Shown: positions 1 to 64,000 of the stretch, one piece after another | Layout of the letters: each line of letters starts with the position of its first letter | Numbering within the stretch: position 1 is the first letter of the stretch | NCBI GenBank assembly: GCA_951406725.2 | Contig: OX597820.1 | Span: forward strand, 27,218,001-27,282,000 | Source: Octopus vulgaris | Lineage: Eukaryota | DNA length: 64,000 nucleotides | Direction: 5' to 3' | Translations under genes and position numbers: made by a program | The notes under the pieces: model-generated | Seen by the model: only the letters and a program-made list of their open reading frames with translations | What the model was told of the DNA's origin: nothing | The model's database searches: none

Positions 1-1270
1 GCTGGGCATGCCGTGGTTGATGATGCGCAGACACGCGCTGAGACTGCGGCATCTCTGGCTCTATGTAGACGACGGTGAACAGGTGTGGTCGCCGTTTGTG
101 AGGCACGCTTTCCCGCAGCTCGTCTCCATGACCGAACTGCAGTCGTGGATCAAAAAGAGGCCGAGGAAGGGCGAATGGCACCGCGAGTGTCGCGTTGCTC
201 TCAAGCAACTCTGCCGTCCTGGGTCGACCTTAAGTGACTTCAACACAACCAAAGCATTCTATAGGGGTTTAGTGGAGGGGAGGTACGACGACGAGCTCGG
301 GGCGAACCTGGACGTCGACGAGGAGTACCTGACCCGCCTGTTCAGGACGACTTTCGGGCCAGGGCCCATGGACAACTTCCAGAGATCCCTGGCCTGGCAG
401 TGCTACCGAGAAGCGCTACCCGTTCGGGATAAGCTCTACAGACACGGCTCGAGAAACACGGGGCCGACCTGCCCGAGATGCGGTCAGAGCGACGAAACCG
501 TTCTGCACGCACTCGTTCAGTGTCCAACAATTTCCGACCTGTGGGCTTATGTCGAACAACTGCTGCCACGTGTGGGACGAGTCGGTTTATCAGCTGAGTC
601 TATCGTCAATATTGTCACGCCTCCTTCCTTCAAACGGGAAGGAAGAGCTATTTTCATCATCCTTGTGGCTATGGCGAAAGAATGTATCTGGTGGACGCGT
701 CTGAAAGGATTGGAGACAAACACTTTCCTCTCTGGTCAATCTCTCATCAACTTCTTCAAGTACCACTTGAAAAGGAAAGTGAGAGTAGAGAGGCAAGTTT
801 TGTCTAGCGAATGTTTTAAAAAAAGATGGGTGAATGTAGCAAGAATGGCACGTATGAATGACGAAGCCACCTTGAGCATAGTCCTATGAACCCAGAAATC
901 GAAAACAGAGAGTTGCTTATTTGCAAAAAAAAAAAAAAAAAAAGAAATATAAAATGTGACTTCATTGACCGAGGTTACCGTGGTCTTTTCCGTAGGCTTT
1001 TCTTTCCACGGGTAAACCTCACCTGTCCTCCCCTTTACACTTCATATTGACATTTCTGTGATAACGATCCCTATTGATCAATTTTTTTTTCCTATCCCCC
1101 TTTTTTTTTTAACCCCCCTTTTTTTTGTCCTCTTTCTCTCCTTTTACGATCCCTTTTGATCGAAACCCCCCCTTCCTTTTTTTTTTTTTTTTTTTAAACC
1201 TTCAAAAGAAAAGCTCTACCTTGTAATTTGTTCTATCTGTGTGCAGCCCTGTGTGGCTAATAAAGAAACA
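1..1270 (+). mobile_element. Tx1/L1-clade LINE, 3' part (copy 1; runs off the window start)
   Basis: Open ORF2 C-terminus with (G)LGMP motif and zinc knuckle CPRC-x8-H-x4-C; T-rich 3'UTR; ends AATAAAGAAACA directly on (TATC)n. Confidence 0.9.
8..889 (+). CDS. LINE ORF2 C-terminal region (post-RT plus zf-RVT-type CCHC), 5'-partial
   Basis: 293-aa uninterrupted frame: LAWQCYREALPVRDKL...CPRCGQSDETVLHALVQC...AKECIWWTR, typical of an L1/Tx1 ORF2 end. Confidence 0.85.
   Translation: MPWLMMRRHALRLRHLWLYVDDGEQVWSPFVRHAFPQLVSMTELQSWIKKRPRKGEWHRECRVALKQLCRPGSTLSDFNTTKAFYRGLVEGRYDDELGANLDVDEEYLTRLFRTTFGPGPMDNFQRSLAWQCYREALPVRDKLYRHGSRNTGPTCPRCGQSDETVLHALVQCPTISDLWAYVEQLLPRVGRVGLSAESIVNIVTPPSFKREGRAIFIILVAMAKECIWWTRLKGLETNTFLSGQSLINFFKYHLKRKVRVERQVLSSECFKKRWVNVARMARMNDEATLSIVL

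Positions 1271-1346
<76 letters not shown>
1271..1346 (+). repeat. (TATC)n microsatellite between LINE copies
   Basis: Perfect TATC run. Confidence 0.98.
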
Positions 1347-1348
<2 letters not shown>

Positions 1349-1990
1349 CCGACCTGTGGGCTGTCACGTGTGGGACGAATCCGCCTATCGGCCGAGTCTA
1401 TCGTGAGAATTGCTCCGCCCCTTCCCTCAACCGGGAAGGCAAGGCAGTTTTCATCGTACTGGTGGCCATGGTGAAAGAATGTGTGTGGTGGACTCGAGCG
1501 AAAGGATTAGAGACAAACACTTACCTCTCTGGCCAATCGCTCATCAACTTTTTCAAGTACCACTTGAAAAGGAAGGTGAGAATGGAGAGGGAAGTTTTGT
1601 CTCGCGAAAGATTCAAAAAAAGATGGGTGAATGTTGCAAAGATGGTGCGTGCTAGTAACGAAACCATTTTGAGCATGATCCTGTAGATCGTAAAAAAGAA
1701 AGAAAGAGAGCATTTTTGACCTCATGTGTTTATTTCCTCCCTGACTGGGGTTCCCGTGGTCTTTTCTGTAGGCTTTTCTTCCCACGGATGAACCCAATCT
1801 TGTTATATCAATGTTTACACCATTATTTCTGTGATACACGATTTTCTTTTTTTCCTTTTTTTTTCCTCCTCTCGATCCCTTTTGATCGCAATCTTACATC
1901 TTTTTTTTTTTTTTCCAACCTCGAAAAGAAAAGCTCTGCATTTGTATTTGTCCCCTCTGTATTCAGCCCTGTGTGGCTAATAAAAGAAAG
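1347..1990 (+). mobile_element. Tx1/L1-clade LINE copy 2 (diverged subfamily, 5'-truncated, with indels)
   Basis: Homologous to 533-1270 (MVKECVWWTRAKGLETN...RFKKRWVNVA); different 3'UTR; ends GCTAATAAAAGAAAG then TTATCTAT. Confidence 0.88.
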
Positions 1991-1997
1991 TTATCTA

Positions 1998-2849
1998 TTG
2001 AGACTGCGACATCTCTGGCTCTATGTAGACGACGGTGAACAGGTGTGGTCGCCGTTTGTGAGGCACGCTTTCCCGCAGCTCGTCTCCATGACCGAACTGC
2101 AGTCGTGGATCAAAAAGAGGCCGAGGAAGGGCGATTGGCACCGCGAGTGTCGCGTTGCTCTCAAGCAACTCTGCCGTCCTGGGTCGACCTTAAGTGACTT
2201 CAACACAACCAAAGCATTCTATAGGGGTTTAGTGGAGGGGAGGTACGACGACGAGCTCGGGGCGAACCTGGACGTCGACGAGGAGTACCTGACCCGCCTG
2301 TTCAGGACGACTTTCGGGCCAGGGCCCATGGACAACTTCCAGAGATCCCTGGCCTGGCAGTGCTACCGAGAAGCGCTACCCGTTCGGGATAAGCTCTACA
2401 GACACGGCTCGAGAAACACGGGGCCGACCTGCCCGAGATGCGGTCAGAGCGACGAAACCGTTCTGCACGCACTCGTTCAGTGTCCAACAATTTCCGACCT
2501 GTGGGCTTATGTCGAACAACTGCTGTCACGTGTGGGACGAGTCGGTTTATCAGCTGAGTCTATCGTCAATATTGTCACGCCTCCTTCCTTCAAACGGGAA
2601 GGAAAAGCTATTTTCATCATCCTTGTGGCTATGGCGAAAGAATGTATCTGGTGGACGCGTCTGAAAGGATTGGAGACAAACACTTTCCTCTCTGGTCAAT
2701 CTCTCATCAACTTCTTCAAGTACCACTTGAAAAGGAAAGTGAGAGTAGAGAGGCAAGTTTTGTCTAGCGAATGTTTTAAAAAAAGATGGGTGAATGTAGC
2801 AAGAATGGCACATATGAATGACGAAGCCACCTTGAGCATAATCCTATGA
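1998..2849 (+). pseudogene. Truncated ORF2 C-terminus of LINE copy 3
   Basis: Coding part of ORF 1716..2849; the upstream part of that ORF is read-through of the copy 2 UTR. Confidence 0.8.
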
Positions 2850-3219
2850 ACCCAGAAATTGAAAACAGAGATTTGGTTATTTGCAAAAAAAAAAAGAAAA
2901 ATATAAAATGTGACTTCATTGACCGAGGTTACCGTGGTCTTTTCCGTAGGCTTTTCTTTCCACGGGTAAACCTCACCTGTCCTCCCCTTTACACTTCATA
3001 TTGACATTTCTGTGATAACGATCCCTATTGATCAATTTTTTTTCCTCTCCCCCTTTTTTTAACCCCCCTTTTTTGTCCTCTTTCTCTCCTTTTACGATCC
3101 CTTTTGATCGAAACTCCCCCCTTTCCTTTTTTTCTTTTTTTTTTAAACCTTCAAAAGAAAAGCTCTACCTTGTAATTTGTTCTATCTGTGTGCAGCCCTG
3201 TGTGGCTAATAAAGAAACA
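1999..3219 (+). mobile_element. Tx1/L1-clade LINE copy 3 (5'-truncated, near-identical to copy 1)
   Basis: Starts mid-ORF (TGAGACTGC) right after TATCTAT; only a few substitutions versus 39-1270; ends on (TATC)n. Confidence 0.9.
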
Positions 3220-3500
<281 letters not shown>

Positions 3501-3613
3501 ACATTGACACAAACATATATGCATATACTACATATGTAGGTAGATATGAAGTGGCATACATCTATTTTGAATTTCGTCCAACTTTTCTGTACTTATACAC
3601 ACATTTACGCATA

Positions 3614-4488
3614 TACGCTAGGTTAACCAAAAGAAACCGGAATTTTGCAATATTATTTTACTGAATTGCTTTTATATATTTACACTTCTATCGCCCTTAA
3701 TGAATTCTCCATTTGAATCAATGCATCGGTCTAGAAGCGTTTTCCACTGTTCGAAGCAGTTCTAAAACTCCTTTGAAGCGATGACTTTTAACGCTTCCAT
3801 CGTTTTTATTTCTTCACCTCACCAGCTTTCGTCATCAGTAATGATCTTCGAAAAAAGATTCGAATCAACTTCCAACTGTTCTTTCAGTTCACGACACGCA
3901 TTCAGTCGGGACTGCTTTTCATCTTCCCCGAGCAAGCAAGGCATAAATGTTGCTGCAAATCTTTTCATTCGCTCAATATTCATTGGCAGGAGCTCCAGGA
4001 CTCACCAATCATATCAAAAAGCCAATTGCTCAGTGACGGTCCTTCAAGATCAGTTCATGAATTTACGTGATGTTTTCATTCGTTCGGGAGGTCGACGGTC
4101 ACCCAGAACGAGGTTGGTCATCAAGCGTCAAGTGACTATTCCTAAAGTGTGCAAGCTTCTCGTAAACTAGTGTCTTGCTCATGGTGGCGTCCTTGTAAGC
4201 TGCTTGAAGCATGACAACTATTTCGGCTGCCGTTTTCCCCAGCAGAAAACATAATTTTATGGAAGCACGCTGTTCCTTCGTTTGAGTCATCGCAAAAATC
4301 GACAAACAGAGGATAACCGCTTCAAAACAAAAACGCACCACGTGGCAGTATGACGATAACCAACGACGCTGGTCGGCAGACTGATGCCTGAGGGTCGCAT
4401 TAAGTCACTTCTAACGAAGAAAGCTTGAACTACAACGGGCTTGTTTCACAGAGAAAGTTTCAGGTTACTTTTGGCTACTCCCCTCGTA
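3614..4488 (-). mobile_element. Internally deleted mariner-type DNA transposon
   Basis: Degenerate TIRs (TACGCTAGGTTAACCAAAAGAAACCGG versus revcomp TACGAGGGGAGTAGCCAAAAGTAACCTG); HTH N-terminus EQRASIKLCFLLGKTAAE...DDQPRSG at 4099-4341; C-terminal remnant at ~3690-3860. Confidence 0.85.
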
Positions 4489-5005
4489 CGCACACATATT
4501 CGCATATAAACTTTTTGGCCATTGGCAGTTGGCTATCATGCGTAAACAGACTAAGAAGCATATGTCATATCAATACTATGTCGCCATCTTCTCAACGCAA
4601 AATGGATAAAGTCATTATGATTAAAAACTGTATCATTCTACCATCACCAAAAACAAACAAGCGGTGTCCAAAATAACTGCTTGCAATCTAAATAAAGAGA
4701 CGGATGTTATTACACAAGTCTTGCAATAACAACAGACACAGCATAACTATATACGAGACGGTCAAGTTTCCACACTACATGTATAATTTACAGCTTCATC
4801 AAACCTCAAAAGGGAAAATTCGTCAATACAAAATTTGATAGAATAATCTAAAGCTAAAAATAACTTTGGATCACACATGAATGGGTAATGTATGAAAATA
4901 CATTTTCAATACTAAAGAAATTAGGAAAGATAGAATTAGAATCTTTAGTAGAGAATATAAATACAAATAACAAATAAAAGTGTGAAAATCTAACTAAAAA
5001 TATTG

Positions 5006-5231
5006 TTTTCTATTCTAGTTACAAGGTCCGAAATTTTTGGAGAGGGGTTCAGTCGATTAGATCGACCCCAGTACGCAACCGGTACTTAATTTATCGATCC
5101 CGAAAGGATGACAGGCAAAGTCGATCTCGGCGGAATTTGAACTCAGAACATAAAGTCAGACGAAATACCTATTTCTTTAATGCCGCTAAGAATTTCGCCC
5201 GGCGTGCTAACAATTCTGCCAGCTCACCGCC
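5006..5231 (-). mobile_element. SINE B monomer (tail i) with a 13-nt tail-ii insert in the head
   Basis: Head with A/B-box-like motifs, central GTCGAC-rich body, tail i (...CCTTGT..CTAGAATAGAAAA); extra TATTTCTTTAATG at 5170-5182. Confidence 0.85.
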
Positions 5232-5239
5232 CTGATAAT

Positions 5240-5631
5240 CCTGTCAATTATAGGCACAAGGCCTGAAATTTTGGCGGAGAAGAATAGTCGATTATATCAA
5301 CACCAGTATTTCACTGGTACTTAGTTTATCGACTTCGAGAGGATGAAAAGCAAAGTCGACCTCGGCGGAATTTGAACGCAGAACGTAGCGACAGACGAAA
5401 TACCTATTTCTTTAGTACCCACAAGGGTACAGAGAGGACAAACAAGGACAGACAAACGGATTAAATCGATTATAAAGACCCCAGTGCGTAACTGGTACTT
5501 AATTTATCGACCCCGAAAGGATGAAAGGTAATGTCGACCTCGGCGGAATTTGAACTCAGAACGTAACGGTAGACAAAATATCTGTAAGCATTTCGCCCGG
5601 CGTGCTAACGGTTCTGCCAGCTCGCCGCCTT
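5240..5631 (-). mobile_element. SINE B dimer (tail-ii unit plus tail-i unit)
   Basis: Junction GAAATACC|TATTTCTTTA at 5404/5405. Confidence 0.88.
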
Positions 5632-6313
5632 TCTAAATAAAACTATTGGCAACGCAATGTACTCAAAACCATAAAAAACAAGCTAAATAACAAAACACAA
5701 TAAGCTACAAAACCGTGGAACAACTACTAAACAGAGACCAACAAAAGTCTAATTAGAACAAGTCAATCGAAAACAAGAAAGAAATGGAATATGGGAAAGG
5801 TTTAAGAATGCAAAATTATAAAGATAGCAATATGGCTATGAAATAACTTATAGGTGGACAGAATGAAAATGCATAAATATTGCCATGGACAAGCGAAAGT
5901 ACATCTCAAGGAATAAACTTAACAAGGAAATATGAACAACAAAAGCAAATACACATTTAGCCACTGCAAACTAAATAAAAACAGACAGGAACATCAATGT
6001 CACCAGGTTAAATGAAAATTTCTGTGTATCACCAACTGTTGTTACAAAGAAGAGTGGGTACATCTCAGACCGAGCCAATCTGTCGTCATGGAAAGTAAGA
6101 TACAGAAGCATATAGAAAATAAGATAGAAAATGTAGTTTTCATTGAAATCAATAACAAAACGGCTCAAATATAGAATTCTCAGTTGGATGCAAAATGAAT
6201 TAGAAAAATACAGGAAATAAAGACTCTCTTTAAAGTGCACTCACCGAAATCTGACATAGGAGAATTATATTTTCTACGAATACAGAAAGTAGAATCTTCG
6301 TAAAGTAGAAAAC

Positions 6314-6953
6314 TATTGGGCTGGTGCATAATTATTGCGGCTTTTTTTTTTCAACAAATTTTCTTCAATAAAAACAATGACAATATGTAACAAAAACCAT
6401 CTACTTCAATTACTGCTTCCCATTTGCTTGGTAGACGGTCAAACCGTCATTGAAAGATGTTTCTGTTAAATATTGTTATTGCTTTTGTTGAATAAAATTT
6501 GTTGAAAAAAAAAACGCAATAATTATGCACTAACGCAGGAGTGGCTGTGTGGTAAGTAGCTTGCTAACCAACCACATGGTTCCGGGTTCAGTCCCACTGC
6601 GTGGCATCTTGGGCGAGTGTCTTCTGCTATAGCCCCGGGCCGACCAATGCCTTGTGAGTGGATTTGGTAGACGGAAACTGAAAGAAGCCTGTCGTATATA
6701 TGTATATATATGTATATGTATGTATGTGTATGTGTTTGTGTGTCTGTGTTTATACCCCTAGCATTGCTTGACAACCGATGCTGGTGTGTTTACGTCCCCG
6801 TCACTTAGCGGTTCGGCAAAAGAGACCGATAGAATAAGTACTGGGCTTACAAAAAATAAGTCTCGGGCTCGATTTGCTCGACTAAAGGCGGTGCTCCAGC
6901 ATGGCCGCAGTCAAATGACTGAAACATGTAAAAGAGTAAAGAGTAACCAAATA
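6314..6953. mobile_element. Mariner-derived palindromic MITE with its right TIR split by a SINE A insertion
   Basis: TATTGGGCTGGTGCATAATTATTGCG...CGCAATAATTATGCACTAAC | SINE | TAACCAAATA; ~85-bp imperfect arms. Confidence 0.8.
6535..6943 (+). mobile_element. SINE A, full length
   Basis: GCAGGAGTGGCTGTGTGGTAAG head, GGGTTCAGTCCC B-box-like, CORE-like (C/T)CTTGGGC(A/G)AGTG, internal TA/TG repeat, GTAAAAGA tail. Confidence 0.9.
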
Positions 6954-7149
6954 CCATAAAATAACTACGGCAAGTCTAGAAATACAAAGAACGAAAACAA
7001 AATACTTTGTTTTATTTTCAGGAAAAACTCTAAATACAAGGAAGAAGTTGATATAATAAACATTTGACAAGAAAAATAAGAAACAGCAGAAATTTTGGAA
7101 AATCGGAAAGCTAAGCTAGATATCGGACTACAGGCTGTCATAATACTCA

Positions 7150-8420
7150 ATGGTTAGCAACAAAAGCCTTTATAAGGTTAATACATGTAAAGCTAAACAG
7201 ATACTGGAATAGATTAATACTAATCACAGCACTTGGAAACACAAAACCCCTGGCTGAAACAGAAATACATTAACTGTAGTACAAAATCTTAACCTTCTCC
7301 CGAGAAAATGCTAAAAATAACTTATAATGGAGGCGAATACATTAAGTATATTGTAAGACAGAAGAAACAACTAATCATATTTTTGTGGTTGCTCAGTTTT
7401 AGTGAAAAATACATGCATTTATGTTTAAGACAGTGAAGACAGAGTTTAAGCTTTTATGCATAGGAAATCAGCCGAGAATAGTCGATTATATCGACACCAG
7501 TGTTTCACTGGTACTTAGTTTATCGACTTCGAGAGGATGAAAAGCAAAGTCGACCTTGGCGGAATTTGAACTCAAAACGTAGCGGCAGATGAAATACCTA
7601 TTTCTTTACTACCCACAAGGGGCTAAACACAGAGGGGGACAAACAAAGACACACAAAGAGTTTAAGTCGATTACATCGACACCAGTGCGTAACTGGTACT
7701 TAATTTATCGACGCCGAAAGGATGAAAGGCAAATTCGACCTCGGCGGAATTTAAACTCAGAACGTAACGGCAGACGAAATACCTATTTCTTTACTGCCTA
7801 CAAGGGGCTACACACAGAGGGGACAAACAAGGACTGACAAAGGGATTAAGTCGATTATATCGACCCCAGTGCGTAACTGGTACTTATTTAATCGATCCCG
7901 AAAGGATGAAAGGCACAGTCGAACTCGGCGGAATTTGAACTCAGAGCGTAGCGGCAGACGAAATACTGCTAGGCATTTCGCCCGGCGTGCTAACGTTTCT
8001 GTCAGCTCGCTAGATGTTATTGTTATAGACCGGGAAGAAAGGTGTTTCCTAGTCCGTATAACAGTCCTACCAGAATATAAAATATCCCTAAAGTAAATGC
8101 AAAAATTTCCAAATATAAAAATCGGAATATAGAGGTAATCAGAATGTAGTCGTCTCTATTTCGTGATCTTAATATTTGGATAAAACATAACGTGCCTTGG
8201 GAATGATTAACAATGATGTGCTCAACATAAATAATGTAAATCTAAAGACTTACATATATGCTCAACATATAGCAAATAGCATTATTTAACATATCGTACA
8301 AAGCACATATTATGCAGTGTGCGTTTGATGCAGTAAAAATCACAAAAACAACACAAATAGTCAACGTACTGAAGGCATACAGAGCTGCGTAATAAAAACA
8401 CGAAATAACAATAAAAATAG
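7150..8420 (+). pseudogene. Heavily decayed R4/Dong-like RLE retrotransposon 3' region, interrupted by a SINE B array
   Basis: Residual motifs EETTNHI (~7360) and DVIVIDREERCFLV..YKISLK..IEVIRM (8013-8148); followed by TAC/TAA repeats. Confidence 0.5.
7474..8010 (-). mobile_element. SINE B trimer
   Basis: Junctions at 7598/7599 and 7783/7784, period 185 bp; one head only. Confidence 0.88.
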
Positions 8421-8425
8421 TGAAA

Positions 8426-8480
<55 letters not shown>

Positions 8481-8483
8481 ATG

Positions 8484-8541
<58 letters not shown>

Positions 8542-8545
8542 TAAT
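8426..8545 (+). repeat. (TAC)n(TAA)n microsatellite
   Basis: Direct inspection. Confidence 0.97.
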
Positions 8546-8560
8546 CATAGCGAGATCATT

Positions 8561-8923
8561 GCCCTGATGCAGTACCAGACAGTGACTCTCATGGCTTCTG
8601 ATCTTAACTGATTGGAAGTGTTATCATGTACGTTGTTTTGTTTTGGTATTCAAGATGGGCTACAGCAAATACCACAGATTTGCTTGTCAGTTGTTTGACC
8701 ATGTCCTAAATGATGGGTTATCGACCAGAAGAAAATTCTAACTGGGCCCCACCTGCAAGGTCATGCGCTGTTTATCTTGATATGAAATCACCATGTCGCA
8801 CACATATGGTTGTGATGCATGTGCCTGGTGTACCCTTATCAGACGGGTAGTCATGATGGGTATACTGGGCTTCGTATATTTTACCCCAGTGTCACTGTGA
8901 TGACATGCACTGCTCTCTCACTC
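8561..8923 (+). mobile_element. TAA-associated non-autonomous element, internally deleted copy
   Basis: Matches 9362-9915 with central deletions; ends CTC|AATAATAAT. Strand is arbitrary. Confidence 0.75.
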
Positions 8924-9255
8924 AATAATAATTTCATGCACCATAAAGGAATCTGTTGACCAGGAAAAATACAATGCAGTTTGCAATTTGTGTTTACCTA
9001 AACTGCTAAGGGAAACAAAGGGAGATAAAAGAGTATATGAGACAATAGCATACGTTTTATACAAAATATATGAAGATATAGTTCAGGTAGTCCTCATGAC
9101 ACCTGAACTATAGGTGTCTCCGTAGATGAAGGAGAAACTTCAACTACGGCAAATCAGAGAATCAGAGTCAACCTGATCACCAAGAGCAGAAGTCCTGCCC
9201 AAGCTGTTGCTCTCCAATCTCCAACCACATACTGAGAGTGGTTCAGAGCATAGAG

Positions 9256-9348
<93 letters not shown>

Positions 9349-9361
9349 AAGAAGAAGAAAT

Positions 9362-9915
9362 GCCCTGATGCAGTACCAGGCAGTGGCTCTCGTGGCTTCT
9401 GATCTTAACTGATTGGAAGTGTTATCATTTACATTGTTTTGTCTTGGTATAAAAGATGGGCTACTGCAAATATTCTGCTCAATACTACAGATTTGCTTGT
9501 CAGTTGTTTGATCTTAACCAGTTGAGCATGTCCCTTAGTGGCTGACGATATGTGCATCCCTGATCACGAGCAGAAGTAGTGGGGGAGCATTATAGCCATG
9601 TGTTGTGAGGGATTCTTTGGGGTTTGAATAATTCACCTCTGGAAACATGGGAGGTTCGTTCAACATCCTTAAACAACCCTTATTCAGGAACCTTTTGAGC
9701 GGGATGGGTTACTCGACCAGAAGAAAATTCTAATTGGGCCCCACTTGCAAGGTCATATGCTGTTTATCTTGATATGAGATCACCATGTCGCGCACACATG
9801 GTTGTGGTGCATTTGCCTGGTGTACCCTTATCAGACGGGTAGTCATGATGGGTATACTGGGCTTCGTATATTTTACCCCAGTGTCACTTTGATGGCATGC
9901 ACTACTCTCTGACTC
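9362..9915 (+). mobile_element. TAA-associated non-autonomous element (~555 bp, longest copy)
   Basis: GCCCTGATGCAGTACCAGGC...CTCTCTGACTC; flanked by (TAA)n(GAA)n and (TAA)n; five copies or fragments in the window; no ORF and no TIR seen. Confidence 0.8.
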
Positions 9916-9963
<48 letters not shown>

Positions 9964-10334
9964 CCTTTCTACTATAGGCACAAGGTCTGAAATTAGTGGC
10001 GGGGGAGTGTCGATTACATAACATTATTGTTAGGTATAAAGCCATAAAAATGTTTTAGAAAAGCAGTAAAAATCCAAATGACCCAAAATAAACAAAAAAC
10101 CCATTCAATGCTGCAACAAGACCGGTTAATTTTAAAATATGTCACCTGCAGTGTTCAGAACAAAAGTTTCTTTCGCTATTTGACGTAATTTGTGTCAAAC
10201 GGTCCATATTTTCCATATAAAGGCAATGGTGACGATCTTGTATAAATTCAGCCGTTATATAAACTGGTTTTGTTAGTTAATTCCCTTGAATCTACCCATA
10301 TTTTCTTTGTAAAAATGGAATTTCGAAAATGGCT

Positions 10335-10482
10335 TTCATGGCTTTTGATCTTAGCAGATTGGAAGTGTTATCATGTACAGATTTTGTCTATGTGTAAATG
10401 ATAGGCTGCAGTAAATATTCTTCTCAGTACCGCAAATTTGCTTGTCAGTAGCTTGACCTTAACCCATAACCAGTTGACCATG
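10335..10482 (+). mobile_element. Old fragment of the TAA-associated element
   Basis: GATTGGAAGTGTTATCATGTAC...TTTGCTTGTCAG matches 9390-9530. Confidence 0.65.
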
Positions 10483-10539
10483 TCGGCCAAATTACATCTC
10501 TTAACAAATCAGAAATATAAAATAACTAGCTCTTTAGTT

Positions 10540-11040
10540 TCTTACTACCCCTGTCATTATCGATGACAAAAACCTAAGGACACTCTCATATATGCGGAGC
10601 AAAGTCAACGCGGGCGTCTCTTGATGCTGAAATAAGGAACCGTTGAGCAAAAGTTACACATGCTTTTAACAAACTTGTACGTCGTCCGTGGGATCAGCGG
10701 GGAATCTCATTAAAAGCAAAATATTGCCTATCAAGCCGTAGTTAACAAGCGTGATGCGTTTCGTAAATAATTTCTTCAGATCATTGCCAGATGAAACCTA
10801 AATTATGGAATTTCGTATATTTACCCATTCTCTAAAGGTAGAATTAGTGATATTGAAAGCTGTTCTTTTGCAGTGCTAATTAAGATTGATTGGTATATAA
10901 CATTAGAATGAGTGACAACAGAATACCAAATATCGTTATGATGAAACAAAGGATGACCTAAACAGGGGTACAAGGGAAAAGCTCAAGGCTAATCTGTGAG
11001 CAAAAAAGATCTATCCAGAAAATTTGAAAGAAATCTGTAT
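10540..11040 (+). pseudogene. Decayed RTE-clade LINE, RT C-terminal region
   Basis: SLDAEIRNR*AKVTHAFNKLVRRPWDQRGISLKAK...RMSDNRIP with frameshifts. Confidence 0.65.
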
Positions 11041-11049
11041 CCTCTTGCG

Positions 11050-11434
11050 TACTCTTTTACTGTTTTATTTGTTTCGGTCATTTGACTGCGGCCATGCTGG
11101 AACACTGGCTTTACTCGAACAAACCGAGCCCAGACTTGATTTTTTGTAAGACTAGTACTTAATCTATCGGACTGTTTTGCCGAGCCGCTAGGTTACGGGG
11201 ACGTAGATACACAAACATCGGTTGTCAAGTGAAGGTGGTGGTGGTGGTGGGGGGGCAAACGTAGACAGACAGACAGACTGACACATACATACTCATATGT
11301 GATAAGTTTCAATTTCCGTCTACCAAATGCACACACAAGGCTTTGGTCGGGTCGAGGCAATAGCAGAAGACACTCGCCCAAGGTACCACACTGCGTGGTA
11401 AGCAAGCTACATACCATACAGCCACTCCTGCGCC
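11050..11434 (-). mobile_element. SINE A
   Basis: Reverse complement of the 6535-6943 family, with an internal deletion. Confidence 0.85.
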
Positions 11435-11596
11435 TAGTATTAAGTCTTTGTTGGTCATGAGTGATACTCGTAAGGCAATATTCATATAAAGCAACTACAT
11501 GGCCGGTGGATCGGTGACTTGATTGGTTCCACTACCTTGATATATATATAAGGATATATATAAGAAAAATACAAAATCAATAAAAAAAAAGTGAAT

Positions 11597-11820
11597 ACTC
11601 TTTTACTCTTTTACTTGTTTCAGTCATTTAACTGTGGCCATGCTGGAGCATCACCTTTAGTCGAGCAAATTGATCCCAGGACTTATTCTTTGTAAGCCTA
11701 GTACTTATTCTATCGGTCTCTTTTGCCGAAGCGCTAAGTTACGGGGACGTAACCACACCAGCATCGGTTGTCAAGCGATGTTGGGGGGACAATCACAGAC
11801 ACACAAACACACACACACAC

Positions 11821-11867
<47 letters not shown>

Positions 11868-12065
11868 CATATATACATATATACGACGGGCTTCACTCAG
11901 TTTCCGTCTATGAAATCCACTCACAAGTCTTTGGTCTATCAAATCCACTCACAAGGCTTTGGTCGGCCCGAGGCTATAGTAGAAGACAAGGTGCCACGCA
12001 GTGGGACTGAACACGGAACTATTTGGTTCGTAAGCAAGCTACTTACCTCTGAGCCACTCCCACGC
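11597..12065 (-). mobile_element. SINE A with internal (CA)n
   Basis: Family match. Confidence 0.88.
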
Positions 12066-12624
12066 GTATAAGCCACTTCTACGCCTATTTCCTGAAAAAT
12101 ACCTCAGGAATTAGTATTTTATACCTACTGCTAGCAAAGCAAGATATTCTTATTCAAAAATCGTAACTATGGTTACAGATGGTGGGATATGTCACACTGT
12201 GATTGCATATGTTATTTTGCATATTCCTGGTGTGTCTGTCATGTTCTTCGGGGTATATTTGATATCAATAGAGAAACTTTGGTAAGGAGAATTTCGTATG
12301 TGAAGCAAACAGTACAAAGAGAGCAGATTCAATATATTTTGAGATATTAAATAGAAACGCTTGATGAGGACTAACAGAAAGAGACGGTAACAACAAATTG
12401 TAACAACTAAAATAATTCTACAATAGACATGAAGGATAGCTCGTAGGGCTAATCAAGGAAGTCACACAAAACTAAGATTACTTACATCAACAAGATCAAG
12501 TTCCCTCTCGCATTCTCCGTTTCGCTGGCCCACGGGAGCATGCAGAGAATAGGCCTGTTTACTCGTATTAGGTCCCGTCTCAGTTTATCGTAAAAATATT
12601 GTGGTTTTAATATTAGCTTCAGAT

Positions 12625-13037
12625 TTTTGGCACAAAGCCAGCAATCATGAGGGAGGGTGCAATTCGATTATCTCGACCTCAGTATTCAACTGGTAATTAT
12701 TTTATCGATCCGGAAAGGATGAAAGGCAAAGTCGACCCCGGTAGCATTTGAAATAAGAACTTAAATTCGAGAGAAATGCTGCTAAACATTTTTTTCCAGC
12801 GTGGTAGTGATTCTTATTTCTTTACTGCCCACAAGGGGCTACACACAGAGGGGACAAACAAGGACAGACAAAGGGATTAAGTCGATTACATCGACCCCGG
12901 TGCGTAACTGGTACTTAATTTATCGACCCCAAAAGGATGAAAGGCAAAGTCGACCTCGGCGGAATTTGAACTCGGAACGTAACGGCAGACGAAATAGCGG
13001 TAAGTATTTCGTCCAGCGTGCTAACGATTCTGCCATC
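12625..13037 (-). mobile_element. SINE B: tail-ii unit joined to an old tail-i copy at the second (A-box) site
   Basis: Junction GATTCT|TATTTCTTTAC at 12814/12815. Confidence 0.82.
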
Positions 13038-13062
13038 TTATTGTTGTTTTAATATTAACAAT

Positions 13063-13605
13063 AGTGGCTGTGTGGTAAGAAGCTTGTTTCCCAACCACGT
13101 GGTTCCGGATTCAGTCCCACTGCATGGTATCTTGGGCACGTACCTTCTGCTATGGCCTCGGGTCGACTAAACCCGGAGTGGATTTGGTAGACGGAAACTG
13201 AAAGAAACCTGTCGTTTGATTATCAGCCAGATTCATACTTTTTTCCTTGATTTGTGTGTTTAGACAAGTAAAATTTATGTAGCAAAGAAACATGATCATT
13301 AGATGGGAACAAGAATTATAAATTATAGTTATTGTGTGTATTAATTTTGAAAGAATAAGTGGTAAATGAAAGAATGTCGTATATATATATGTATATATAT
13401 TTATGTGTTTGTATCTGTGCTTGTCCTCCCATCACCACTTGACAATCGTTGTTGGTGTGTTTACGTCTCCGTAACTTATTGGCCCGGCAAAAGAGACCGA
13501 TAGAATAAGTATCAAGCTAAAAAAGAAGTACAGGGGTAGAATCCTTCGACTAAAAATTCAAGGCGGTGCACCAGCATGGCTGTAGTCTAAGAGGTAAAAG
13601 ATAAT
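13063..13605 (+). mobile_element. SINE A interrupted by a 153-bp locally copied insert
   Basis: Head 13063-13215, insert 13214-13366, remainder from 13367. Confidence 0.8.
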
Positions 13606-13619
13606 AGATAAAAGATATG

Positions 13620-13805
13620 ACAAGGCGGGCAAAATGCTTAGGGACATTTCATCCGTCTTTACGCTCTGAGTTGAAATGCTGCCGGGATCGACTTGTCCTT
13701 CATCTTTTTGGGGTCGATGAAATAAGTACCAGATGAGAAAAGGATCGATAAAATCGACTTGCTTTTCTCCCGAAGTTGCTGGCCCGGTGCCCAATGTTTG
13801 AACCA
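13620..13805 (+). mobile_element. Old SINE B (tail i)
   Basis: Degenerate family match. Confidence 0.65.
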
Positions 13806-13971
13806 ATATTATCATAACATGTGACAATGCTACCATATATATTTTTTATTTTTATTTTTTATTTTATCTAGTTTCAGCTCACGAGCTGTGGCCATGTGAC
13901 TATGCAACAAAAACCGTTTTCTGCAACGTCAACATCAACAGTAAAAGTGCCTCAATATTGTTTTTCCTATT

Positions 13972-14382
13972 GCGGCGAGCTGGCAGAATCGTTAGTACGC
14001 CGAGTGAAATACTTAGTGGTATTTCGTTCTGAGTTCAAATTCCGCCAAGGTCGACTTTACCTTTCATCCTTTTGGAGTCGATTAAATAAGTACCAGTTAC
14101 GCACTGGGGTCGATGTAATCGACTTAATCCCTTTGTTTGTCCCCTCTATGTTTAGCCCCTTGTGGGTAATAAAGAAATAAGAAACGTTAGCTCATCGGGC
14201 AAAATGCTTAGCGATATTTCGTCTGTCTTTGTGTTCTGAGCTCAAATTCCGCCGAGGTCGACTTTGCCTTTCGTCCTTTCGAGGTCCATAAATTAAGTAA
14301 CAGTTGCGTACCGAGGTCAATCTAATCGACTAGCACTTTCCGCCAAAATTTCGGGCCTTGTGCCTAGAATACAAAAGAATAT
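13972..14382 (+). mobile_element. SINE B dimer (tail ii joined at the A-box site to a tail-i copy)
   Basis: AAAGAAATA|AGAAACGTTAGC at 14179/14180. Confidence 0.85.
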
Positions 14383-15164
14383 TGTTAGGGTACTTTTGAT
14401 GAAGAACTGTATCTTTGTTCTTTTGGTTATGCACAAGGTTTGATTATCAGCCAGATTTATACTTTTTTCTTTGGTGTGTGTTTAGACAAGTAAAATTTAT
14501 GTAGCAAAGAAACATGATCATTAGATGGGAACAAGAATTATAAATTATAGTTATTGTATTAACTCTGAAAGAATGGGTGGTAAAATAAGACTTTGACATA
14601 GAACAATAAGCACAACAACTATATATCCTAATGCTTTTCTTTTGTCCCTACCATTTTCATTATAGCTTTATAACTGTGCATGATTTATCAAGAGAAATAG
14701 AGAGCATGATTGAGAGAATAAGGAAGAGAGGGGAAGAGGTTGACAGAGGAAGGAAAGCATGCGAAAGAAAGGGAGAGAGAGGGGGTGAAGAAAGAGAAAA
14801 AGAAGGGTGGAGAGGCGAAATATCTTTCCTATTGTATTTCACTTATTTCCTAACGAAATATTCTGGAAGTTCAACTCAGAAATTTTGACAGGTTTATAAC
14901 TCGAATTCAACTATCATTTACCTTGTTAATTTTGTCCAAAATATATCACAGTGTATGCAATGTGACGCTTGATACTGCTATACAAAGTTCAGTCAACCAC
15001 CACCCGAGAGCGAGATTTCGATAATTGTTTTGGAGGACCATATATAGTTAGGGGACAATGATTTCGATAATTGTTTTAGGGGACTATATATTCGCCAGCA
15101 GACGTAGGCACACTATTGGCTTTCTTAACCTTAACTCAGTAGCATATCAAGGATGTGACAACTG

Positions 15165-15201
<37 letters not shown>

Positions 15202-15237
15202 ATCTCCAACGATAAGTCTATTGTATTACTATTTAGT

Positions 15238-15435
15238 GTGGAAAGGCAAAGGCCCAGTGATTAGAGCAGCGGACTTGCGGTCGGAGGATCGCGGTTTCGA
15301 TTCGTAGACCGGGCGTTGTGTGTTTTTATTGAGCGAAAACACCTAAAAGCTCCACGAGGCTTCGGCAGGGGGTGGTGGCGACCGCTGTTGTATTTTTTCG
15401 CCACAACTTTCTCTCGCTCTCTCTTCCTTTTACTT
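15238..15435 (+). mobile_element. tRNA-derived SINE, family C
   Basis: GGCCCAGTGATTAG A box, GGTTTCGATTC B box; homologous to 45865-46040. Confidence 0.75.
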
Positions 15436-15458
15436 GAGTAATATTGTTTTTCCAATTG

Positions 15459-15649
15459 TGGCGAGCTGACAGAAATGCGTAGCTGTATTTCGTCTGTCGT
15501 TACGTTCCGAGTTCAAATTCCGCCGAGGTCGACTTTGCCTTTCATCCCTTCAGGGACGATAAATTAAGTACCAATGGGTCGACTTAATCCCTTTGTGTGT
15601 CCTTGTTTGTCTCCTCTGTGTTTAGCCCCTTGTGGGTAGTAAAGAAATA
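15459..15649 (+). mobile_element. SINE B monomer (tail ii) with deletions
   Basis: Family match. Confidence 0.8.
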
Positions 15650-16579
15650 TTATAACTTAACTAGTACTTTATTTAATCGACCTCAGGAGGATGAACTGTG
15701 AGGTTAAACCCGGTGAGATTTGAACTTGTAACATGATGGTCTGTATCTAAACGTTACACGGCATTTTGCCCGGCATTCGTCTAATTCTTACAAACACTAA
15801 CTGATATTTATTTTATTCTTTTATCGATTACATTACTGTTTATTTTTCTCTAGCTTAACATTTTTAAAGTTTCCAAGCATTAAGAATGCTTTTACTGCCT
15901 TGTTTATATTTTACCATGTGCTTGGCGCCAGATAATTGTTTAATTTATAAACCATTTTCAATCCAATCTTTTCTCCTCAGCCTCCTCATCCTCCTGCTCC
16001 TTTTTTTTTGTCTCTGTTCTGTGCCAACAAATATACAATTATGCATCTTTTACTCCGGCATTTAATCGCCAAAATGTTAGTGTTAACTGCGGCGAATTGG
16101 CAGAGTCGTCAAAGAATTGGACTGATTTCATTCATTCTTCCTCTTTGCTTCAGAGTTCAAATAACACCGTGCGGGGGTTGATAACAGTACCAATAAAAAA
16201 CTAGGATAGATTTCTCTCTCTCTCTCACTCTCTCTTGCTTTCTTTCTTTTCGTCTATTTGTCTCTCTTCTGGAAGAAACCGATTGTGATCCGTCTTTGTG
16301 ATGGACTCCGCTACATCTAAATGTGCCCAAGGCATGCCAAACATCGCGACTGTGCCCGTACTACTCCACCGGGTCGAAAAGTGCCTAAAGCTTGCCATAG
16401 TCCCAAACGAGACTTACGAATCCACCAGAAGCTGGGATTCCAAGAACAGAAGAAATAGAAATGACTATAGCATGTATGGCATGATGCATAGTGAGGGTAT
16501 CTCTTCGGGAGTTATCCACCCTTCTCGTTTATATGTAATATTTATACTGATTCCTCACACACATACATATAGATACCGT

Positions 16580-17160
16580 AAGGTGGCGATCTGGCAGAAA
16601 CGTTAGAACGACGGGCGAAATGCTTAGCGGTATTTCGTCTGCCGTTACGTTCTGAGTTCAAATTCCGCCGAGGTCGACTTTGCCTTCCATCCTTTCGGGG
16701 TCGATTAAATATGTACCAGTTACGCACTGGGGTCGATATAATCGACTTAATCCGTTTGTCTGTCCTTGTTTGTCCCCTCTGTGTTTAGCCCCTTGTGGGT
16801 AGTAAAGAAATAGGTATTTCGTCTGCCGTTACGTTCTGAGTTCAAATTCCGCCGAGGTCGACTTTGCCTTTCATCATTTCGGGGTCGATAAATTAAGTAC
16901 CAATTACGTACTGGGGTCGATATAATCGACTTAATCCGTTTGTCTGCCCTTGTTTGTCCTCTCTATGTTTAGCCCCTCGTGGGTAGTAAAGAAATAGGTA
17001 TTTCGTCTGCCCTTATTTCTGAGTTCAAATTCCTCCGAGGTCGACTTTGCCTTTCATCCTTTCGGGGTCGATAAATTAAGTACCATGTGCGTACTGGGGT
17101 CGATCTAATCAACTGGCCACCCCAAAAAGTTTCGGGCTTTTTGCCAAGAGCAGAAAAAAA
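16580..17160 (+). mobile_element. SINE B trimer (ii-ii-i)
   Basis: One head; junctions at 16812/16813 and 16996/16997 (184-bp period); terminal unit has tail i. Confidence 0.9.
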
Positions 17161-17647
17161 TACAGATAGTGTTAATCATATCTACTTTAGTAAATGTCTG
17201 GTACTTTAATATCATCCCCAGAAGAATGAAAACAAAGCCGATCTCGACGGAATTAGAATTCATAAAATAAAGGATATTAACTAAAGATCGGGACTTAATG
17301 AGTGGAAAAAATAATATTTATCAGCTGGTGAAGACATAGTGGTGTCCATATGAAGATTTTTTGTTTTGTTTTGCAATCATGTGGTTTCGGGTTCGATTCC
17401 ACTGGAATGGAGGTGCGTGTTGGGGTAAGTGTTTTCTGGTAAATACCTTAGGATGAACAATATTTTGAGAGTGAAATTTGGAGGTAGAAAACTGCAAAAA
17501 ACGTGGCTTGTGTTTGTGTCTAAGTGTGGATGTATGCATATATATGTGTGTGTATGTGTGTGTGTGTATGCGTGTGTGTCTATATATATACTGATGTGCC
17601 TATAGATATTTGTATGTGTATTATGTGTAGGTATGCATGTATGTATG

Positions 17648-17684
<37 letters not shown>

Positions 17685-17687
<3 letters not shown>

Positions 17688-18080
17688 AAGGAGTGGCTGT
17701 GGTAAGAAGCTTGCTTCCCAACCACGTCATTCCGGGTTCAGTCTTACTGCATGGCACCTTGGGCAGGTGTCTTCTACTATCGACTCGGGCTGACCTAAGT
17801 CTTGTGAGTGGATTTGGTAGACGGAAACCAAGGAATGCCGTCGTATATATGTGTGTGTTTATGTATGGGTGTGTTTGTGTCTGTGTTTGCCCCCCACCCG
17901 CCATCGCTTGACAACCGATGTCGGTGTGTTTACGTCCACGTAACTTAGCGGTTCGACATAAGAAAACGATAGAATAAGTACTAGGTTTACAAAGAATAAG
18001 TACTGAGGTCGATTTGTTCGACTAAAGGCAGTGCTCTAGCATGGCCGCAGTCAAATGACTGAAACAAATGAAAGAATAAA
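17685..18080 (+). mobile_element. SINE A (an older degenerate copy lies at ~17370-17530)
   Basis: Family match. Confidence 0.87.
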
Positions 18081-18839
18081 ATAATATGTATATATATATA
18101 TACATATACACCCCCCCCCACACACACACATATTTGCAAACGCACATATATGCGCTCACATACATACATAAATGAAAAAAACTACCGTTTTTCTTTTTTT
18201 AGTTTTTTCATAATAATTTTTTTCACTGCAGAGTTGATCTGACTTTAGTTTCTCTAATGTTCCAAGCAATCAAATGGCTTTTAGCCAATTAACTCGGTAA
18301 CGAATAATTTCTTTTGCAACACAGGATCAGACCAGATGAAATCAATTTATGGTCTCACAGCTTTAGTGCTACGTAAAATTATTACCCACCTACTTTCACT
18401 TTCTCTCTCACCTCTCTCTCTCTCTCTCTCTATCTCCTTCGCTCTTGCTCACTCACTTTACTTCATTCACCCACTCACATTTTCACTCATACTCTTTTAT
18501 TCTCTCTCTATTTTCTCCTATAAGGCAGGCATCTATATTTACTGCTCAACGTACACAAAGCGGTTTATCTCAGAACTTAACAAGAGAAGCCTGTATGTAG
18601 GCGCTTGCTCTGGAAGAAATAGCAGCCAAATTTTATTCATGTACCCTGGTGTCTATTTTTGCTTTTAAGGGAAGCATATTTGATTATTGGTCAATCCTTT
18701 ATATAGTTTTTTTTCGTTTTTGTCAGAATACAAAATATTTTCTGAAGAGTGTTGAGAAAGGAAAAGAAAGTAAAAGAAAAAAGTGGGAACGGAAAGTAAA
18801 ACAGCGGAAGATGTAGGTGGGTGCGATGGATCACACACC

Positions 18840-19240
18840 CCAGAGCAAGTGGTGTGTTGAACCACGCCCTGCAGTAATGACCGCATTGGCGTTGCCGCGG
18901 AGAATGGCCAGTGACACTCGCTGCAGCAGAACTCATTTCTTCGACGGGCCTCCAGTATCTCTATTTTGTGGAGGAAATTGGCTGTAAGGGATCTTAGAGC
19001 ATCTGACGCCTCGACGACGACTGGCAGTAACTGATTGTAGCCGGCGAGGCCCCTGTATTTATTGATTTTTCTCTCTTCCGCGTTACGGGTGGTGCCACCA
19101 GGGTTTTCGAGCAGATGCTGCAAGGTTGGCGACGGAGAACGTGTCGCTGTAGGTCGCATGAAAGACAAAAAGCTCACAACGGGAATGCTTTGATGATGGA
19201 CCTGCTCCATTAGCATAGAGGTGGAGCTAAACAAGGGCAG
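18840..19240 (-). pseudogene. CRE-like non-LTR retrotransposon, restriction-like endonuclease C-terminus
   Basis: VFHATYSDT (W-D-A-T-like)...AEERKINKYRGL..LLPVVVEAS..FL....LLQRVSLAILRGNANAV across frameshifts. Confidence 0.72.
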
Positions 19241-19351
19241 TAACAAAAAACTGTATTATTTCCAGTTCCTATCTTAATGTCTCTTTGATTTAGACGGACA
19301 AATGTCTGAATGATGTAAACAATTGACCCTAACAACCGATCCAAAATGCCC

Positions 19352-19643
19352 TTTTACTCCTTTACTATTTTACTTGTTTCAGCCATTTGACAGTGGCCAT
19401 GCTGGAGCACCGCCATTAGTCGAACGAATCAACCCCAGGATTTATTCTTTGTAAGCCTAGTACTTATTCTATCGGTCTCGTTTGCTGAACCGCTAAGTTA
19501 CGCGGACGTAAACACACCAGCATCGGTTGACAAGCGATGTTGGGGGTACAAACACACACATAAACATACACACACACATAAACATACACACACACACATA
19601 AACATACACACACACACACATAAACATACACACACACACACAA

Positions 19644-19725
<82 letters not shown>

Positions 19726-19880
19726 GGCGGGCTTCTTTCAGTTTCCGTCTACCAAATCCATTCACAAGGCTTTGGACGGCCCGAGGCTATAGTAGAAGAC
19801 ATTTGCCCAAGGTGCCACTCAGTGGGACTGAACCCGGAGACATGTGGTTCGTAAACAAGCTACTTACCATTCCTATGCCC
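19352..19880 (-). mobile_element. SINE A with expanded CA/TA interior
   Basis: Family match. Confidence 0.88.
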
Positions 19881-20030
19881 TTCAATTTCTGTCAAAATAA
19901 TAAAGTAAAAATTACATTAAAGAAGGAAAATACAAAATCCAAAGAGATTTCTATTGGTTTACACTTACAAAAAAAAGTGTAAAATTACAATTAGTTGATT
20001 TCTATTCTTATTCATGAGGTAAAAATTATA

Positions 20031-20220
20031 GTGGAGGTGCTGGCTTAGTGGTTAAAGGATTGGATTCATAATCGTAAGATTGTGGTTTCAATTCCTAGAC
20101 TGGTGACACGCTGTTTTCTGGAGTAAAACGCTTTATTTCACGGTGCTCTTGTCCACTCGGCTGGGAAAATTGAGCAATGCTGTGACGCAAGGCGTCATAG
20201 AAACCGAAAAACCGGCTCCA
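20031..20220 (+). mobile_element. Old tRNA-derived SINE (related copy at ~22010-22250)
   Basis: TGGCTTAGTGG A box, GGTTTCAATTCC B box, followed by a conserved-domain-like segment. Confidence 0.6.
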
Positions 20221-20598
20221 TAAATCTATACAACGTGATAAGCCTAATTATACATAGGTATAAGGCATCAATTATATCAACCCTAGCAAATGACCGGCTA
20301 CCCAATTATAGTAATTTTTACTTTTATGACATTAAATTTACGTAGAGAATCTTGCTCCAAAGACACAAATTTGAAGAGTACAACGCATGCAAACAATATC
20401 GTTTGGCGTTAAATAACTAAATTAAATAATATTTCATTAATATAACACGTAATCATAAATATCCCAACACTTTTCTTTCTAAAATTTATATAAATGGTTT
20501 ACATACATCCGCTGCCAATTCTCTTAACAGGCTTACTAATTTCCATCCGTTGATTCGACTAATTGTATATTGTCTATAATACAAAGGTTTAAAATGTA

Positions 20599-20639
<41 letters not shown>

Positions 20640-20641
<2 letters not shown>

Positions 20642-21128
20642 AAAAATTAATTTACGAAGGTATCATTAATTCTATTATTATCCAATGTAACTATTTAAAA
20701 AAATGATAAGAACAGAATCAATGACACAGGCGATAGCAGGCCAAAAATATCATTAAATAGCTGAGGGATTAAAATTAATCAAAGGACATAGTAAGTACGT
20801 CTACCTGCTTGAAATAACAGTAAAAACTCTTATTAAATCGCCAAAAAAATACACTGATGAAAACTACAGAAATCAAACGAAGGCAAAATCAGGTTAAGAC
20901 AATCTACTAACATACATTTAAGTATCTGGACTCACGTGAACCGGTTTCTGCACTGGCAAAATACGCCTTAGCTTCTTCAGCACGCGTTACCATGATTAGA
21001 GACTCCCAGCTCGTCGCTTTGAAGTCTGCTGCAACTAATTCGTTTCGCGCCGAAATCCCAACAGCCATCAGTGTAAAATAATCTCGATACAATTTATGAG
21101 AAAAATAATTCACCCAAAATTAATTCAT
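20640..21128 (-). mobile_element. Putative Penelope-like terminal remnant between (TA)n tracts
   Basis: Minus-strand CGCGTG-CTGAAGA..GAAA-CCGGTT-CACGTG hammerhead-like motif at 20933-20986. Confidence 0.45.
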
Positions 21129-21151
21129 TTATATATATATATATATATATA

Positions 21152-21346
21152 TAGTTAATCCAAACAAGAAAGCACAAAAAAATACAACGCGAGGACGCGG
21201 AACAAATATAGTATTATTGGACGCCCAGAAAAGAAGGAAAGAGGGAGGGTTTAACGTTTCGAGCGGAGCTCTTCGTCGGAAACATAGGAGAAGGAAAGAT
21301 CCAGAGAAGGGAAGACAGAGGAAAAAAATCGCCAACGTGGTCACAT
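21152..21346 (-). mobile_element. Putative Penelope-like terminal remnant
   Basis: Minus-strand GTTT-CCGACGA-A-GAGC-TCC-GCTC-GAAACGTT-AAAC; sits between (TA)n and (TATG)n. Confidence 0.5.
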
Positions 21347-21752
21347 TATGTATGTATGTATGTATGTATGTATGTATGTATGTATGTATGTATGTATGTA
21401 TGGTGACAACTATACTTATCGTTCTTTCAGTTGTAAATTGCGACTAGCCACCTTATTAATTTATGATTTTCACTTCACCATTTTCGGAATCAGTCAATGT
21501 TTCCTATAATGTTCTCCATAAAACTGACAAGGTGACTTAGGTTCTTTAACCCTCGGTGACGGAGTAATAGGTCACTGAAGGAGATTTATGAAATCTGAAA
21601 TCATCGATGATGTGAGTCCATCTCACTTGCAGTTGGGAGCTTGTCTCATTTGTCAGTCGTTTGAAAAGCGATCTCACGTGGTTAAGAGTTGTTTTGACAC
21701 TTATCTCTAGCAATGCTGGTGCTGGCTAGCACCCTCAGTCATTTTTGTATGA

Positions 21753-21943
21753 CTACTCTTTTACTTGTTTCAATCATTTGACTGCGGACATGCTGGAGCA
21801 CCGCTTTTATTCTAGAAAATCGACCCCGGGACTTGTTCTTTGCAAACCTAGTACTTATTCTATCGGGATCTTTTGCCGAACCGCTAAGTTACGGGATCGT
21901 AAACACACCAGCTTCAGTTAAAAGCAATGGTGGGGGGACAAAG

Positions 21944-21977
<34 letters not shown>
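21753..21977 (-). mobile_element. SINE A, 3' half only
   Basis: Family match, breaks off in (CA)n. Confidence 0.8.
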
Positions 21978-22444
21978 TTATATAATCTATGTTCTGTGTG
22001 TATATGCATATGTCGTATTGGTTATGGTGTTACATTCGCGATCGTGAGTTTGTGGTTTCAATTCTTGGAGCGGGTTGTGCGTTGTGTTCTTGAGCATAAC
22101 ATTTCATTTAACGTTGTTCTACGATCACTTTGGCACCTGATGTGTGGCACACCGTGCACCTGTGCAGATAACGTGGATTTCATGGAGGGAGTGAAAATAT
22201 ATACAGCACATATGCAAATCATTTGTGCAAGTTGTTGTTCAGCATGAAATTGCAGGGCTGCCTTTCTCCGACTACGAGAGATTACCATCAATAAATCAAT
22301 CAATGTATGTATATATATATATGCAGATATGGCTCTTTTTATTTTGTTTTTGTTTTGTTTTTTTTTATTATTTAAAGTCTTCCTATATGGAAGGAGCTGG
22401 TTTCTCACAAAGTTACAAAGCTCCATTGTTGATATGTAGAATCC

Positions 22445-22920
22445 CTTTGTTTTATATATAGTCTAGGCACAAGGCCCGAAATTTTGGGAGAGGGGGACAG
22501 TCGATTAGATCGACCCCAGTACGCAAATGGTACTTAATTTATCGAAACTCGAAAGAATGAAAGGTAAAGTCGACCTCGGCAGAATTTGAACTCAGAACGT
22601 AGCGGCAGACGAAATACCGCAAAGCATTTCGCCCGGCGTGGTAACGTTTCTGCCAGCTCACCGCCTTTTAACGGCAGACGAAATTCCTATTTCTTTACTA
22701 CCCACAAGGGGCTAAACATAGAGAGGACAAACAAGGACAGATAAATGGATTAAGTCGATTATATCGACCCCAGTGCGTAACTGGTACTTAATTTATCGAC
22801 TTCGAAAGGATGAAAGGCAAAATCGACATCGGCGGAATTTGAACTCAGAACGTAGCGGCTGACGAAATACCGGTAAGCATTTCGCCCGGCGTGCTAACGT
22901 TTCTGCCAGCTCGCCGCCTT
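22445..22920 (-). mobile_element. SINE B pair (tail-ii unit, 20-nt body stub, full tail-i unit)
   Basis: Junction GAAATTCC|TATTTC at 22687/22688. Confidence 0.86.
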
Positions 22921-23850
22921 TGTTGGTATGTATAATTCTAAAACATGAGGAAAATATCTTATATGTTCACTGTTCTGCTTAGCGAGTGTATTGATATTAG
23001 AGTTGCTTTCCTATATGGTGTTCAGCTTCGTACCTATTGCGAATAACATAAACTGAGTCTGCCTTGTCTTCGCACGTAAAAGCGCTGCTTAAGATATTCT
23101 TACGTGATAACTTCTCCATGATACTTATTCAGAACTATATAAACTAATCCTGTATTATCCTTGGATGCACTGAGTTCTTACTCACTACAAATATTTCGTA
23201 GAATTTCAAGGAATGGCACTTAATTCTATCTTGCTATACTGCGACCATGTTGGATGATTTATTTTCAGAGGAAAGTTATCTGCAAGAAACAATATTTGTG
23301 AGTGAGAATTCGTTTCTCATTTCAATTAAGAATGTGAAGATAGAACTGAACAGCAAAATCTAATGAATAGCTGCAAATGGAGTCAGGTTTAAGTTGAACT
23401 TTTTAACACTTCTTACATATTTATGCCGTTTCGCATAACGAATTACTTTTGTGATAGCAAAATAATAAGTTAAACAAGAGATCAGATATTATATGAAATG
23501 CGAATAACACAGAAAAAATATACTTTTAGTATTTATTACAAATACACCCAAAGATTTAACAAATTACAATGTATTATATTTCAAAAGTTACATAACTAAG
23601 AATCATGGCGAATTTTGTATAAGGTTATGGAATATGGCTTCAAAGAGATTCTTAATTGGAACTGCAATGTAAAATAACTAAACGAATATAAAAATACATA
23701 GGACTTCTATTAAACATACGTACACACCTGTCTATCTATCAGTCTGTCTGCTTGCCTGTCTGTCTGTATGTATGTATGTATGGTTGTATATAGGTATGTT
23801 TGTATGTATGTATGTATGTATGTATGTATGTATGTATGTATGTATGTATG

Positions 23851-23905
<55 letters not shown>

Positions 23906-23931
23906 ATATATATATATATATATATTTGTCT

Positions 23932-24368
23932 GGAAAGTGAGAGTAGAGAGGCAAGTTTTGTCTAGCGAATGCTTCAAAAAAAGATGGGTGAATGTAGCAA
24001 GAATGACACGTATGAATGACGAAGCCACCTTGAGCATGATCCTATGAACCCGGAAAAATTAAAAACAGAGCGTTACTTACTTGCAAATAAATGTGTTAAC
24101 ATGTGACATTATTGACCGAGGTTACCGTGGACTTTTCTTTCCACGGATAAACCTTATCTGCTTCCCCCTTTTACACTTTACATCATGACATTTCTGTGAT
24201 ACACGCTCCCTATTGATCGTTTTCTTTTTCTTTCTTACCTTTTTACGATCCCTTTTGATCGAAAACTTAACCCCCATTTTTTTCTTTTTTTCTTTCCCCC
24301 AAAAAGAAAAGCTCTACTTTGTAATTTGTCCCGTCTGTGTTCAGCCCTGTGTGGCTAATAAAGAAACA
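23932..24368 (+). mobile_element. Tx1/L1-clade LINE copy 4 (short 3' fragment)
   Basis: KVRVERQVLSSECFKKRWVNVARM..., 3'UTR, AATAAAGAAACA|TATCTATCTGTC; preceded by (TATC)n(TA)n. Confidence 0.88.
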
Positions 24369-25067
24369 TATCTATCTGTCACTCAAACTTTCTCTTTGGC
24401 TCTCTATATTTTCATTTCTTTGTAATAGCCATGTGATTTCAGAAGTTACGCTCACGCTAAACCGTGAGATTTCGGGTTCGACATCATTGCCAAACTATAA
24501 CGAGCAAGCGTCTCTTACCATATTCTCGGTTCAACTCTAGCTTTGTGAGCGAAATTGTTTGACGGAAACTGAAAGACTGCCTGTCGGACTGATTGTTTTT
24601 CGTAATTCAAAGATACAACGATCTGACAATGTGTTTATCAGGGAATAATATTAAAGGAAATAGGTAATGTAGCGCGTAATGTCGGGATGTGTAGTCCGCA
24701 GTGGACCTCCAGACGACTTTATATTTTTATGTGTTTGCTGTGGTAGGACGTTTTGATACGTCTAACGAACGGGGAGACAGATATGGTTGCCGCATATGGC
24801 GGCCAAAAGTCACGTTACGTCGTTAATGGTCACCTATTGAAAATATAAATCAATGAGTTGGCAGTTCATTTAATTGAACAACTGGCAAACACCATCGTCG
24901 AAACAGACGAAGAGCCATTTGCATCTGATATTATCTACTTTAACAAACACACGTACGCTCACTCACAAATACATGACATACATTCATATATATATATATA
25001 TATATATACAAGCGTACATATATATATATATATACTGATATATATATACATATACATACATATATAT

Positions 25068-25110
<43 letters not shown>

Positions 25111-25166
25111 TATATATATATGTACGCTTGTATATATATATATAAACATATATGTATGTATGTATA

Positions 25167-25558
25167 TACTCTTTACTCTTTTTACTCTTTTACTTGTTTC
25201 AGTCATTTGACTGCGGCCATGCTGGAGCATGGCCTTTAATCGAGCAACTCGACCCCGGGATTTATTCTTTTTGTAAGCCCAGTACTTATTCTATCGGTCT
25301 CTTTTGCCGAACCGCTAAGTAACGGGGACATAAACACACCAGCATCGGTTGTCAATCAATGCTGGAGGGACAAACACAGACACACAAACACACACACATA
25401 CATATACATATATATACATATATACGATGGGCTTCTTTCAGTTTCCGTCTACCAAATCCACTCACAAGGCTTTGGTCGGCCCGAGGCTATAGCAGAAGAC
25501 ACTCACCCAAGGTGCCACGCAGTGGGACAAGCTACTTACCACACAGCCACTCCTGCGC

Positions 25559-25560
<2 letters not shown>
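25167..25560 (-). mobile_element. SINE A
   Basis: Family match; tail (GTAAAAGA)n. Confidence 0.9.
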
Positions 25561-25619
<59 letters not shown>

Positions 25620-25621
<2 letters not shown>

Positions 25622-25885
25622 TATATTATATTGAGGGTACTACTATTCGTAGATACCAACACGCTAAGAGGGACCAATGCGGTCAAAACTACTAAAAATA
25701 AACAAAATTTTACCGAATGCAAAACTTCAAAACACATCATTTTAAAAAAGAATTCAGTTTTAAAATGATGTGTTTTGAAGTTTTGCATTTGGTAAAATTT
25801 TGTTTATTTTTAGTAGTTTTGACCGCATTGGTCCCTCTTAGCGTGTTGGTATCTACGAATAGTAGTACCCTCAATATAATATAAA
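25620..25885. repeat. Near-perfect inverted repeat, 128-bp arms, 10-nt spacer
   Basis: 25620-25747 is the reverse complement of 25758-25885 with one mismatch seen. Confidence 0.95.
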
Positions 25886-25999
25886 TGAATATTTTCAAAG
25901 AGGAAGAATTTACGGATTTTTTCTCTTACGAGGTTTTTCACGCTGACTACTGATAATTTCTTTTAAAGATTTTATCCTCAATTGTTAAAAAAAAAAAAA

Positions 26000-27002
<1,003 letters not shown>

Positions 27003-27674
27003 CACCAACATATGTGTGCTTGTACGCATATACATAGAAAACTACATACCTACAGTCATACGGACACACACACACACATATACAGATGGATAGATATTGA
27101 TATAAATATAGCGTGATTGTGCGCGCGTGCGAGTGTGATTCTGTGCCTCTGTGTGTAGGTGTCTCCATGAATATATGCACATAACCCGGAAGAAGAAAAA
27201 AATAGCAGAAAAATAAAAAAAATAAAATAAAACACTGATTTTAAAGCGGTGGTTATTATGGCAGGATAATATGTTAAAGCAAGGAAAGGAGTGTCCAGTA
27301 AAGTGTTTTGTGTGGCCACTACTACATTTTTAAGATGTTTCTTCGCCGCCGTCACCATCACGTGACACAGATCGTCTGCTGGCTCGGCGTTGCACGTATC
27401 AATTGAAAAAAGAGACCAAGATTTATTGTTAATTCCCGCCATCACCAGAAATCACATGTACCACTATCGACACCGCCGCAATAGAGGCGATATTAAAACC
27501 ACTACAATGTGAAGAATTTCCGATTAAAGACTATATCGGTTATTTGCCGGCGAACCTCTTATCAGGAGAAGCGGTATAGACCGATTTCGATATGGTCATA
27601 TATGTTGGTTGTAGTAGTGGTGACTGTTGGTGTTTAGTGATATTGTTGATGTTGGTGTCGGGGAAGGCGTGGCG

Positions 27675-27722
27675 TGTGTATGTGTGTGTGTGTGTGTGAG
27701 TGTGTGTGAGTGTGTGTGTGTG

Positions 27723-27817
<95 letters not shown>

Positions 27818-27912
27818 TGTGTGTGTATGTGTGTGCGTGAGTGTGTGTGTGTGTGTATGTGTGCCTGTGTGTGTGTGTGTGTATGTGTGTGTGTGTATGT
27901 GTATGTGTGTGT
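27675..27912. repeat. (TG)n microsatellite
   Basis: Direct inspection. Confidence 0.97.
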
Positions 27913-28296
27913 TATCATGCGATTCAATTGAAAGAAAAGGATGGGGAGTGAACTTCCCTTAGCTGCTTTGACGGAGATTACTCTATAGACTCTCAGACTC
28001 CCTGGATACCACTTGTTACACCAAGCAACCATTTGACGCGCACTGATGAGTGTATAACACGTACACACGCACACACACACAAACACACACACACTAGTTT
28101 ATCTAGAGTCGTATACACTGGACACTCCTTTCCTCGCGGACAACCCACCACTCATAAATACATACATACATTTATTTATATGTGTGTGTGTTTGTGTGTA
28201 TGTATCTGTATATATGACAAATACATTATATATGTTCATCATTATATATTTGTGAATATGTGTGCGAGCGCGCGCACGTGTAGGTATGTATATATG

Positions 28297-28348
<52 letters not shown>

Positions 28349-28646
28349 TGTGTATGCGTGTGTATGTGCATGAAAGTATGTTAGTGTTCATGTGTGTGTA
28401 TATATATATATACAAACGAGCATACATACAAACGCACATACATGCAGAAATCATCGATTATACACACACACACACTCAAACACGCATGTATATCTTAATT
28501 TTGGGACATCGTCCAACTACAGTCACATACATATGTACAGATGTACATGACCACAAACATACGGGCATAGAAAAAAATATGCACGTGAGTATGTGTATGT
28601 GTGCGCGCGCACACGTGAGTATGCGTATGTACTTGTGTGTGTGTGT

Positions 28647-28695
<49 letters not shown>

Positions 28696-28965
28696 TATAT
28701 TTATGTGCTTACTTATGCCGATAAGCATTGAGTGAAAGCAAAAGTCAAATATTTATTTAATAGTTAGTACAGCTGAACGATTCGAAAGCTGCCGTTAATT
28801 TCATGTAAGGAATAGATTTTACTCAAATGCTGGAAGGCTGTGTGCTCCACAGAATGTTCGTGTCACGAATTTTGAGCCTGATAGAAGAAACATGCCTTGG
28901 GAGCCAATCGAAAGCAGACTTTAGTTTTTAAATGAAACCTGTGGTAATCTGCATATATATCATTA

Positions 28966-29405
28966 CTAGCAGTATAGCCCGGCGTTGCTCGGGTTTGTTT
29001 TTCATTTGCACTTAAAACGGCAGACTTTGGTGTCGCGTTAACAACGTTTCGACATAGTTTCAATCTTTTTTGAAAAGTAAAAATTTTGCATTATATAGCT
29101 TGCTATTCTCTTTAAGTGAACATTTTCTGGTTGAAATACACCGAAAAATGGCAACGCAGCAGTCAAAAAATTGTAAAAAATAAGGATGTTCATAGAAAAA
29201 ATAAAGCACCTTTTTGATGTAAATAATTTTTGGTATTAACATGGTCCGATTTGAATTTTATCTTCTACTGAATGAAGAGCAAGCCTTCTATCATAGTTTC
29301 AATTTTGGTCAACTTGCGCTGCAGGGTCTCGGAGGAGATGGTGGTAGTTGAAGGCTACCAAACCTGCCACACACACACAGACAACTTCAGCTTTATATGT
29401 ATAGA
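28966..29405 (-). mobile_element. Non-autonomous Helitron
   Basis: Minus strand: A|TCTATAC...(TG)n...subterminal hairpin CCCGAGCAACGCCGGG...CTAG|T, no TSD. Confidence 0.8.
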
Positions 29406-30103
29406 TGTTATACTCAGTAAGATAGGCCGTTGATGTTAAATAAAGATCTCTGTAGCTGTAAGATTTGTTGTATATATAAATAGATTTGGCTGCTTGTTTC
29501 TCTGGTATTGCTCAAGTTATGGAAACACATCTGATAAGACTCCAATAAAGGTAGAGCCTCGATCAGGAACGTTCACCATTTTTCAACCTACGGAAAAATA
29601 AGTTAAATTTGCTATGCTTATATCTTTATTATATATGCTTACGTACACTCTCGCACGTGCAAGCGTACATGCGCACACGCGGGCGCGCTCATACACTTAC
29701 ACATACACACACACAAGCATATATATATAGCTGTATCAGGAGGGGCATTTTGCCTATAAAACACACACACTGGTTTTTTATTCATATGCTATTATTAAAT
29801 TTAGCAATATGACTAATTCTAATTGTTTTTAATTAAGGCACAAGGCCAGTAAGTTATTTGATACCATCAATTCTAGTGCATGGCTAGTGCTTTATTTTTA
29901 TCATATTAAAACTCCGGTTTTCGTGTATTGCACTTATCAAGCCTTGATACATGATAAACGCCATGGACAATCCGAAATTGCAAGGATGATCCGGTTCTTG
30001 ACTGAAGATTAGAGGCTTCGAATGACCCGTCCGTTTTTGTGTCGTCTATTTGAGTGTTTTGCGTCCTTGTCCCATTTTGTATTTTTTTATATATATTTTT
30101 TAT

Positions 30104-30187
<84 letters not shown>

Positions 30188-30258
30188 ATGTACGCAATAT
30201 ATGTATATATGCATGTACACATCCACACACACACTCACATGCATAAGAACGTGAGTAA

Positions 30259-30666
30259 TTACTCTTTTACTTGTTTTAGTCATTTGACTGCCGCCATGCT
30301 GGAGCACCGCCTTTAGTCGAGGAAATCGACCCCAGGACTTATTCTTTGTAAACCCAGTACTTATTCTATCGGTCTCTTTCGCCGAACCGCTAAGTTACGG
30401 GGTCGTAAACAGACCCACATCGGTTGTCAAGCGATGTTGTGGGGGGGGGGGGGGCACAAACACAGACACACAAACACACGCATATATATACATATACATA
30501 TATACGACTGGCTTCTTTCAGTTTCCATCTACCAAATCCACTCACAAAGCTATGGTCGATCCGAGCCTATAGTAGAAGACACTTGCCCAAGGTGGTACGC
30601 AGTGGGACTGAACCCGTAACTATGTGGTTCGTAAGCAAGCTACTTACCACGGAGCCACTCCTGCGC
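30259..30666 (-). mobile_element. SINE A
   Basis: Family match. Confidence 0.88.
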
Positions 30667-31582
30667 CAAGTTTTTCATATTTGATTTGAAACAAAAATTC
30701 GACACTTTTCGTCAGTTGACAATATATTTAAAACTAAGATCCATCATAACTGGGTATAATGCAGGACACGAATAAATTGGCAACAAACTATTAACAGTTT
30801 GAATTGAAGATAACACGCATACAAAGAAAAAAAAATAACTATGAAAGCTTTCCCAGTAGCAATTTCCAAATTGACATTAAACATAGTCATCCATTACACT
30901 CTAGAAATATATTATGATATAAGTTATAGCAATGCTTTTTGCAGTATAATTTTAAATCCAGTGCTGATGATTATATGACTTAGAAAATTATGTCCTAAAC
31001 CATTTGCAACTTATTGCAAAGCGCGCGGGCAGCACACCTTTAACTGGTATGTATTTTGAAAATGCGAGCCTGAATGATTCAAACCATCAGACTAATGGAT
31101 GTAGGAGTGTCACTCGATACTAAACAAAAAAGGTTTGAATACAGATGTGTTATTAATATGGCATACTTGAAGGAAAAACTTGCAGCTTACACACGCATAT
31201 GCACACGTACACAGACTCACATACACACACACACACACACTTTGATTTCTAGGATAGGCACATACTTTATATTACAAGATCGGTATGGTCGGTATTATGA
31301 GTGGTATTGTTTTATTGGACCTGGAAAGACGTAACGTATTATTTTACTTTTGTGGAATTTGAACTTGAATAAACGAAGCGATATGCTGCATGGAAGCTTG
31401 CCTGATAGTTTAAATTTGTTAACGGTCAACCTCTACCAACACACATCTTTTTCTTATTCTAGCCATCACGGCTAAGGGCTTGCTACAGTTCATCTGTCTG
31501 ACTGCCTGCCTACCTACCTACCTGTCTGTCTGTCTGCCTGCCAGCCTATAAGCATGAATGCGCATATATGCGTGTATGTGTG

Positions 31583-32067
<485 letters not shown>

Positions 32068-32568
32068 ATATATGCCTATATATATATAAACACATCCAGA
32101 CATACATATATACATTCATACAATACACACAGCTCCCACCTAATATCTGTCAGGTATTTTTCATAAGTCAGAAAATATCAGGCACTCGCATAGAAGGCAA
32201 TAGAGTGTGTATATTATTTAAACAGTATTATAAATGTAATCTCATAACAGCCAATTCATGTTGTCGAACGGTTCCATGTTAAAGAACACTTCAACTGTGA
32301 GAGGGTATTTAAAGAATTGTCATACAGGCCTGAATGAACAACTGTTTTTTAATAGGACTTTTATGATACGTTCTTTATTGTTGCTACCCGTTGTAGTGCG
32401 TTTTTGAGAAAGATAAATAATTAATATATGTATGTTACATATTCACTGTTATCGATCTCACGAATGGGAAATGTGTTAAATTACCCTAACACATTTTGAA
32501 ATTTTTTAACACGAAAACATTCAGCAATATAAATTGGGTGTTATGAAACTGAATTTATAATATACAAC

Positions 32569-32678
<110 letters not shown>

Positions 32679-32755
32679 GCCTGTGTATGTATGTATGTAT
32701 GTATGTATGTATGTATGTATGTATGCATGTATGTATGTATGTATGCATGCATCTA

Positions 32756-32814
<59 letters not shown>

Positions 32815-33324
32815 GTAGACATATACATATGCACATGTACATACTTATACATACAAAAGCATACATATATACATACATATGTGTGTGTGCGTGCGTGCGC
32901 GTGTGCATGTGTGCGTGACAAGTACGTGAGTCAAAATGAATACTCAGTTGTCAAAGCGCAGTCATAATGTTGACAATCTAAATATAACAAAATTTAATTA
33001 AACAAAGGAAAAAAAAAACACAAAAGGTCAATATGCAAAACAAAACTAAGAAATGGATATTAAAAAAAAAAAACAAAAAAAAAACAGCAACTAATTTCAA
33101 GCACGTGCTTTGAATAAAAATTCGCCCATTCACCTCCTCGTTGTTTCAAGTGTTTATTTGTAAACTTGGCATGTGACGATGATAGGAAAAGATACGCATA
33201 GAAACCTATTATCTGGCAACGTAGCTCAGCAAACGAAAAATATAAATTTTGAAGTTACCATGTTGAACGTAGGAATCGTTCATTTCATTCATATTTTGTC
33301 TTTTATTTGTTTCAATCATTGGAC

Positions 33325-33743
33325 TCTCTCTTTTACTCTTTTACTTGTTTCAGTCATTTGACCGCGGCCATGCTGGAGCACCGCCTTTAATCGAGCAACT
33401 CGACCCCGGGACTTATTCTTTTGTAAGCCCAGTACTTATTCTATCGGTCTGTTTTGCCGAACCGCTAAGTGATGGGGACATAAACACACCAGCATCGGTT
33501 GTCAAGCAATGCTAGGGGACAAACACAGACACACAAACACACGCACATACACACACACACACATATATATACATATATACGACGGGCTTCTTTCAGTTTC
33601 CGTCTACCAAATCCACTCACAAGGCTTTGGTCAGCCCGGGGCTATAGCAGAAGACACTTGCCCAAGGTGCCACGCAGTGGGACTGAACCCGGAACCATGC
33701 TGTTGGTAGACAAGCTACTTACCACACAGCCACTCCTGCGCCT
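33325..33743 (-). mobile_element. SINE A (young-looking)
   Basis: Family match. Confidence 0.9.
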
Positions 33744-34048
33744 ATGGCAACTTGAACAAAATCGAGTCCACAACCCAGTACTTACCTTTATGGTTTTTTT
33801 TACTTTTTCTATCGTTTCTCTTATGCCGAACCAACAGTAAACGACATAAAATAGGAAAACAAATTAGTTAAATACGCAAATAACGAGAGAAAAAAAGGGA
33901 AAACAGGACAAGTAATACGAAAAATACAAAGAACGACCCTTTATTAGTTGTCGACTGCCTGGCTCCCTCTCTACTCCCCATTTCGAGCAATCAACGATAG
34001 TGTATGTATGCATATTTGGTAGATAGAAACTGTATGGAAACGCATCGT

Positions 34049-34122
<74 letters not shown>

Positions 34123-34133
34123 GTCTGTCTGTC

Positions 34134-34169
<36 letters not shown>

Positions 34170-34589
34170 AATAGTTTTCCGCACAACCTCCGTCTACCAA
34201 AGTCTACCAAATTCACTTAGAAAGTATTAGTCGAGCCTTCCCCAAGGTACTGTGAAATGAGACCGAACTCGAAACTTCCTGGTTGCAAAGCGAGCATTTC
34301 AACCACCAGCCACGCCTGCGCCAATATTCAACTGGTTTACAATATATTTACACAGCTTTAACCTGAACAGTATCTGACTTCGTTAAACATGAACCTAACG
34401 CAACGTTGTTACATTTTAGAGGAAATTTGTAAGATGTTGTGATCTTCATTCATTACTCATGATCATTGCTGACGTATGAGGAACGTTTTTAGGTAAGTAG
34501 ATTTCTCTGAAAAAAAACAAAAATTTGTGTAGGCAAGAATCATTTGACGACATTTGGAAAATAGAATAATTTTGGATAGGGAGACGTCT

Positions 34590-34812
34590 TAGGAGGTGGT
34601 AGTGGGAGGGCGATGGGGGTGGGGTGGGTGAAGGAGGAGGAGAAAAGGCAAAGGAAAGAAAAGGATAGGAAGAGGAGGAGTGAACGGGATATACGAGAAT
34701 GTGGTAGTTGTGAATGTAAGAAAGAAAGATGAGGTAATGAGGAAGAAAAGAATAACGAGAAATATTAGTGGAGATTGAAGGAAGGGTGAACCAAAAGAAT
34801 CAAAGGTGGTAC

Positions 34813-34854
<42 letters not shown>

Positions 34855-35170
34855 CAGCAACAAACGAAAATAAGAAGAGAGAAAATAAGAGGGAAGAAGG
34901 GGAAGAATAAGAATGAGAGCACAGGAAGAAGAAAGGAGGAAGAAAGAGGAAGAGAAAAGAAAAGGAAGGGGAGGCAGATGAAGGGGGAGAAAGAAGGAAG
35001 AAAGAAGAAAAACAAAAATATGAAGGGGAGGGAGAAGGGGAATAAAGATAAGGAAGAAGGGGCAGGGCGGGAAAAACAGGAGGAGGAGGAGGAGAGGAAA
35101 ATGTAGAATGAAGAGGAGAAGAAGAAGGAGGAACAGGAGGAAAATTAGAGGAGAGGGAAAATAGAAAGAT
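34590..35170. repeat. Purine-rich (GA) low-complexity tract with (TAG)n
   Basis: Strong strand asymmetry. Confidence 0.85.
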
Positions 35171-35989
35171 ATCCAAAATAAAGATTTAAAAGTCGGTGAT
35201 AACATGGTTTACTCATTCTTTTTCGGTATCTGCCATATATCTTTAACAAGATAGTAATTTTAAATTTAACAATAATAATTATTTTATATAATAGGACGGA
35301 ACGATTGCAGTGCATTATTGTCATTACCCTTGCTGATACAGACATCGGCTTTCTTTATTTTAAACTTATTACAGTGAAAAAGCCCTACACTATACACCGA
35401 AACCCCAAATTTCAGAAGGATAAATAGTTCAGTTATATTCCTCATACAAAATTATTACGGTGGCGATGCCGAACGAAATATATTTGAAACTCCATTTGGT
35501 TGTTTAGTAAAGTTGCATTCTACATAAATGTTCGGTTTATATTTCGCGCTTTGAATTTTCCCCAACAGACAATGTAATTATATTGATCTTAGTATTTAGC
35601 TAGTGCTTGATTTATCGATTAAAAAAAACAGAAATGCAAAATCGAATTCAGCGGTATTGAACAAATGGTGTGAGGAAATCTATCTCAGTACAAACACATT
35701 TGCTTCATTCTCATATCCAGACATACCCACAAACGCACATACATACACGCACACACAAACACACATACATTCTGGTGCAGTGCTCTCCTCCTCAAGCTAC
35801 CACATTCTCGATGTGTCACTTGGTCATAGGTCAGGGGTCACCAAAGAATTTATCTATGCATGCGACTATATATGGATCTGCAACGATTAGAAAAGACGGA
35901 GTATACACTCAAGGTACACCTGCTCTCGACTGAGGGTTGGCTGAACTTATACATACATACATACATACATATATATATGAGTGTATATA

Positions 35990-36071
<82 letters not shown>

Positions 36072-36089
36072 TGTATATATATATATATA

Positions 36090-36692
<603 letters not shown>

Positions 36693-37179
36693 TATATACA
36701 TATATATGATAAGGGAAGTATAGAATATACAGCATTACATTTACAAATATTTCAACAAGGTGTAGATTGTGACCAGCCTCGCATTATGTCTATACACATG
36801 GATGATAAGAGTGATTTACTGATACCCGTTAAGTAATGTATATTACAAAATAGCTTTAGCAGTCATTTACTCATAATCGAACGAACAAATATTATAAATA
36901 AAACATTGGTTATTCGTTAAAACAGGAAACACTTTGCAATAGCTTAGTTTGGGAGTGGTTAAAGTTTAGGATCTTGACAAGCAGGAAATCAAGTGGGATA
37001 GTTTCATTCTTTGATACTATGATTAAATAGTTATCATAGATTAACTGGCAGATTGGCAAATATAGGTTTCTTTATTCAAATGGGCACCGTAAACATCCGC
37101 ACCCTCTCCTCGCTATATATACATACATAAATACACACATACATACATACATACATACATACATACATACATACATACA

Positions 37180-37211
<32 letters not shown>

Positions 37212-37912
37212 GATATATATTGTATGTGCGTGTATGTCCGTATAAATATATGTATGCACATTTAAATGTGCATGAGAATACTCACACGCACACACACTTG
37301 TATATTGGTAACCAGAGTTTGCGGTTGTAGTAACCAACTAAGGGAGAAAAGTATCCGTATATTCTATCGGTATCAATTACCTGTGTTATCTTTGGGCATG
37401 GCTATGCAGGTGCACTATGCTCGTAGGGTACAGGTGACATCAGGATAAACAAAATTTTATCAGGAATCAAGTTTAAATAAAAAGAAAACGAAGAAAAATT
37501 TTGAAAGAAACTATGACACAACATTTCTATGACATAACATTTCTTACGGCCGTTTCCACATCCAATGTCAGTCGGTGCTTACGAAAGAATTTTGAAAATA
37601 ATATTCGTCATCTTCATAGGACATTCGATCTCGTACATGGAGCTTCATCAGAGTGAATACAAATGTGTAAAATAAAATAAACGAAGAGAAGAGGGAATAG
37701 GAAAAAACATGGCCTCGAGAAGAGCCCAGTAGGCTCAATATATTACAATCATACCATTTTGCAGCGTGGAGCTTTGAAGTCGATAGTCAAAAGAGTGAAC
37801 TAGCAGTAGTCTAAGGAAATATTTACGGGTTATTTCTATATAAAGAGGGAACCAAGATGTTTGAATAGTAGTGAAATGAAGTTAGCACATATATGTACAT
37901 ATGTATATATGC

Positions 37913-37947
<35 letters not shown>

Positions 37948-38244
37948 TATAGGTATATGCATATAACTAATTTAGAGACGAACCACAATTCCACAACTCA
38001 ATCAATGAAGAACGCGTCCAAAACCTTGCTGTGAGACATACACCATACAAATTACTAATCTAAAATTTTAATGACATATACCATACAAAATACGAATCTA
38101 AAATTTTAATAATATACAATATTGAACAGTAAGATTATTACAAGCAAATAATATATAAGAGCAAATATTTTTAAAAACACAGCGAATACTATACAAAGAA
38201 ACATTCATCACTAAAATATTAATCTAAAATCAAATAAATTATAA

Positions 38245-38253
38245 ATATATGCA

Positions 38254-38298
<45 letters not shown>

Positions 38299-38764
38299 TT
38301 ATATATAAATAATTAAATATATACATATATATATATATATTATATATAAATATGTATATATATATGTATATATGTACATATATATACATATATATACATA
38401 TATATTTATATATATTGTATACAAATATGTATATATATATGTGTATATGTACATATATACATATATATGTATTATATATATAAATATGTATATATATGTA
38501 TATGCTTATATATATATATATGTGTATATGTACATATATACATATATATGTATTATATATATAAATATGTATATATATGTATATGCTTATATATATATAA
38601 ATAATTAAATATATACATATTTATATATATTGTATATAAATATATATATATATGTATATATGTATATATATATACATATATATATATGTATGTATATACA
38701 TATATATATATATATATACATATATATATTATATATATATATACATATATATACACATATATTA

Positions 38765-38797
<33 letters not shown>

Positions 38798-38856
38798 GTA
38801 TGTATACATATATATATATATATATGTATGCATACATATATATATATGTATGTATG

Positions 38857-38904
<48 letters not shown>

Positions 38905-38958
38905 GAGAGAGAGAGAGAGCAATAGTATGTATGTATATATGTATATATATATATATAT
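38245..38958. repeat. Complex TA-rich satellite with higher-order duplicated blocks
   Basis: Recurrent block ATATGTACATATATACATATATATGTATTATATATATAAATATGT. Confidence 0.9.
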
Positions 38959-40155
38959 ATTGGGTCATCCTATAAATAATGCGGTTTTTTGAATTGCTTG
39001 AACTAAAAGTCAGAGGTGGCCGGAATGAACTGCTTGCATCAACTTGCTATAAAAGTAGGTAGTAATTTTACCTGGAACTTATTGTTAGTGCAAGTTATGA
39101 AGAGTGAAGTTCGAATTTAACATTTACGTTTTGTAAGCTATAATGGAAGTAAACAAAGGAGCATAGTCACCATATTCTATATTTGAATTAAAAAATGGCA
39201 ACAACACAACGGAGAGTGCTAGGAATATTAATGCAGTATATGGGGATCGGACAATAAGTGTAAGCCAGTGTCAAGGTGTTTCCAGAAATTTCGAGCCAGA
39301 AACTGCAGCTTAGAAGATCTGTAAAGTTTGACGAGGAAGTCCTGCAAACCCTGATGGAGCAAAATCCCATTGTAACTGCTGATGAACAGGCATAGAAGTT
39401 TGATTTTGTCATTCAACCAATCATCGATATCTGCTTGCCATGGGAAAAGTCAGCAAATTGGGTGAGTGGGTTCCTTACAAACTTTCCAAATCTAATCGCT
39501 CGCAGAGAGTGAATGTGTGCTTTTCTTTGCTGTTACATCACACGAACCGCACAGTGACTAGTGACGAGAAGTGGGTTCTCCATAAAAACGTTAAGAGCCG
39601 AAGGCAGAGGGCAGGGAAAGGAGAAACTCCAGCACACCAGGCTAAAGAAGGTCGTTTCCCACGTAAGGTGTTGTTATCTGTTTGATGGGATATGAAATGT
39701 TCAGTCCACTTTGAACTTTTAAACCCAAACCAAACGATAACAAAGGAGATCTACTGTGAGCAGCTGGAAAGGCTAAAGTCAGTGTTTTGAAGAAAAACGA
39801 CCATGTTTGATTTCAAGACGAAAAGTGTCCATCAGGATAATTCCCGGCCACATACAGCGAGGATGACATTCCAAACGCTGGAACGGTTTGAATGGAAAAC
39901 GATGCCCCATCCACCATATTCACCGGACCTTTGCCCCATCTGATTATCAGTTATACCGCAGTCTTCAAAATCATTTAGAATACGAATTCTTTAGATGAGG
40001 TCAGAAGAGTACTTGAGGAGTATTTTTCATCACGGTCAAGTGAATTTTGGAAGAGGATTCTTGCAAGTCTACCATATAGATGGAAGAGCATGGTAGAAAA
40101 TGAAGGAGAGTATATTTTAGATTAAAAAAGAAGTTTGTTCATCTTAATTTTGAAA
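38958..40155 (+). mobile_element. Mariner element (Mos1/Hsmar1-like), right TIR not found
   Basis: Left end TATTGGGTCATCCTATAAATAATGCGG at the end of a (TA)n tract; contains a transposase pseudogene. Confidence 0.87.
39143..40125 (+). pseudogene. Mariner DDD transposase pseudogene
   Basis: NINAVYGD, KLGEWVPYKL, VTSDEKWV, HQDNSRPH, HPPYSPDL-PSDY, LPYRWKSMVENEGEY; several stops and frameshifts. Confidence 0.9.
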
Positions 40156-40634
40156 TATATGTATATATATTTCTAACTTAAACAGAGAACACCATTATTC
40201 GATTAACTCAACCACCGATTTGTGGTTTAAATGTACTTCATATTATCGACTGGCTAATATATGATGCGTAAAATTATTCCTGGCGAGATTCGATCCCTTG
40301 ACGCTATGGGTCATAAATACTTTAAGGAATTGTATCCTACCATCTCCTATTTCAGTCATTCACCGATTTTTATTTGGTTAGATATCGACAGAGAAACACT
40401 AACACATTTCCTGCTATATATATTGTTTTCATCAATAAGAAATGAGAAATTATATATATATAAAAACAGACCAAAAAGAAAAATCAACATCAACAAAAAA
40501 AAAAAGCAAAAAAAAAAAACTGAAACAAAAGTACAAATGTTACATTCCTGAATAATATAGATTAGTTCATAAACGGGTTTGTTCTATTATACAAACCCAT
40601 CCTCTGTGTATCTAGGCCAACAGAGAACTTATCA

Positions 40635-40693
<59 letters not shown>

Positions 40694-40733
40694 TAACAAT
40701 AATAATAATAACAATAACAATAACAACAACAAC

Positions 40734-40784
<51 letters not shown>

Positions 40785-40820
40785 TATAATAATAATAACA
40801 ATAACAATAACAACAACAAC

Positions 40821-40882
<62 letters not shown>
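40635..40882. repeat. (TAA)n/(CAA)n microsatellite
   Basis: Direct inspection. Confidence 0.97.
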
Positions 40883-40883
<1 letters not shown>

Positions 40884-41250
40884 CCTTTTTACTGGAAGCA
40901 CAAAGCCTCAAATTTGGGGGAGGGAAAGGGATTAAGTGGATTTACATCGATCCCAGTGCTTAACTGGTACCTTATTTAATCGACCCCGAAAGGATGAAAG
41001 GCAAAGTCAACCTCGGCGGAATTTGAACTCAGAACGTAGCGGCAGGCGAAATACCTATTTCTTTACTACCCACAAGGGGCTAAACACAGAAGGGACAAAC
41101 AAGGACAGACAAACAGATTAAGTCGATTATATAGACCCCAGTGCGTAACTGGTACTTATTTAATCGACCCCAAAAGGATGAAAGGCAAAGTCGACCCCGG
41201 GGGAATTTGAACTCAGAAAGTAAAGACAGACGAAATACCGCTAAGCATCT
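40883..41250 (-). mobile_element. SINE B dimer (ii-i), head truncated
   Basis: Junction at 41055/41056. Confidence 0.87.
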
Positions 41251-41717
41251 GAACATCGTACGGGCGGCATCTGAACATCGTACATAAAGAAGGACAAAAT
41301 GCCGATAAGCATTTAGTCTGGCGCTCCAACGTTCACGTTAACAATGATAATAATAATAACAGCAATAGTACAAGCATCATCAACGACAACTACGATGATG
41401 ATGATGATGATATGAAGACCAACATTCTGTTGAAGAAGATAATGGAGCTGGTGGTGGTGGTGGTGGCATTTTAAGGAAAAGTAATTTCCTGCTTCGCTGA
41501 TTACATTTATGCATTACTAGTTTACGAGACTGCAGACTATGGTACCATTCGACTTTGCAGGTTAAAGTACCAACACCAAACGCGCGCGCGCGTGTATATA
41601 TATATATATATGTATATATGTGTGTATCTCTCTCTCTCTCCCTCTCTCTCTATATATATATAATATATATATCGTCGTCGTGGTATACACACACACACAC
41701 ATATTATATATATATAG

Positions 41718-42208
<491 letters not shown>

Positions 42209-42336
42209 ATATACACACACACTCCATACGCACATATGTAGTTGAAATTTACTGAAAAACAAAAGACGAAGACAAACACACACGTACACACACACACGCA
42301 CACACGCACACACATATATATATACATGTATGTATG

Positions 42337-42370
<34 letters not shown>

Positions 42371-42482
42371 TGTATATGTGTGTATATATATATTTATTTA
42401 TATTGTATACACACACACCACACACACATATAGTTGAAATTTACAGAAAAAAGACGAAGACACACACACACACACATATATA

Positions 42483-42513
<31 letters not shown>

Positions 42514-42900
42514 TTGTTTGTGTATGTATATAATACACCCACACATCAAAATACTTCGCTTGAAGCGAACAACTGAATGTAATGGGTCATATATAGATCT
42601 TGGCTTTCTGTGATGTAGAAAAAAAAATGATATCAGTAAATTATCGGTGCTTCAAGCGCAACGGAACAGATAAGCTCTGAGCATATCATGAGTGCGCAGT
42701 TGGTTCTGATTATTGAAGGAGGTTAAATTGCTATTACGCCAGCTGGTAGGAGAGAACGTAAAAGGACGTACAAGATTTGTGTACTCAAAGAACTGACGAT
42801 AAAAACAAACATACTCACACTTATATACACGGACATGCACACTTGTGTGCATACACCCCCGCAAGACACACACATGCACACACACACACACACACACACC

Positions 42901-42934
<34 letters not shown>

Positions 42935-42954
42935 AAGACACTTATCTACACCCC

Positions 42955-43003
<49 letters not shown>

Positions 43004-43107
43004 GTGCATGTATACATCGATACTTTATCTATCTATCTATCTATCTATCTCTATGCATCTCTCTCTCTCTCTCTCTCTCTCTCCTTTACTCTTTTTTCTC
43101 TCTCTCT

Positions 43108-43458
43108 CCTTTACTCTTGTTTCAGTCATTTGACTGAGGCCATGCTGGAGCATCGCCTATAGTCGAGCAAATCGACCACAAGTCTTATTCTTTCTAAGCC
43201 TAGTACTTTATTCTAGCGATCTTTTGCTGAACCGCTAAGTTACGGGGACGTAAACACACCAGCATCGTTTGTCAAGCGATGTTGGGGGGACAAACACAGA
43301 CACACAAACAGTTTCCGTCTACCAAATCCACTCACAAATCTTTGGTCGACCCGAGGCTATAGTAGATGACACTTGCCCAAGGTGCCACGCAGTGGGACTG
43401 AACCCTGAGCCATGTGGTTGGTAAGCAAGCTACTAACCACACAGCCACTCCGGCGCCT
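43108..43458 (-). mobile_element. SINE A with interior deleted
   Basis: Family match. Confidence 0.87.
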
Positions 43459-43598
43459 ATATGTGTAATACATGTATATATGTATGCACATATTACACAC
43501 ACACACACATACACACACACACACACACACACGCACACACACAAACACACACATATAAGAAGTGTGTTAATAATTACGAATAAATCACAATTATGACG

Positions 43599-44295
43599 GA
43601 GAGGTTTGCAAAAACCCTTACATGGTTAGAAATAGCAATCAAAAGCCACCGTAAAGCCACTATAATCCCTCATACTTTATCTCCTCTCAATAAAGCTGTC
43701 TGCGAGCGATATGACATATAAAATCCACAATCAAAAAATAGAAGGTTAATTCTTTATTGCAATTTTGAGGTTAGGAACCTATACTATATTATATACCGTA
43801 TCATAAAATAACGGATATAAATCAATATAACGCCCCCATTCCTCAAATCAGGAGCATATTCTAATAGTTACACATTGGTACAAAATCATACCTCGAGTCA
43901 TACATGTATCCCGACGGCAAGAATAATGTGTCAACCTCTATTCACACAACAAAATACCGGATATGAGCGAGGAAATTAAATAATTAAAAAGGAATGTAAT
44001 AATAAATTACGAAGGATATATCATAATTATTAATTATTTATGAATATGGCCTGATGAGAGGAAAGGGACCGTTATATTGTTTTATACCCGTTATTCTACG
44101 ATACGGCATATAATATGATATAATAAGTTCCTAACCTTGAAATTGCAATGAAGAATTAACCTTTTATTTTTAAATTGTGGATTTTATATGTCATGTCGCT
44201 CGCTGACAGCTTCATTGTGAGGAGATATCATATGAGTGATTATAGTAGTTTTTGACTGCTATTTCTAAACATGTAAAGGTTTTTGCAACCCACTC
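43599..44295. repeat. Diverged foldback structure, ~265-bp arms, ~170-bp spacer
   Basis: 43599-43866 is an imperfect reverse complement of 44036-44295 (e.g. GACATATAAAATCCACAAT / ATTGTGGATTTTATATGTC). Confidence 0.85.
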
Positions 44296-44380
44296 TTTTG
44301 GATTCAATAAAATATAAGGACAGAATATGGTGGTTGCTTCGACGGAGTTATTTGTTTTGAACTTTTTACCGTCTGTTTAT

Positions 44381-44809
44381 TATTTCTTTAATTTCTTTAC
44401 TGCCCACAAGGGGCTAAACATAGAGGGGACAAACAAGGACTCACGAAGGGATTAAGTCGATTGCATCGACCCCAGTGCGTAACTGGTACTTAATTTATCG
44501 ACCCCGAAAGGATGAAAGGCAAAGTCGACATCGGCGGAATTTGAACTCAGAACGTAACAGCAGACGAAATACCTATTTCTTTACTATCCACAAGGGGCTA
44601 AACACAGAGAGGACAAACAAGGACAGACAAACGGATTAAGTCGGTTACATCGTCCCCAGTGCATAATAATTGGTACTTGATTTATCGACCCCGAAAAGAT
44701 GAAAGGCAAAGTCGACCTCGGCAGAATTTGAACTCAGAACGTAACGGCAGACGAAGTACCCCTAAGCACTTCGCCCAGCTTGCTAAAGATTCTGCCAGCT
44801 CGCCGCCTT
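44381..44809 (-). mobile_element. SINE B dimer (ii-ii) with a TCTGTTTAT duplication at the flanks
   Basis: Junction at 44573/44574. Confidence 0.9.
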
Positions 44810-45864
44810 CTGTTTATACTTAATTCGTCACCCGATTTAACTCCCACCATGTGATGTATTTGGGTTTCTTTAGCGAGGTTGCCTCTGTTACAACTATTGG
44901 ACTTCAAACCGCTCCGCGGTTTGAAGATAACATTCCCTCATTTTATTACTAAGCCATTGGGTCCTTAGAAATAAAGGGTCATTGGTGCTGCCTATCTTTG
45001 TTAAAATATTAAAATAAAAATTGAAAAAAAAATATACAAAAATATATTTCAAAAATTTAATTTGTTGCTGGCAGCAAAAGCCCATATAATCGTCACGTGA
45101 TTCGTTAGTGTGCCACACTTGAGCGAAGAAAATGCAAATAAGGTTTCAATTATTTTTTTTCTAAATAGGGTACTGGAATAATTAAGAGATAGTTGAGATA
45201 ATTTGCCAGGGATGAAGCAACAAAAAGATCAATGAATTGAACATCAATGTGAGAGAATAACAATTCAAAATCAACAGCAACGACGACAACAACAAGAACA
45301 ATAATCGTAATTTATAACAAGAGAAATAAGATCAACAATGACACCCAACAGCATCATCATCATCATCATCATCATCAGAAGCAGCAGCAGCAGCAGAGGC
45401 AATAACAACATCAATAGCGCCACAATATAAAAAAAAAAAATCAATTAAGATGGTAAAATAGACTGGAAGAATAGCAACAATTGAGGAAACGGAAGGAAGA
45501 ACAACAAAAGCCTTCGGAAACGACAACTACGGCAACATCATTAAAAGCAACATGACAATAACAACAACAACAACAACAACAATAATAGAAATGTCGATAC
45601 GAAAAAAAAAAACAAACAATAAAAAAACACAAAAATATAAAAATACAGCAACAATGATAAAAATGATGACAACGGCTGCGACAGCAAAAAAAAACAAATA
45701 CAAAAACAAAAAAAAGATGACAACATCGACAACAAATTATAGAAAATAATAGCAGCATCACCACCGCCGCCGCCGCCCTCACTGTCATCATTATCGCCGC
45801 CGCTGCCGCCACCATTTAATGGCAACAGCCGTCAAAACAAAAGGTAAACCAAAACAATAACACA

Positions 45865-46040
45865 GTGGAGGCACCATGGCCCAGTGGTTAGGGCAGCGGA
45901 CTCGCGGTCGTAAGAGCGCGGTTTCGATTCCCAGACCGGGCAATGTGAGTGTTTATTTCGCTAAGCTCCACGAGGTTCATGCGGGGAGGGGTGGTGAACT
46001 CTTTCACCACAACTTTCTCTCACACTTTCTTCCTACTTCT
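45865..46040 (+). mobile_element. tRNA-derived SINE, family C
   Basis: TGGCCCAGTGG A box, GGTTTCGATTCCC B box; homologous to 15238-15435. Confidence 0.78.
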
Positions 46041-46324
46041 GCCACAAAGCAGAAGGATCATGGTGTAACACACGATGGTGTAGTAAACTTTCAAACCCTA
46101 GTCTAGGTTGCGAATCCTCTGTACCCCAGGATGGTTCAGCTCTCCACCCGGAATGAGGATTGCAACGTAGCTTTCGCGCCCGTGCAACCGCCAGTCTATC
46201 GCGGGTTGGTGGGTGGATTTTCAAGTTGCCACACGCATTCTTATTAGGCTGGAATTAGAGATTATTCTTTGTGGCTAATGGCGTGAGTCCTGATTGGAAG
46301 AAGAATGTAGAATTGATAAGAATA

Positions 46325-46832
46325 ATGCTTTTTACTATAGACACAAGTTCTAAAATTTGTTTTAGTCGATTACATCGAACACCAGTACTCAACTGGTACA
46401 TAATTTATCGATCCGCTAGAAGGAAAGGCAAAGTTAACCTCGGTGGAATTTGAACTCAGAGTGTAGGGAAGGGTGAAATACTGCTAAGTATTTCGCCCGG
46501 TGCGCTAACGATTCTGCCAACTTATCGCCGTGGATAACGATAATAATGAACCCAAAATACAAGTATATGAAAAAAATGAATTTCTTATACGTGACATAAC
46601 AGCAATAACAAGAATGATAAACCTTTCTTCTATAGACACAAGGGCCGAAATTTGGGAAGAAGGGACTAGTAGATTACATCGAACGCAATAAATGACTGGG
46701 ACGTATTTTATCGACCCGGAAAGAATAAGTGACAAAGTCAACCAAGGCGGAATTTGAACTCAGAACGTAAAGACTAACGAAAAGCCGCTTAGCATTTTAT
46801 TCGTCTTTGTGCTAATGATTCTACCAGCTCCT
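46325..46832 (-). mobile_element. Two old SINE B (tail i) monomers
   Basis: 46325-46530 and 46620-46832; heads uninterrupted (empty site GAAATACTGCTAAG). Confidence 0.75.
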
Positions 46833-46834
46833 CC

Positions 46835-46835
<1 letters not shown>

Positions 46836-46865
<30 letters not shown>

Positions 46866-47159
46866 TGTATGTATGTATGTATGTATGTATGTATGTATGT
46901 ATGTATGTATGTATGTATGTATGTATGTATGTATGTATGTATGTATGTATGTATGTATGTTTGTATGTATGTATGTATGTATATGTGTGTGTGTATGTGT
47001 GTGTATGTATGTATGCATGTATGTATGCATACATGTATGCATGCATGCATATATGTATATGCCATGTATATATATATATATATATATATGTATATAATAT
47101 ATACATACACATATACATATATATATGTGTGTGTATCTATAGATATATATATATGTATA

Positions 47160-47202
<43 letters not shown>

Positions 47203-47440
47203 GGCATATACATACATACATATATATATATATATGGCATATACATATATACACATATTCATATATACATACATGCATAAATAAATACATACATACATGC
47301 AGATATACCTACATTCATGCATACATGAATACATACATGCATACATATGTATATATGTATAAATACATATGTGTGCATATAAATATATACGCACACACAC
47401 ACAGATATACATACGTATGTGTGTGTGTGTGTGTGCATAT
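46836..47440. repeat. (TATG)n and mixed TA/CA microsatellites
   Basis: Direct inspection. Confidence 0.95.
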
Positions 47441-47897
47441 AAGTAGGTGATGCTCCAGCGTGTCCACAGTCAAATGACTGAGACAGGCAAGAGAATAAAA
47501 GAATGAAAGATTATATGTGCACACGCCCAAAATAGAAATCAAACGGCAAAAGCGGGGGCTGAAGATTCAACAACAAGCTTCATCATAATCCTGATGATGA
47601 TCATCATTATCATAATCACGATCCTCCTCCTCATCATCATCATCATCACGATCCTCCTCCTCCTCCTCCTCCTCCTCCTCATCATCATCACGATCCTCCT
47701 CCTCCTCATCATCATCATCACGACATCATCATCATCATCATCATCATCATTATCATCATCATCATCCTCGTCGTCGTTGTCGTTGTCGTCATCATCATCA
47801 TCATCAATAACACCAATAATAGCATCAGTTGAACCACCACCACAAACAGCAACAGCAACAGCAGCAGACCCCACCCCGCCCAACTATCATTATCACA

Positions 47898-47976
<79 letters not shown>

Positions 47977-48384
47977 CGCTTATAAAGAAGGAAATGAGGT
48001 AGTGTTAATTAGCAAGATGACATCTGAAGAATGTCTCATCACTCCATGTTGTTTTAGTAGTAGTAGTTGTTGTAAATGTGGTACGTGTATGCGCGCGCGC
48101 GTATGTGTGTGTGTGAGTGTGCATGCACGTGTATGTGTGTGTGTGTGTGTATGTATGCATGTGTCTGCGAATGGTTGCCAATGTGTGGCTATTGATGTCA
48201 TTGAAAATTTCTGAAATTGTTGGTGTTTTGTGATGCGGGTTGTTTATGATTGATTACATTCAGTGAGAAAATGTGGCGAGGATGCAGGTAGGTAAAGACA
48301 GAAAAAAAAAACCCAACAAAAACAGATGAATAAACGAAAGGAAAAGAACAAATAATTAGAAGAAATCAGAATAATTCCTTTTAT

Positions 48385-48408
48385 CAAATAATAATAGTAG
48401 TAGTAGTA

Positions 48409-48481
<73 letters not shown>

Positions 48482-48739
48482 TGATGATGATGATGATAAT
48501 AATAATAATAATAATAATAATGATAACAATAATAATAATGATAATAATAATTATAATAATAATAATAATAATGATAATAATGATAATAATAATAATGATA
48601 AAAATAATGATAATAATAATAATAATAATGATAAATATAATGATAATAATAATAATGGTATTAATAATAATAATAACAAATAATAATAATGATAATAATA
48701 ATAATGATAATAATAATAATGATAATAATGATAATAATA

Positions 48740-48826
<87 letters not shown>

Positions 48827-48853
48827 GTAATAATAATGATAATAATAATAATA
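48385..48853. repeat. Long (TAA)n/(TGA)n tract
   Basis: Direct inspection. Confidence 0.97.
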
Positions 48854-49333
48854 CCGATGCAGTACCAGGCAGTGGCTCTCGTGGCTTCTGATCTTAACTG
48901 ATTGGAAGTGTTATCATGTATATTGTTTTGTCTTGGTATAAAAGATGGGCTACAGCAAATATTCTGCTGAATACCACAGATTTGCTTGTCAGTTGTTTGA
49001 CCTTAACCAGTTGAGCATGTTCCTCAGTGACTGACGATATGTGCATCGCTGATCTCGAGCAAATGTAATGGGGGAGCATCATAGCCGTGTGTTGAAAGGA
49101 ATTCTTAGAGGTTTGCACAATTCACCTTTGGAAACATGGGTGGTTCGTTGAATATCCTTAAAGAATCCTTATTCAGAGGCTTTTTGAGCGGGATGGGCTA
49201 CTCGACCAGAAGAAAATTCTAAATGGGCCCCACCTGCAAGGTCATGCGTTGTTTATCTTGATATGAAATCACCATGTCGCGCACATATGATTGTGATGAA
49301 TGTACCTGGTGTACCCTTATCAGACGGGTAGTC
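48854..49333 (+). mobile_element. TAA-associated non-autonomous element lacking its last ~70 bp
   Basis: Matches 9365-9845; joined directly to the R4-like fragment. Confidence 0.8.
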
Positions 49334-50021
49334 TGATAGAGTCTTAGAGCAAGCACCAAGACCAAACTATGTAAAATACAGAATAAACAATTACCAGAAT
49401 AAACAATTACCAACATATTACCAGCCAATGTACGCCACTAGCTCAGAATGAATATAAGAGACGCCACGACAATATAGCCAGGCTTGTTCATTGGACTCTT
49501 TGCAAAAAGTATGGACTTGACAGAGGAAAAACTTGGTACGACCACAAACCTGAAGGCATCGTCGAAAATAGAAATGCAAAGATCCTATGGAATCGTATGA
49601 TTCAGTGCGACCATGAGATAGAGAATAGGAAACCGGGCATAGTCTTAATTGAGAAAGAAAGCAAACGATGCTGGATCATAGACATAGCATGACTAGCTAA
49701 CAACAAGCTATGCAATAAGGAAGAAAGAAAAGTCGAGAGATATGACAGGTTAGCTTGGGAAGTTAAGCAGTTGTGGTCGATGAAAAAGGTAGCAGTAGTA
49801 CCAGAAATTGTCGGAGCCCTGGAAACAGTGAGCAAAACCTCGAGAAGTAGGTGGAACAAGTAGGGGCTGCAATAAGGGTACAGCACTTGCAGAAAACAGC
49901 ACTGCTTGGAACCGGTCGAATGCTCCGAAAGGTGCCCGAAAAATAAGAGTTGTTACCTTAGTTCACTGGTAGTTAACAGCTGACACTAGCACATCTCCAG
50001 CGTTAGAAGCAATGCAAATGC
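49334..50021 (+). mobile_element. R4/Dong-clade non-LTR retrotransposon 3' end (zinc knuckle remnant, RLE, 3'UTR)
   Basis: HITSQCTPLAQNEYKRRHDNIARLVHWTLCKKYG..WYDHKPE..KILWN..RKPGIV..IIDIA*..LQKTALLGT; ends on (TAA)n. Confidence 0.85.
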
Positions 50022-50219
50022 AATAATAATAATAATACTAATACTAATATTGATAATAACAACAACATCAATGACGACAACGACGACGATGATAACAACA
50101 ACAACAACAACAACAACAATAATAATGATAATGGTGTTGATATTCGTGGATGAATGTTGTCTGAATTTATATTCTTGTTGGATTCCACGTTGGGCAGTAA
50201 AATGTAAGCATCATCTTCG

Positions 50220-50277
<58 letters not shown>

Positions 50278-51731
50278 GTTGAGTTTGCTAGTTCAGGTGT
50301 CTAAGAGATATAACTACTTCACTGCGTGTATCTCAGCCCTACCAAATGTGTCCATACTAACATAAAGTTCGCCAGCACTGTTAATTCCATTGGCATGCAT
50401 GAATGTTTTATGCCACTATCTATTATAATGTTATATTGCTCAGCAGATGTTAAGTCGCTGTTGGACATGTGGACGGTGGCGAAGGAATAATATTCAACAA
50501 TGTTGATATCAGTAAATCTGTAATGAGGTGTTGTAGCTACGTCTCAGGTATTATTTCTTTGCCTGGAGTATGTAGCTTCCTGCTTTTGACATATATATTA
50601 CTTTAGATGCGTTTACTAATTCCTCTGGTTTTAGCCTACGTTTAATTAATTAATTTACATTGTAGAGTGAAATTGAATTTATCCTGTATTTGTATAGGGA
50701 TATAAAAGAAATCGAAAAATAAATACAGAGTAAAATCTATTGAATATACATATTAACAATAGAGAACTTTGGGAAAAACTATTGTAAAAGCAAGAGAAGT
50801 TCATCTGCTAGACATTTGAAATAGGCCATCAGAAAATTCTGGTTAATAACGAAACTATGATCAATGCAATGTTTACTCTGACAAAAGATATTTTCAATTT
50901 ATTTGGAGTTGAATATGTATGTTGAGATGGTGTCCAAAGCTTCGGTGTTAGGGGATTTGAAAATATCTCAAATATTTTGATTTATGACAACAAACAGATA
51001 TTAGTTATACAGAAGTGTTTAAGATAGAATGCTTAAAGAACAAATCTTCATCATTTCAGACAGGCAGCGATAATAATCACTGTAACCGGTTTATGAAGTT
51101 TTTATTTTCACCAGTATCTTCTAAGTATTGTTTTTGTAATGTCTGATGTTTATTCTTAAAATCTGTAGCAAACCTGTTGAAAACGATCTTTCAGGTGTTC
51201 CGAAAGAGTATTGATGTTGAATCATCATCTGAATGCCATTAAAAAAATTCTTTTTAGAAAACGAGCTCATAGAATAAAATATTTCTAGACACATCTAGAA
51301 CTACTCTACGCTGTTATTCAAGACGGCAGGATGTGATATGAAGAAGTTTGCTTGGAAATGCTTCACAAATTAAGACAAATTTTTATACCTAAAAGATCAA
51401 TCAGAACACGAAGATAAATATTTTGCGAATGTTTAATAAATAACATAAACTTCCTTTAATTGATTAGACATTGGATATCAAACTGCCTCAGACAAAATAA
51501 TCGGTTAATCCATTTATCTTTGCAGCAGGTTAATATTTGTTATATTCATCGATTTCCTTCTTATCTTTCTATCATCTAGCCACGCTTTCGATTTAATTAT
51601 AGGCTGTGATCCGCTAAAAATTGGGCGCCTAATTCTTAGCAGAATTTGCTTTCTCAGATGCAAAGATCCTCTGGTTTCTTTGAGATTCGTTGGAATACAT
51701 TCGTTTCTGCTTCCAGTTTATGGATATTCTT

Positions 51732-52100
51732 TTCTTCTTTTATTTGTTTCAGTCATTTGACTGCGGCCATGCTGGAGCACCGTCTTTAGTCGAGCAAATC
51801 GACCCCAGGACTTATTCTTTGTAAGCCTAGTACTTATTCTGTCGGTCTCTTTTGCCGAACCGCTAAGTTACGGGAACGTAAGCACACCAGCATCGGGGGG
51901 AACAAACACAGACACAAACACACATATATATACATATACACGACAGGCTTCTTTCAGTTTCCTTCTACCAAATCCACTCACAAGGCTTTGGTCGGCCTGA
52001 GGCTATAGTAGAAGACACTTGCCCAAGGTGCCACGCAGTGGGACTGAACCCGGAACCACGTGGCTGGTAAGCAAGCTACTTACCACAGAACCACTCCCGC
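51732..52100 (-). mobile_element. SINE A
   Basis: Family match. Confidence 0.88.
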
Positions 52101-52125
52101 GATTTGAAACAAAAATTAATAATAC

Positions 52126-52350
52126 TTATTTCTTTACTACCCACAAGGGGCTAAACACAGAGGGGACAAACAAGGACAGACAAACGGATTACATCAACCC
52201 CAGTGCGTAACTGGTACTTATTTAAGCGACCCCGAAAGGATGAAAGGTAAAGTCGACCTCGGCGGAATTTGAACTCAGAACGTAGCGGCAGACGAAATGC
52301 CGCTAAGCATTTCGCCCGACGTGCTAACGATTCTACCAGCACGCCGCCTT
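52126..52350 (-). mobile_element. SINE B monomer (tail ii) with ~22-bp TSD
   Basis: TTTGAAACAAAA(A)TTAATAATAC at 52103-52125 and 52351-52372. Confidence 0.9.
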
Positions 52351-52689
52351 TTTGAAACAAAATTAATAATACCACCAGTGAAATCTGTGATGTGAAGCGG
52401 TTCACTGAACTTTCAGGATTAATTGTTAATTTTGGCTGTCGAGAACAAAGTAAAGGTGTGATGCAGCAGAAAAATGTAATTTAGCAGAGCAATGATGTAA
52501 TGTTATGCCCAGTGGAAGTAAAAAAAAGATGAGAATATGTTGCTTCTGTTACTACTTCTAATTCTAGTGGATATTTTGCTGAACTTGTGAGTTATTTGGA
52601 CGTAAACAAACCAATATCGGTATGTCAAACAGTGAGTCAAAGGAAAAGACCTACACGCCCATACACTTTGTGTAATTATCTGTCAATTC

Positions 52690-52753
<64 letters not shown>

Positions 52754-52763
52754 CCTGTCTGCC

Positions 52764-52796
<33 letters not shown>

Positions 52797-53259
52797 TTAT
52801 GTCTTTCTGTCTGTCTTTCTGTCTGCCTGTATGTATGTATGTCTACCTGTCTGACTGTCCGTCTGCCAATCTGTCTGCATATTTATCTAGATGCCTGTCT
52901 GTCCATTAATCTGTCTATTGGTAACTCCAACGAGTTTCCATCTACCAAATTTATTTGCGGAGCATTGGTTGATCCGGGGCTATAATTGCAGACAGTTGCT
53001 CAAAGTTTCGCGTACTTCTACGAGACCCCAAAATCACATGATTGCAAAGTAACACTTCTTCACTCTGTACGTATGTCTGATGCGTTTCCCGTCTATAAAT
53101 TTTTGAACATGCATTATACATTTGCATCGAGAGCCCAGTGTGAACTATTATATAATTTTCAAAACGTGTGGAGGGATTAAATTAACTTTTTCGCAAGGGT
53201 CTTCCAATTACAATTGGAAGAGCCCCCTAACTAATAGATTGATGCCTGCTTCATTGCTT

Positions 53260-53760
53260 AACGGTATTTTAGCACGATTTCAAAAGAATAATTATAATAC
53301 AACCCTTCTGAGTATCGTGCATGATATTGATAATGTGTTTCCCCGCTCTCCCGCAATAAAGTAATGAATGAACATACTGCTTCATTGATCTCAATGAAAT
53401 GGTGTACTCAAACAGTAAAACTCTGAAAGGGGAACGATTCAAAGATTTTCATGATTATCAGAAAGAAATTAAATTGTTCCAAGATTCCTTTAATGTTATT
53501 TCCAGGAAAACCTCCTGGAAAGTATCAACTGGAAATAATTGATCTTCAGGTCAACGATATGCTGATAACTAATGTTTAAAGAGAATGGGCTTTTGAAACT
53601 TTATGCCTCTATGCTTGAAGAATTTATGTTTAAAAATGTTTGCTGCTGATATATTTTCAATTTTCGGTGATACATCTGTGAGGAAACATCTTCATACATG
53701 AAATTAAGAGAATCAATGCTTTGATAAAAGCTTTACAGATGGGTATCTACAAATTTTATC
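53260..53760 (+). pseudogene. Decayed hAT (SPIN/GTF2IRD2-like) transposase C-terminus
   Basis: PGKYQLEIIDLQVNDML..FKENGLLKLYASM..IFSIFGD..ICEETSSYMK..LTDGYL resembles the hAT dimerisation region; may extend upstream to ~50700. Confidence 0.6.
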
Positions 53761-53864
53761 CCTTTTGATATTAACTCGCCTGGTACCCCAGGGTTCAATG
53801 ATCTAAACTTTCTCTTTTAAAGTAATCTAAATTAAAAGTTTATGTTCTAATCATCAGTTTAATA

Positions 53865-54268
53865 ATCCTTTCTACTATAGGTAAAAGACCTGAAATTTAG
53901 GGGAGCGGGATAGTCATCCAATTACATTGACCCCAGTACTCGACTGGTACTTATTTTACCAACCACGAAACGATGAAAGGCAAAGTCGACATCGGCGGAA
54001 TTTGAACTCAGAACATAACGGCAGACGAAATACCTATTTCTTTACTGCCCACAAGGGGCTAAACACAGAGAGGACAAACAATGACAGACAAACGGATTAA
54101 GTCGATTATATCGACCCCAGTGCGTAACTGGTACTTAATTTATCGACCCCGAAAGGATGAAAGGCAAAGTCGATCTCGGCAGAATTTGAACTCAGAACGT
54201 AACGGCAGACGAAATACTGCTTAGCATTTCGCCCGGCTCGCTAACGATTCTGCCAGCTCGCCGCCTTA
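53865..54268 (-). mobile_element. SINE B dimer (ii-i)
   Basis: Junction at 54034/54035. Confidence 0.88.
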
Positions 54269-54920
54269 ATCATCATAATGACAAAACTATTTCGGTAGGT
54301 TGTTTTCCCCGCTTATTTTACAAATTAATTGAAAAGGTTACTGCATGGCCGCAGTCTGATGGCTGAAATAAGTACAAGATAAATATTTCAACAGAAATAC
54401 GGCAAACTAAAAGCTTGCACATCACCGAGTTTGTAAAAGTTCAGTCTCACGCATCTCATTAAAATTTCTATCATATTTCTTTTCTGCAACAACGTGGACT
54501 GTTTATTCTAGTTCGTAAATTGTCTCAGCAAATTCATCCCCTATCTTTCAATCGATAACAGAACGTGCACAATTTACGTGTTGTGGAGCTTATGGTTGGA
54601 ATTGTATTAAGATCGTTTTGATTTATTTGGAGTATTCTAAATTAGCCAGAATCGGCTACCACCAAATTTGCATCATCATATTGACCGTTTTATATGAAAA
54701 GTTGGGTACGTGGGGCTAAATGCAGAGTCAAAAGATAGACGATCACAGTGAGTGTAGTAGAGTAGTAGGTGTGAAGAGGTATATACGAAAGAGAGGGAGT
54801 GGGTGAGGGAGAGAGAGAGAGAGGAGAGAGAGGGTGAGGGAAAGCGGGGAGAGAGAGAGGTGGGGATTACTGTCGGTAGCAGTGTGAGTAACGTGTTACT
54901 TAAGGACAGAGGGGATTAGA

Positions 54921-55333
54921 GGACGGCGAGCTGGTAGAAATGTTAGCACGCCGGGCGAATTCGTGGCCGTATTTCGTCCGTCGTTACGTTCTGAGTTCAA
55001 ATTCCGCCGAGGTCGACTTTGCCTTTCATCCTTTCGGGATCGATAAATTAAGTATCAGTTACGCACTGTGGTCGATGTAATCGACTTAATACCTATGTCT
55101 GTCCTTGTTTGTCCCCTCTATGTTTAGCCCGTTGTGGGTACTAAAGAAATAGGTATTTCGTCTGCCGTTACGTTCTGAGTTCAAATTCCGCTGAGGTCGA
55201 CTTTGCCTTTCATCCTTTCGGGGTCGATAAATTAAATACCAGTTATGGACTGGCGTCGATGTAATCGACTTAATCCCTTTTCTGTCTTTGTTTGTTCCCT
55301 CTATGTTTAGTCCCTTGTGGGCAATAAAGAAAT
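54921..55333 (+). mobile_element. SINE B dimer (ii-ii)
   Basis: Junction at 55151/55152. Confidence 0.88.
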
Positions 55334-55669
55334 AAGGAGAGATGAGATTAGTGACAGAGGTGATGGATGAAGGTTTAGCAGTGTAGAGTGAGTCAACCGA
55401 TCAGTCCAAGTTTGAACTTTGATGCGTTATATGTATGTGTGAGAGTGTAATATATATGTACACACAAGCCCCGCCCCCGCCACACATACAGAGGCGTGTA
55501 TTATTAGCAATGGGAACATTATTACTTCAAGATATTAATAATTCGGTATATCATGCATAAAACATATATACAGTTGAAAGCCAGGAACTGCGGTATTCGT
55601 CTCGACAAAACATAACGTATTGAGGTATAGTGTTAAAAACGCAGAAATATATCAGTAAGAAATATATCA

Positions 55670-56086
55670 AGGTGGTAAGCTGGCAGAAACTTTAGCACGC
55701 CGGGCGAAATGCTTAGCGGTATTTCGTCTGCCGCGACGTTCTGAGTTCAAATTCCGCCGAGGTCGACTTTGCCTTTGATCCTTTCGGGGTCGATAAATTA
55801 AGTGCTAGTTACTCACTGGGATCGATATAATCGACTTAATCCGTTTGTCTGTCCTTGCTTGTCCTCTCTGTGTTTAACTCGTTGTGGGTACTAAAGAAAT
55901 AGGTATTTCGTCTGCCGCTACGTTCTGAGTTCAAATTCCGCCGAGGTCGACTTTGCCTTTCATCCTTTCGAGGTCGATTACATAAGTTCCAGTTACGCAC
56001 TGGGGTCGATGCAATCGACTTAATCCGTTTGTCTGCCCTTGTTTGTCCCCTCTATGTTTAGCCCCTTGTGGGCAATAAAGAAATTA
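55670..56086 (+). mobile_element. SINE B dimer (ii-ii)
   Basis: Junction at 55901/55902; followed by the same flank as the previous dimer. Confidence 0.88.
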
Positions 56087-56216
56087 GGAGAGATGAGATT
56101 AGTGACAGAAGTGATGGATGAAGGTTTAACGGTGTAGAGTACTTTAACCAATCAGTCCAAGTTTGAACTTTGATGCGTTATATGTATGTATGAGAGTGTA
56201 ATATATATGTACACAC

Positions 56217-56268
<52 letters not shown>

Positions 56269-56639
56269 GCGTGTGTTATTAGCAATGGAAACATTATTAC
56301 TTCAAGATATTAATAATTCGGTATATCATGCATAAAGCAGAGATACAGTTGAAAGCCTGGAAACTGCGGTATTCGTCTTGACAAAACATCTCGTATTGAG
56401 GTATAGTGTTAAAAACACAGAAATATATCAGTAAGAGGCAAGATGTGTCTAGAGTGTTGGGGAGTTTACAGTATATCAGTGTTAAGTATGGTTATACAGA
56501 ATGATATATGTGCGCGCGTGTGTGTGTCTATGTGAGAGTGTGTGCGTTTTATATTAAGGTTATTGTTTTAAACTAAGTTTAAGACTAACAACTAAACGTT
56601 TATAGAGAGTAGTCTTAATATAGAGTGTCTGTTATTTTT

Positions 56640-57102
56640 TATTTGTTCCAATCATAATACTGCGGCCATGCTGGACAACTGCCTCGGAAAACTTTTAGCC
56701 GAAGGAATCGACCGTATTGCCAATTTTTCGTTAAATCTGGTCCCCATTCTGTTGGGGGTCATTTGCCGAACCGCTAATTTAAGGTACGTAAACACACCAA
56801 TCGGTACTGAAGGACTGACACAGACACATAGGCATACGCACGCACACACAGACATATATATATATATATATGTACATATATATGTTTGTACGTGTGTGTG
56901 TGTATGTGGGTGCGTGTGTGTAAACAGATATAGATATATGACAGGCTTCTTTCAATTTCCGTCTACCAAATGCACGCACAGACTTTGGTCGACCCGAGGC
57001 TATAGTAGAAGACACTTGCCCAAAGTTCCACGTAGTCGGACTGAACCCAGAACTATGTTGTTGGGAAGCAAGCCTCTTACCAAACCGTCCCGATTGTGCC
57101 TA
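56640..57102 (-). mobile_element. Older SINE A
   Basis: Family match, diverged. Confidence 0.75.
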
Positions 57103-57316
57103 TATTAAATTTCTTTTATATAAAAAAATTCGTGTGTATGGGACTTAAAGACGACGGCTTGTTGAACGAGAGAAGAACTATGCCTTCTGGTAGTGAATTC
57201 TAGCTAATGAAGATTGTGATCACTCTCTCCATATAACATTGAAATTAAGCTTTGTTAAACTATTGAATAAGTCCTAGTCAACATGAATTTTATTTTATAC
57301 ACCCGCGCACACACAC

Positions 57317-57359
<43 letters not shown>

Positions 57360-57389
57360 CACACATATGTTTGTGTATGCATTTGTGCG

Positions 57390-57421
<32 letters not shown>

Positions 57422-59437
57422 AAAATACATATATGTCTGCATATCTATCTATATATATATATATATATATATGCATACATACACACACACATAATATTTA
57501 TAATTTACTAACCCCTACAGAACGCAGTGTAAAGGGAATAAAAGAAATTGTAAATACACAGAGAATGTAAAAGAAAATTTATATTAATATTAATACACAT
57601 AACCGGTTTCACATTTCTGTGATTTTCAAGAATGTATGACTTGAGGGACATGGTGTAGTCGAGAAAAAATAGACATAGACTGAGAGCATGGGAAAGGGAA
57701 AGGAAAAGGAACAGCTGCATTTTATTTGGAAAGAAGTTTGCTGAGATTTGAATAAGGAAAGAAACAAAATAAGAAAGAAAACAGAAAAATATGTTAAATA
57801 TGTTAAAGAGAGAGAAACAAAAGGAAAAAAGAAAAGAGAATCGAAAGAAAAAAGAGAGGAAAAATAATCAGTGGAAATATTATAAAGATGGATGATAAAT
57901 AAAGAAAACTGAAAGATTCTGGGAACGACATTTGTCTTTGACATAAAGAGCGAGAGAAATAAAGAGTTTAAAGGAAATAAACAAAGAACGAAAGAAGAAT
58001 GAAAATGAGAAGAAATAAAGTCGGAAAGGAGCAAAACGAGGAAGAAATAGGAAAAATGAGAGACAAGGAAAGAAGAGACAATAGATAAACAGAGTATGGA
58101 AAACGATAGACAAAAATAAACTTGGGGAAGAAAAATGTCTGGCAAAGAAACAATAAGAGACGTGAAAAAAGGGGTAAACTGAAAGAGGAAGGAGAAAAGA
58201 AAAGATTAGTGAATTGCGGGAAAGAAAGAGTAAAAGATAGCAAGTTTAGTTCTATAAAGAACTTTATTTCTTCTGTTAGTTTATGTATGGTCTATATTCA
58301 GACAAGTTATCTCCCCTGAGTGTCCTTTTACGATTTTTGTCACTTCTACTGGGAATTTTTGTTTACTAATTGCGTGAATAATCTCAACTAATCAGAGAGA
58401 CACTACTGAACTTTTATTGCTATTTCTTTCGTTGATGTTTTTTTGTCTCCATGTTTTTCTTAATGCTTCTATAATTCTGCAGAATGTTTACAAAGACCCC
58501 CCCCCCCAAAAAAAAAAGCAAAAAAGGGAATGCTTGACATATACGAAGAACATATTTGAAAGACTGGAAAAATTGTAACATAGAAAGACGGGCAAATATT
58601 GTGTGAAAAAATTGTAGTCTATTAGATTGACTTTTGTAGTTTATTGTATATATTTTATTTAACCCAAGAAAGACAAAATCAAGCTTGGCAGGAATTGAAA
58701 AGAAAATTTAAAGAAACGATATTAAATGCTACGAGTCTGTTTGTCCTGGAATTTTAACGATCTTGTCAATTTTTTTGTCCTAGCGTCTATCCTGCGTTTA
58801 TTTTTGAGTCCGTTTAATTTCATTGATACGGCAAGAATATTTTTCCAGCCAACTTATGATTCTGTCATATACAGAAGACTCATTCACTATTATCCGAGTT
58901 CTGAAAGATCTCCTTCCCACAATGTAAATGCTTGTTATATGAGGCGAAATTCCATCCCTTAACATAAAGAGCCAAAACGGACACCTGCACATACAAAAAA
59001 CCTGCTCCATGTTGTAATAATTCTGCCAATCCACCTCACTAGACTAGTACTTCATTTATTGTTCCCGATGGTTAAATAAAAATAAAAATGAAAGTTGCCC
59101 GGGGTGGTATTTGAGCTCATGACGAATAGATCCGGATCAAATAGTTAAACATTCCTTAAACAACGTTTCTAATGACTCTGCTAAGAGATCATCTCTACAT
59201 ATGCTTAGACATCAGGAAATCAGGATTTCTAATATATGTACAACGCGTCACAATTTTGGTAGAAGGAATGGTATCGCTTAAAATCCGCCATTGGAACCCT
59301 AGTTAATAACAGCTATTCAGTCCATAGTCCCCAGAGGAATGGAGGCCGAACAGAACCATATCAGGATCTAAAGTCACCTGAAGAATGAAGGCCGAACAGA
59401 ACCTTATCAAGATCTAAAGCCAAAATATAAATGGATT

Positions 59438-59858
59438 AAGGCGGCGAGTTGGCAGAATTGTTAGCACGCCGGGCGAAATGCTTTGCGGTATTTTATCTGC
59501 CGCTACGTTCTGAGTTCAAATTCCGCCGAGGTCGACTTTGCCTTTCATCCCTTCGGGGTCGATTAAATAAGTACCAGTTACGCACTGGGGTCGATATAAT
59601 CGACTTAATCCGTTTGTCTGTCCTTGTTTGTCCTCTCTGTATTTAGCCCCTTGTGGGTAGTAAAGAAATAAATAGGTATTTCGTCTGCCGTTACGTTCTG
59701 AGTTCAAATTCCGCCGAGGTCGACTTTGCCTTTCATCTTTTCGGGGTCGATAAATTAAGTACCAGTTATGCACTGGGATTGATGTAATCGACTTAATGCC
59801 ATTGCCTGTCCTTGTTTGTCTCCTCTATGTTTAGCCCCTGTAGGCAATAAAGAAATTA
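59438..59858 (+). mobile_element. SINE B dimer (ii-ii) with 12-bp TSD
   Basis: ATATAAATGGAT at 59425-59436 and 59860-59871; junction at 59674/59675. Confidence 0.9.
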
Positions 59859-60529
59859 GATATAAATGGATCTTACGATCTACATCACGGCATGCCTATT
59901 ATTCGCCATGTACTGATTTGGCTTTCCACCGTCACTTGTAGGGCAAGGTATATTCATTTATACCAATCTCGGGTTTCACTGGTACTTTAATCTTATCGAC
60001 AGGGTTGTATGGAAGACAACATTGGTCTCGAAGAGTGGTTTCCTTGGTATCAGAAATCAAAACATTTAGGGCACTAAATCAGTTTCTCAAGGCCGTATAT
60101 CTGTAGCTTCACCAAATCTTATACACTGAATTAAACAAAGCTACATAGATTGCGGAGTTGCAATTAGCTGAATTAAACAAATCTACATCAATATTGCTGT
60201 ATGAAAGACAACGTTGGTCTACAACGGTGGTCTCCTTGTGATTTGAAATCAATGCATCAAGGAAAAGAAGTCAATTTCTCAAGGCAATATATCCGGTGCT
60301 CTACCAAATTTTATTGACTGAAATAATTATAGACAGCTATATTGACTTGTACTTAATTATATCGGCATAGATGTTTGAAAGATTACGCTAATCTCCGTAG
60401 GATTTAAAATCGGGACATCAAGAGAGCTAAGTAAATTTCTGAAGGCATTATATCCGGCGCTCTACCAAATATGTAAGTAGTATGTATGTATATATGTATG
60501 TATGTGTGTATGTGTGTGTGCATGCATGA

Positions 60530-60576
<47 letters not shown>

Positions 60577-61304
60577 TGTGTGTGTTTGGTGATGCAAACA
60601 GGAAAATAAAACTCGAAACCTGAGTATACGTATTGTTTGTTTAATCAGTAGAAATTATAGAGTAACTAAAAAATCTTGTTTTAAGCTTTGGCACATCAAA
60701 GTTTGATAAATGTCAAAACACGAAATTTTCGAATATGAGTCACTCTGTAAATTCTACAGATAATCAATAAAACATATGCATATATATATGTTTGTATATA
60801 TATTTATAAGTATATTACAAGTGGTTCCATACAGTAGCTATAGAAGTGTGTAGTTCTAGTGTTGCTTGAAGACTCTTCCTGAACTGTCCTTTCCCACACA
60901 CTCTCTCCATGTGTCAGGTTAGATCGCATTATAATATATCATATTATATAAGTGGTTGTGTGTATATTCATACATTATGTGCTTTATGTAGACATTAATA
61001 CATTATAATTTATTGAAGGTAAAAAGACTTCGCAAATTGTGTCGTGAAGATTTCTGAGTTTCAATAAATAACTTGACACTAACTATCCGTATTCATGTAC
61101 TATCTCCACCACTTTGTTTTGCATCCATGTGCTTACATACACACATACATAAGTAAATACACACAGAGACACACATGCATGCACACACTCATGCACGTAC
61201 ATTCCTAATGTGAATTGACTAACAGAAATAAAGATAACTAGTTCGGAAAAAGAGCAGTCAGCAAGAGAAATACATTAATGATGATGAGGATGATGATGAT
61301 GGTG

Positions 61305-61437
61305 ATCCTTTCTACTAAAGGCACAAGGTCTGAAATTTTGGGAAGAGGGGACTAGTCGATTACATTGACCCCCAGTACTCAGCTGGTTCTTAATTTATCG
61401 ACCCCGAAAGGACGAAAGGCAAAGTTGACCTCGGCGA
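61305..61437 (-). mobile_element. SINE B 3' half (tail i)
   Basis: Family match. Confidence 0.78.
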
Positions 61438-61783
61438 CTGTATAAATTCAAACACACACACACACAGACACACACACACAAACACACATGCACACACACA
61501 TGCACACACACACATGCACACACACACACATATGCACACAGACACACATACATCCACATACACACACACACACACATTTATGTATGTACAAATATGATAA
61601 AACAGACGCCAATCAGACTGCTATTTCTCTGCCTCGGCAAAACGTAGTATTTAGTAAACATCAAGAAGTGTACCTTGAACATGCTGAGGAGAGGGGAAAA
61701 TCCAAAGTTTCTGACAGATTTGCCACTCACCACGGCAAGGTTACTGTACTCTTTTTGGCGATTTTACTGTCTGTCTGTCCGTT

Positions 61784-61842
<59 letters not shown>

Positions 61843-62479
61843 CTTCCTCCCTGTCTCGCATACATACATATGTGTGTGTATGTGTGTGATGATAAATGTA
61901 AAGTCTAAATAGTTTTATGCAAATAAAAGACTAAAAACTAACTGAAGGATACTGTTTTATTTTGTCTTTTATTTGCATAAAACTATTTATTACATAAGCC
62001 TGTTTCCATGACGGCAACAATTGTATATATATTTTTTAAACAAAATGTTATGTTTTAAAGCATTTCACTGTAACAGACGAATAAAGATAGGCAGAAACAA
62101 AGAAAATTACTAATATTCATAAAAATATATCAACTTATAAACACAAATAAATTCACATAGTGTCCAGCGCTGTGTATGATCAATTATGTGGGTATCGATC
62201 TTCAAATTTGATTGGTACTCTGTCACGATTACAGGATGTAGGAAGTCAATGTCGAGCATGGCTTAATTTGAGTTCCGGTTTTGAAGCACCATAAATCATT
62301 TTGTCTGATGCTCTAACGATTTTGTCAATCCTCTATATTTTAACTTCTTACATAGGAGCCACAAGGCGAGAAAGTTCACGGGAAGGAAGTGTCCATTCTA
62401 TTTGCTCTGTCCTTAGTATTTTAATCGTATTTTATTTTATTGGGTTGTCCGGAAGGTTTGTGCCGATTTATAGTAGCTT

Positions 62480-62815
62480 GGTTGGCTGGTTGGCATCCTT
62501 TCTGTCTCGGGAGACAATGGAGTTGCGCATAAAGTAGTCTAGTCCGGCTTTTATATTTCATGTCCTGATACATTTCCTGCTGTGGCTGTGTAGTCCTATC
62601 CTGGACAAACACTCCCTCTGGCAGGTACCGCAAATGTAGCGAAGACTGTTCCTGGCTGGTTGTAATGCCATAGTCTCTTGTTGACGTCTCTTCTTTTCTT
62701 TCCATTTCTCCTCTCTCTCTCTGTCACTCCTTTGTATTCCCTCTTTTACGGTACGTCGCCATTCTCCACGGTTGCCGGCAACTGCCACCCATCCGCTAAT
62801 ATTGATGTTGCAGGC
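62480..62815 (-). mobile_element. RTE-clade LINE 3' end with C-terminal zinc finger
   Basis: W..VAGNRGEWRRTVKEG...YICGTCQRECLSRIGLHSHSRKC, stop, short 3'UTR. Confidence 0.78.
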
Positions 62816-62989
62816 CTATAGTAGCTTACCTTTCGACTTATTTTAGAATATGGTTGAGCCCATAAAATAGGATTTGACTATACCTCCATTCAGACCACAG
62901 TTTAAGCTATCTTTTCGTGGAAGAAGGTTTATGTTCCTATAACCTGTGTTAATTATGTAACCCTTTAAAATGGAAGATAACAAAGTTCA

Positions 62990-63297
62990 TTTTCGGCACT
63001 TGATGCTTTGGGTACCAGACAAAAATTGCTACGGCTCGGCTGGGATGTGTTACCCCACCCTCCTCAGCCGAGTTCTTAATGGCAATTGTGAAAGAGGATT
63101 TCTTGTTACGAAGTAGGTCGATGGTCTTCTAGAATACTTTATTGTCCAATCTAAAATCAGATTCCAGCTCAATCCCCAAAGTTCTCGCTTAGCATTGGAA
63201 TTTTAACACTTTCTGTGGCACCTTTTCACTCCTCAGTGTACCTCCTACGCAGAAGGAAAGACTTGTCTCTAGCCTAAGCGTTGTAAGCCTCTAATTT
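62990..63297 (-). pseudogene. RTE (Rex3/Expander-like) linker fragment between APE and RT
   Basis: KLEAYNA*..RRRYTEE*K...FG/LESDFRLDNKVF*KTIDLLR. Confidence 0.55.
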
Positions 63298-63299
63298 AC

Positions 63300-63735
63300 T
63301 CGGATAACATTTTAAACTTCTTTGCTGGAAACTTCATTATGAATACATTCTTCCAGCACAAGGATATCGATATGTATACCTGGTATGGGAATACTTTGGA
63401 ACAAAGGTCACTGACAGATTTTGTTATCGTTTTTGACCTGTTTGATTCTGTGCTGGACAAAGCTATCGACTGATCACCCTGTTGCTGTCTGGAACCTAAG
63501 ACTATCTACAACAGTAAGAACTCACAAACGTGGTAAGTCCATTACGACGTGCAAGAAAAGTTGGGAAGCCCTGGCTGATGATGGGATCAGAAACAAACAT
63601 GCAGACATTATTGTATCCAAATTCACAGACATTTCTAAACAAACTGAGGGGGGCGAAATGAAGTGGAGATGACTTTGTGTAGGCAACTCCTTCTTCGGCT
63701 GCACAATGCTGCGGACAAACGTTCGAAACTAAAAC
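63300..63735 (+). pseudogene. RTE (Rex3/Expander-like) AP-endonuclease C-terminal fragment
   Basis: MNTFFQHKDIDMYTWYGNTLEQRSLTDFVIV..LSTDHPVAV..SWEAL. Confidence 0.75.
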
Positions 63736-63924
63736 TCGTAATGTTTTCATCACACTCATACATATACATGTATAAATATTCGTATGAACTCATAACACAC
63801 ATGCATATATGTCACTTCTCCGTTTATTTCAAGTTTCCTGGCCGATAGAGAAAGAGCCGGTTGTTAAACTAGATCGAAGTCTCCTTCACTGGAATTTCAA
63901 CATCAACAAGGAATGTATGAGGGA

Positions 63925-64000
63925 TCAGTGCATTCCATCAAATGACACTGGGGTAAAATATACGAAACCCAGGATACCCATCATGGCTACACGTCATGAT
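63925..64000 (-). mobile_element. End of another TAA-associated element copy (runs off the window)
   Basis: TGACACTGGGGTAAAATATACGAA is the reverse complement of 9863-9886. Confidence 0.7.

Follow-up and report, generated by a model that had tools for sequence, protein, structure and literature searches.

An aborted insertion as a possible origin of a 15-nt tail fragment inside an octopus SINE

The 15 extra bases carried by one SINE copy of Octopus vulgaris are read here, with slightly better than even confidence, as the scar of an aborted target-primed insertion in which tail-ii SINE RNA would have been copied into a tail-i SINE at its head/body boundary. The copy lies in a window of 64,000 nt (contig OX597820.1, positions 27,218,001 to 27,282,000, forward strand), which is the whole stretch of DNA that was analysed. 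This window is AT-rich and microsatellite-rich and holds 32 units of one SINE family, each with a ~110-nt body common to all and a tail of one of two kinds (i or ii), and many of the units form head-(body-tail ii)n-body-tail arrays. The SINE head presumably contains tRNA-like A and B box motifs, and the body probably resembles the Meta domain. A tRNA gene scan (ARAGORN) returned 0 genes, and an Rfam scan of 4950-5700 gave 0 matches at E up to 1. The head/body boundary, at CTTAGC^GGYATT, is referred to below as the hot site. The host unit (B), the dimer next to it (A) and the parts of the stub are as follows.

5001..5232, minus strand: host SINE monomer B, with head, tail-i-marked body and tail i
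5233..5633, minus strand: dimer A, composed of head, body, tail ii, junction (5396-5413), second body and tail i, with no spacer before the head of B
5634..5648, minus strand: possible target-site duplication enclosing A+B, 5' copy (13/15 match)
4991..5005, minus strand: 3' copy of the same possible duplication (13/15 match)
5170..5184, minus strand: net gain, GGCATT + AAAGAAATA, slidable to 5168-5182 or 5164-5178
5179..5184, minus strand: GGCATT, the microhomology zone, either retained target (C-form body start) or tail-ii letters with one change
5170..5178, minus strand: end of tail ii, unambiguous over 9 nt (AAAGAAATA), the same in 11 of 12 full junctions
5161..5169, minus strand: body start after the junction, T form GGTATTTCG

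From 5195 to 5161 the minus strand reads AAATTCTTAGCGGCATTAAAGAAATAGGTATTTCG, in agreement with the letters and coordinates of the original prediction, and unit comparison confirmed that the host is otherwise an ordinary tail-i monomer, with a body differing from the window majority at 7 of 112 positions. The insert had been described as 13 nt long, whereas the net gain over the empty site (5170..5184, minus strand) amounts to 15 nt, that is the 13 nt and a second GG. Its reported match with the end of tail ii holds for the last 9 nt (AAAGAAATA) and fails for the six letters before them: GGCATT precedes AAAGAAAT at the stub and in 0 of 20 tail-ii ends (19 from one scan and one added). The tail-ii form quoted at that time, GGCAAT, is found in 3 of these 20 ends and at 0 of the 12 hot-site junctions. 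GGCATT is the body start of the headed copies at 52312 and 41314, and the corresponding position is C in 3 of 6 headed tail-i units versus 1 of 13 headed tail-ii units, a count that omits unit 14026, which has a deletion there. Aligned contigs from three related organisms had loose ends at the empty site in its C form (948, 666 and 972 contigs) and in its T form (416 and 764 contigs in the two runs listing it).

Judged from these letters, the left boundary of the insert is ambiguous and only 9 nt are surely tail-derived, because GGCATT is likewise frequent as an empty-site sequence. Three parses stand. The earlier one, GG microhomology followed by 13 nt with one change, is still possible; a 6-nt near-duplication followed by 9 nt of tail fits as well; and the third is a perfect 15-nt copy of a seam after a C-form target. 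The candidate target-site duplication at the stub is accordingly GG exactly or GGYATT with one mismatch, and the microhomology of a deletion looks identical. At the primer side of the stub, the 3' end of tail ii is intact, as a deletion also predicts. Two side observations concern the same letters. The seam GAAATA-GG-TATTTC (5161-5175, minus strand, and all junctions) forms a short inverted repeat without mismatch. A fold prediction made without shuffle control, from which nothing is concluded, places the empty site in the loop of a long head hairpin.

The seam 18-mer AAAGAAATAGGTATTTCG occurs 13 times in the window with at most 1 mismatch. A full tail ii precedes 12 of the 13 seams and a head precedes the one at the stub (5161-5195), which is the single stub among these junctions; no other shortened tail is present among the 20 tail-ii ends. 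The hot site follows 12 of the 20 ends, some of them being copies of earlier junctions, and the proportion in Kojima's criterion for target preference is >20% of flanks. An assembly error or chance match appears very improbable: the 18-mer was found in 0 of 100 shuffles, an error would not reproduce the family seam exactly, and, of the words sampled from 4450-6300, same-organism runs contain a share of up to 0.86. What speaks for it is that 0 own-organism reads or contigs lie over the site. The single raw run with alignments, X21, is labelled as the same species and placed 9 of 12.9 million raw reads on 4800-5800, which is odd for so abundant a SINE and may reflect a filter effect or a label problem.

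Reads or contigs aligned to 4800-5800 came from 4 of 24 runs, namely X21 and three contig runs from related organisms B, E and C, with 397,844, 184,179 and 243,679 aligned contig records, respectively. The SINE family is abundant in these three organisms. The insert (5169-5184) was crossed by no contig among the matches listed for organisms B, C and E in the best-supported rows; for the joints, the best 15 of 3856 rows were covered. Contigs matching the flanks placed the head of A in organisms B and E and the tail-i end of host unit B in organism E, and one contig of organism C aligned over 4800-4988, its other 524 letters being without a listed alignment. The shares of 0.19-0.20 obtained for organism C in the run survey are not used as evidence. 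Pattern scans of viral, metagenome and prokaryote genome contigs gave 0 matches to the junction, to the SINE body or to a head joined to the junction through a short insert.

By the favoured reading, the endonuclease of a partner LINE would nick CTTAGC^GGYATT, and the nick at the hot site would prime reverse transcription on the end of tail ii. A second nick ~18 nt downstream would then leave an overhang with the sequence of a stretch of the SINE cDNA. Usually, the cDNA of a whole SINE would anneal to this overhang and give rise to a seamless head-(body-tail ii)n array. At the stub, the start of the overhang, GGYATT, would have paired early with a look-alike that lies slightly inside the tail, GGYA(G/A/C)T, so that reverse transcription stopped after 9-13 bases, the remainder was trimmed and a 2-6-nt duplication was left. 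Aborted target-primed reverse transcription was also the origin named in the original prediction and ranks first here, but a deletion within a dimer or a templated patch would yield identical letters.

In the first of these alternatives, which we regard as unlikely, a head-body-tail ii-body-tail i dimer would have lost ~169 nt through microhomology repair, the GGCATT that opens unit 1 having been joined with GGYA(G/A/C)T close to the end of tail ii. Substrates are available, as the window contains 12 full junctions. The look-alike break matches 5 of 6 letters in 6 of 11 dimers, which serves deletion as well as insertion, and microhomology deletions of 12 and 20 nt are present in SINE units 14026 and 15504. 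In addition, the two target copies differ, with C in the left copy and T in the right one; a deletion needs no change to account for this given a C-form unit 1, whereas it counts against insertion, which requires one substitution or patchy mismatch repair. The sizes tell otherwise. Compared with one intact unit, the head/body deletions in the 32 SINE units measure 9-20 nt (one 14-nt value at the tail boundary is probably an alignment effect), and the loss required of a dimer is eight times any observed. Moreover, body and tail ii of the 11 real dimers offer 304 break pairs with at least 5 of 6 letters matching, and only 6 of these pairs break on the left at 6 nt or less from the hot site (90 within 22 nt), whereas the left break of the stub lies 2-6 nt from it. 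Loss of a whole unit through the 110-nt body homology would also be expected to dominate, leaving no scar. Break position and deletion sizes thus favour insertion, as judged from sequence, post hoc and for a single case, because the left break is close to the hot site and deletions in the family reach 20 nt at most against the ~169 nt needed.

The body of B bears on the same question. At one diagnostic column, B is the only one of 12 junction-following bodies with the tail-i letter T, while the tail-ii letter or a different one stands there in the remaining 11 (Fisher p 0.006 against all 11; p 0.06 against the 5 ending in tail i). The tail-i letter is present at this column in 4 of 6 headed tail-i units. 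Because its body alone carries the tail-i mark (0 of 11 others), B does not look, by its sequence, like a leftover of the usual dimers, and this weighs against deletion. The scar event may have taken place in a source copy and not at the B locus, since B has no target-site duplication of its own while A and B jointly may have one, with a score reached by 3 of 300 random flanks.

In the second alternative, quite unlikely in our estimation, the 15 nt AAAGAAATAGGTATT would have been patched from a seam-bearing template, either read-through array RNA or array DNA. The route would be template switching during reverse transcription or synthesis-dependent repair and would involve no site-specific nick, and we hold it to be equally doubtful; so too is the proposed path of the switch, with entry through the long body homology and exit through the look-alike GGYANT. 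A substitution-free parse is available to it, with a C-form target and a T-form donor. All 11 other junction-following bodies open with tail-ii letters, even when they end in tail i, and the change-over from tail-ii to tail-i letters sits at differing places, as for seams borne by templates. Furthermore, A+B and the composite at 22.6-22.9 kb each lie inside one possible duplication, which suggests template jumps. Against this, two switches would be needed within ~30 nt, the comparison restricted to tail-i units gives a Fisher p of 0.06, and tail-ii-like starts are also expected if the endonuclease prefers young, intact targets. The tail-ii starts in last units ending in tail i therefore fit seam-carrying templates or a preference of the endonuclease for young targets alike.

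For array growth by insertion, other places in the window say more than the stub, which had been called the most direct local evidence that arrays grow by insertion. These are a duplication at 22687-22601, two tail-ii insertions at 12823 and 14171, and the tail shared with a LINE. The first of them and the duplications around tail-ii-ended elements are listed here.

22601..22687, minus strand: junction, then a 51-nt head flanked on both sides by an 18-nt copy of the body start (16/18 identical)
52342: duplication around a tail-ii-ended element, 14 exact, ~22 with one indel
59446: duplication around a tail-ii-ended element, 12
44801: duplication around a tail-ii-ended element, 9
54928: duplication around a tail-ii-ended element, 15/18

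The simplest reading of the 18-nt duplication at 22687/22618 would be a staggered cut at the hot site, and as local evidence for insertion it is stronger than the stub. The composite to which it belongs (22601-22912, minus strand) is enclosed by a 17-bp duplication with 2 mismatches. The tail-ii ends at 12823 (minus strand) and 14171 (plus strand) join a second head site, before AGAAWC, in older tail-i copies; their 5' sides are seamless and their outer duplications measure 12 and 9 bp. Among the headed tail-ii-ended elements scanned, 4 of 5 have target-site duplications of ~9-22 bp.

The likely partner of the tail-ii SINE is found at the start of the window.

1..3218, plus strand: three tandem 3' fragments of an L1/Tx1-group LINE, with (TATC)n-type sequence, whose last 45-50 nt resemble SINE tail ii

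The three LINE 3' ends align with four tail-ii ends over ~45-50 nt, and the LINE is likely, on this sequence likeness, to be the partner family of the tail-ii SINE. The LINE fragment contains a zf-RVT domain, and its longer relatives, named from Argonauta hians and Octopus bimaculoides, contain RVT_1 and zf-RVT and resemble APE-RT-zf-RVT clusters. When a full relative was compared with solved structures, L1 ORF2p was closest (E about 1e-50, versus 1e-24 for R2). The LINE of the window would accordingly be placed in the L1/Tx1 group, its membership of the Tx1 clade being putative. Some Tx1 families are known to target microsatellites (PMC4494074), and the octopus fragments sit at (TATC)n. Families of L1-Tx1 have been described as recently active in O. 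vulgaris (PMC13282606). Tandem 5'-truncated LINE fragments of this group were seen at 1-3500 and at 23900-24370 (both plus strand), two of them nearly identical.

Not every seam needs a nick of its own. The last units 5384 and 7578 (minus strand), which belong to arrays 2 kb apart, are nearest neighbours, 5.8% apart and sharing rare changes, with the next neighbour at about 12%; local duplication, conversion and a common source array are candidates for their likeness. Two dimers at about 54900-56150 (plus strand) have the same 3' flank and different 5' flanks. Because of this pair of neighbours and these dimers (at 55.3 and 56.1 kb) with a common 3' flank, junctions appear also to multiply by copying, and some seams would not be new nicks. 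Inner units (5.1%) are not clearly younger by this measure than last ones (7.0%), the difference being without significance (p 0.10). Rolling-circle copying of one RNA was set aside, as the last units vary in tail type and sequence.

Taken further, an octopod SINE driven by an L1/Tx1-group LINE might home into its own head/body boundary and so build seamless head-sharing arrays, the stubs and the head-only duplication at 22.6 kb being by-products that expose the cut site; this wider proposal is conceivable, at somewhat less than even confidence. Its insertions would be seamless because the SINE RNA matches the target. Several described systems are comparable. In SINEU with Tx1-Mar of crocodilians and Tx1L of Xenopus, a Tx1-group LINE mobilises a SINE that inserts preferentially into another repeat (PMC4494074, PMC1919474). 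The octopus elements are similar, the clade and target preference of their LINE being putative. Tx1-mobilised SINEs show target preference and tandem insertions (PMC4494074), and the tandem copies of SINEU/Tx1-Mar have been explained by sequential insertion (Kojima 2015, PMC4494074), as is proposed for octopus. The target of SINEU is a DNA transposon and its copies sandwich a duplication (PMC4494074), whereas the target in octopus would be the SINE's own head/body boundary and the joins are mostly seamless.

Arrays of the form TSD-(SINE)n-TSD in the clam Scapharca broughtonii have a first unit with full head, later units cut at one head position and a single outer duplication, like those of octopus (PMC11481361), and the SINE-derived satellites and tandem repeats of squamates are also comparable (PMC10702118). 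Inner units have truncated tails in S. broughtonii, while those of octopus have a complete LINE-derived tail and the last units have mixed tails (PMC11481361). In their passages on the arrays, the authors of the clam study lean to unequal recombination (PMC11481361); insertion or unequal recombination as the origin of SINE tandem arrays is left open in the corresponding passages of the clam and squamate papers (PMC11481361, PMC10702118). The octopus SINEs OK, OR1 and OR2 and the MetaSINEs are abundant and have a tRNA-like head, a shared central body and a LINE-derived tail, a likeness by description only (PMC4824008, PMC4758252). The central-domain motif of MetaSINE/OR1/OR2 gave no match in the supplement PDF of PMC4824008.

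For the stub itself, the nearest comparison is with 5'-truncated LINE and SINE insertions, which likewise have a short insert, a short duplication, 5' microhomology and a join within ~10 bp of the nick (PMC4245944, PMC11331408). Annealing or microhomology at 5' junctions and short duplications are described for truncated L1 (PMC4245944), and R2 templates with homology to the target produce seamless 'anneal' junctions (PMC11331408). Beside such insertions the 9-13 nt of the stub are extremely short, and these sources describe cell-line work on L1, L2, Nimb and R2, with neither Tx1 nor octopus elements among them (PMC4245944, PMC11331408).

A 15-bp scar in one dead SINE is by itself ordinary mobile-element debris, and its value is that of a pointer. 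The stub is a minor clue to a SINE that targets itself and is possibly undescribed: a search of freely accessible papers found neither these octopus arrays nor head-targeting by a SINE described, though Repbase, subscription papers or the PMC13282606 library at Zenodo may contain such a description. SINEs make up ~11.6% of the O. vulgaris genome (PMC13282606). A self-homing SINE, if true, would represent a safe-haven strategy and a way for retrotransposition to produce tandem repeats. As a check, a range of truncation lengths with a fixed 3' junction had been suggested; the fixed 3' junction is a weak discriminator, because deletion and junction-bearing templates predict one too, and the discriminating feature is where the left break lies. 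If the left breaks of stubs cluster at one site genome-wide, octopods would offer a direct computational test of self-targeted array growth.

Some further observations were made in the window. Two SINE copies at 13960-13985 and 15440-15470 (plus strand) have a common 5' flank of ~18 nt before the head, for which a 5'-extended source copy and a local duplication are candidates. At 41250-41330 (minus strand), an old tail-i head and body start are split by a 16-nt repeat together with a younger, head-truncated unit. A remnant of a Tc1/mariner transposase lies at 4099-4404 (minus strand; HTH_48, below the curated cut-off), and a MITE-like inverted repeat is present at 6312-6542.

What the first reader, a model, noticed from the sequence alone, without database searches (positions are those of the whole stretch)
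14136..24368. SINE B tail ii is the 3' end of the Tx1-clade LINE (candidate SINE-LINE partnership)
Seen: LINE copy 4 at 24325-24368 (TTTGTCCCGTCTGTGTTCAGCCCTGTGTGGCTAATAAAGAAACA) and the SINE at 14136-14179 (TTTGTCCCCTCTATGTTTAGCCCCTTGTGGGTAATAAAGAAATA) match at 37/44 positions without gaps, and both end at the same point. Both can form a small stem-loop (AGCC/GGCT in the LINE; GCCC/GGG(C/T) in the SINE) just before the (A/G)TAAAGAAA end. Known: SINEs borrow LINE machinery through shared 3' tails, mostly L2, CR1 and RTE; Tx1-clade endonucleases are often sequence-specific. Inference: a Tx1 family, this one or a sibling, mobilises SINE B and may give it its target specificity.
Basis: partly seen in the sequence, partly recalled or inferred. 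Interest (0 to 1): 0.8.

Follow-up and report, generated by a model that had tools for sequence, protein, structure and literature searches.

The report
Octopus SINE carrying a Tx1-type tail
An abundant short repeat (SINE) in this genome, likely an octopus, ends in nearly the same 44 bases as a retrotransposon that sits in TATC microsatellites, so it likely borrows the copying enzyme of that retrotransposon or a close relative (a pairing rarely reported for this enzyme group), although it does not land at the same sites.

Summary
Observation confirmed: 37/44 ungapped identity with a common 3' end. Shuffles reach at most 27-29. All 4 LINE copies carry the tail, and 18 of 21 SINE tail-ii ends score 33-37/44 against copy 4. 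The LINE is L1-group (best solved relative is human L1 ORF2p; relatives have APE+RT+zf-RVT). It is site-specific for (TATC)n: 4 of 4 copies here, and the top listed loose ends in three public runs. That fits Tx1, but no named Tx1 reference could be fetched. The tail most likely passed from LINE to SINE. 0 of 21 SINE ends abut TATC, so this family does not give the SINE its target. The hairpin is weak, with no two-sided compensatory change. New: 13 of 21 SINE ends are joined to one exact site, the loop edge of a hairpin in the SINE's own head. A sibling Tx1-type family is the likeliest mobiliser. L1-group tails were 3 of 58 pairs in a published survey, none in animals. Repbase, Dfam and SINEBase sequences were not seen. 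Verdict: new variant of a known kind, interest 0.5.

The parts
24325..24368 (+). Shared 44-nt tail, LINE copy 4 (closest window LINE to the SINE tail)
   Evidence: 37/44 to the SINE at 14136 and to the SINE majority tail
23932..24368 (+). LINE copy 4: 5'-truncated, last 38 codons of ORF2 plus 3' UTR; 5' flank (TATG)n(TATC)n(TA)n, 3' flank TATCTATCTG
1..1270 (+). LINE copy 1 (runs off the window start); open ORF2 C-terminus 2-889 with zf-RVT; followed by (TATC)19
1347..1991 (+). LINE copy 2, a different subfamily (about 70% nt identity to copy 1), inserted in (TATC)n and followed by TATCTAT
1999..3219 (+). LINE copy 3, 845/851 identical to copy 1 in the coding part, followed by about 70 TATC-type units
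14136..14179 (+).
13972..14381 (+). SINE B unit with tail ii (13972-14179) joined to a tail-i unit that starts at AGAAAC in the head (14180-14381)
16580..17160 (+). SINE B trimer: head + body-tail ii + body-tail ii + body-tail i; junctions at 16812/16813 and 16996/16997
16613..16641 (+). Hairpin in the SINE head between the A- and B-box-like motifs; the recurrent junction site is the first base of its 3' arm (16629)
   Evidence: z -3.7 to -4.0 for 3 heads folded as RNA
52127..52350 (-). Monomeric tail-ii SINE with a target-site duplication; the upstream copy begins GGTATT in non-SINE DNA
   Evidence: 14-nt exact match by script; about 22 nt with a 1-nt indel by eye
5156..5170 (-). Last 15 nt of tail ii sitting inside a tail-i SINE head, at the same junction site
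12623..13038 (-). Young tail-ii unit (3.8% from consensus) joined at AGAATC to an old diverged unit; a 19-nt duplication (1 mismatch) flanks the whole
5238..5631 (-). SINE B dimer, tail ii then tail i
7480..8010 (-). SINE B trimer, two tail-ii units then a 3'-truncated unit
15458..15649 (+). SINE B monomer with tail ii and internal deletions
22459..22920 (-). Tail-ii unit + 18 nt of a second unit + full tail-i SINE; 8-nt duplication around the whole
40874..41248 (-). SINE B dimer, tail ii then tail i ending in (ATT)n
44390..44809 (-). SINE B dimer, tail ii twice, with a target-site duplication
53860..54268 (-). SINE B dimer, tail ii then tail i, 9-nt duplication
54922..56085 (+). Two tail-ii dimers (54922-55334 and 55669-56085); the second is part of a local tandem duplication of about 750 bp, so not an independent insertion
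59437..59857 (+). SINE B dimer, tail ii twice, 12-nt duplication

Best explanation
SINE B tail ii matches the last 44 bases of an L1/Tx1-group LINE that sits in (TATC)n microsatellites; the SINE likely captured this tail from a sibling family of that LINE and is likely copied by that sibling's reverse transcriptase, which is predicted to recognise the tail RNA. Shown: the homology, its common 3' end, the L1-type protein, the LINE's (TATC)n target, and that the SINE does not use that target. Inferred: (1) direction LINE to SINE, because the tail is shared by LINE subfamilies about 30% apart, while in SINE B it marks only the young lineage (5.8% from consensus) and older lineages carry other tails; (2) capture by template switching or recombination, as proposed for other SINE tail exchanges; (3) stringent 3'-end recognition; (4) a sibling rather than these families as the working partner; (5) a weaker step: the partner's endonuclease, or pairing of read-through RNA, favours GGTATT, which occurs in the SINE's own head and would produce the head-body-tail-body-tail multimers.
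For: 37/44 against a shuffle maximum of 27-29. This lies inside the 35-61 bp, 72-95% range accepted for bivalve SINE-LINE pairs (PMC11481361, passage). The terminal 45 alignment columns are the best-kept part of the LINE 3' UTR across subfamilies: 36/45 three-way identity against 2-31/45 in the other UTR bins. The LINE ends without poly(A), as stringent LINEs do. Protein: zf-RVT; relatives 61-71% identical, including Argonauta hians; RT or full ORF2 of relatives closest to human L1 ORF2p (1e-50 to 1e-72, against 1e-24 to 1e-29 for R2); APE+RT+zf-RVT in relatives of 1096-1148 aa. Target: TATCTAT follows 4 of 4 copies. Loose ends at the 3' end read (ATCT)n in 116, 102 and 1 contigs of runs X1, X3 and X9. 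Among APE-type LINEs only Tx1 and R1 hold site-specific members (PMC13295347, passage). Terminal tail-ii SINEs carry target-site duplications of 9-22 nt at 3 of the 6 ends outside SINE B by script, with a fourth, diverged one by eye, so tail ii works as an insertion end.
Against: No SINE end abuts (TATC)n (0 of 21), so sharing of target, the usual second line of evidence for a Tx1 partner (PMC4494074), is absent for these families. The sibling LINE with a SINE-identical tail was not found: the collection scans were empty and one search showed no SINE-type letters among its 40 listed difference rows (66 hidden). The tail hairpin is weak and lacks covariation. Most tail-ii units (15 of 21) are internal to composites, where the outer tail, not tail ii, may be what a LINE reads. 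Ages were not compared genome-wide. No tree with named Tx1 elements could be built.
Confidence: 0.65

Rival explanations
1. The tail is LINE-derived but is now a passenger: the SINE took it once and is spread by another, relaxed or unrelated LINE that reads the outer end of composites (tail i with its (ATT)n or (CAT)n repeats) or a simple A-rich end.
For: 15 of 21 tail-ii units are internal. At least 5 composites end in tail i. SINE sites differ from LINE sites. The hairpin register differs between SINE and LINE.
Against: Six tail-ii ends are terminal and stop at or within a few bases of the LINE's own end, several with target-site duplications. Tail changes among SINE copies mostly keep wobble pairing, although this does not exceed the shuffles.
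Confidence: 0.2
2. The (TATC)n family seen in the window is itself the partner and hands the SINE its target specificity.
For: It is the only LINE in the window with the tail, and it is young and abundant (copies 1 and 3 are 99.3% identical in coding; 12,000-16,000 contigs laid in X3 and X1). A TAT triplet lies in the first few bases of several SINE 3' flanks (seen after the fact).
Against: 0 of 21 SINE ends abut TATC, against 4 of 4 LINE ends. About 5-6 fixed tail differences from all window copies.
Confidence: 0.12
3. For the multimers only: they form at the RNA level. SINE RNA is cut or stalls at the head hairpin loop, and the reverse transcriptase jumps (or the RNA is ligated) onto the 3' end of a tail-ii RNA. 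Alternatively one founding dimer spread and exchanged its outer tail by recombination. No DNA target preference is needed.
For: The junction is exactly the first base of the hairpin's 3' arm. The head is never duplicated. Duplications flank whole composites. The four tail-ii/tail-ii dimers share diagnostic letters in their second unit. Most units lack a run of four T, so Pol III read-through is possible. End-to-end template jumping is cited in PMC4494074.
Against: The monomer at 52350 has a non-SINE target beginning GGTATT, a word found at 2e-4 per position outside SINE B (one case, one mismatch in the downstream copy). At 13035 a young unit is joined to an old, decayed unit (108/156 identical to its nearest kin), which fits insertion into existing DNA. 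Downstream units belong to at least four tail-i types plus tail ii.
Confidence: 0.55
4. Reverse direction or chance: the LINE took its end from the SINE, or two AT-rich ends converged.
For: The SINE is far more abundant in the window (21 ends against 4).
Against: Chance is excluded by the shuffles. The tail is shared by LINE subfamilies much more diverged than the tail-ii SINE lineage.
Confidence: 0.03

Closest known systems
L1-tailed SINEs ZmSINE2/ZmSINE3 (LINE1-1_ZM) and SINEX-3_CR (L1-1_CR); PMC3472496 part 1 of 3, PMC3747384 section 7 and Table 1
   Same: tRNA-type SINE sharing about 45-50 nt with the conserved 3' end of an L1-group LINE, with a predicted hairpin; read as stringent recognition
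   Different: Those are plant and algal. The 58-pair table lists no animal L1 or Tx1 tail and no mollusc. Their hairpin shows compensatory changes, which this one does not. The LINE here is site-specific.
Crocodilian SINEU with Tx1-Mar (Kojima 2015, PMC4494074, parts 1, 3 and 4 of 5)
   Same: A SINE inferred to be mobilised by Tx1 elements; Tx1 families that target another repeat
   Different: SINEU has snRNA heads and is tied to Tx1 by a shared target; no LINE sharing the SINEU-1 3' end was found. Here the reverse holds: shared tail, different target, head with Pol III A/B-box-like motifs.
Microsatellite-targeting Tx1 families Kibi (TC)n, Koshi (TTC)n and crocodilian (TTCC)n/(TTTC)n families (as described in PMC4494074)
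   Same: APE-type L1/Tx1-group LINE inserted in, and piling up in, a simple repeat
   Different: The target here is (TATC)n, which is not among the targets named in the text read (Fig. 3 itself not seen); cephalopod host; placement relative to these families not tested.
Molluscan conserved-domain SINEs with exchanged tails (MetaSINEs PMC4824008; bivalve SINEs PMC11481361; PMC4758252; passages)
   Same: tRNA-type head, a central domain directly behind it, and alternative tails from different LINEs; tandem-like SINE structures are also reported in bivalves
   Different: Reported partners are CR1, CR1-Zenon, L2 and Nimb, never L1 or Tx1. The central domain of SINE B was not matched to a published sequence: it is unlike the Lottia Nin and oyster Vhc sequences seen. 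A Meta-domain resemblance is recalled only.
Octopus SINEs OK, OR1, OR2 (Ohshima and Okada 1994; not seen, known from citations and recall)
   Same: Abundant tRNA-derived SINEs of Octopus; SINE B may be one of them or one of the SINE families in O. vulgaris libraries
   Different: Sequences not available here, so identity is untested; no partner LINE for them appears in the 58-pair table.

Membership tests
SINE-LINE partner pair (shared 3' tail) | Significant homology confined to the 3' ends of both elements, same end point | tested here: met
SINE-LINE partner pair (shared 3' tail) | Tail is the conserved part of the LINE 3' UTR | tested here: met
   36/45 terminal columns against 2-31/45 in other UTR bins, three subfamilies
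SINE-LINE partner pair (shared 3' tail) | Conserved stem-loop with compensatory changes | tested here: inconclusive
   11 pairs possible, only one-sided changes, weak z-scores
SINE-LINE partner pair (shared 3' tail) | Same insertion-site signature | tested here: not met
   LINE 4 of 4 at TATCTAT; SINE 0 of 21; applies to the window's LINE families, not to an unseen sibling
SINE-LINE partner pair (shared 3' tail) | Overlapping activity periods | tested here: inconclusive
   SINE tail-ii units 5.8% from consensus (JC 0.061); LINE copies 1 and 3 are 0.7% apart, other subfamilies about 25-30%; no genome held
SINE-LINE partner pair (shared 3' tail) | Tail-dependent trans-mobilisation | not testable with these tools
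   needs a retrotransposition assay
L1/Tx1 group of non-LTR retrotransposons | ORF2 with N-terminal APE, L1-type RT and C-terminal zinc-binding domain | tested here: met
   zf-RVT in the window; APE and RT only in relatives (P0497, P0501, P0006); best solved relative is human L1 ORF2p
Tx1 clade | RT groups with named Tx1 elements in a phylogeny | not testable with these tools
   no named Tx1 protein returned; the resemblance of RT motifs to Xenopus Tx1 is recalled only
Tx1 clade | Sequence-specific insertion into a multicopy target | tested here: met
   TATC on the 3' side of all 4 copies; on the 5' side of copies 2 and 3, and just upstream of a (TA)n run for copy 4; loose ends in X1, X3, X9
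tRNA-derived SINE (SINE2) | Head recognisably derived from a tRNA, with A and B boxes | tested here: inconclusive
   A- and B-box-like motifs and a GGCGG/CCGCC closing stem by eye and by folding; ARAGORN and Rfam found no tRNA
tRNA-derived SINE (SINE2) | Short, non-coding, interspersed, flanked by target-site duplications | tested here: met
   about 230-nt unit, 17 or more loci, duplications called at 7 of 14 composites examined, one of them doubtful
Nin-DC or V/Vhc SINE superfamilies | Central domain similar to the published domain | tested here: not met
   compared by eye with the Lottia Nin and Cgi_Vhc_1 sequences in the PMC4758252 supplement
MetaSINE superfamily | 66-bp Meta domain directly behind the tRNA head | not testable with these tools
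   position fits; the domain sequence was not found in readable supplements; resemblance recalled

The most novel reading that the evidence does not exclude
Tail-ii SINE B is a self-targeting SINE. It is driven by an undescribed Tx1 family whose endonuclease cuts GGTATT at the hairpin tip in the SINE's own tRNA-like head, so that even 5'-truncated insertions regain an A box from the host copy and build transcribable multimers. It would be an animal SINE with a Tx1-derived recognition tail, and would show that Tx1 proteins use stringent 3'-end recognition.
Probability: 0.3. Interest if true: 0.75.

Novelty: new variant of a known kind. Interest (0 to 1): 0.5.

Why it matters
SINEs are the largest or second-largest repeat class in octopus genomes (11.6% of O. 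vulgaris, PMC13282606), and the papers searched name no partner LINE for them. L1-group LINEs almost never donate SINE tails: 3 of 58 pairs in the survey read, all plant or algal. An animal case from the Tx1 side would support the idea that stringent RNA recognition is ancestral in the L1 group, and it gives a 44-nt element with which to test this directly. The SINE's 6% divergence is close to the SINE/LINE expansion at JC 0.065 reported for O. vulgaris, so the pair may name the engine of that burst (inferred; host species not established). The (TATC)n-specific LINE is a further entry for studies of how Tx1 endonucleases change target.

Tried and rejected
No whole genome is held for the window, so no genome-wide counts could be made. 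Scans for further DNA were all empty: related loci in metagenome, genome and viral contigs and a degenerate tail pattern in the same three collections. Five protein searches or look-ups and one atlas search returned no protein named Tx1. My first label 'Nin domain' for the SINE core was recalled and was rejected on seeing the Lottia Nin sequence; V/Vhc was rejected likewise. RNAalifold found almost no consensus structure for the mixed tails (-0.48 kcal/mol). Reads laid on copy 4 did not show whether a sibling LINE with a SINE-identical tail exists: 66 difference rows and 699 loose-end rows were hidden, and the summed depths are not copy numbers. RNA labels of the runs that hold the LINE are guesses, so expression is not claimed. 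Tail i has no LINE match in the SINE-masked window, only a further SINE end at 9957-10006. Earlier scan notes: nothing found. Ordinary tandem duplication of one element was considered for the multimers and does not explain those whose last unit has a different tail.

Full report
Observation. The LINE end at 24325-24368 and the SINE end at 14136-14179 match at 37 of 44 positions without gaps and end together. An ungapped scan of both strands with the LINE tail finds the other three LINE copies (38-40/44) and 18 SINE B ends (33-37/44), and nothing else at 29 or more. The SINE majority tail scores 37, 34 and 34 on copies 4, 2 and 1. Dinucleotide shuffles of those copies (2000 each) never pass 28, and 100 shuffled queries never pass 29 in the whole window. 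Homology ends about 44-48 nt from the 3' end.

Host. No genome is held. The closest named relative of the LINE protein is from Argonauta hians (61%), a piece of it is found in an Octopus bimaculoides gene model (83% over 16% of the query), and a cuttlefish RT is 51% identical to a relative. Runs with five coded organism labels hold 82-97% of the sampled words of copy 1. An octopus host is inferred.

The LINE. Copies 2-4 are 5'-truncated and copy 1 runs off the window; none includes the RT. The C-terminus has zf-RVT. Relatives 61-71% identical carry RT and zf-RVT, and longer members of related clusters add an APE domain. Their best solved relative is human L1 ORF2p, well ahead of R2. The window holds three subfamilies: copies 1 and 3 (845/851 in coding), copy 2 and copy 4. 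All four are followed by TATCTAT. Copy 2 has (TATC)19 upstream, copy 3 sits 7 bases behind copy 2, and copy 4 interrupts a compound TATG/TATC/TA repeat. On four public runs laid on copy 4, the listed loose ends at the 3' end read (ATCT)n in 116 (X1), 102 (X3) and 1 (X9) contigs; no row was shown at this place for X13, and 699 rows were hidden. So the family is (TATC)n-specific. A passage of PMC13295347 says that only Tx1 and R1 among APE-type clades hold site-specific members, which with the L1-type RT points to Tx1. No named Tx1 protein was returned by any search, so the clade is inferred. The last 45 columns are the best-kept part of the UTR across subfamilies (36/45, against 2-31/45).

The SINE. 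SINE B has a head of about 90 nt with A- and B-box-like motifs that folds strongly (z -3.7 to -4.0) but is not called a tRNA by ARAGORN or Rfam, then a central domain, then one of several tails. The 20 tail-ii units aligned are on average 5.8% from their consensus; tail-i units are 6-24% from it in the shared body. Tail ii is therefore a recent acquisition of one lineage, while the LINE tail predates a split of about 30%: direction LINE to SINE (inferred). The SINE tail differs from all window LINE copies at about 5-6 fixed positions, similar to the 4-6 differences between LINE subfamilies. The donor was probably a further sibling lineage, which I could not find.

Structure. An 11-pair hairpin is possible in both (UCU/AGA, UGUU/ARUA and an inner 4-bp stem), with the inner stem shifted by one base between LINE and SINE. 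Single tails fold no better than shuffles by a clear margin (z -0.05 to -1.9). Across 20 distinct tails, 95% of cells pair in the SINE register and 86% in the LINE register, but every change is one-sided and shuffles do as well. The stem-loop stays a hypothesis.

Targets. Of 21 tail-ii ends (20 plus a 15-nt remnant at 5156-5170), none abuts TATC. Thirteen are joined to GG(T/A)ATTTC, two to AGAA(A/T)C, both positions in the SINE's own head, and six end in other DNA. The 13 junctions lie in 11 loci, 10 of them independent, because 55669 duplicates 54925. The junction is the first base of the 3' arm of an 11-13-bp hairpin between the A and B boxes. Downstream units are of at least four tail-i types or of tail ii. 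Three models fit. (a) Repeated insertion into SINE B DNA with a seamless homologous 5' joint. It is favoured by the monomer at 52350, whose duplicated non-SINE target begins GGTATT (background 2e-4 per position; one case), and by a young unit joined to an old one at 13035. (b) RNA-level joining or template jumping at the hairpin loop, which explains why the head is never doubled. (c) One founding dimer whose outer tail was exchanged, favoured by shared letters in the second units of the four tail-ii/tail-ii dimers. I put these at roughly 0.4, 0.3 and 0.3; the window cannot separate them.

Comparison with the literature. Ohshima's survey (PMC3472496 part 1 of 3; PMC3747384 section 7 and Table 1) lists 58 pairs. 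Three have L1 tails (two maize, one Chlamydomonas); none is Tx1 and none is from a mollusc. Kojima 2015 (PMC4494074, parts 1, 3, 4 of 5) ties SINEU to Tx1-Mar by shared target, with no shared 3' end found for SINEU-1, and names TC, TTC, TTCC and TTTC microsatellite targets. Bivalve SINE partners are CR1, CR1-Zenon, L2 and Nimb, with matches of 35-61 bp at 72-95% (PMC11481361, passages). The O. vulgaris annotation (PMC13282606, part 1 of 3 and a term search of its supplement) lists 80 L1-Tx1 families, 13 recently active, mostly unclassified SINEs among the recently active ones, and a SINE/LINE burst at JC 0.065; it gives no partner in the parts read. Passages only were seen of PMC4758252 (plus section 11 part 1 and supplement passages), PMC3531059, PMC5786205, PMC7245038, PMC4824008, PMC8967140, PMC10702118, PMC5804259 and PMC13295347. 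Nine library searches found no description of an octopus SINE-Tx1 pair, a (TATC)n-targeting Tx1 or a self-targeting SINE. The library lacks most subscription papers. Ohshima and Okada 1994, Kojima and Fujiwara 2004, Repbase, Dfam and the SINEBase sequence files were not seen, nor file 1 of the supplements of PMC4758252 and PMC4824008, so a prior database annotation is possible.

Verdict. The shared tail is real (about 0.95) and LINE-derived (about 0.9). Mobilisation by an L1/Tx1-group family, most likely a sibling, is the best reading (0.65). Target hand-over from the family in the window is contradicted. This is a new variant of a known kind, with a side observation (precise self-junctions) worth a genome-wide test.

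Noticed in passing
window 1-3501: Pile-up of three LINE 3' ends from two subfamilies in one (TATC)n array; (TATC)n is not among the Tx1 microsatellite targets named in the text of PMC4494074.
   Followed up: yes
13 junctions, e.g. window 16812/16813, 16996/16997, 5170-5171: Tail ii is joined to one exact base at the hairpin tip in the SINE's own head, giving head-less tandem units, dimers and trimers.
   Followed up: partly
window 8404-8932, 9257-9963, 48703-49337: A second repeat of about 600 bp, flanked on both sides by (AAT)n; it looks like the 3' end of a Dong/R4-type microsatellite-targeting LINE (label recalled, untested).
   Followed up: no
window 6534-6945 and about 12 further loci (e.g. 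33323-33745, 30259-30667, 51721-52101): A second abundant SINE-like family of about 400 bp with an internal (CA)n/(TA)n microsatellite; no match to the LINE tail.
   Followed up: no
window 9957-10006 (-), 40874 (-), 61300 (-): Tail-i SINE B copies end in (ATT)n or (CAT)n; their partner LINE is not in the window.
   Followed up: partly
window 54929-56437: Local tandem duplication of about 750 bp (SINE dimer plus about 330 bp of flank, 87% identical), with a short repeated stretch at the joint.
   Followed up: partly
window 13954-13972 and 15440-15458: Two tail-ii SINEs 1.5 kb apart share a 5' extension of about 19 nt but have different 3' flanks; possibly a subfamily from an upstream-transcribed master.
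   Followed up: no
window 5286-5404 and 7480-7598 (-): Last units of two composites 2 kb apart share many unusual letters (117/126) while their upstream units do not: a distinct subfamily or local gene conversion.
   Followed up: partly
window 4099-4404 (-): Decayed mariner-type transposase start (HTH_48, E 0.003, below the curated cut-off).
   Followed up: partly
window 18665-19255 (-): Open frame of 196 aa with no Pfam match; its end resembles the C-terminal restriction-like nuclease region of some non-LTR elements (recalled, untested).
   Followed up: no
P0005 and P0268: A piece of this LINE's ORF2 lies in an Octopus bimaculoides RhoGEF10-like gene model, and a 69%-identical piece is filed under a Herbaspirillum MAG, probably host contamination.
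   Followed up: no
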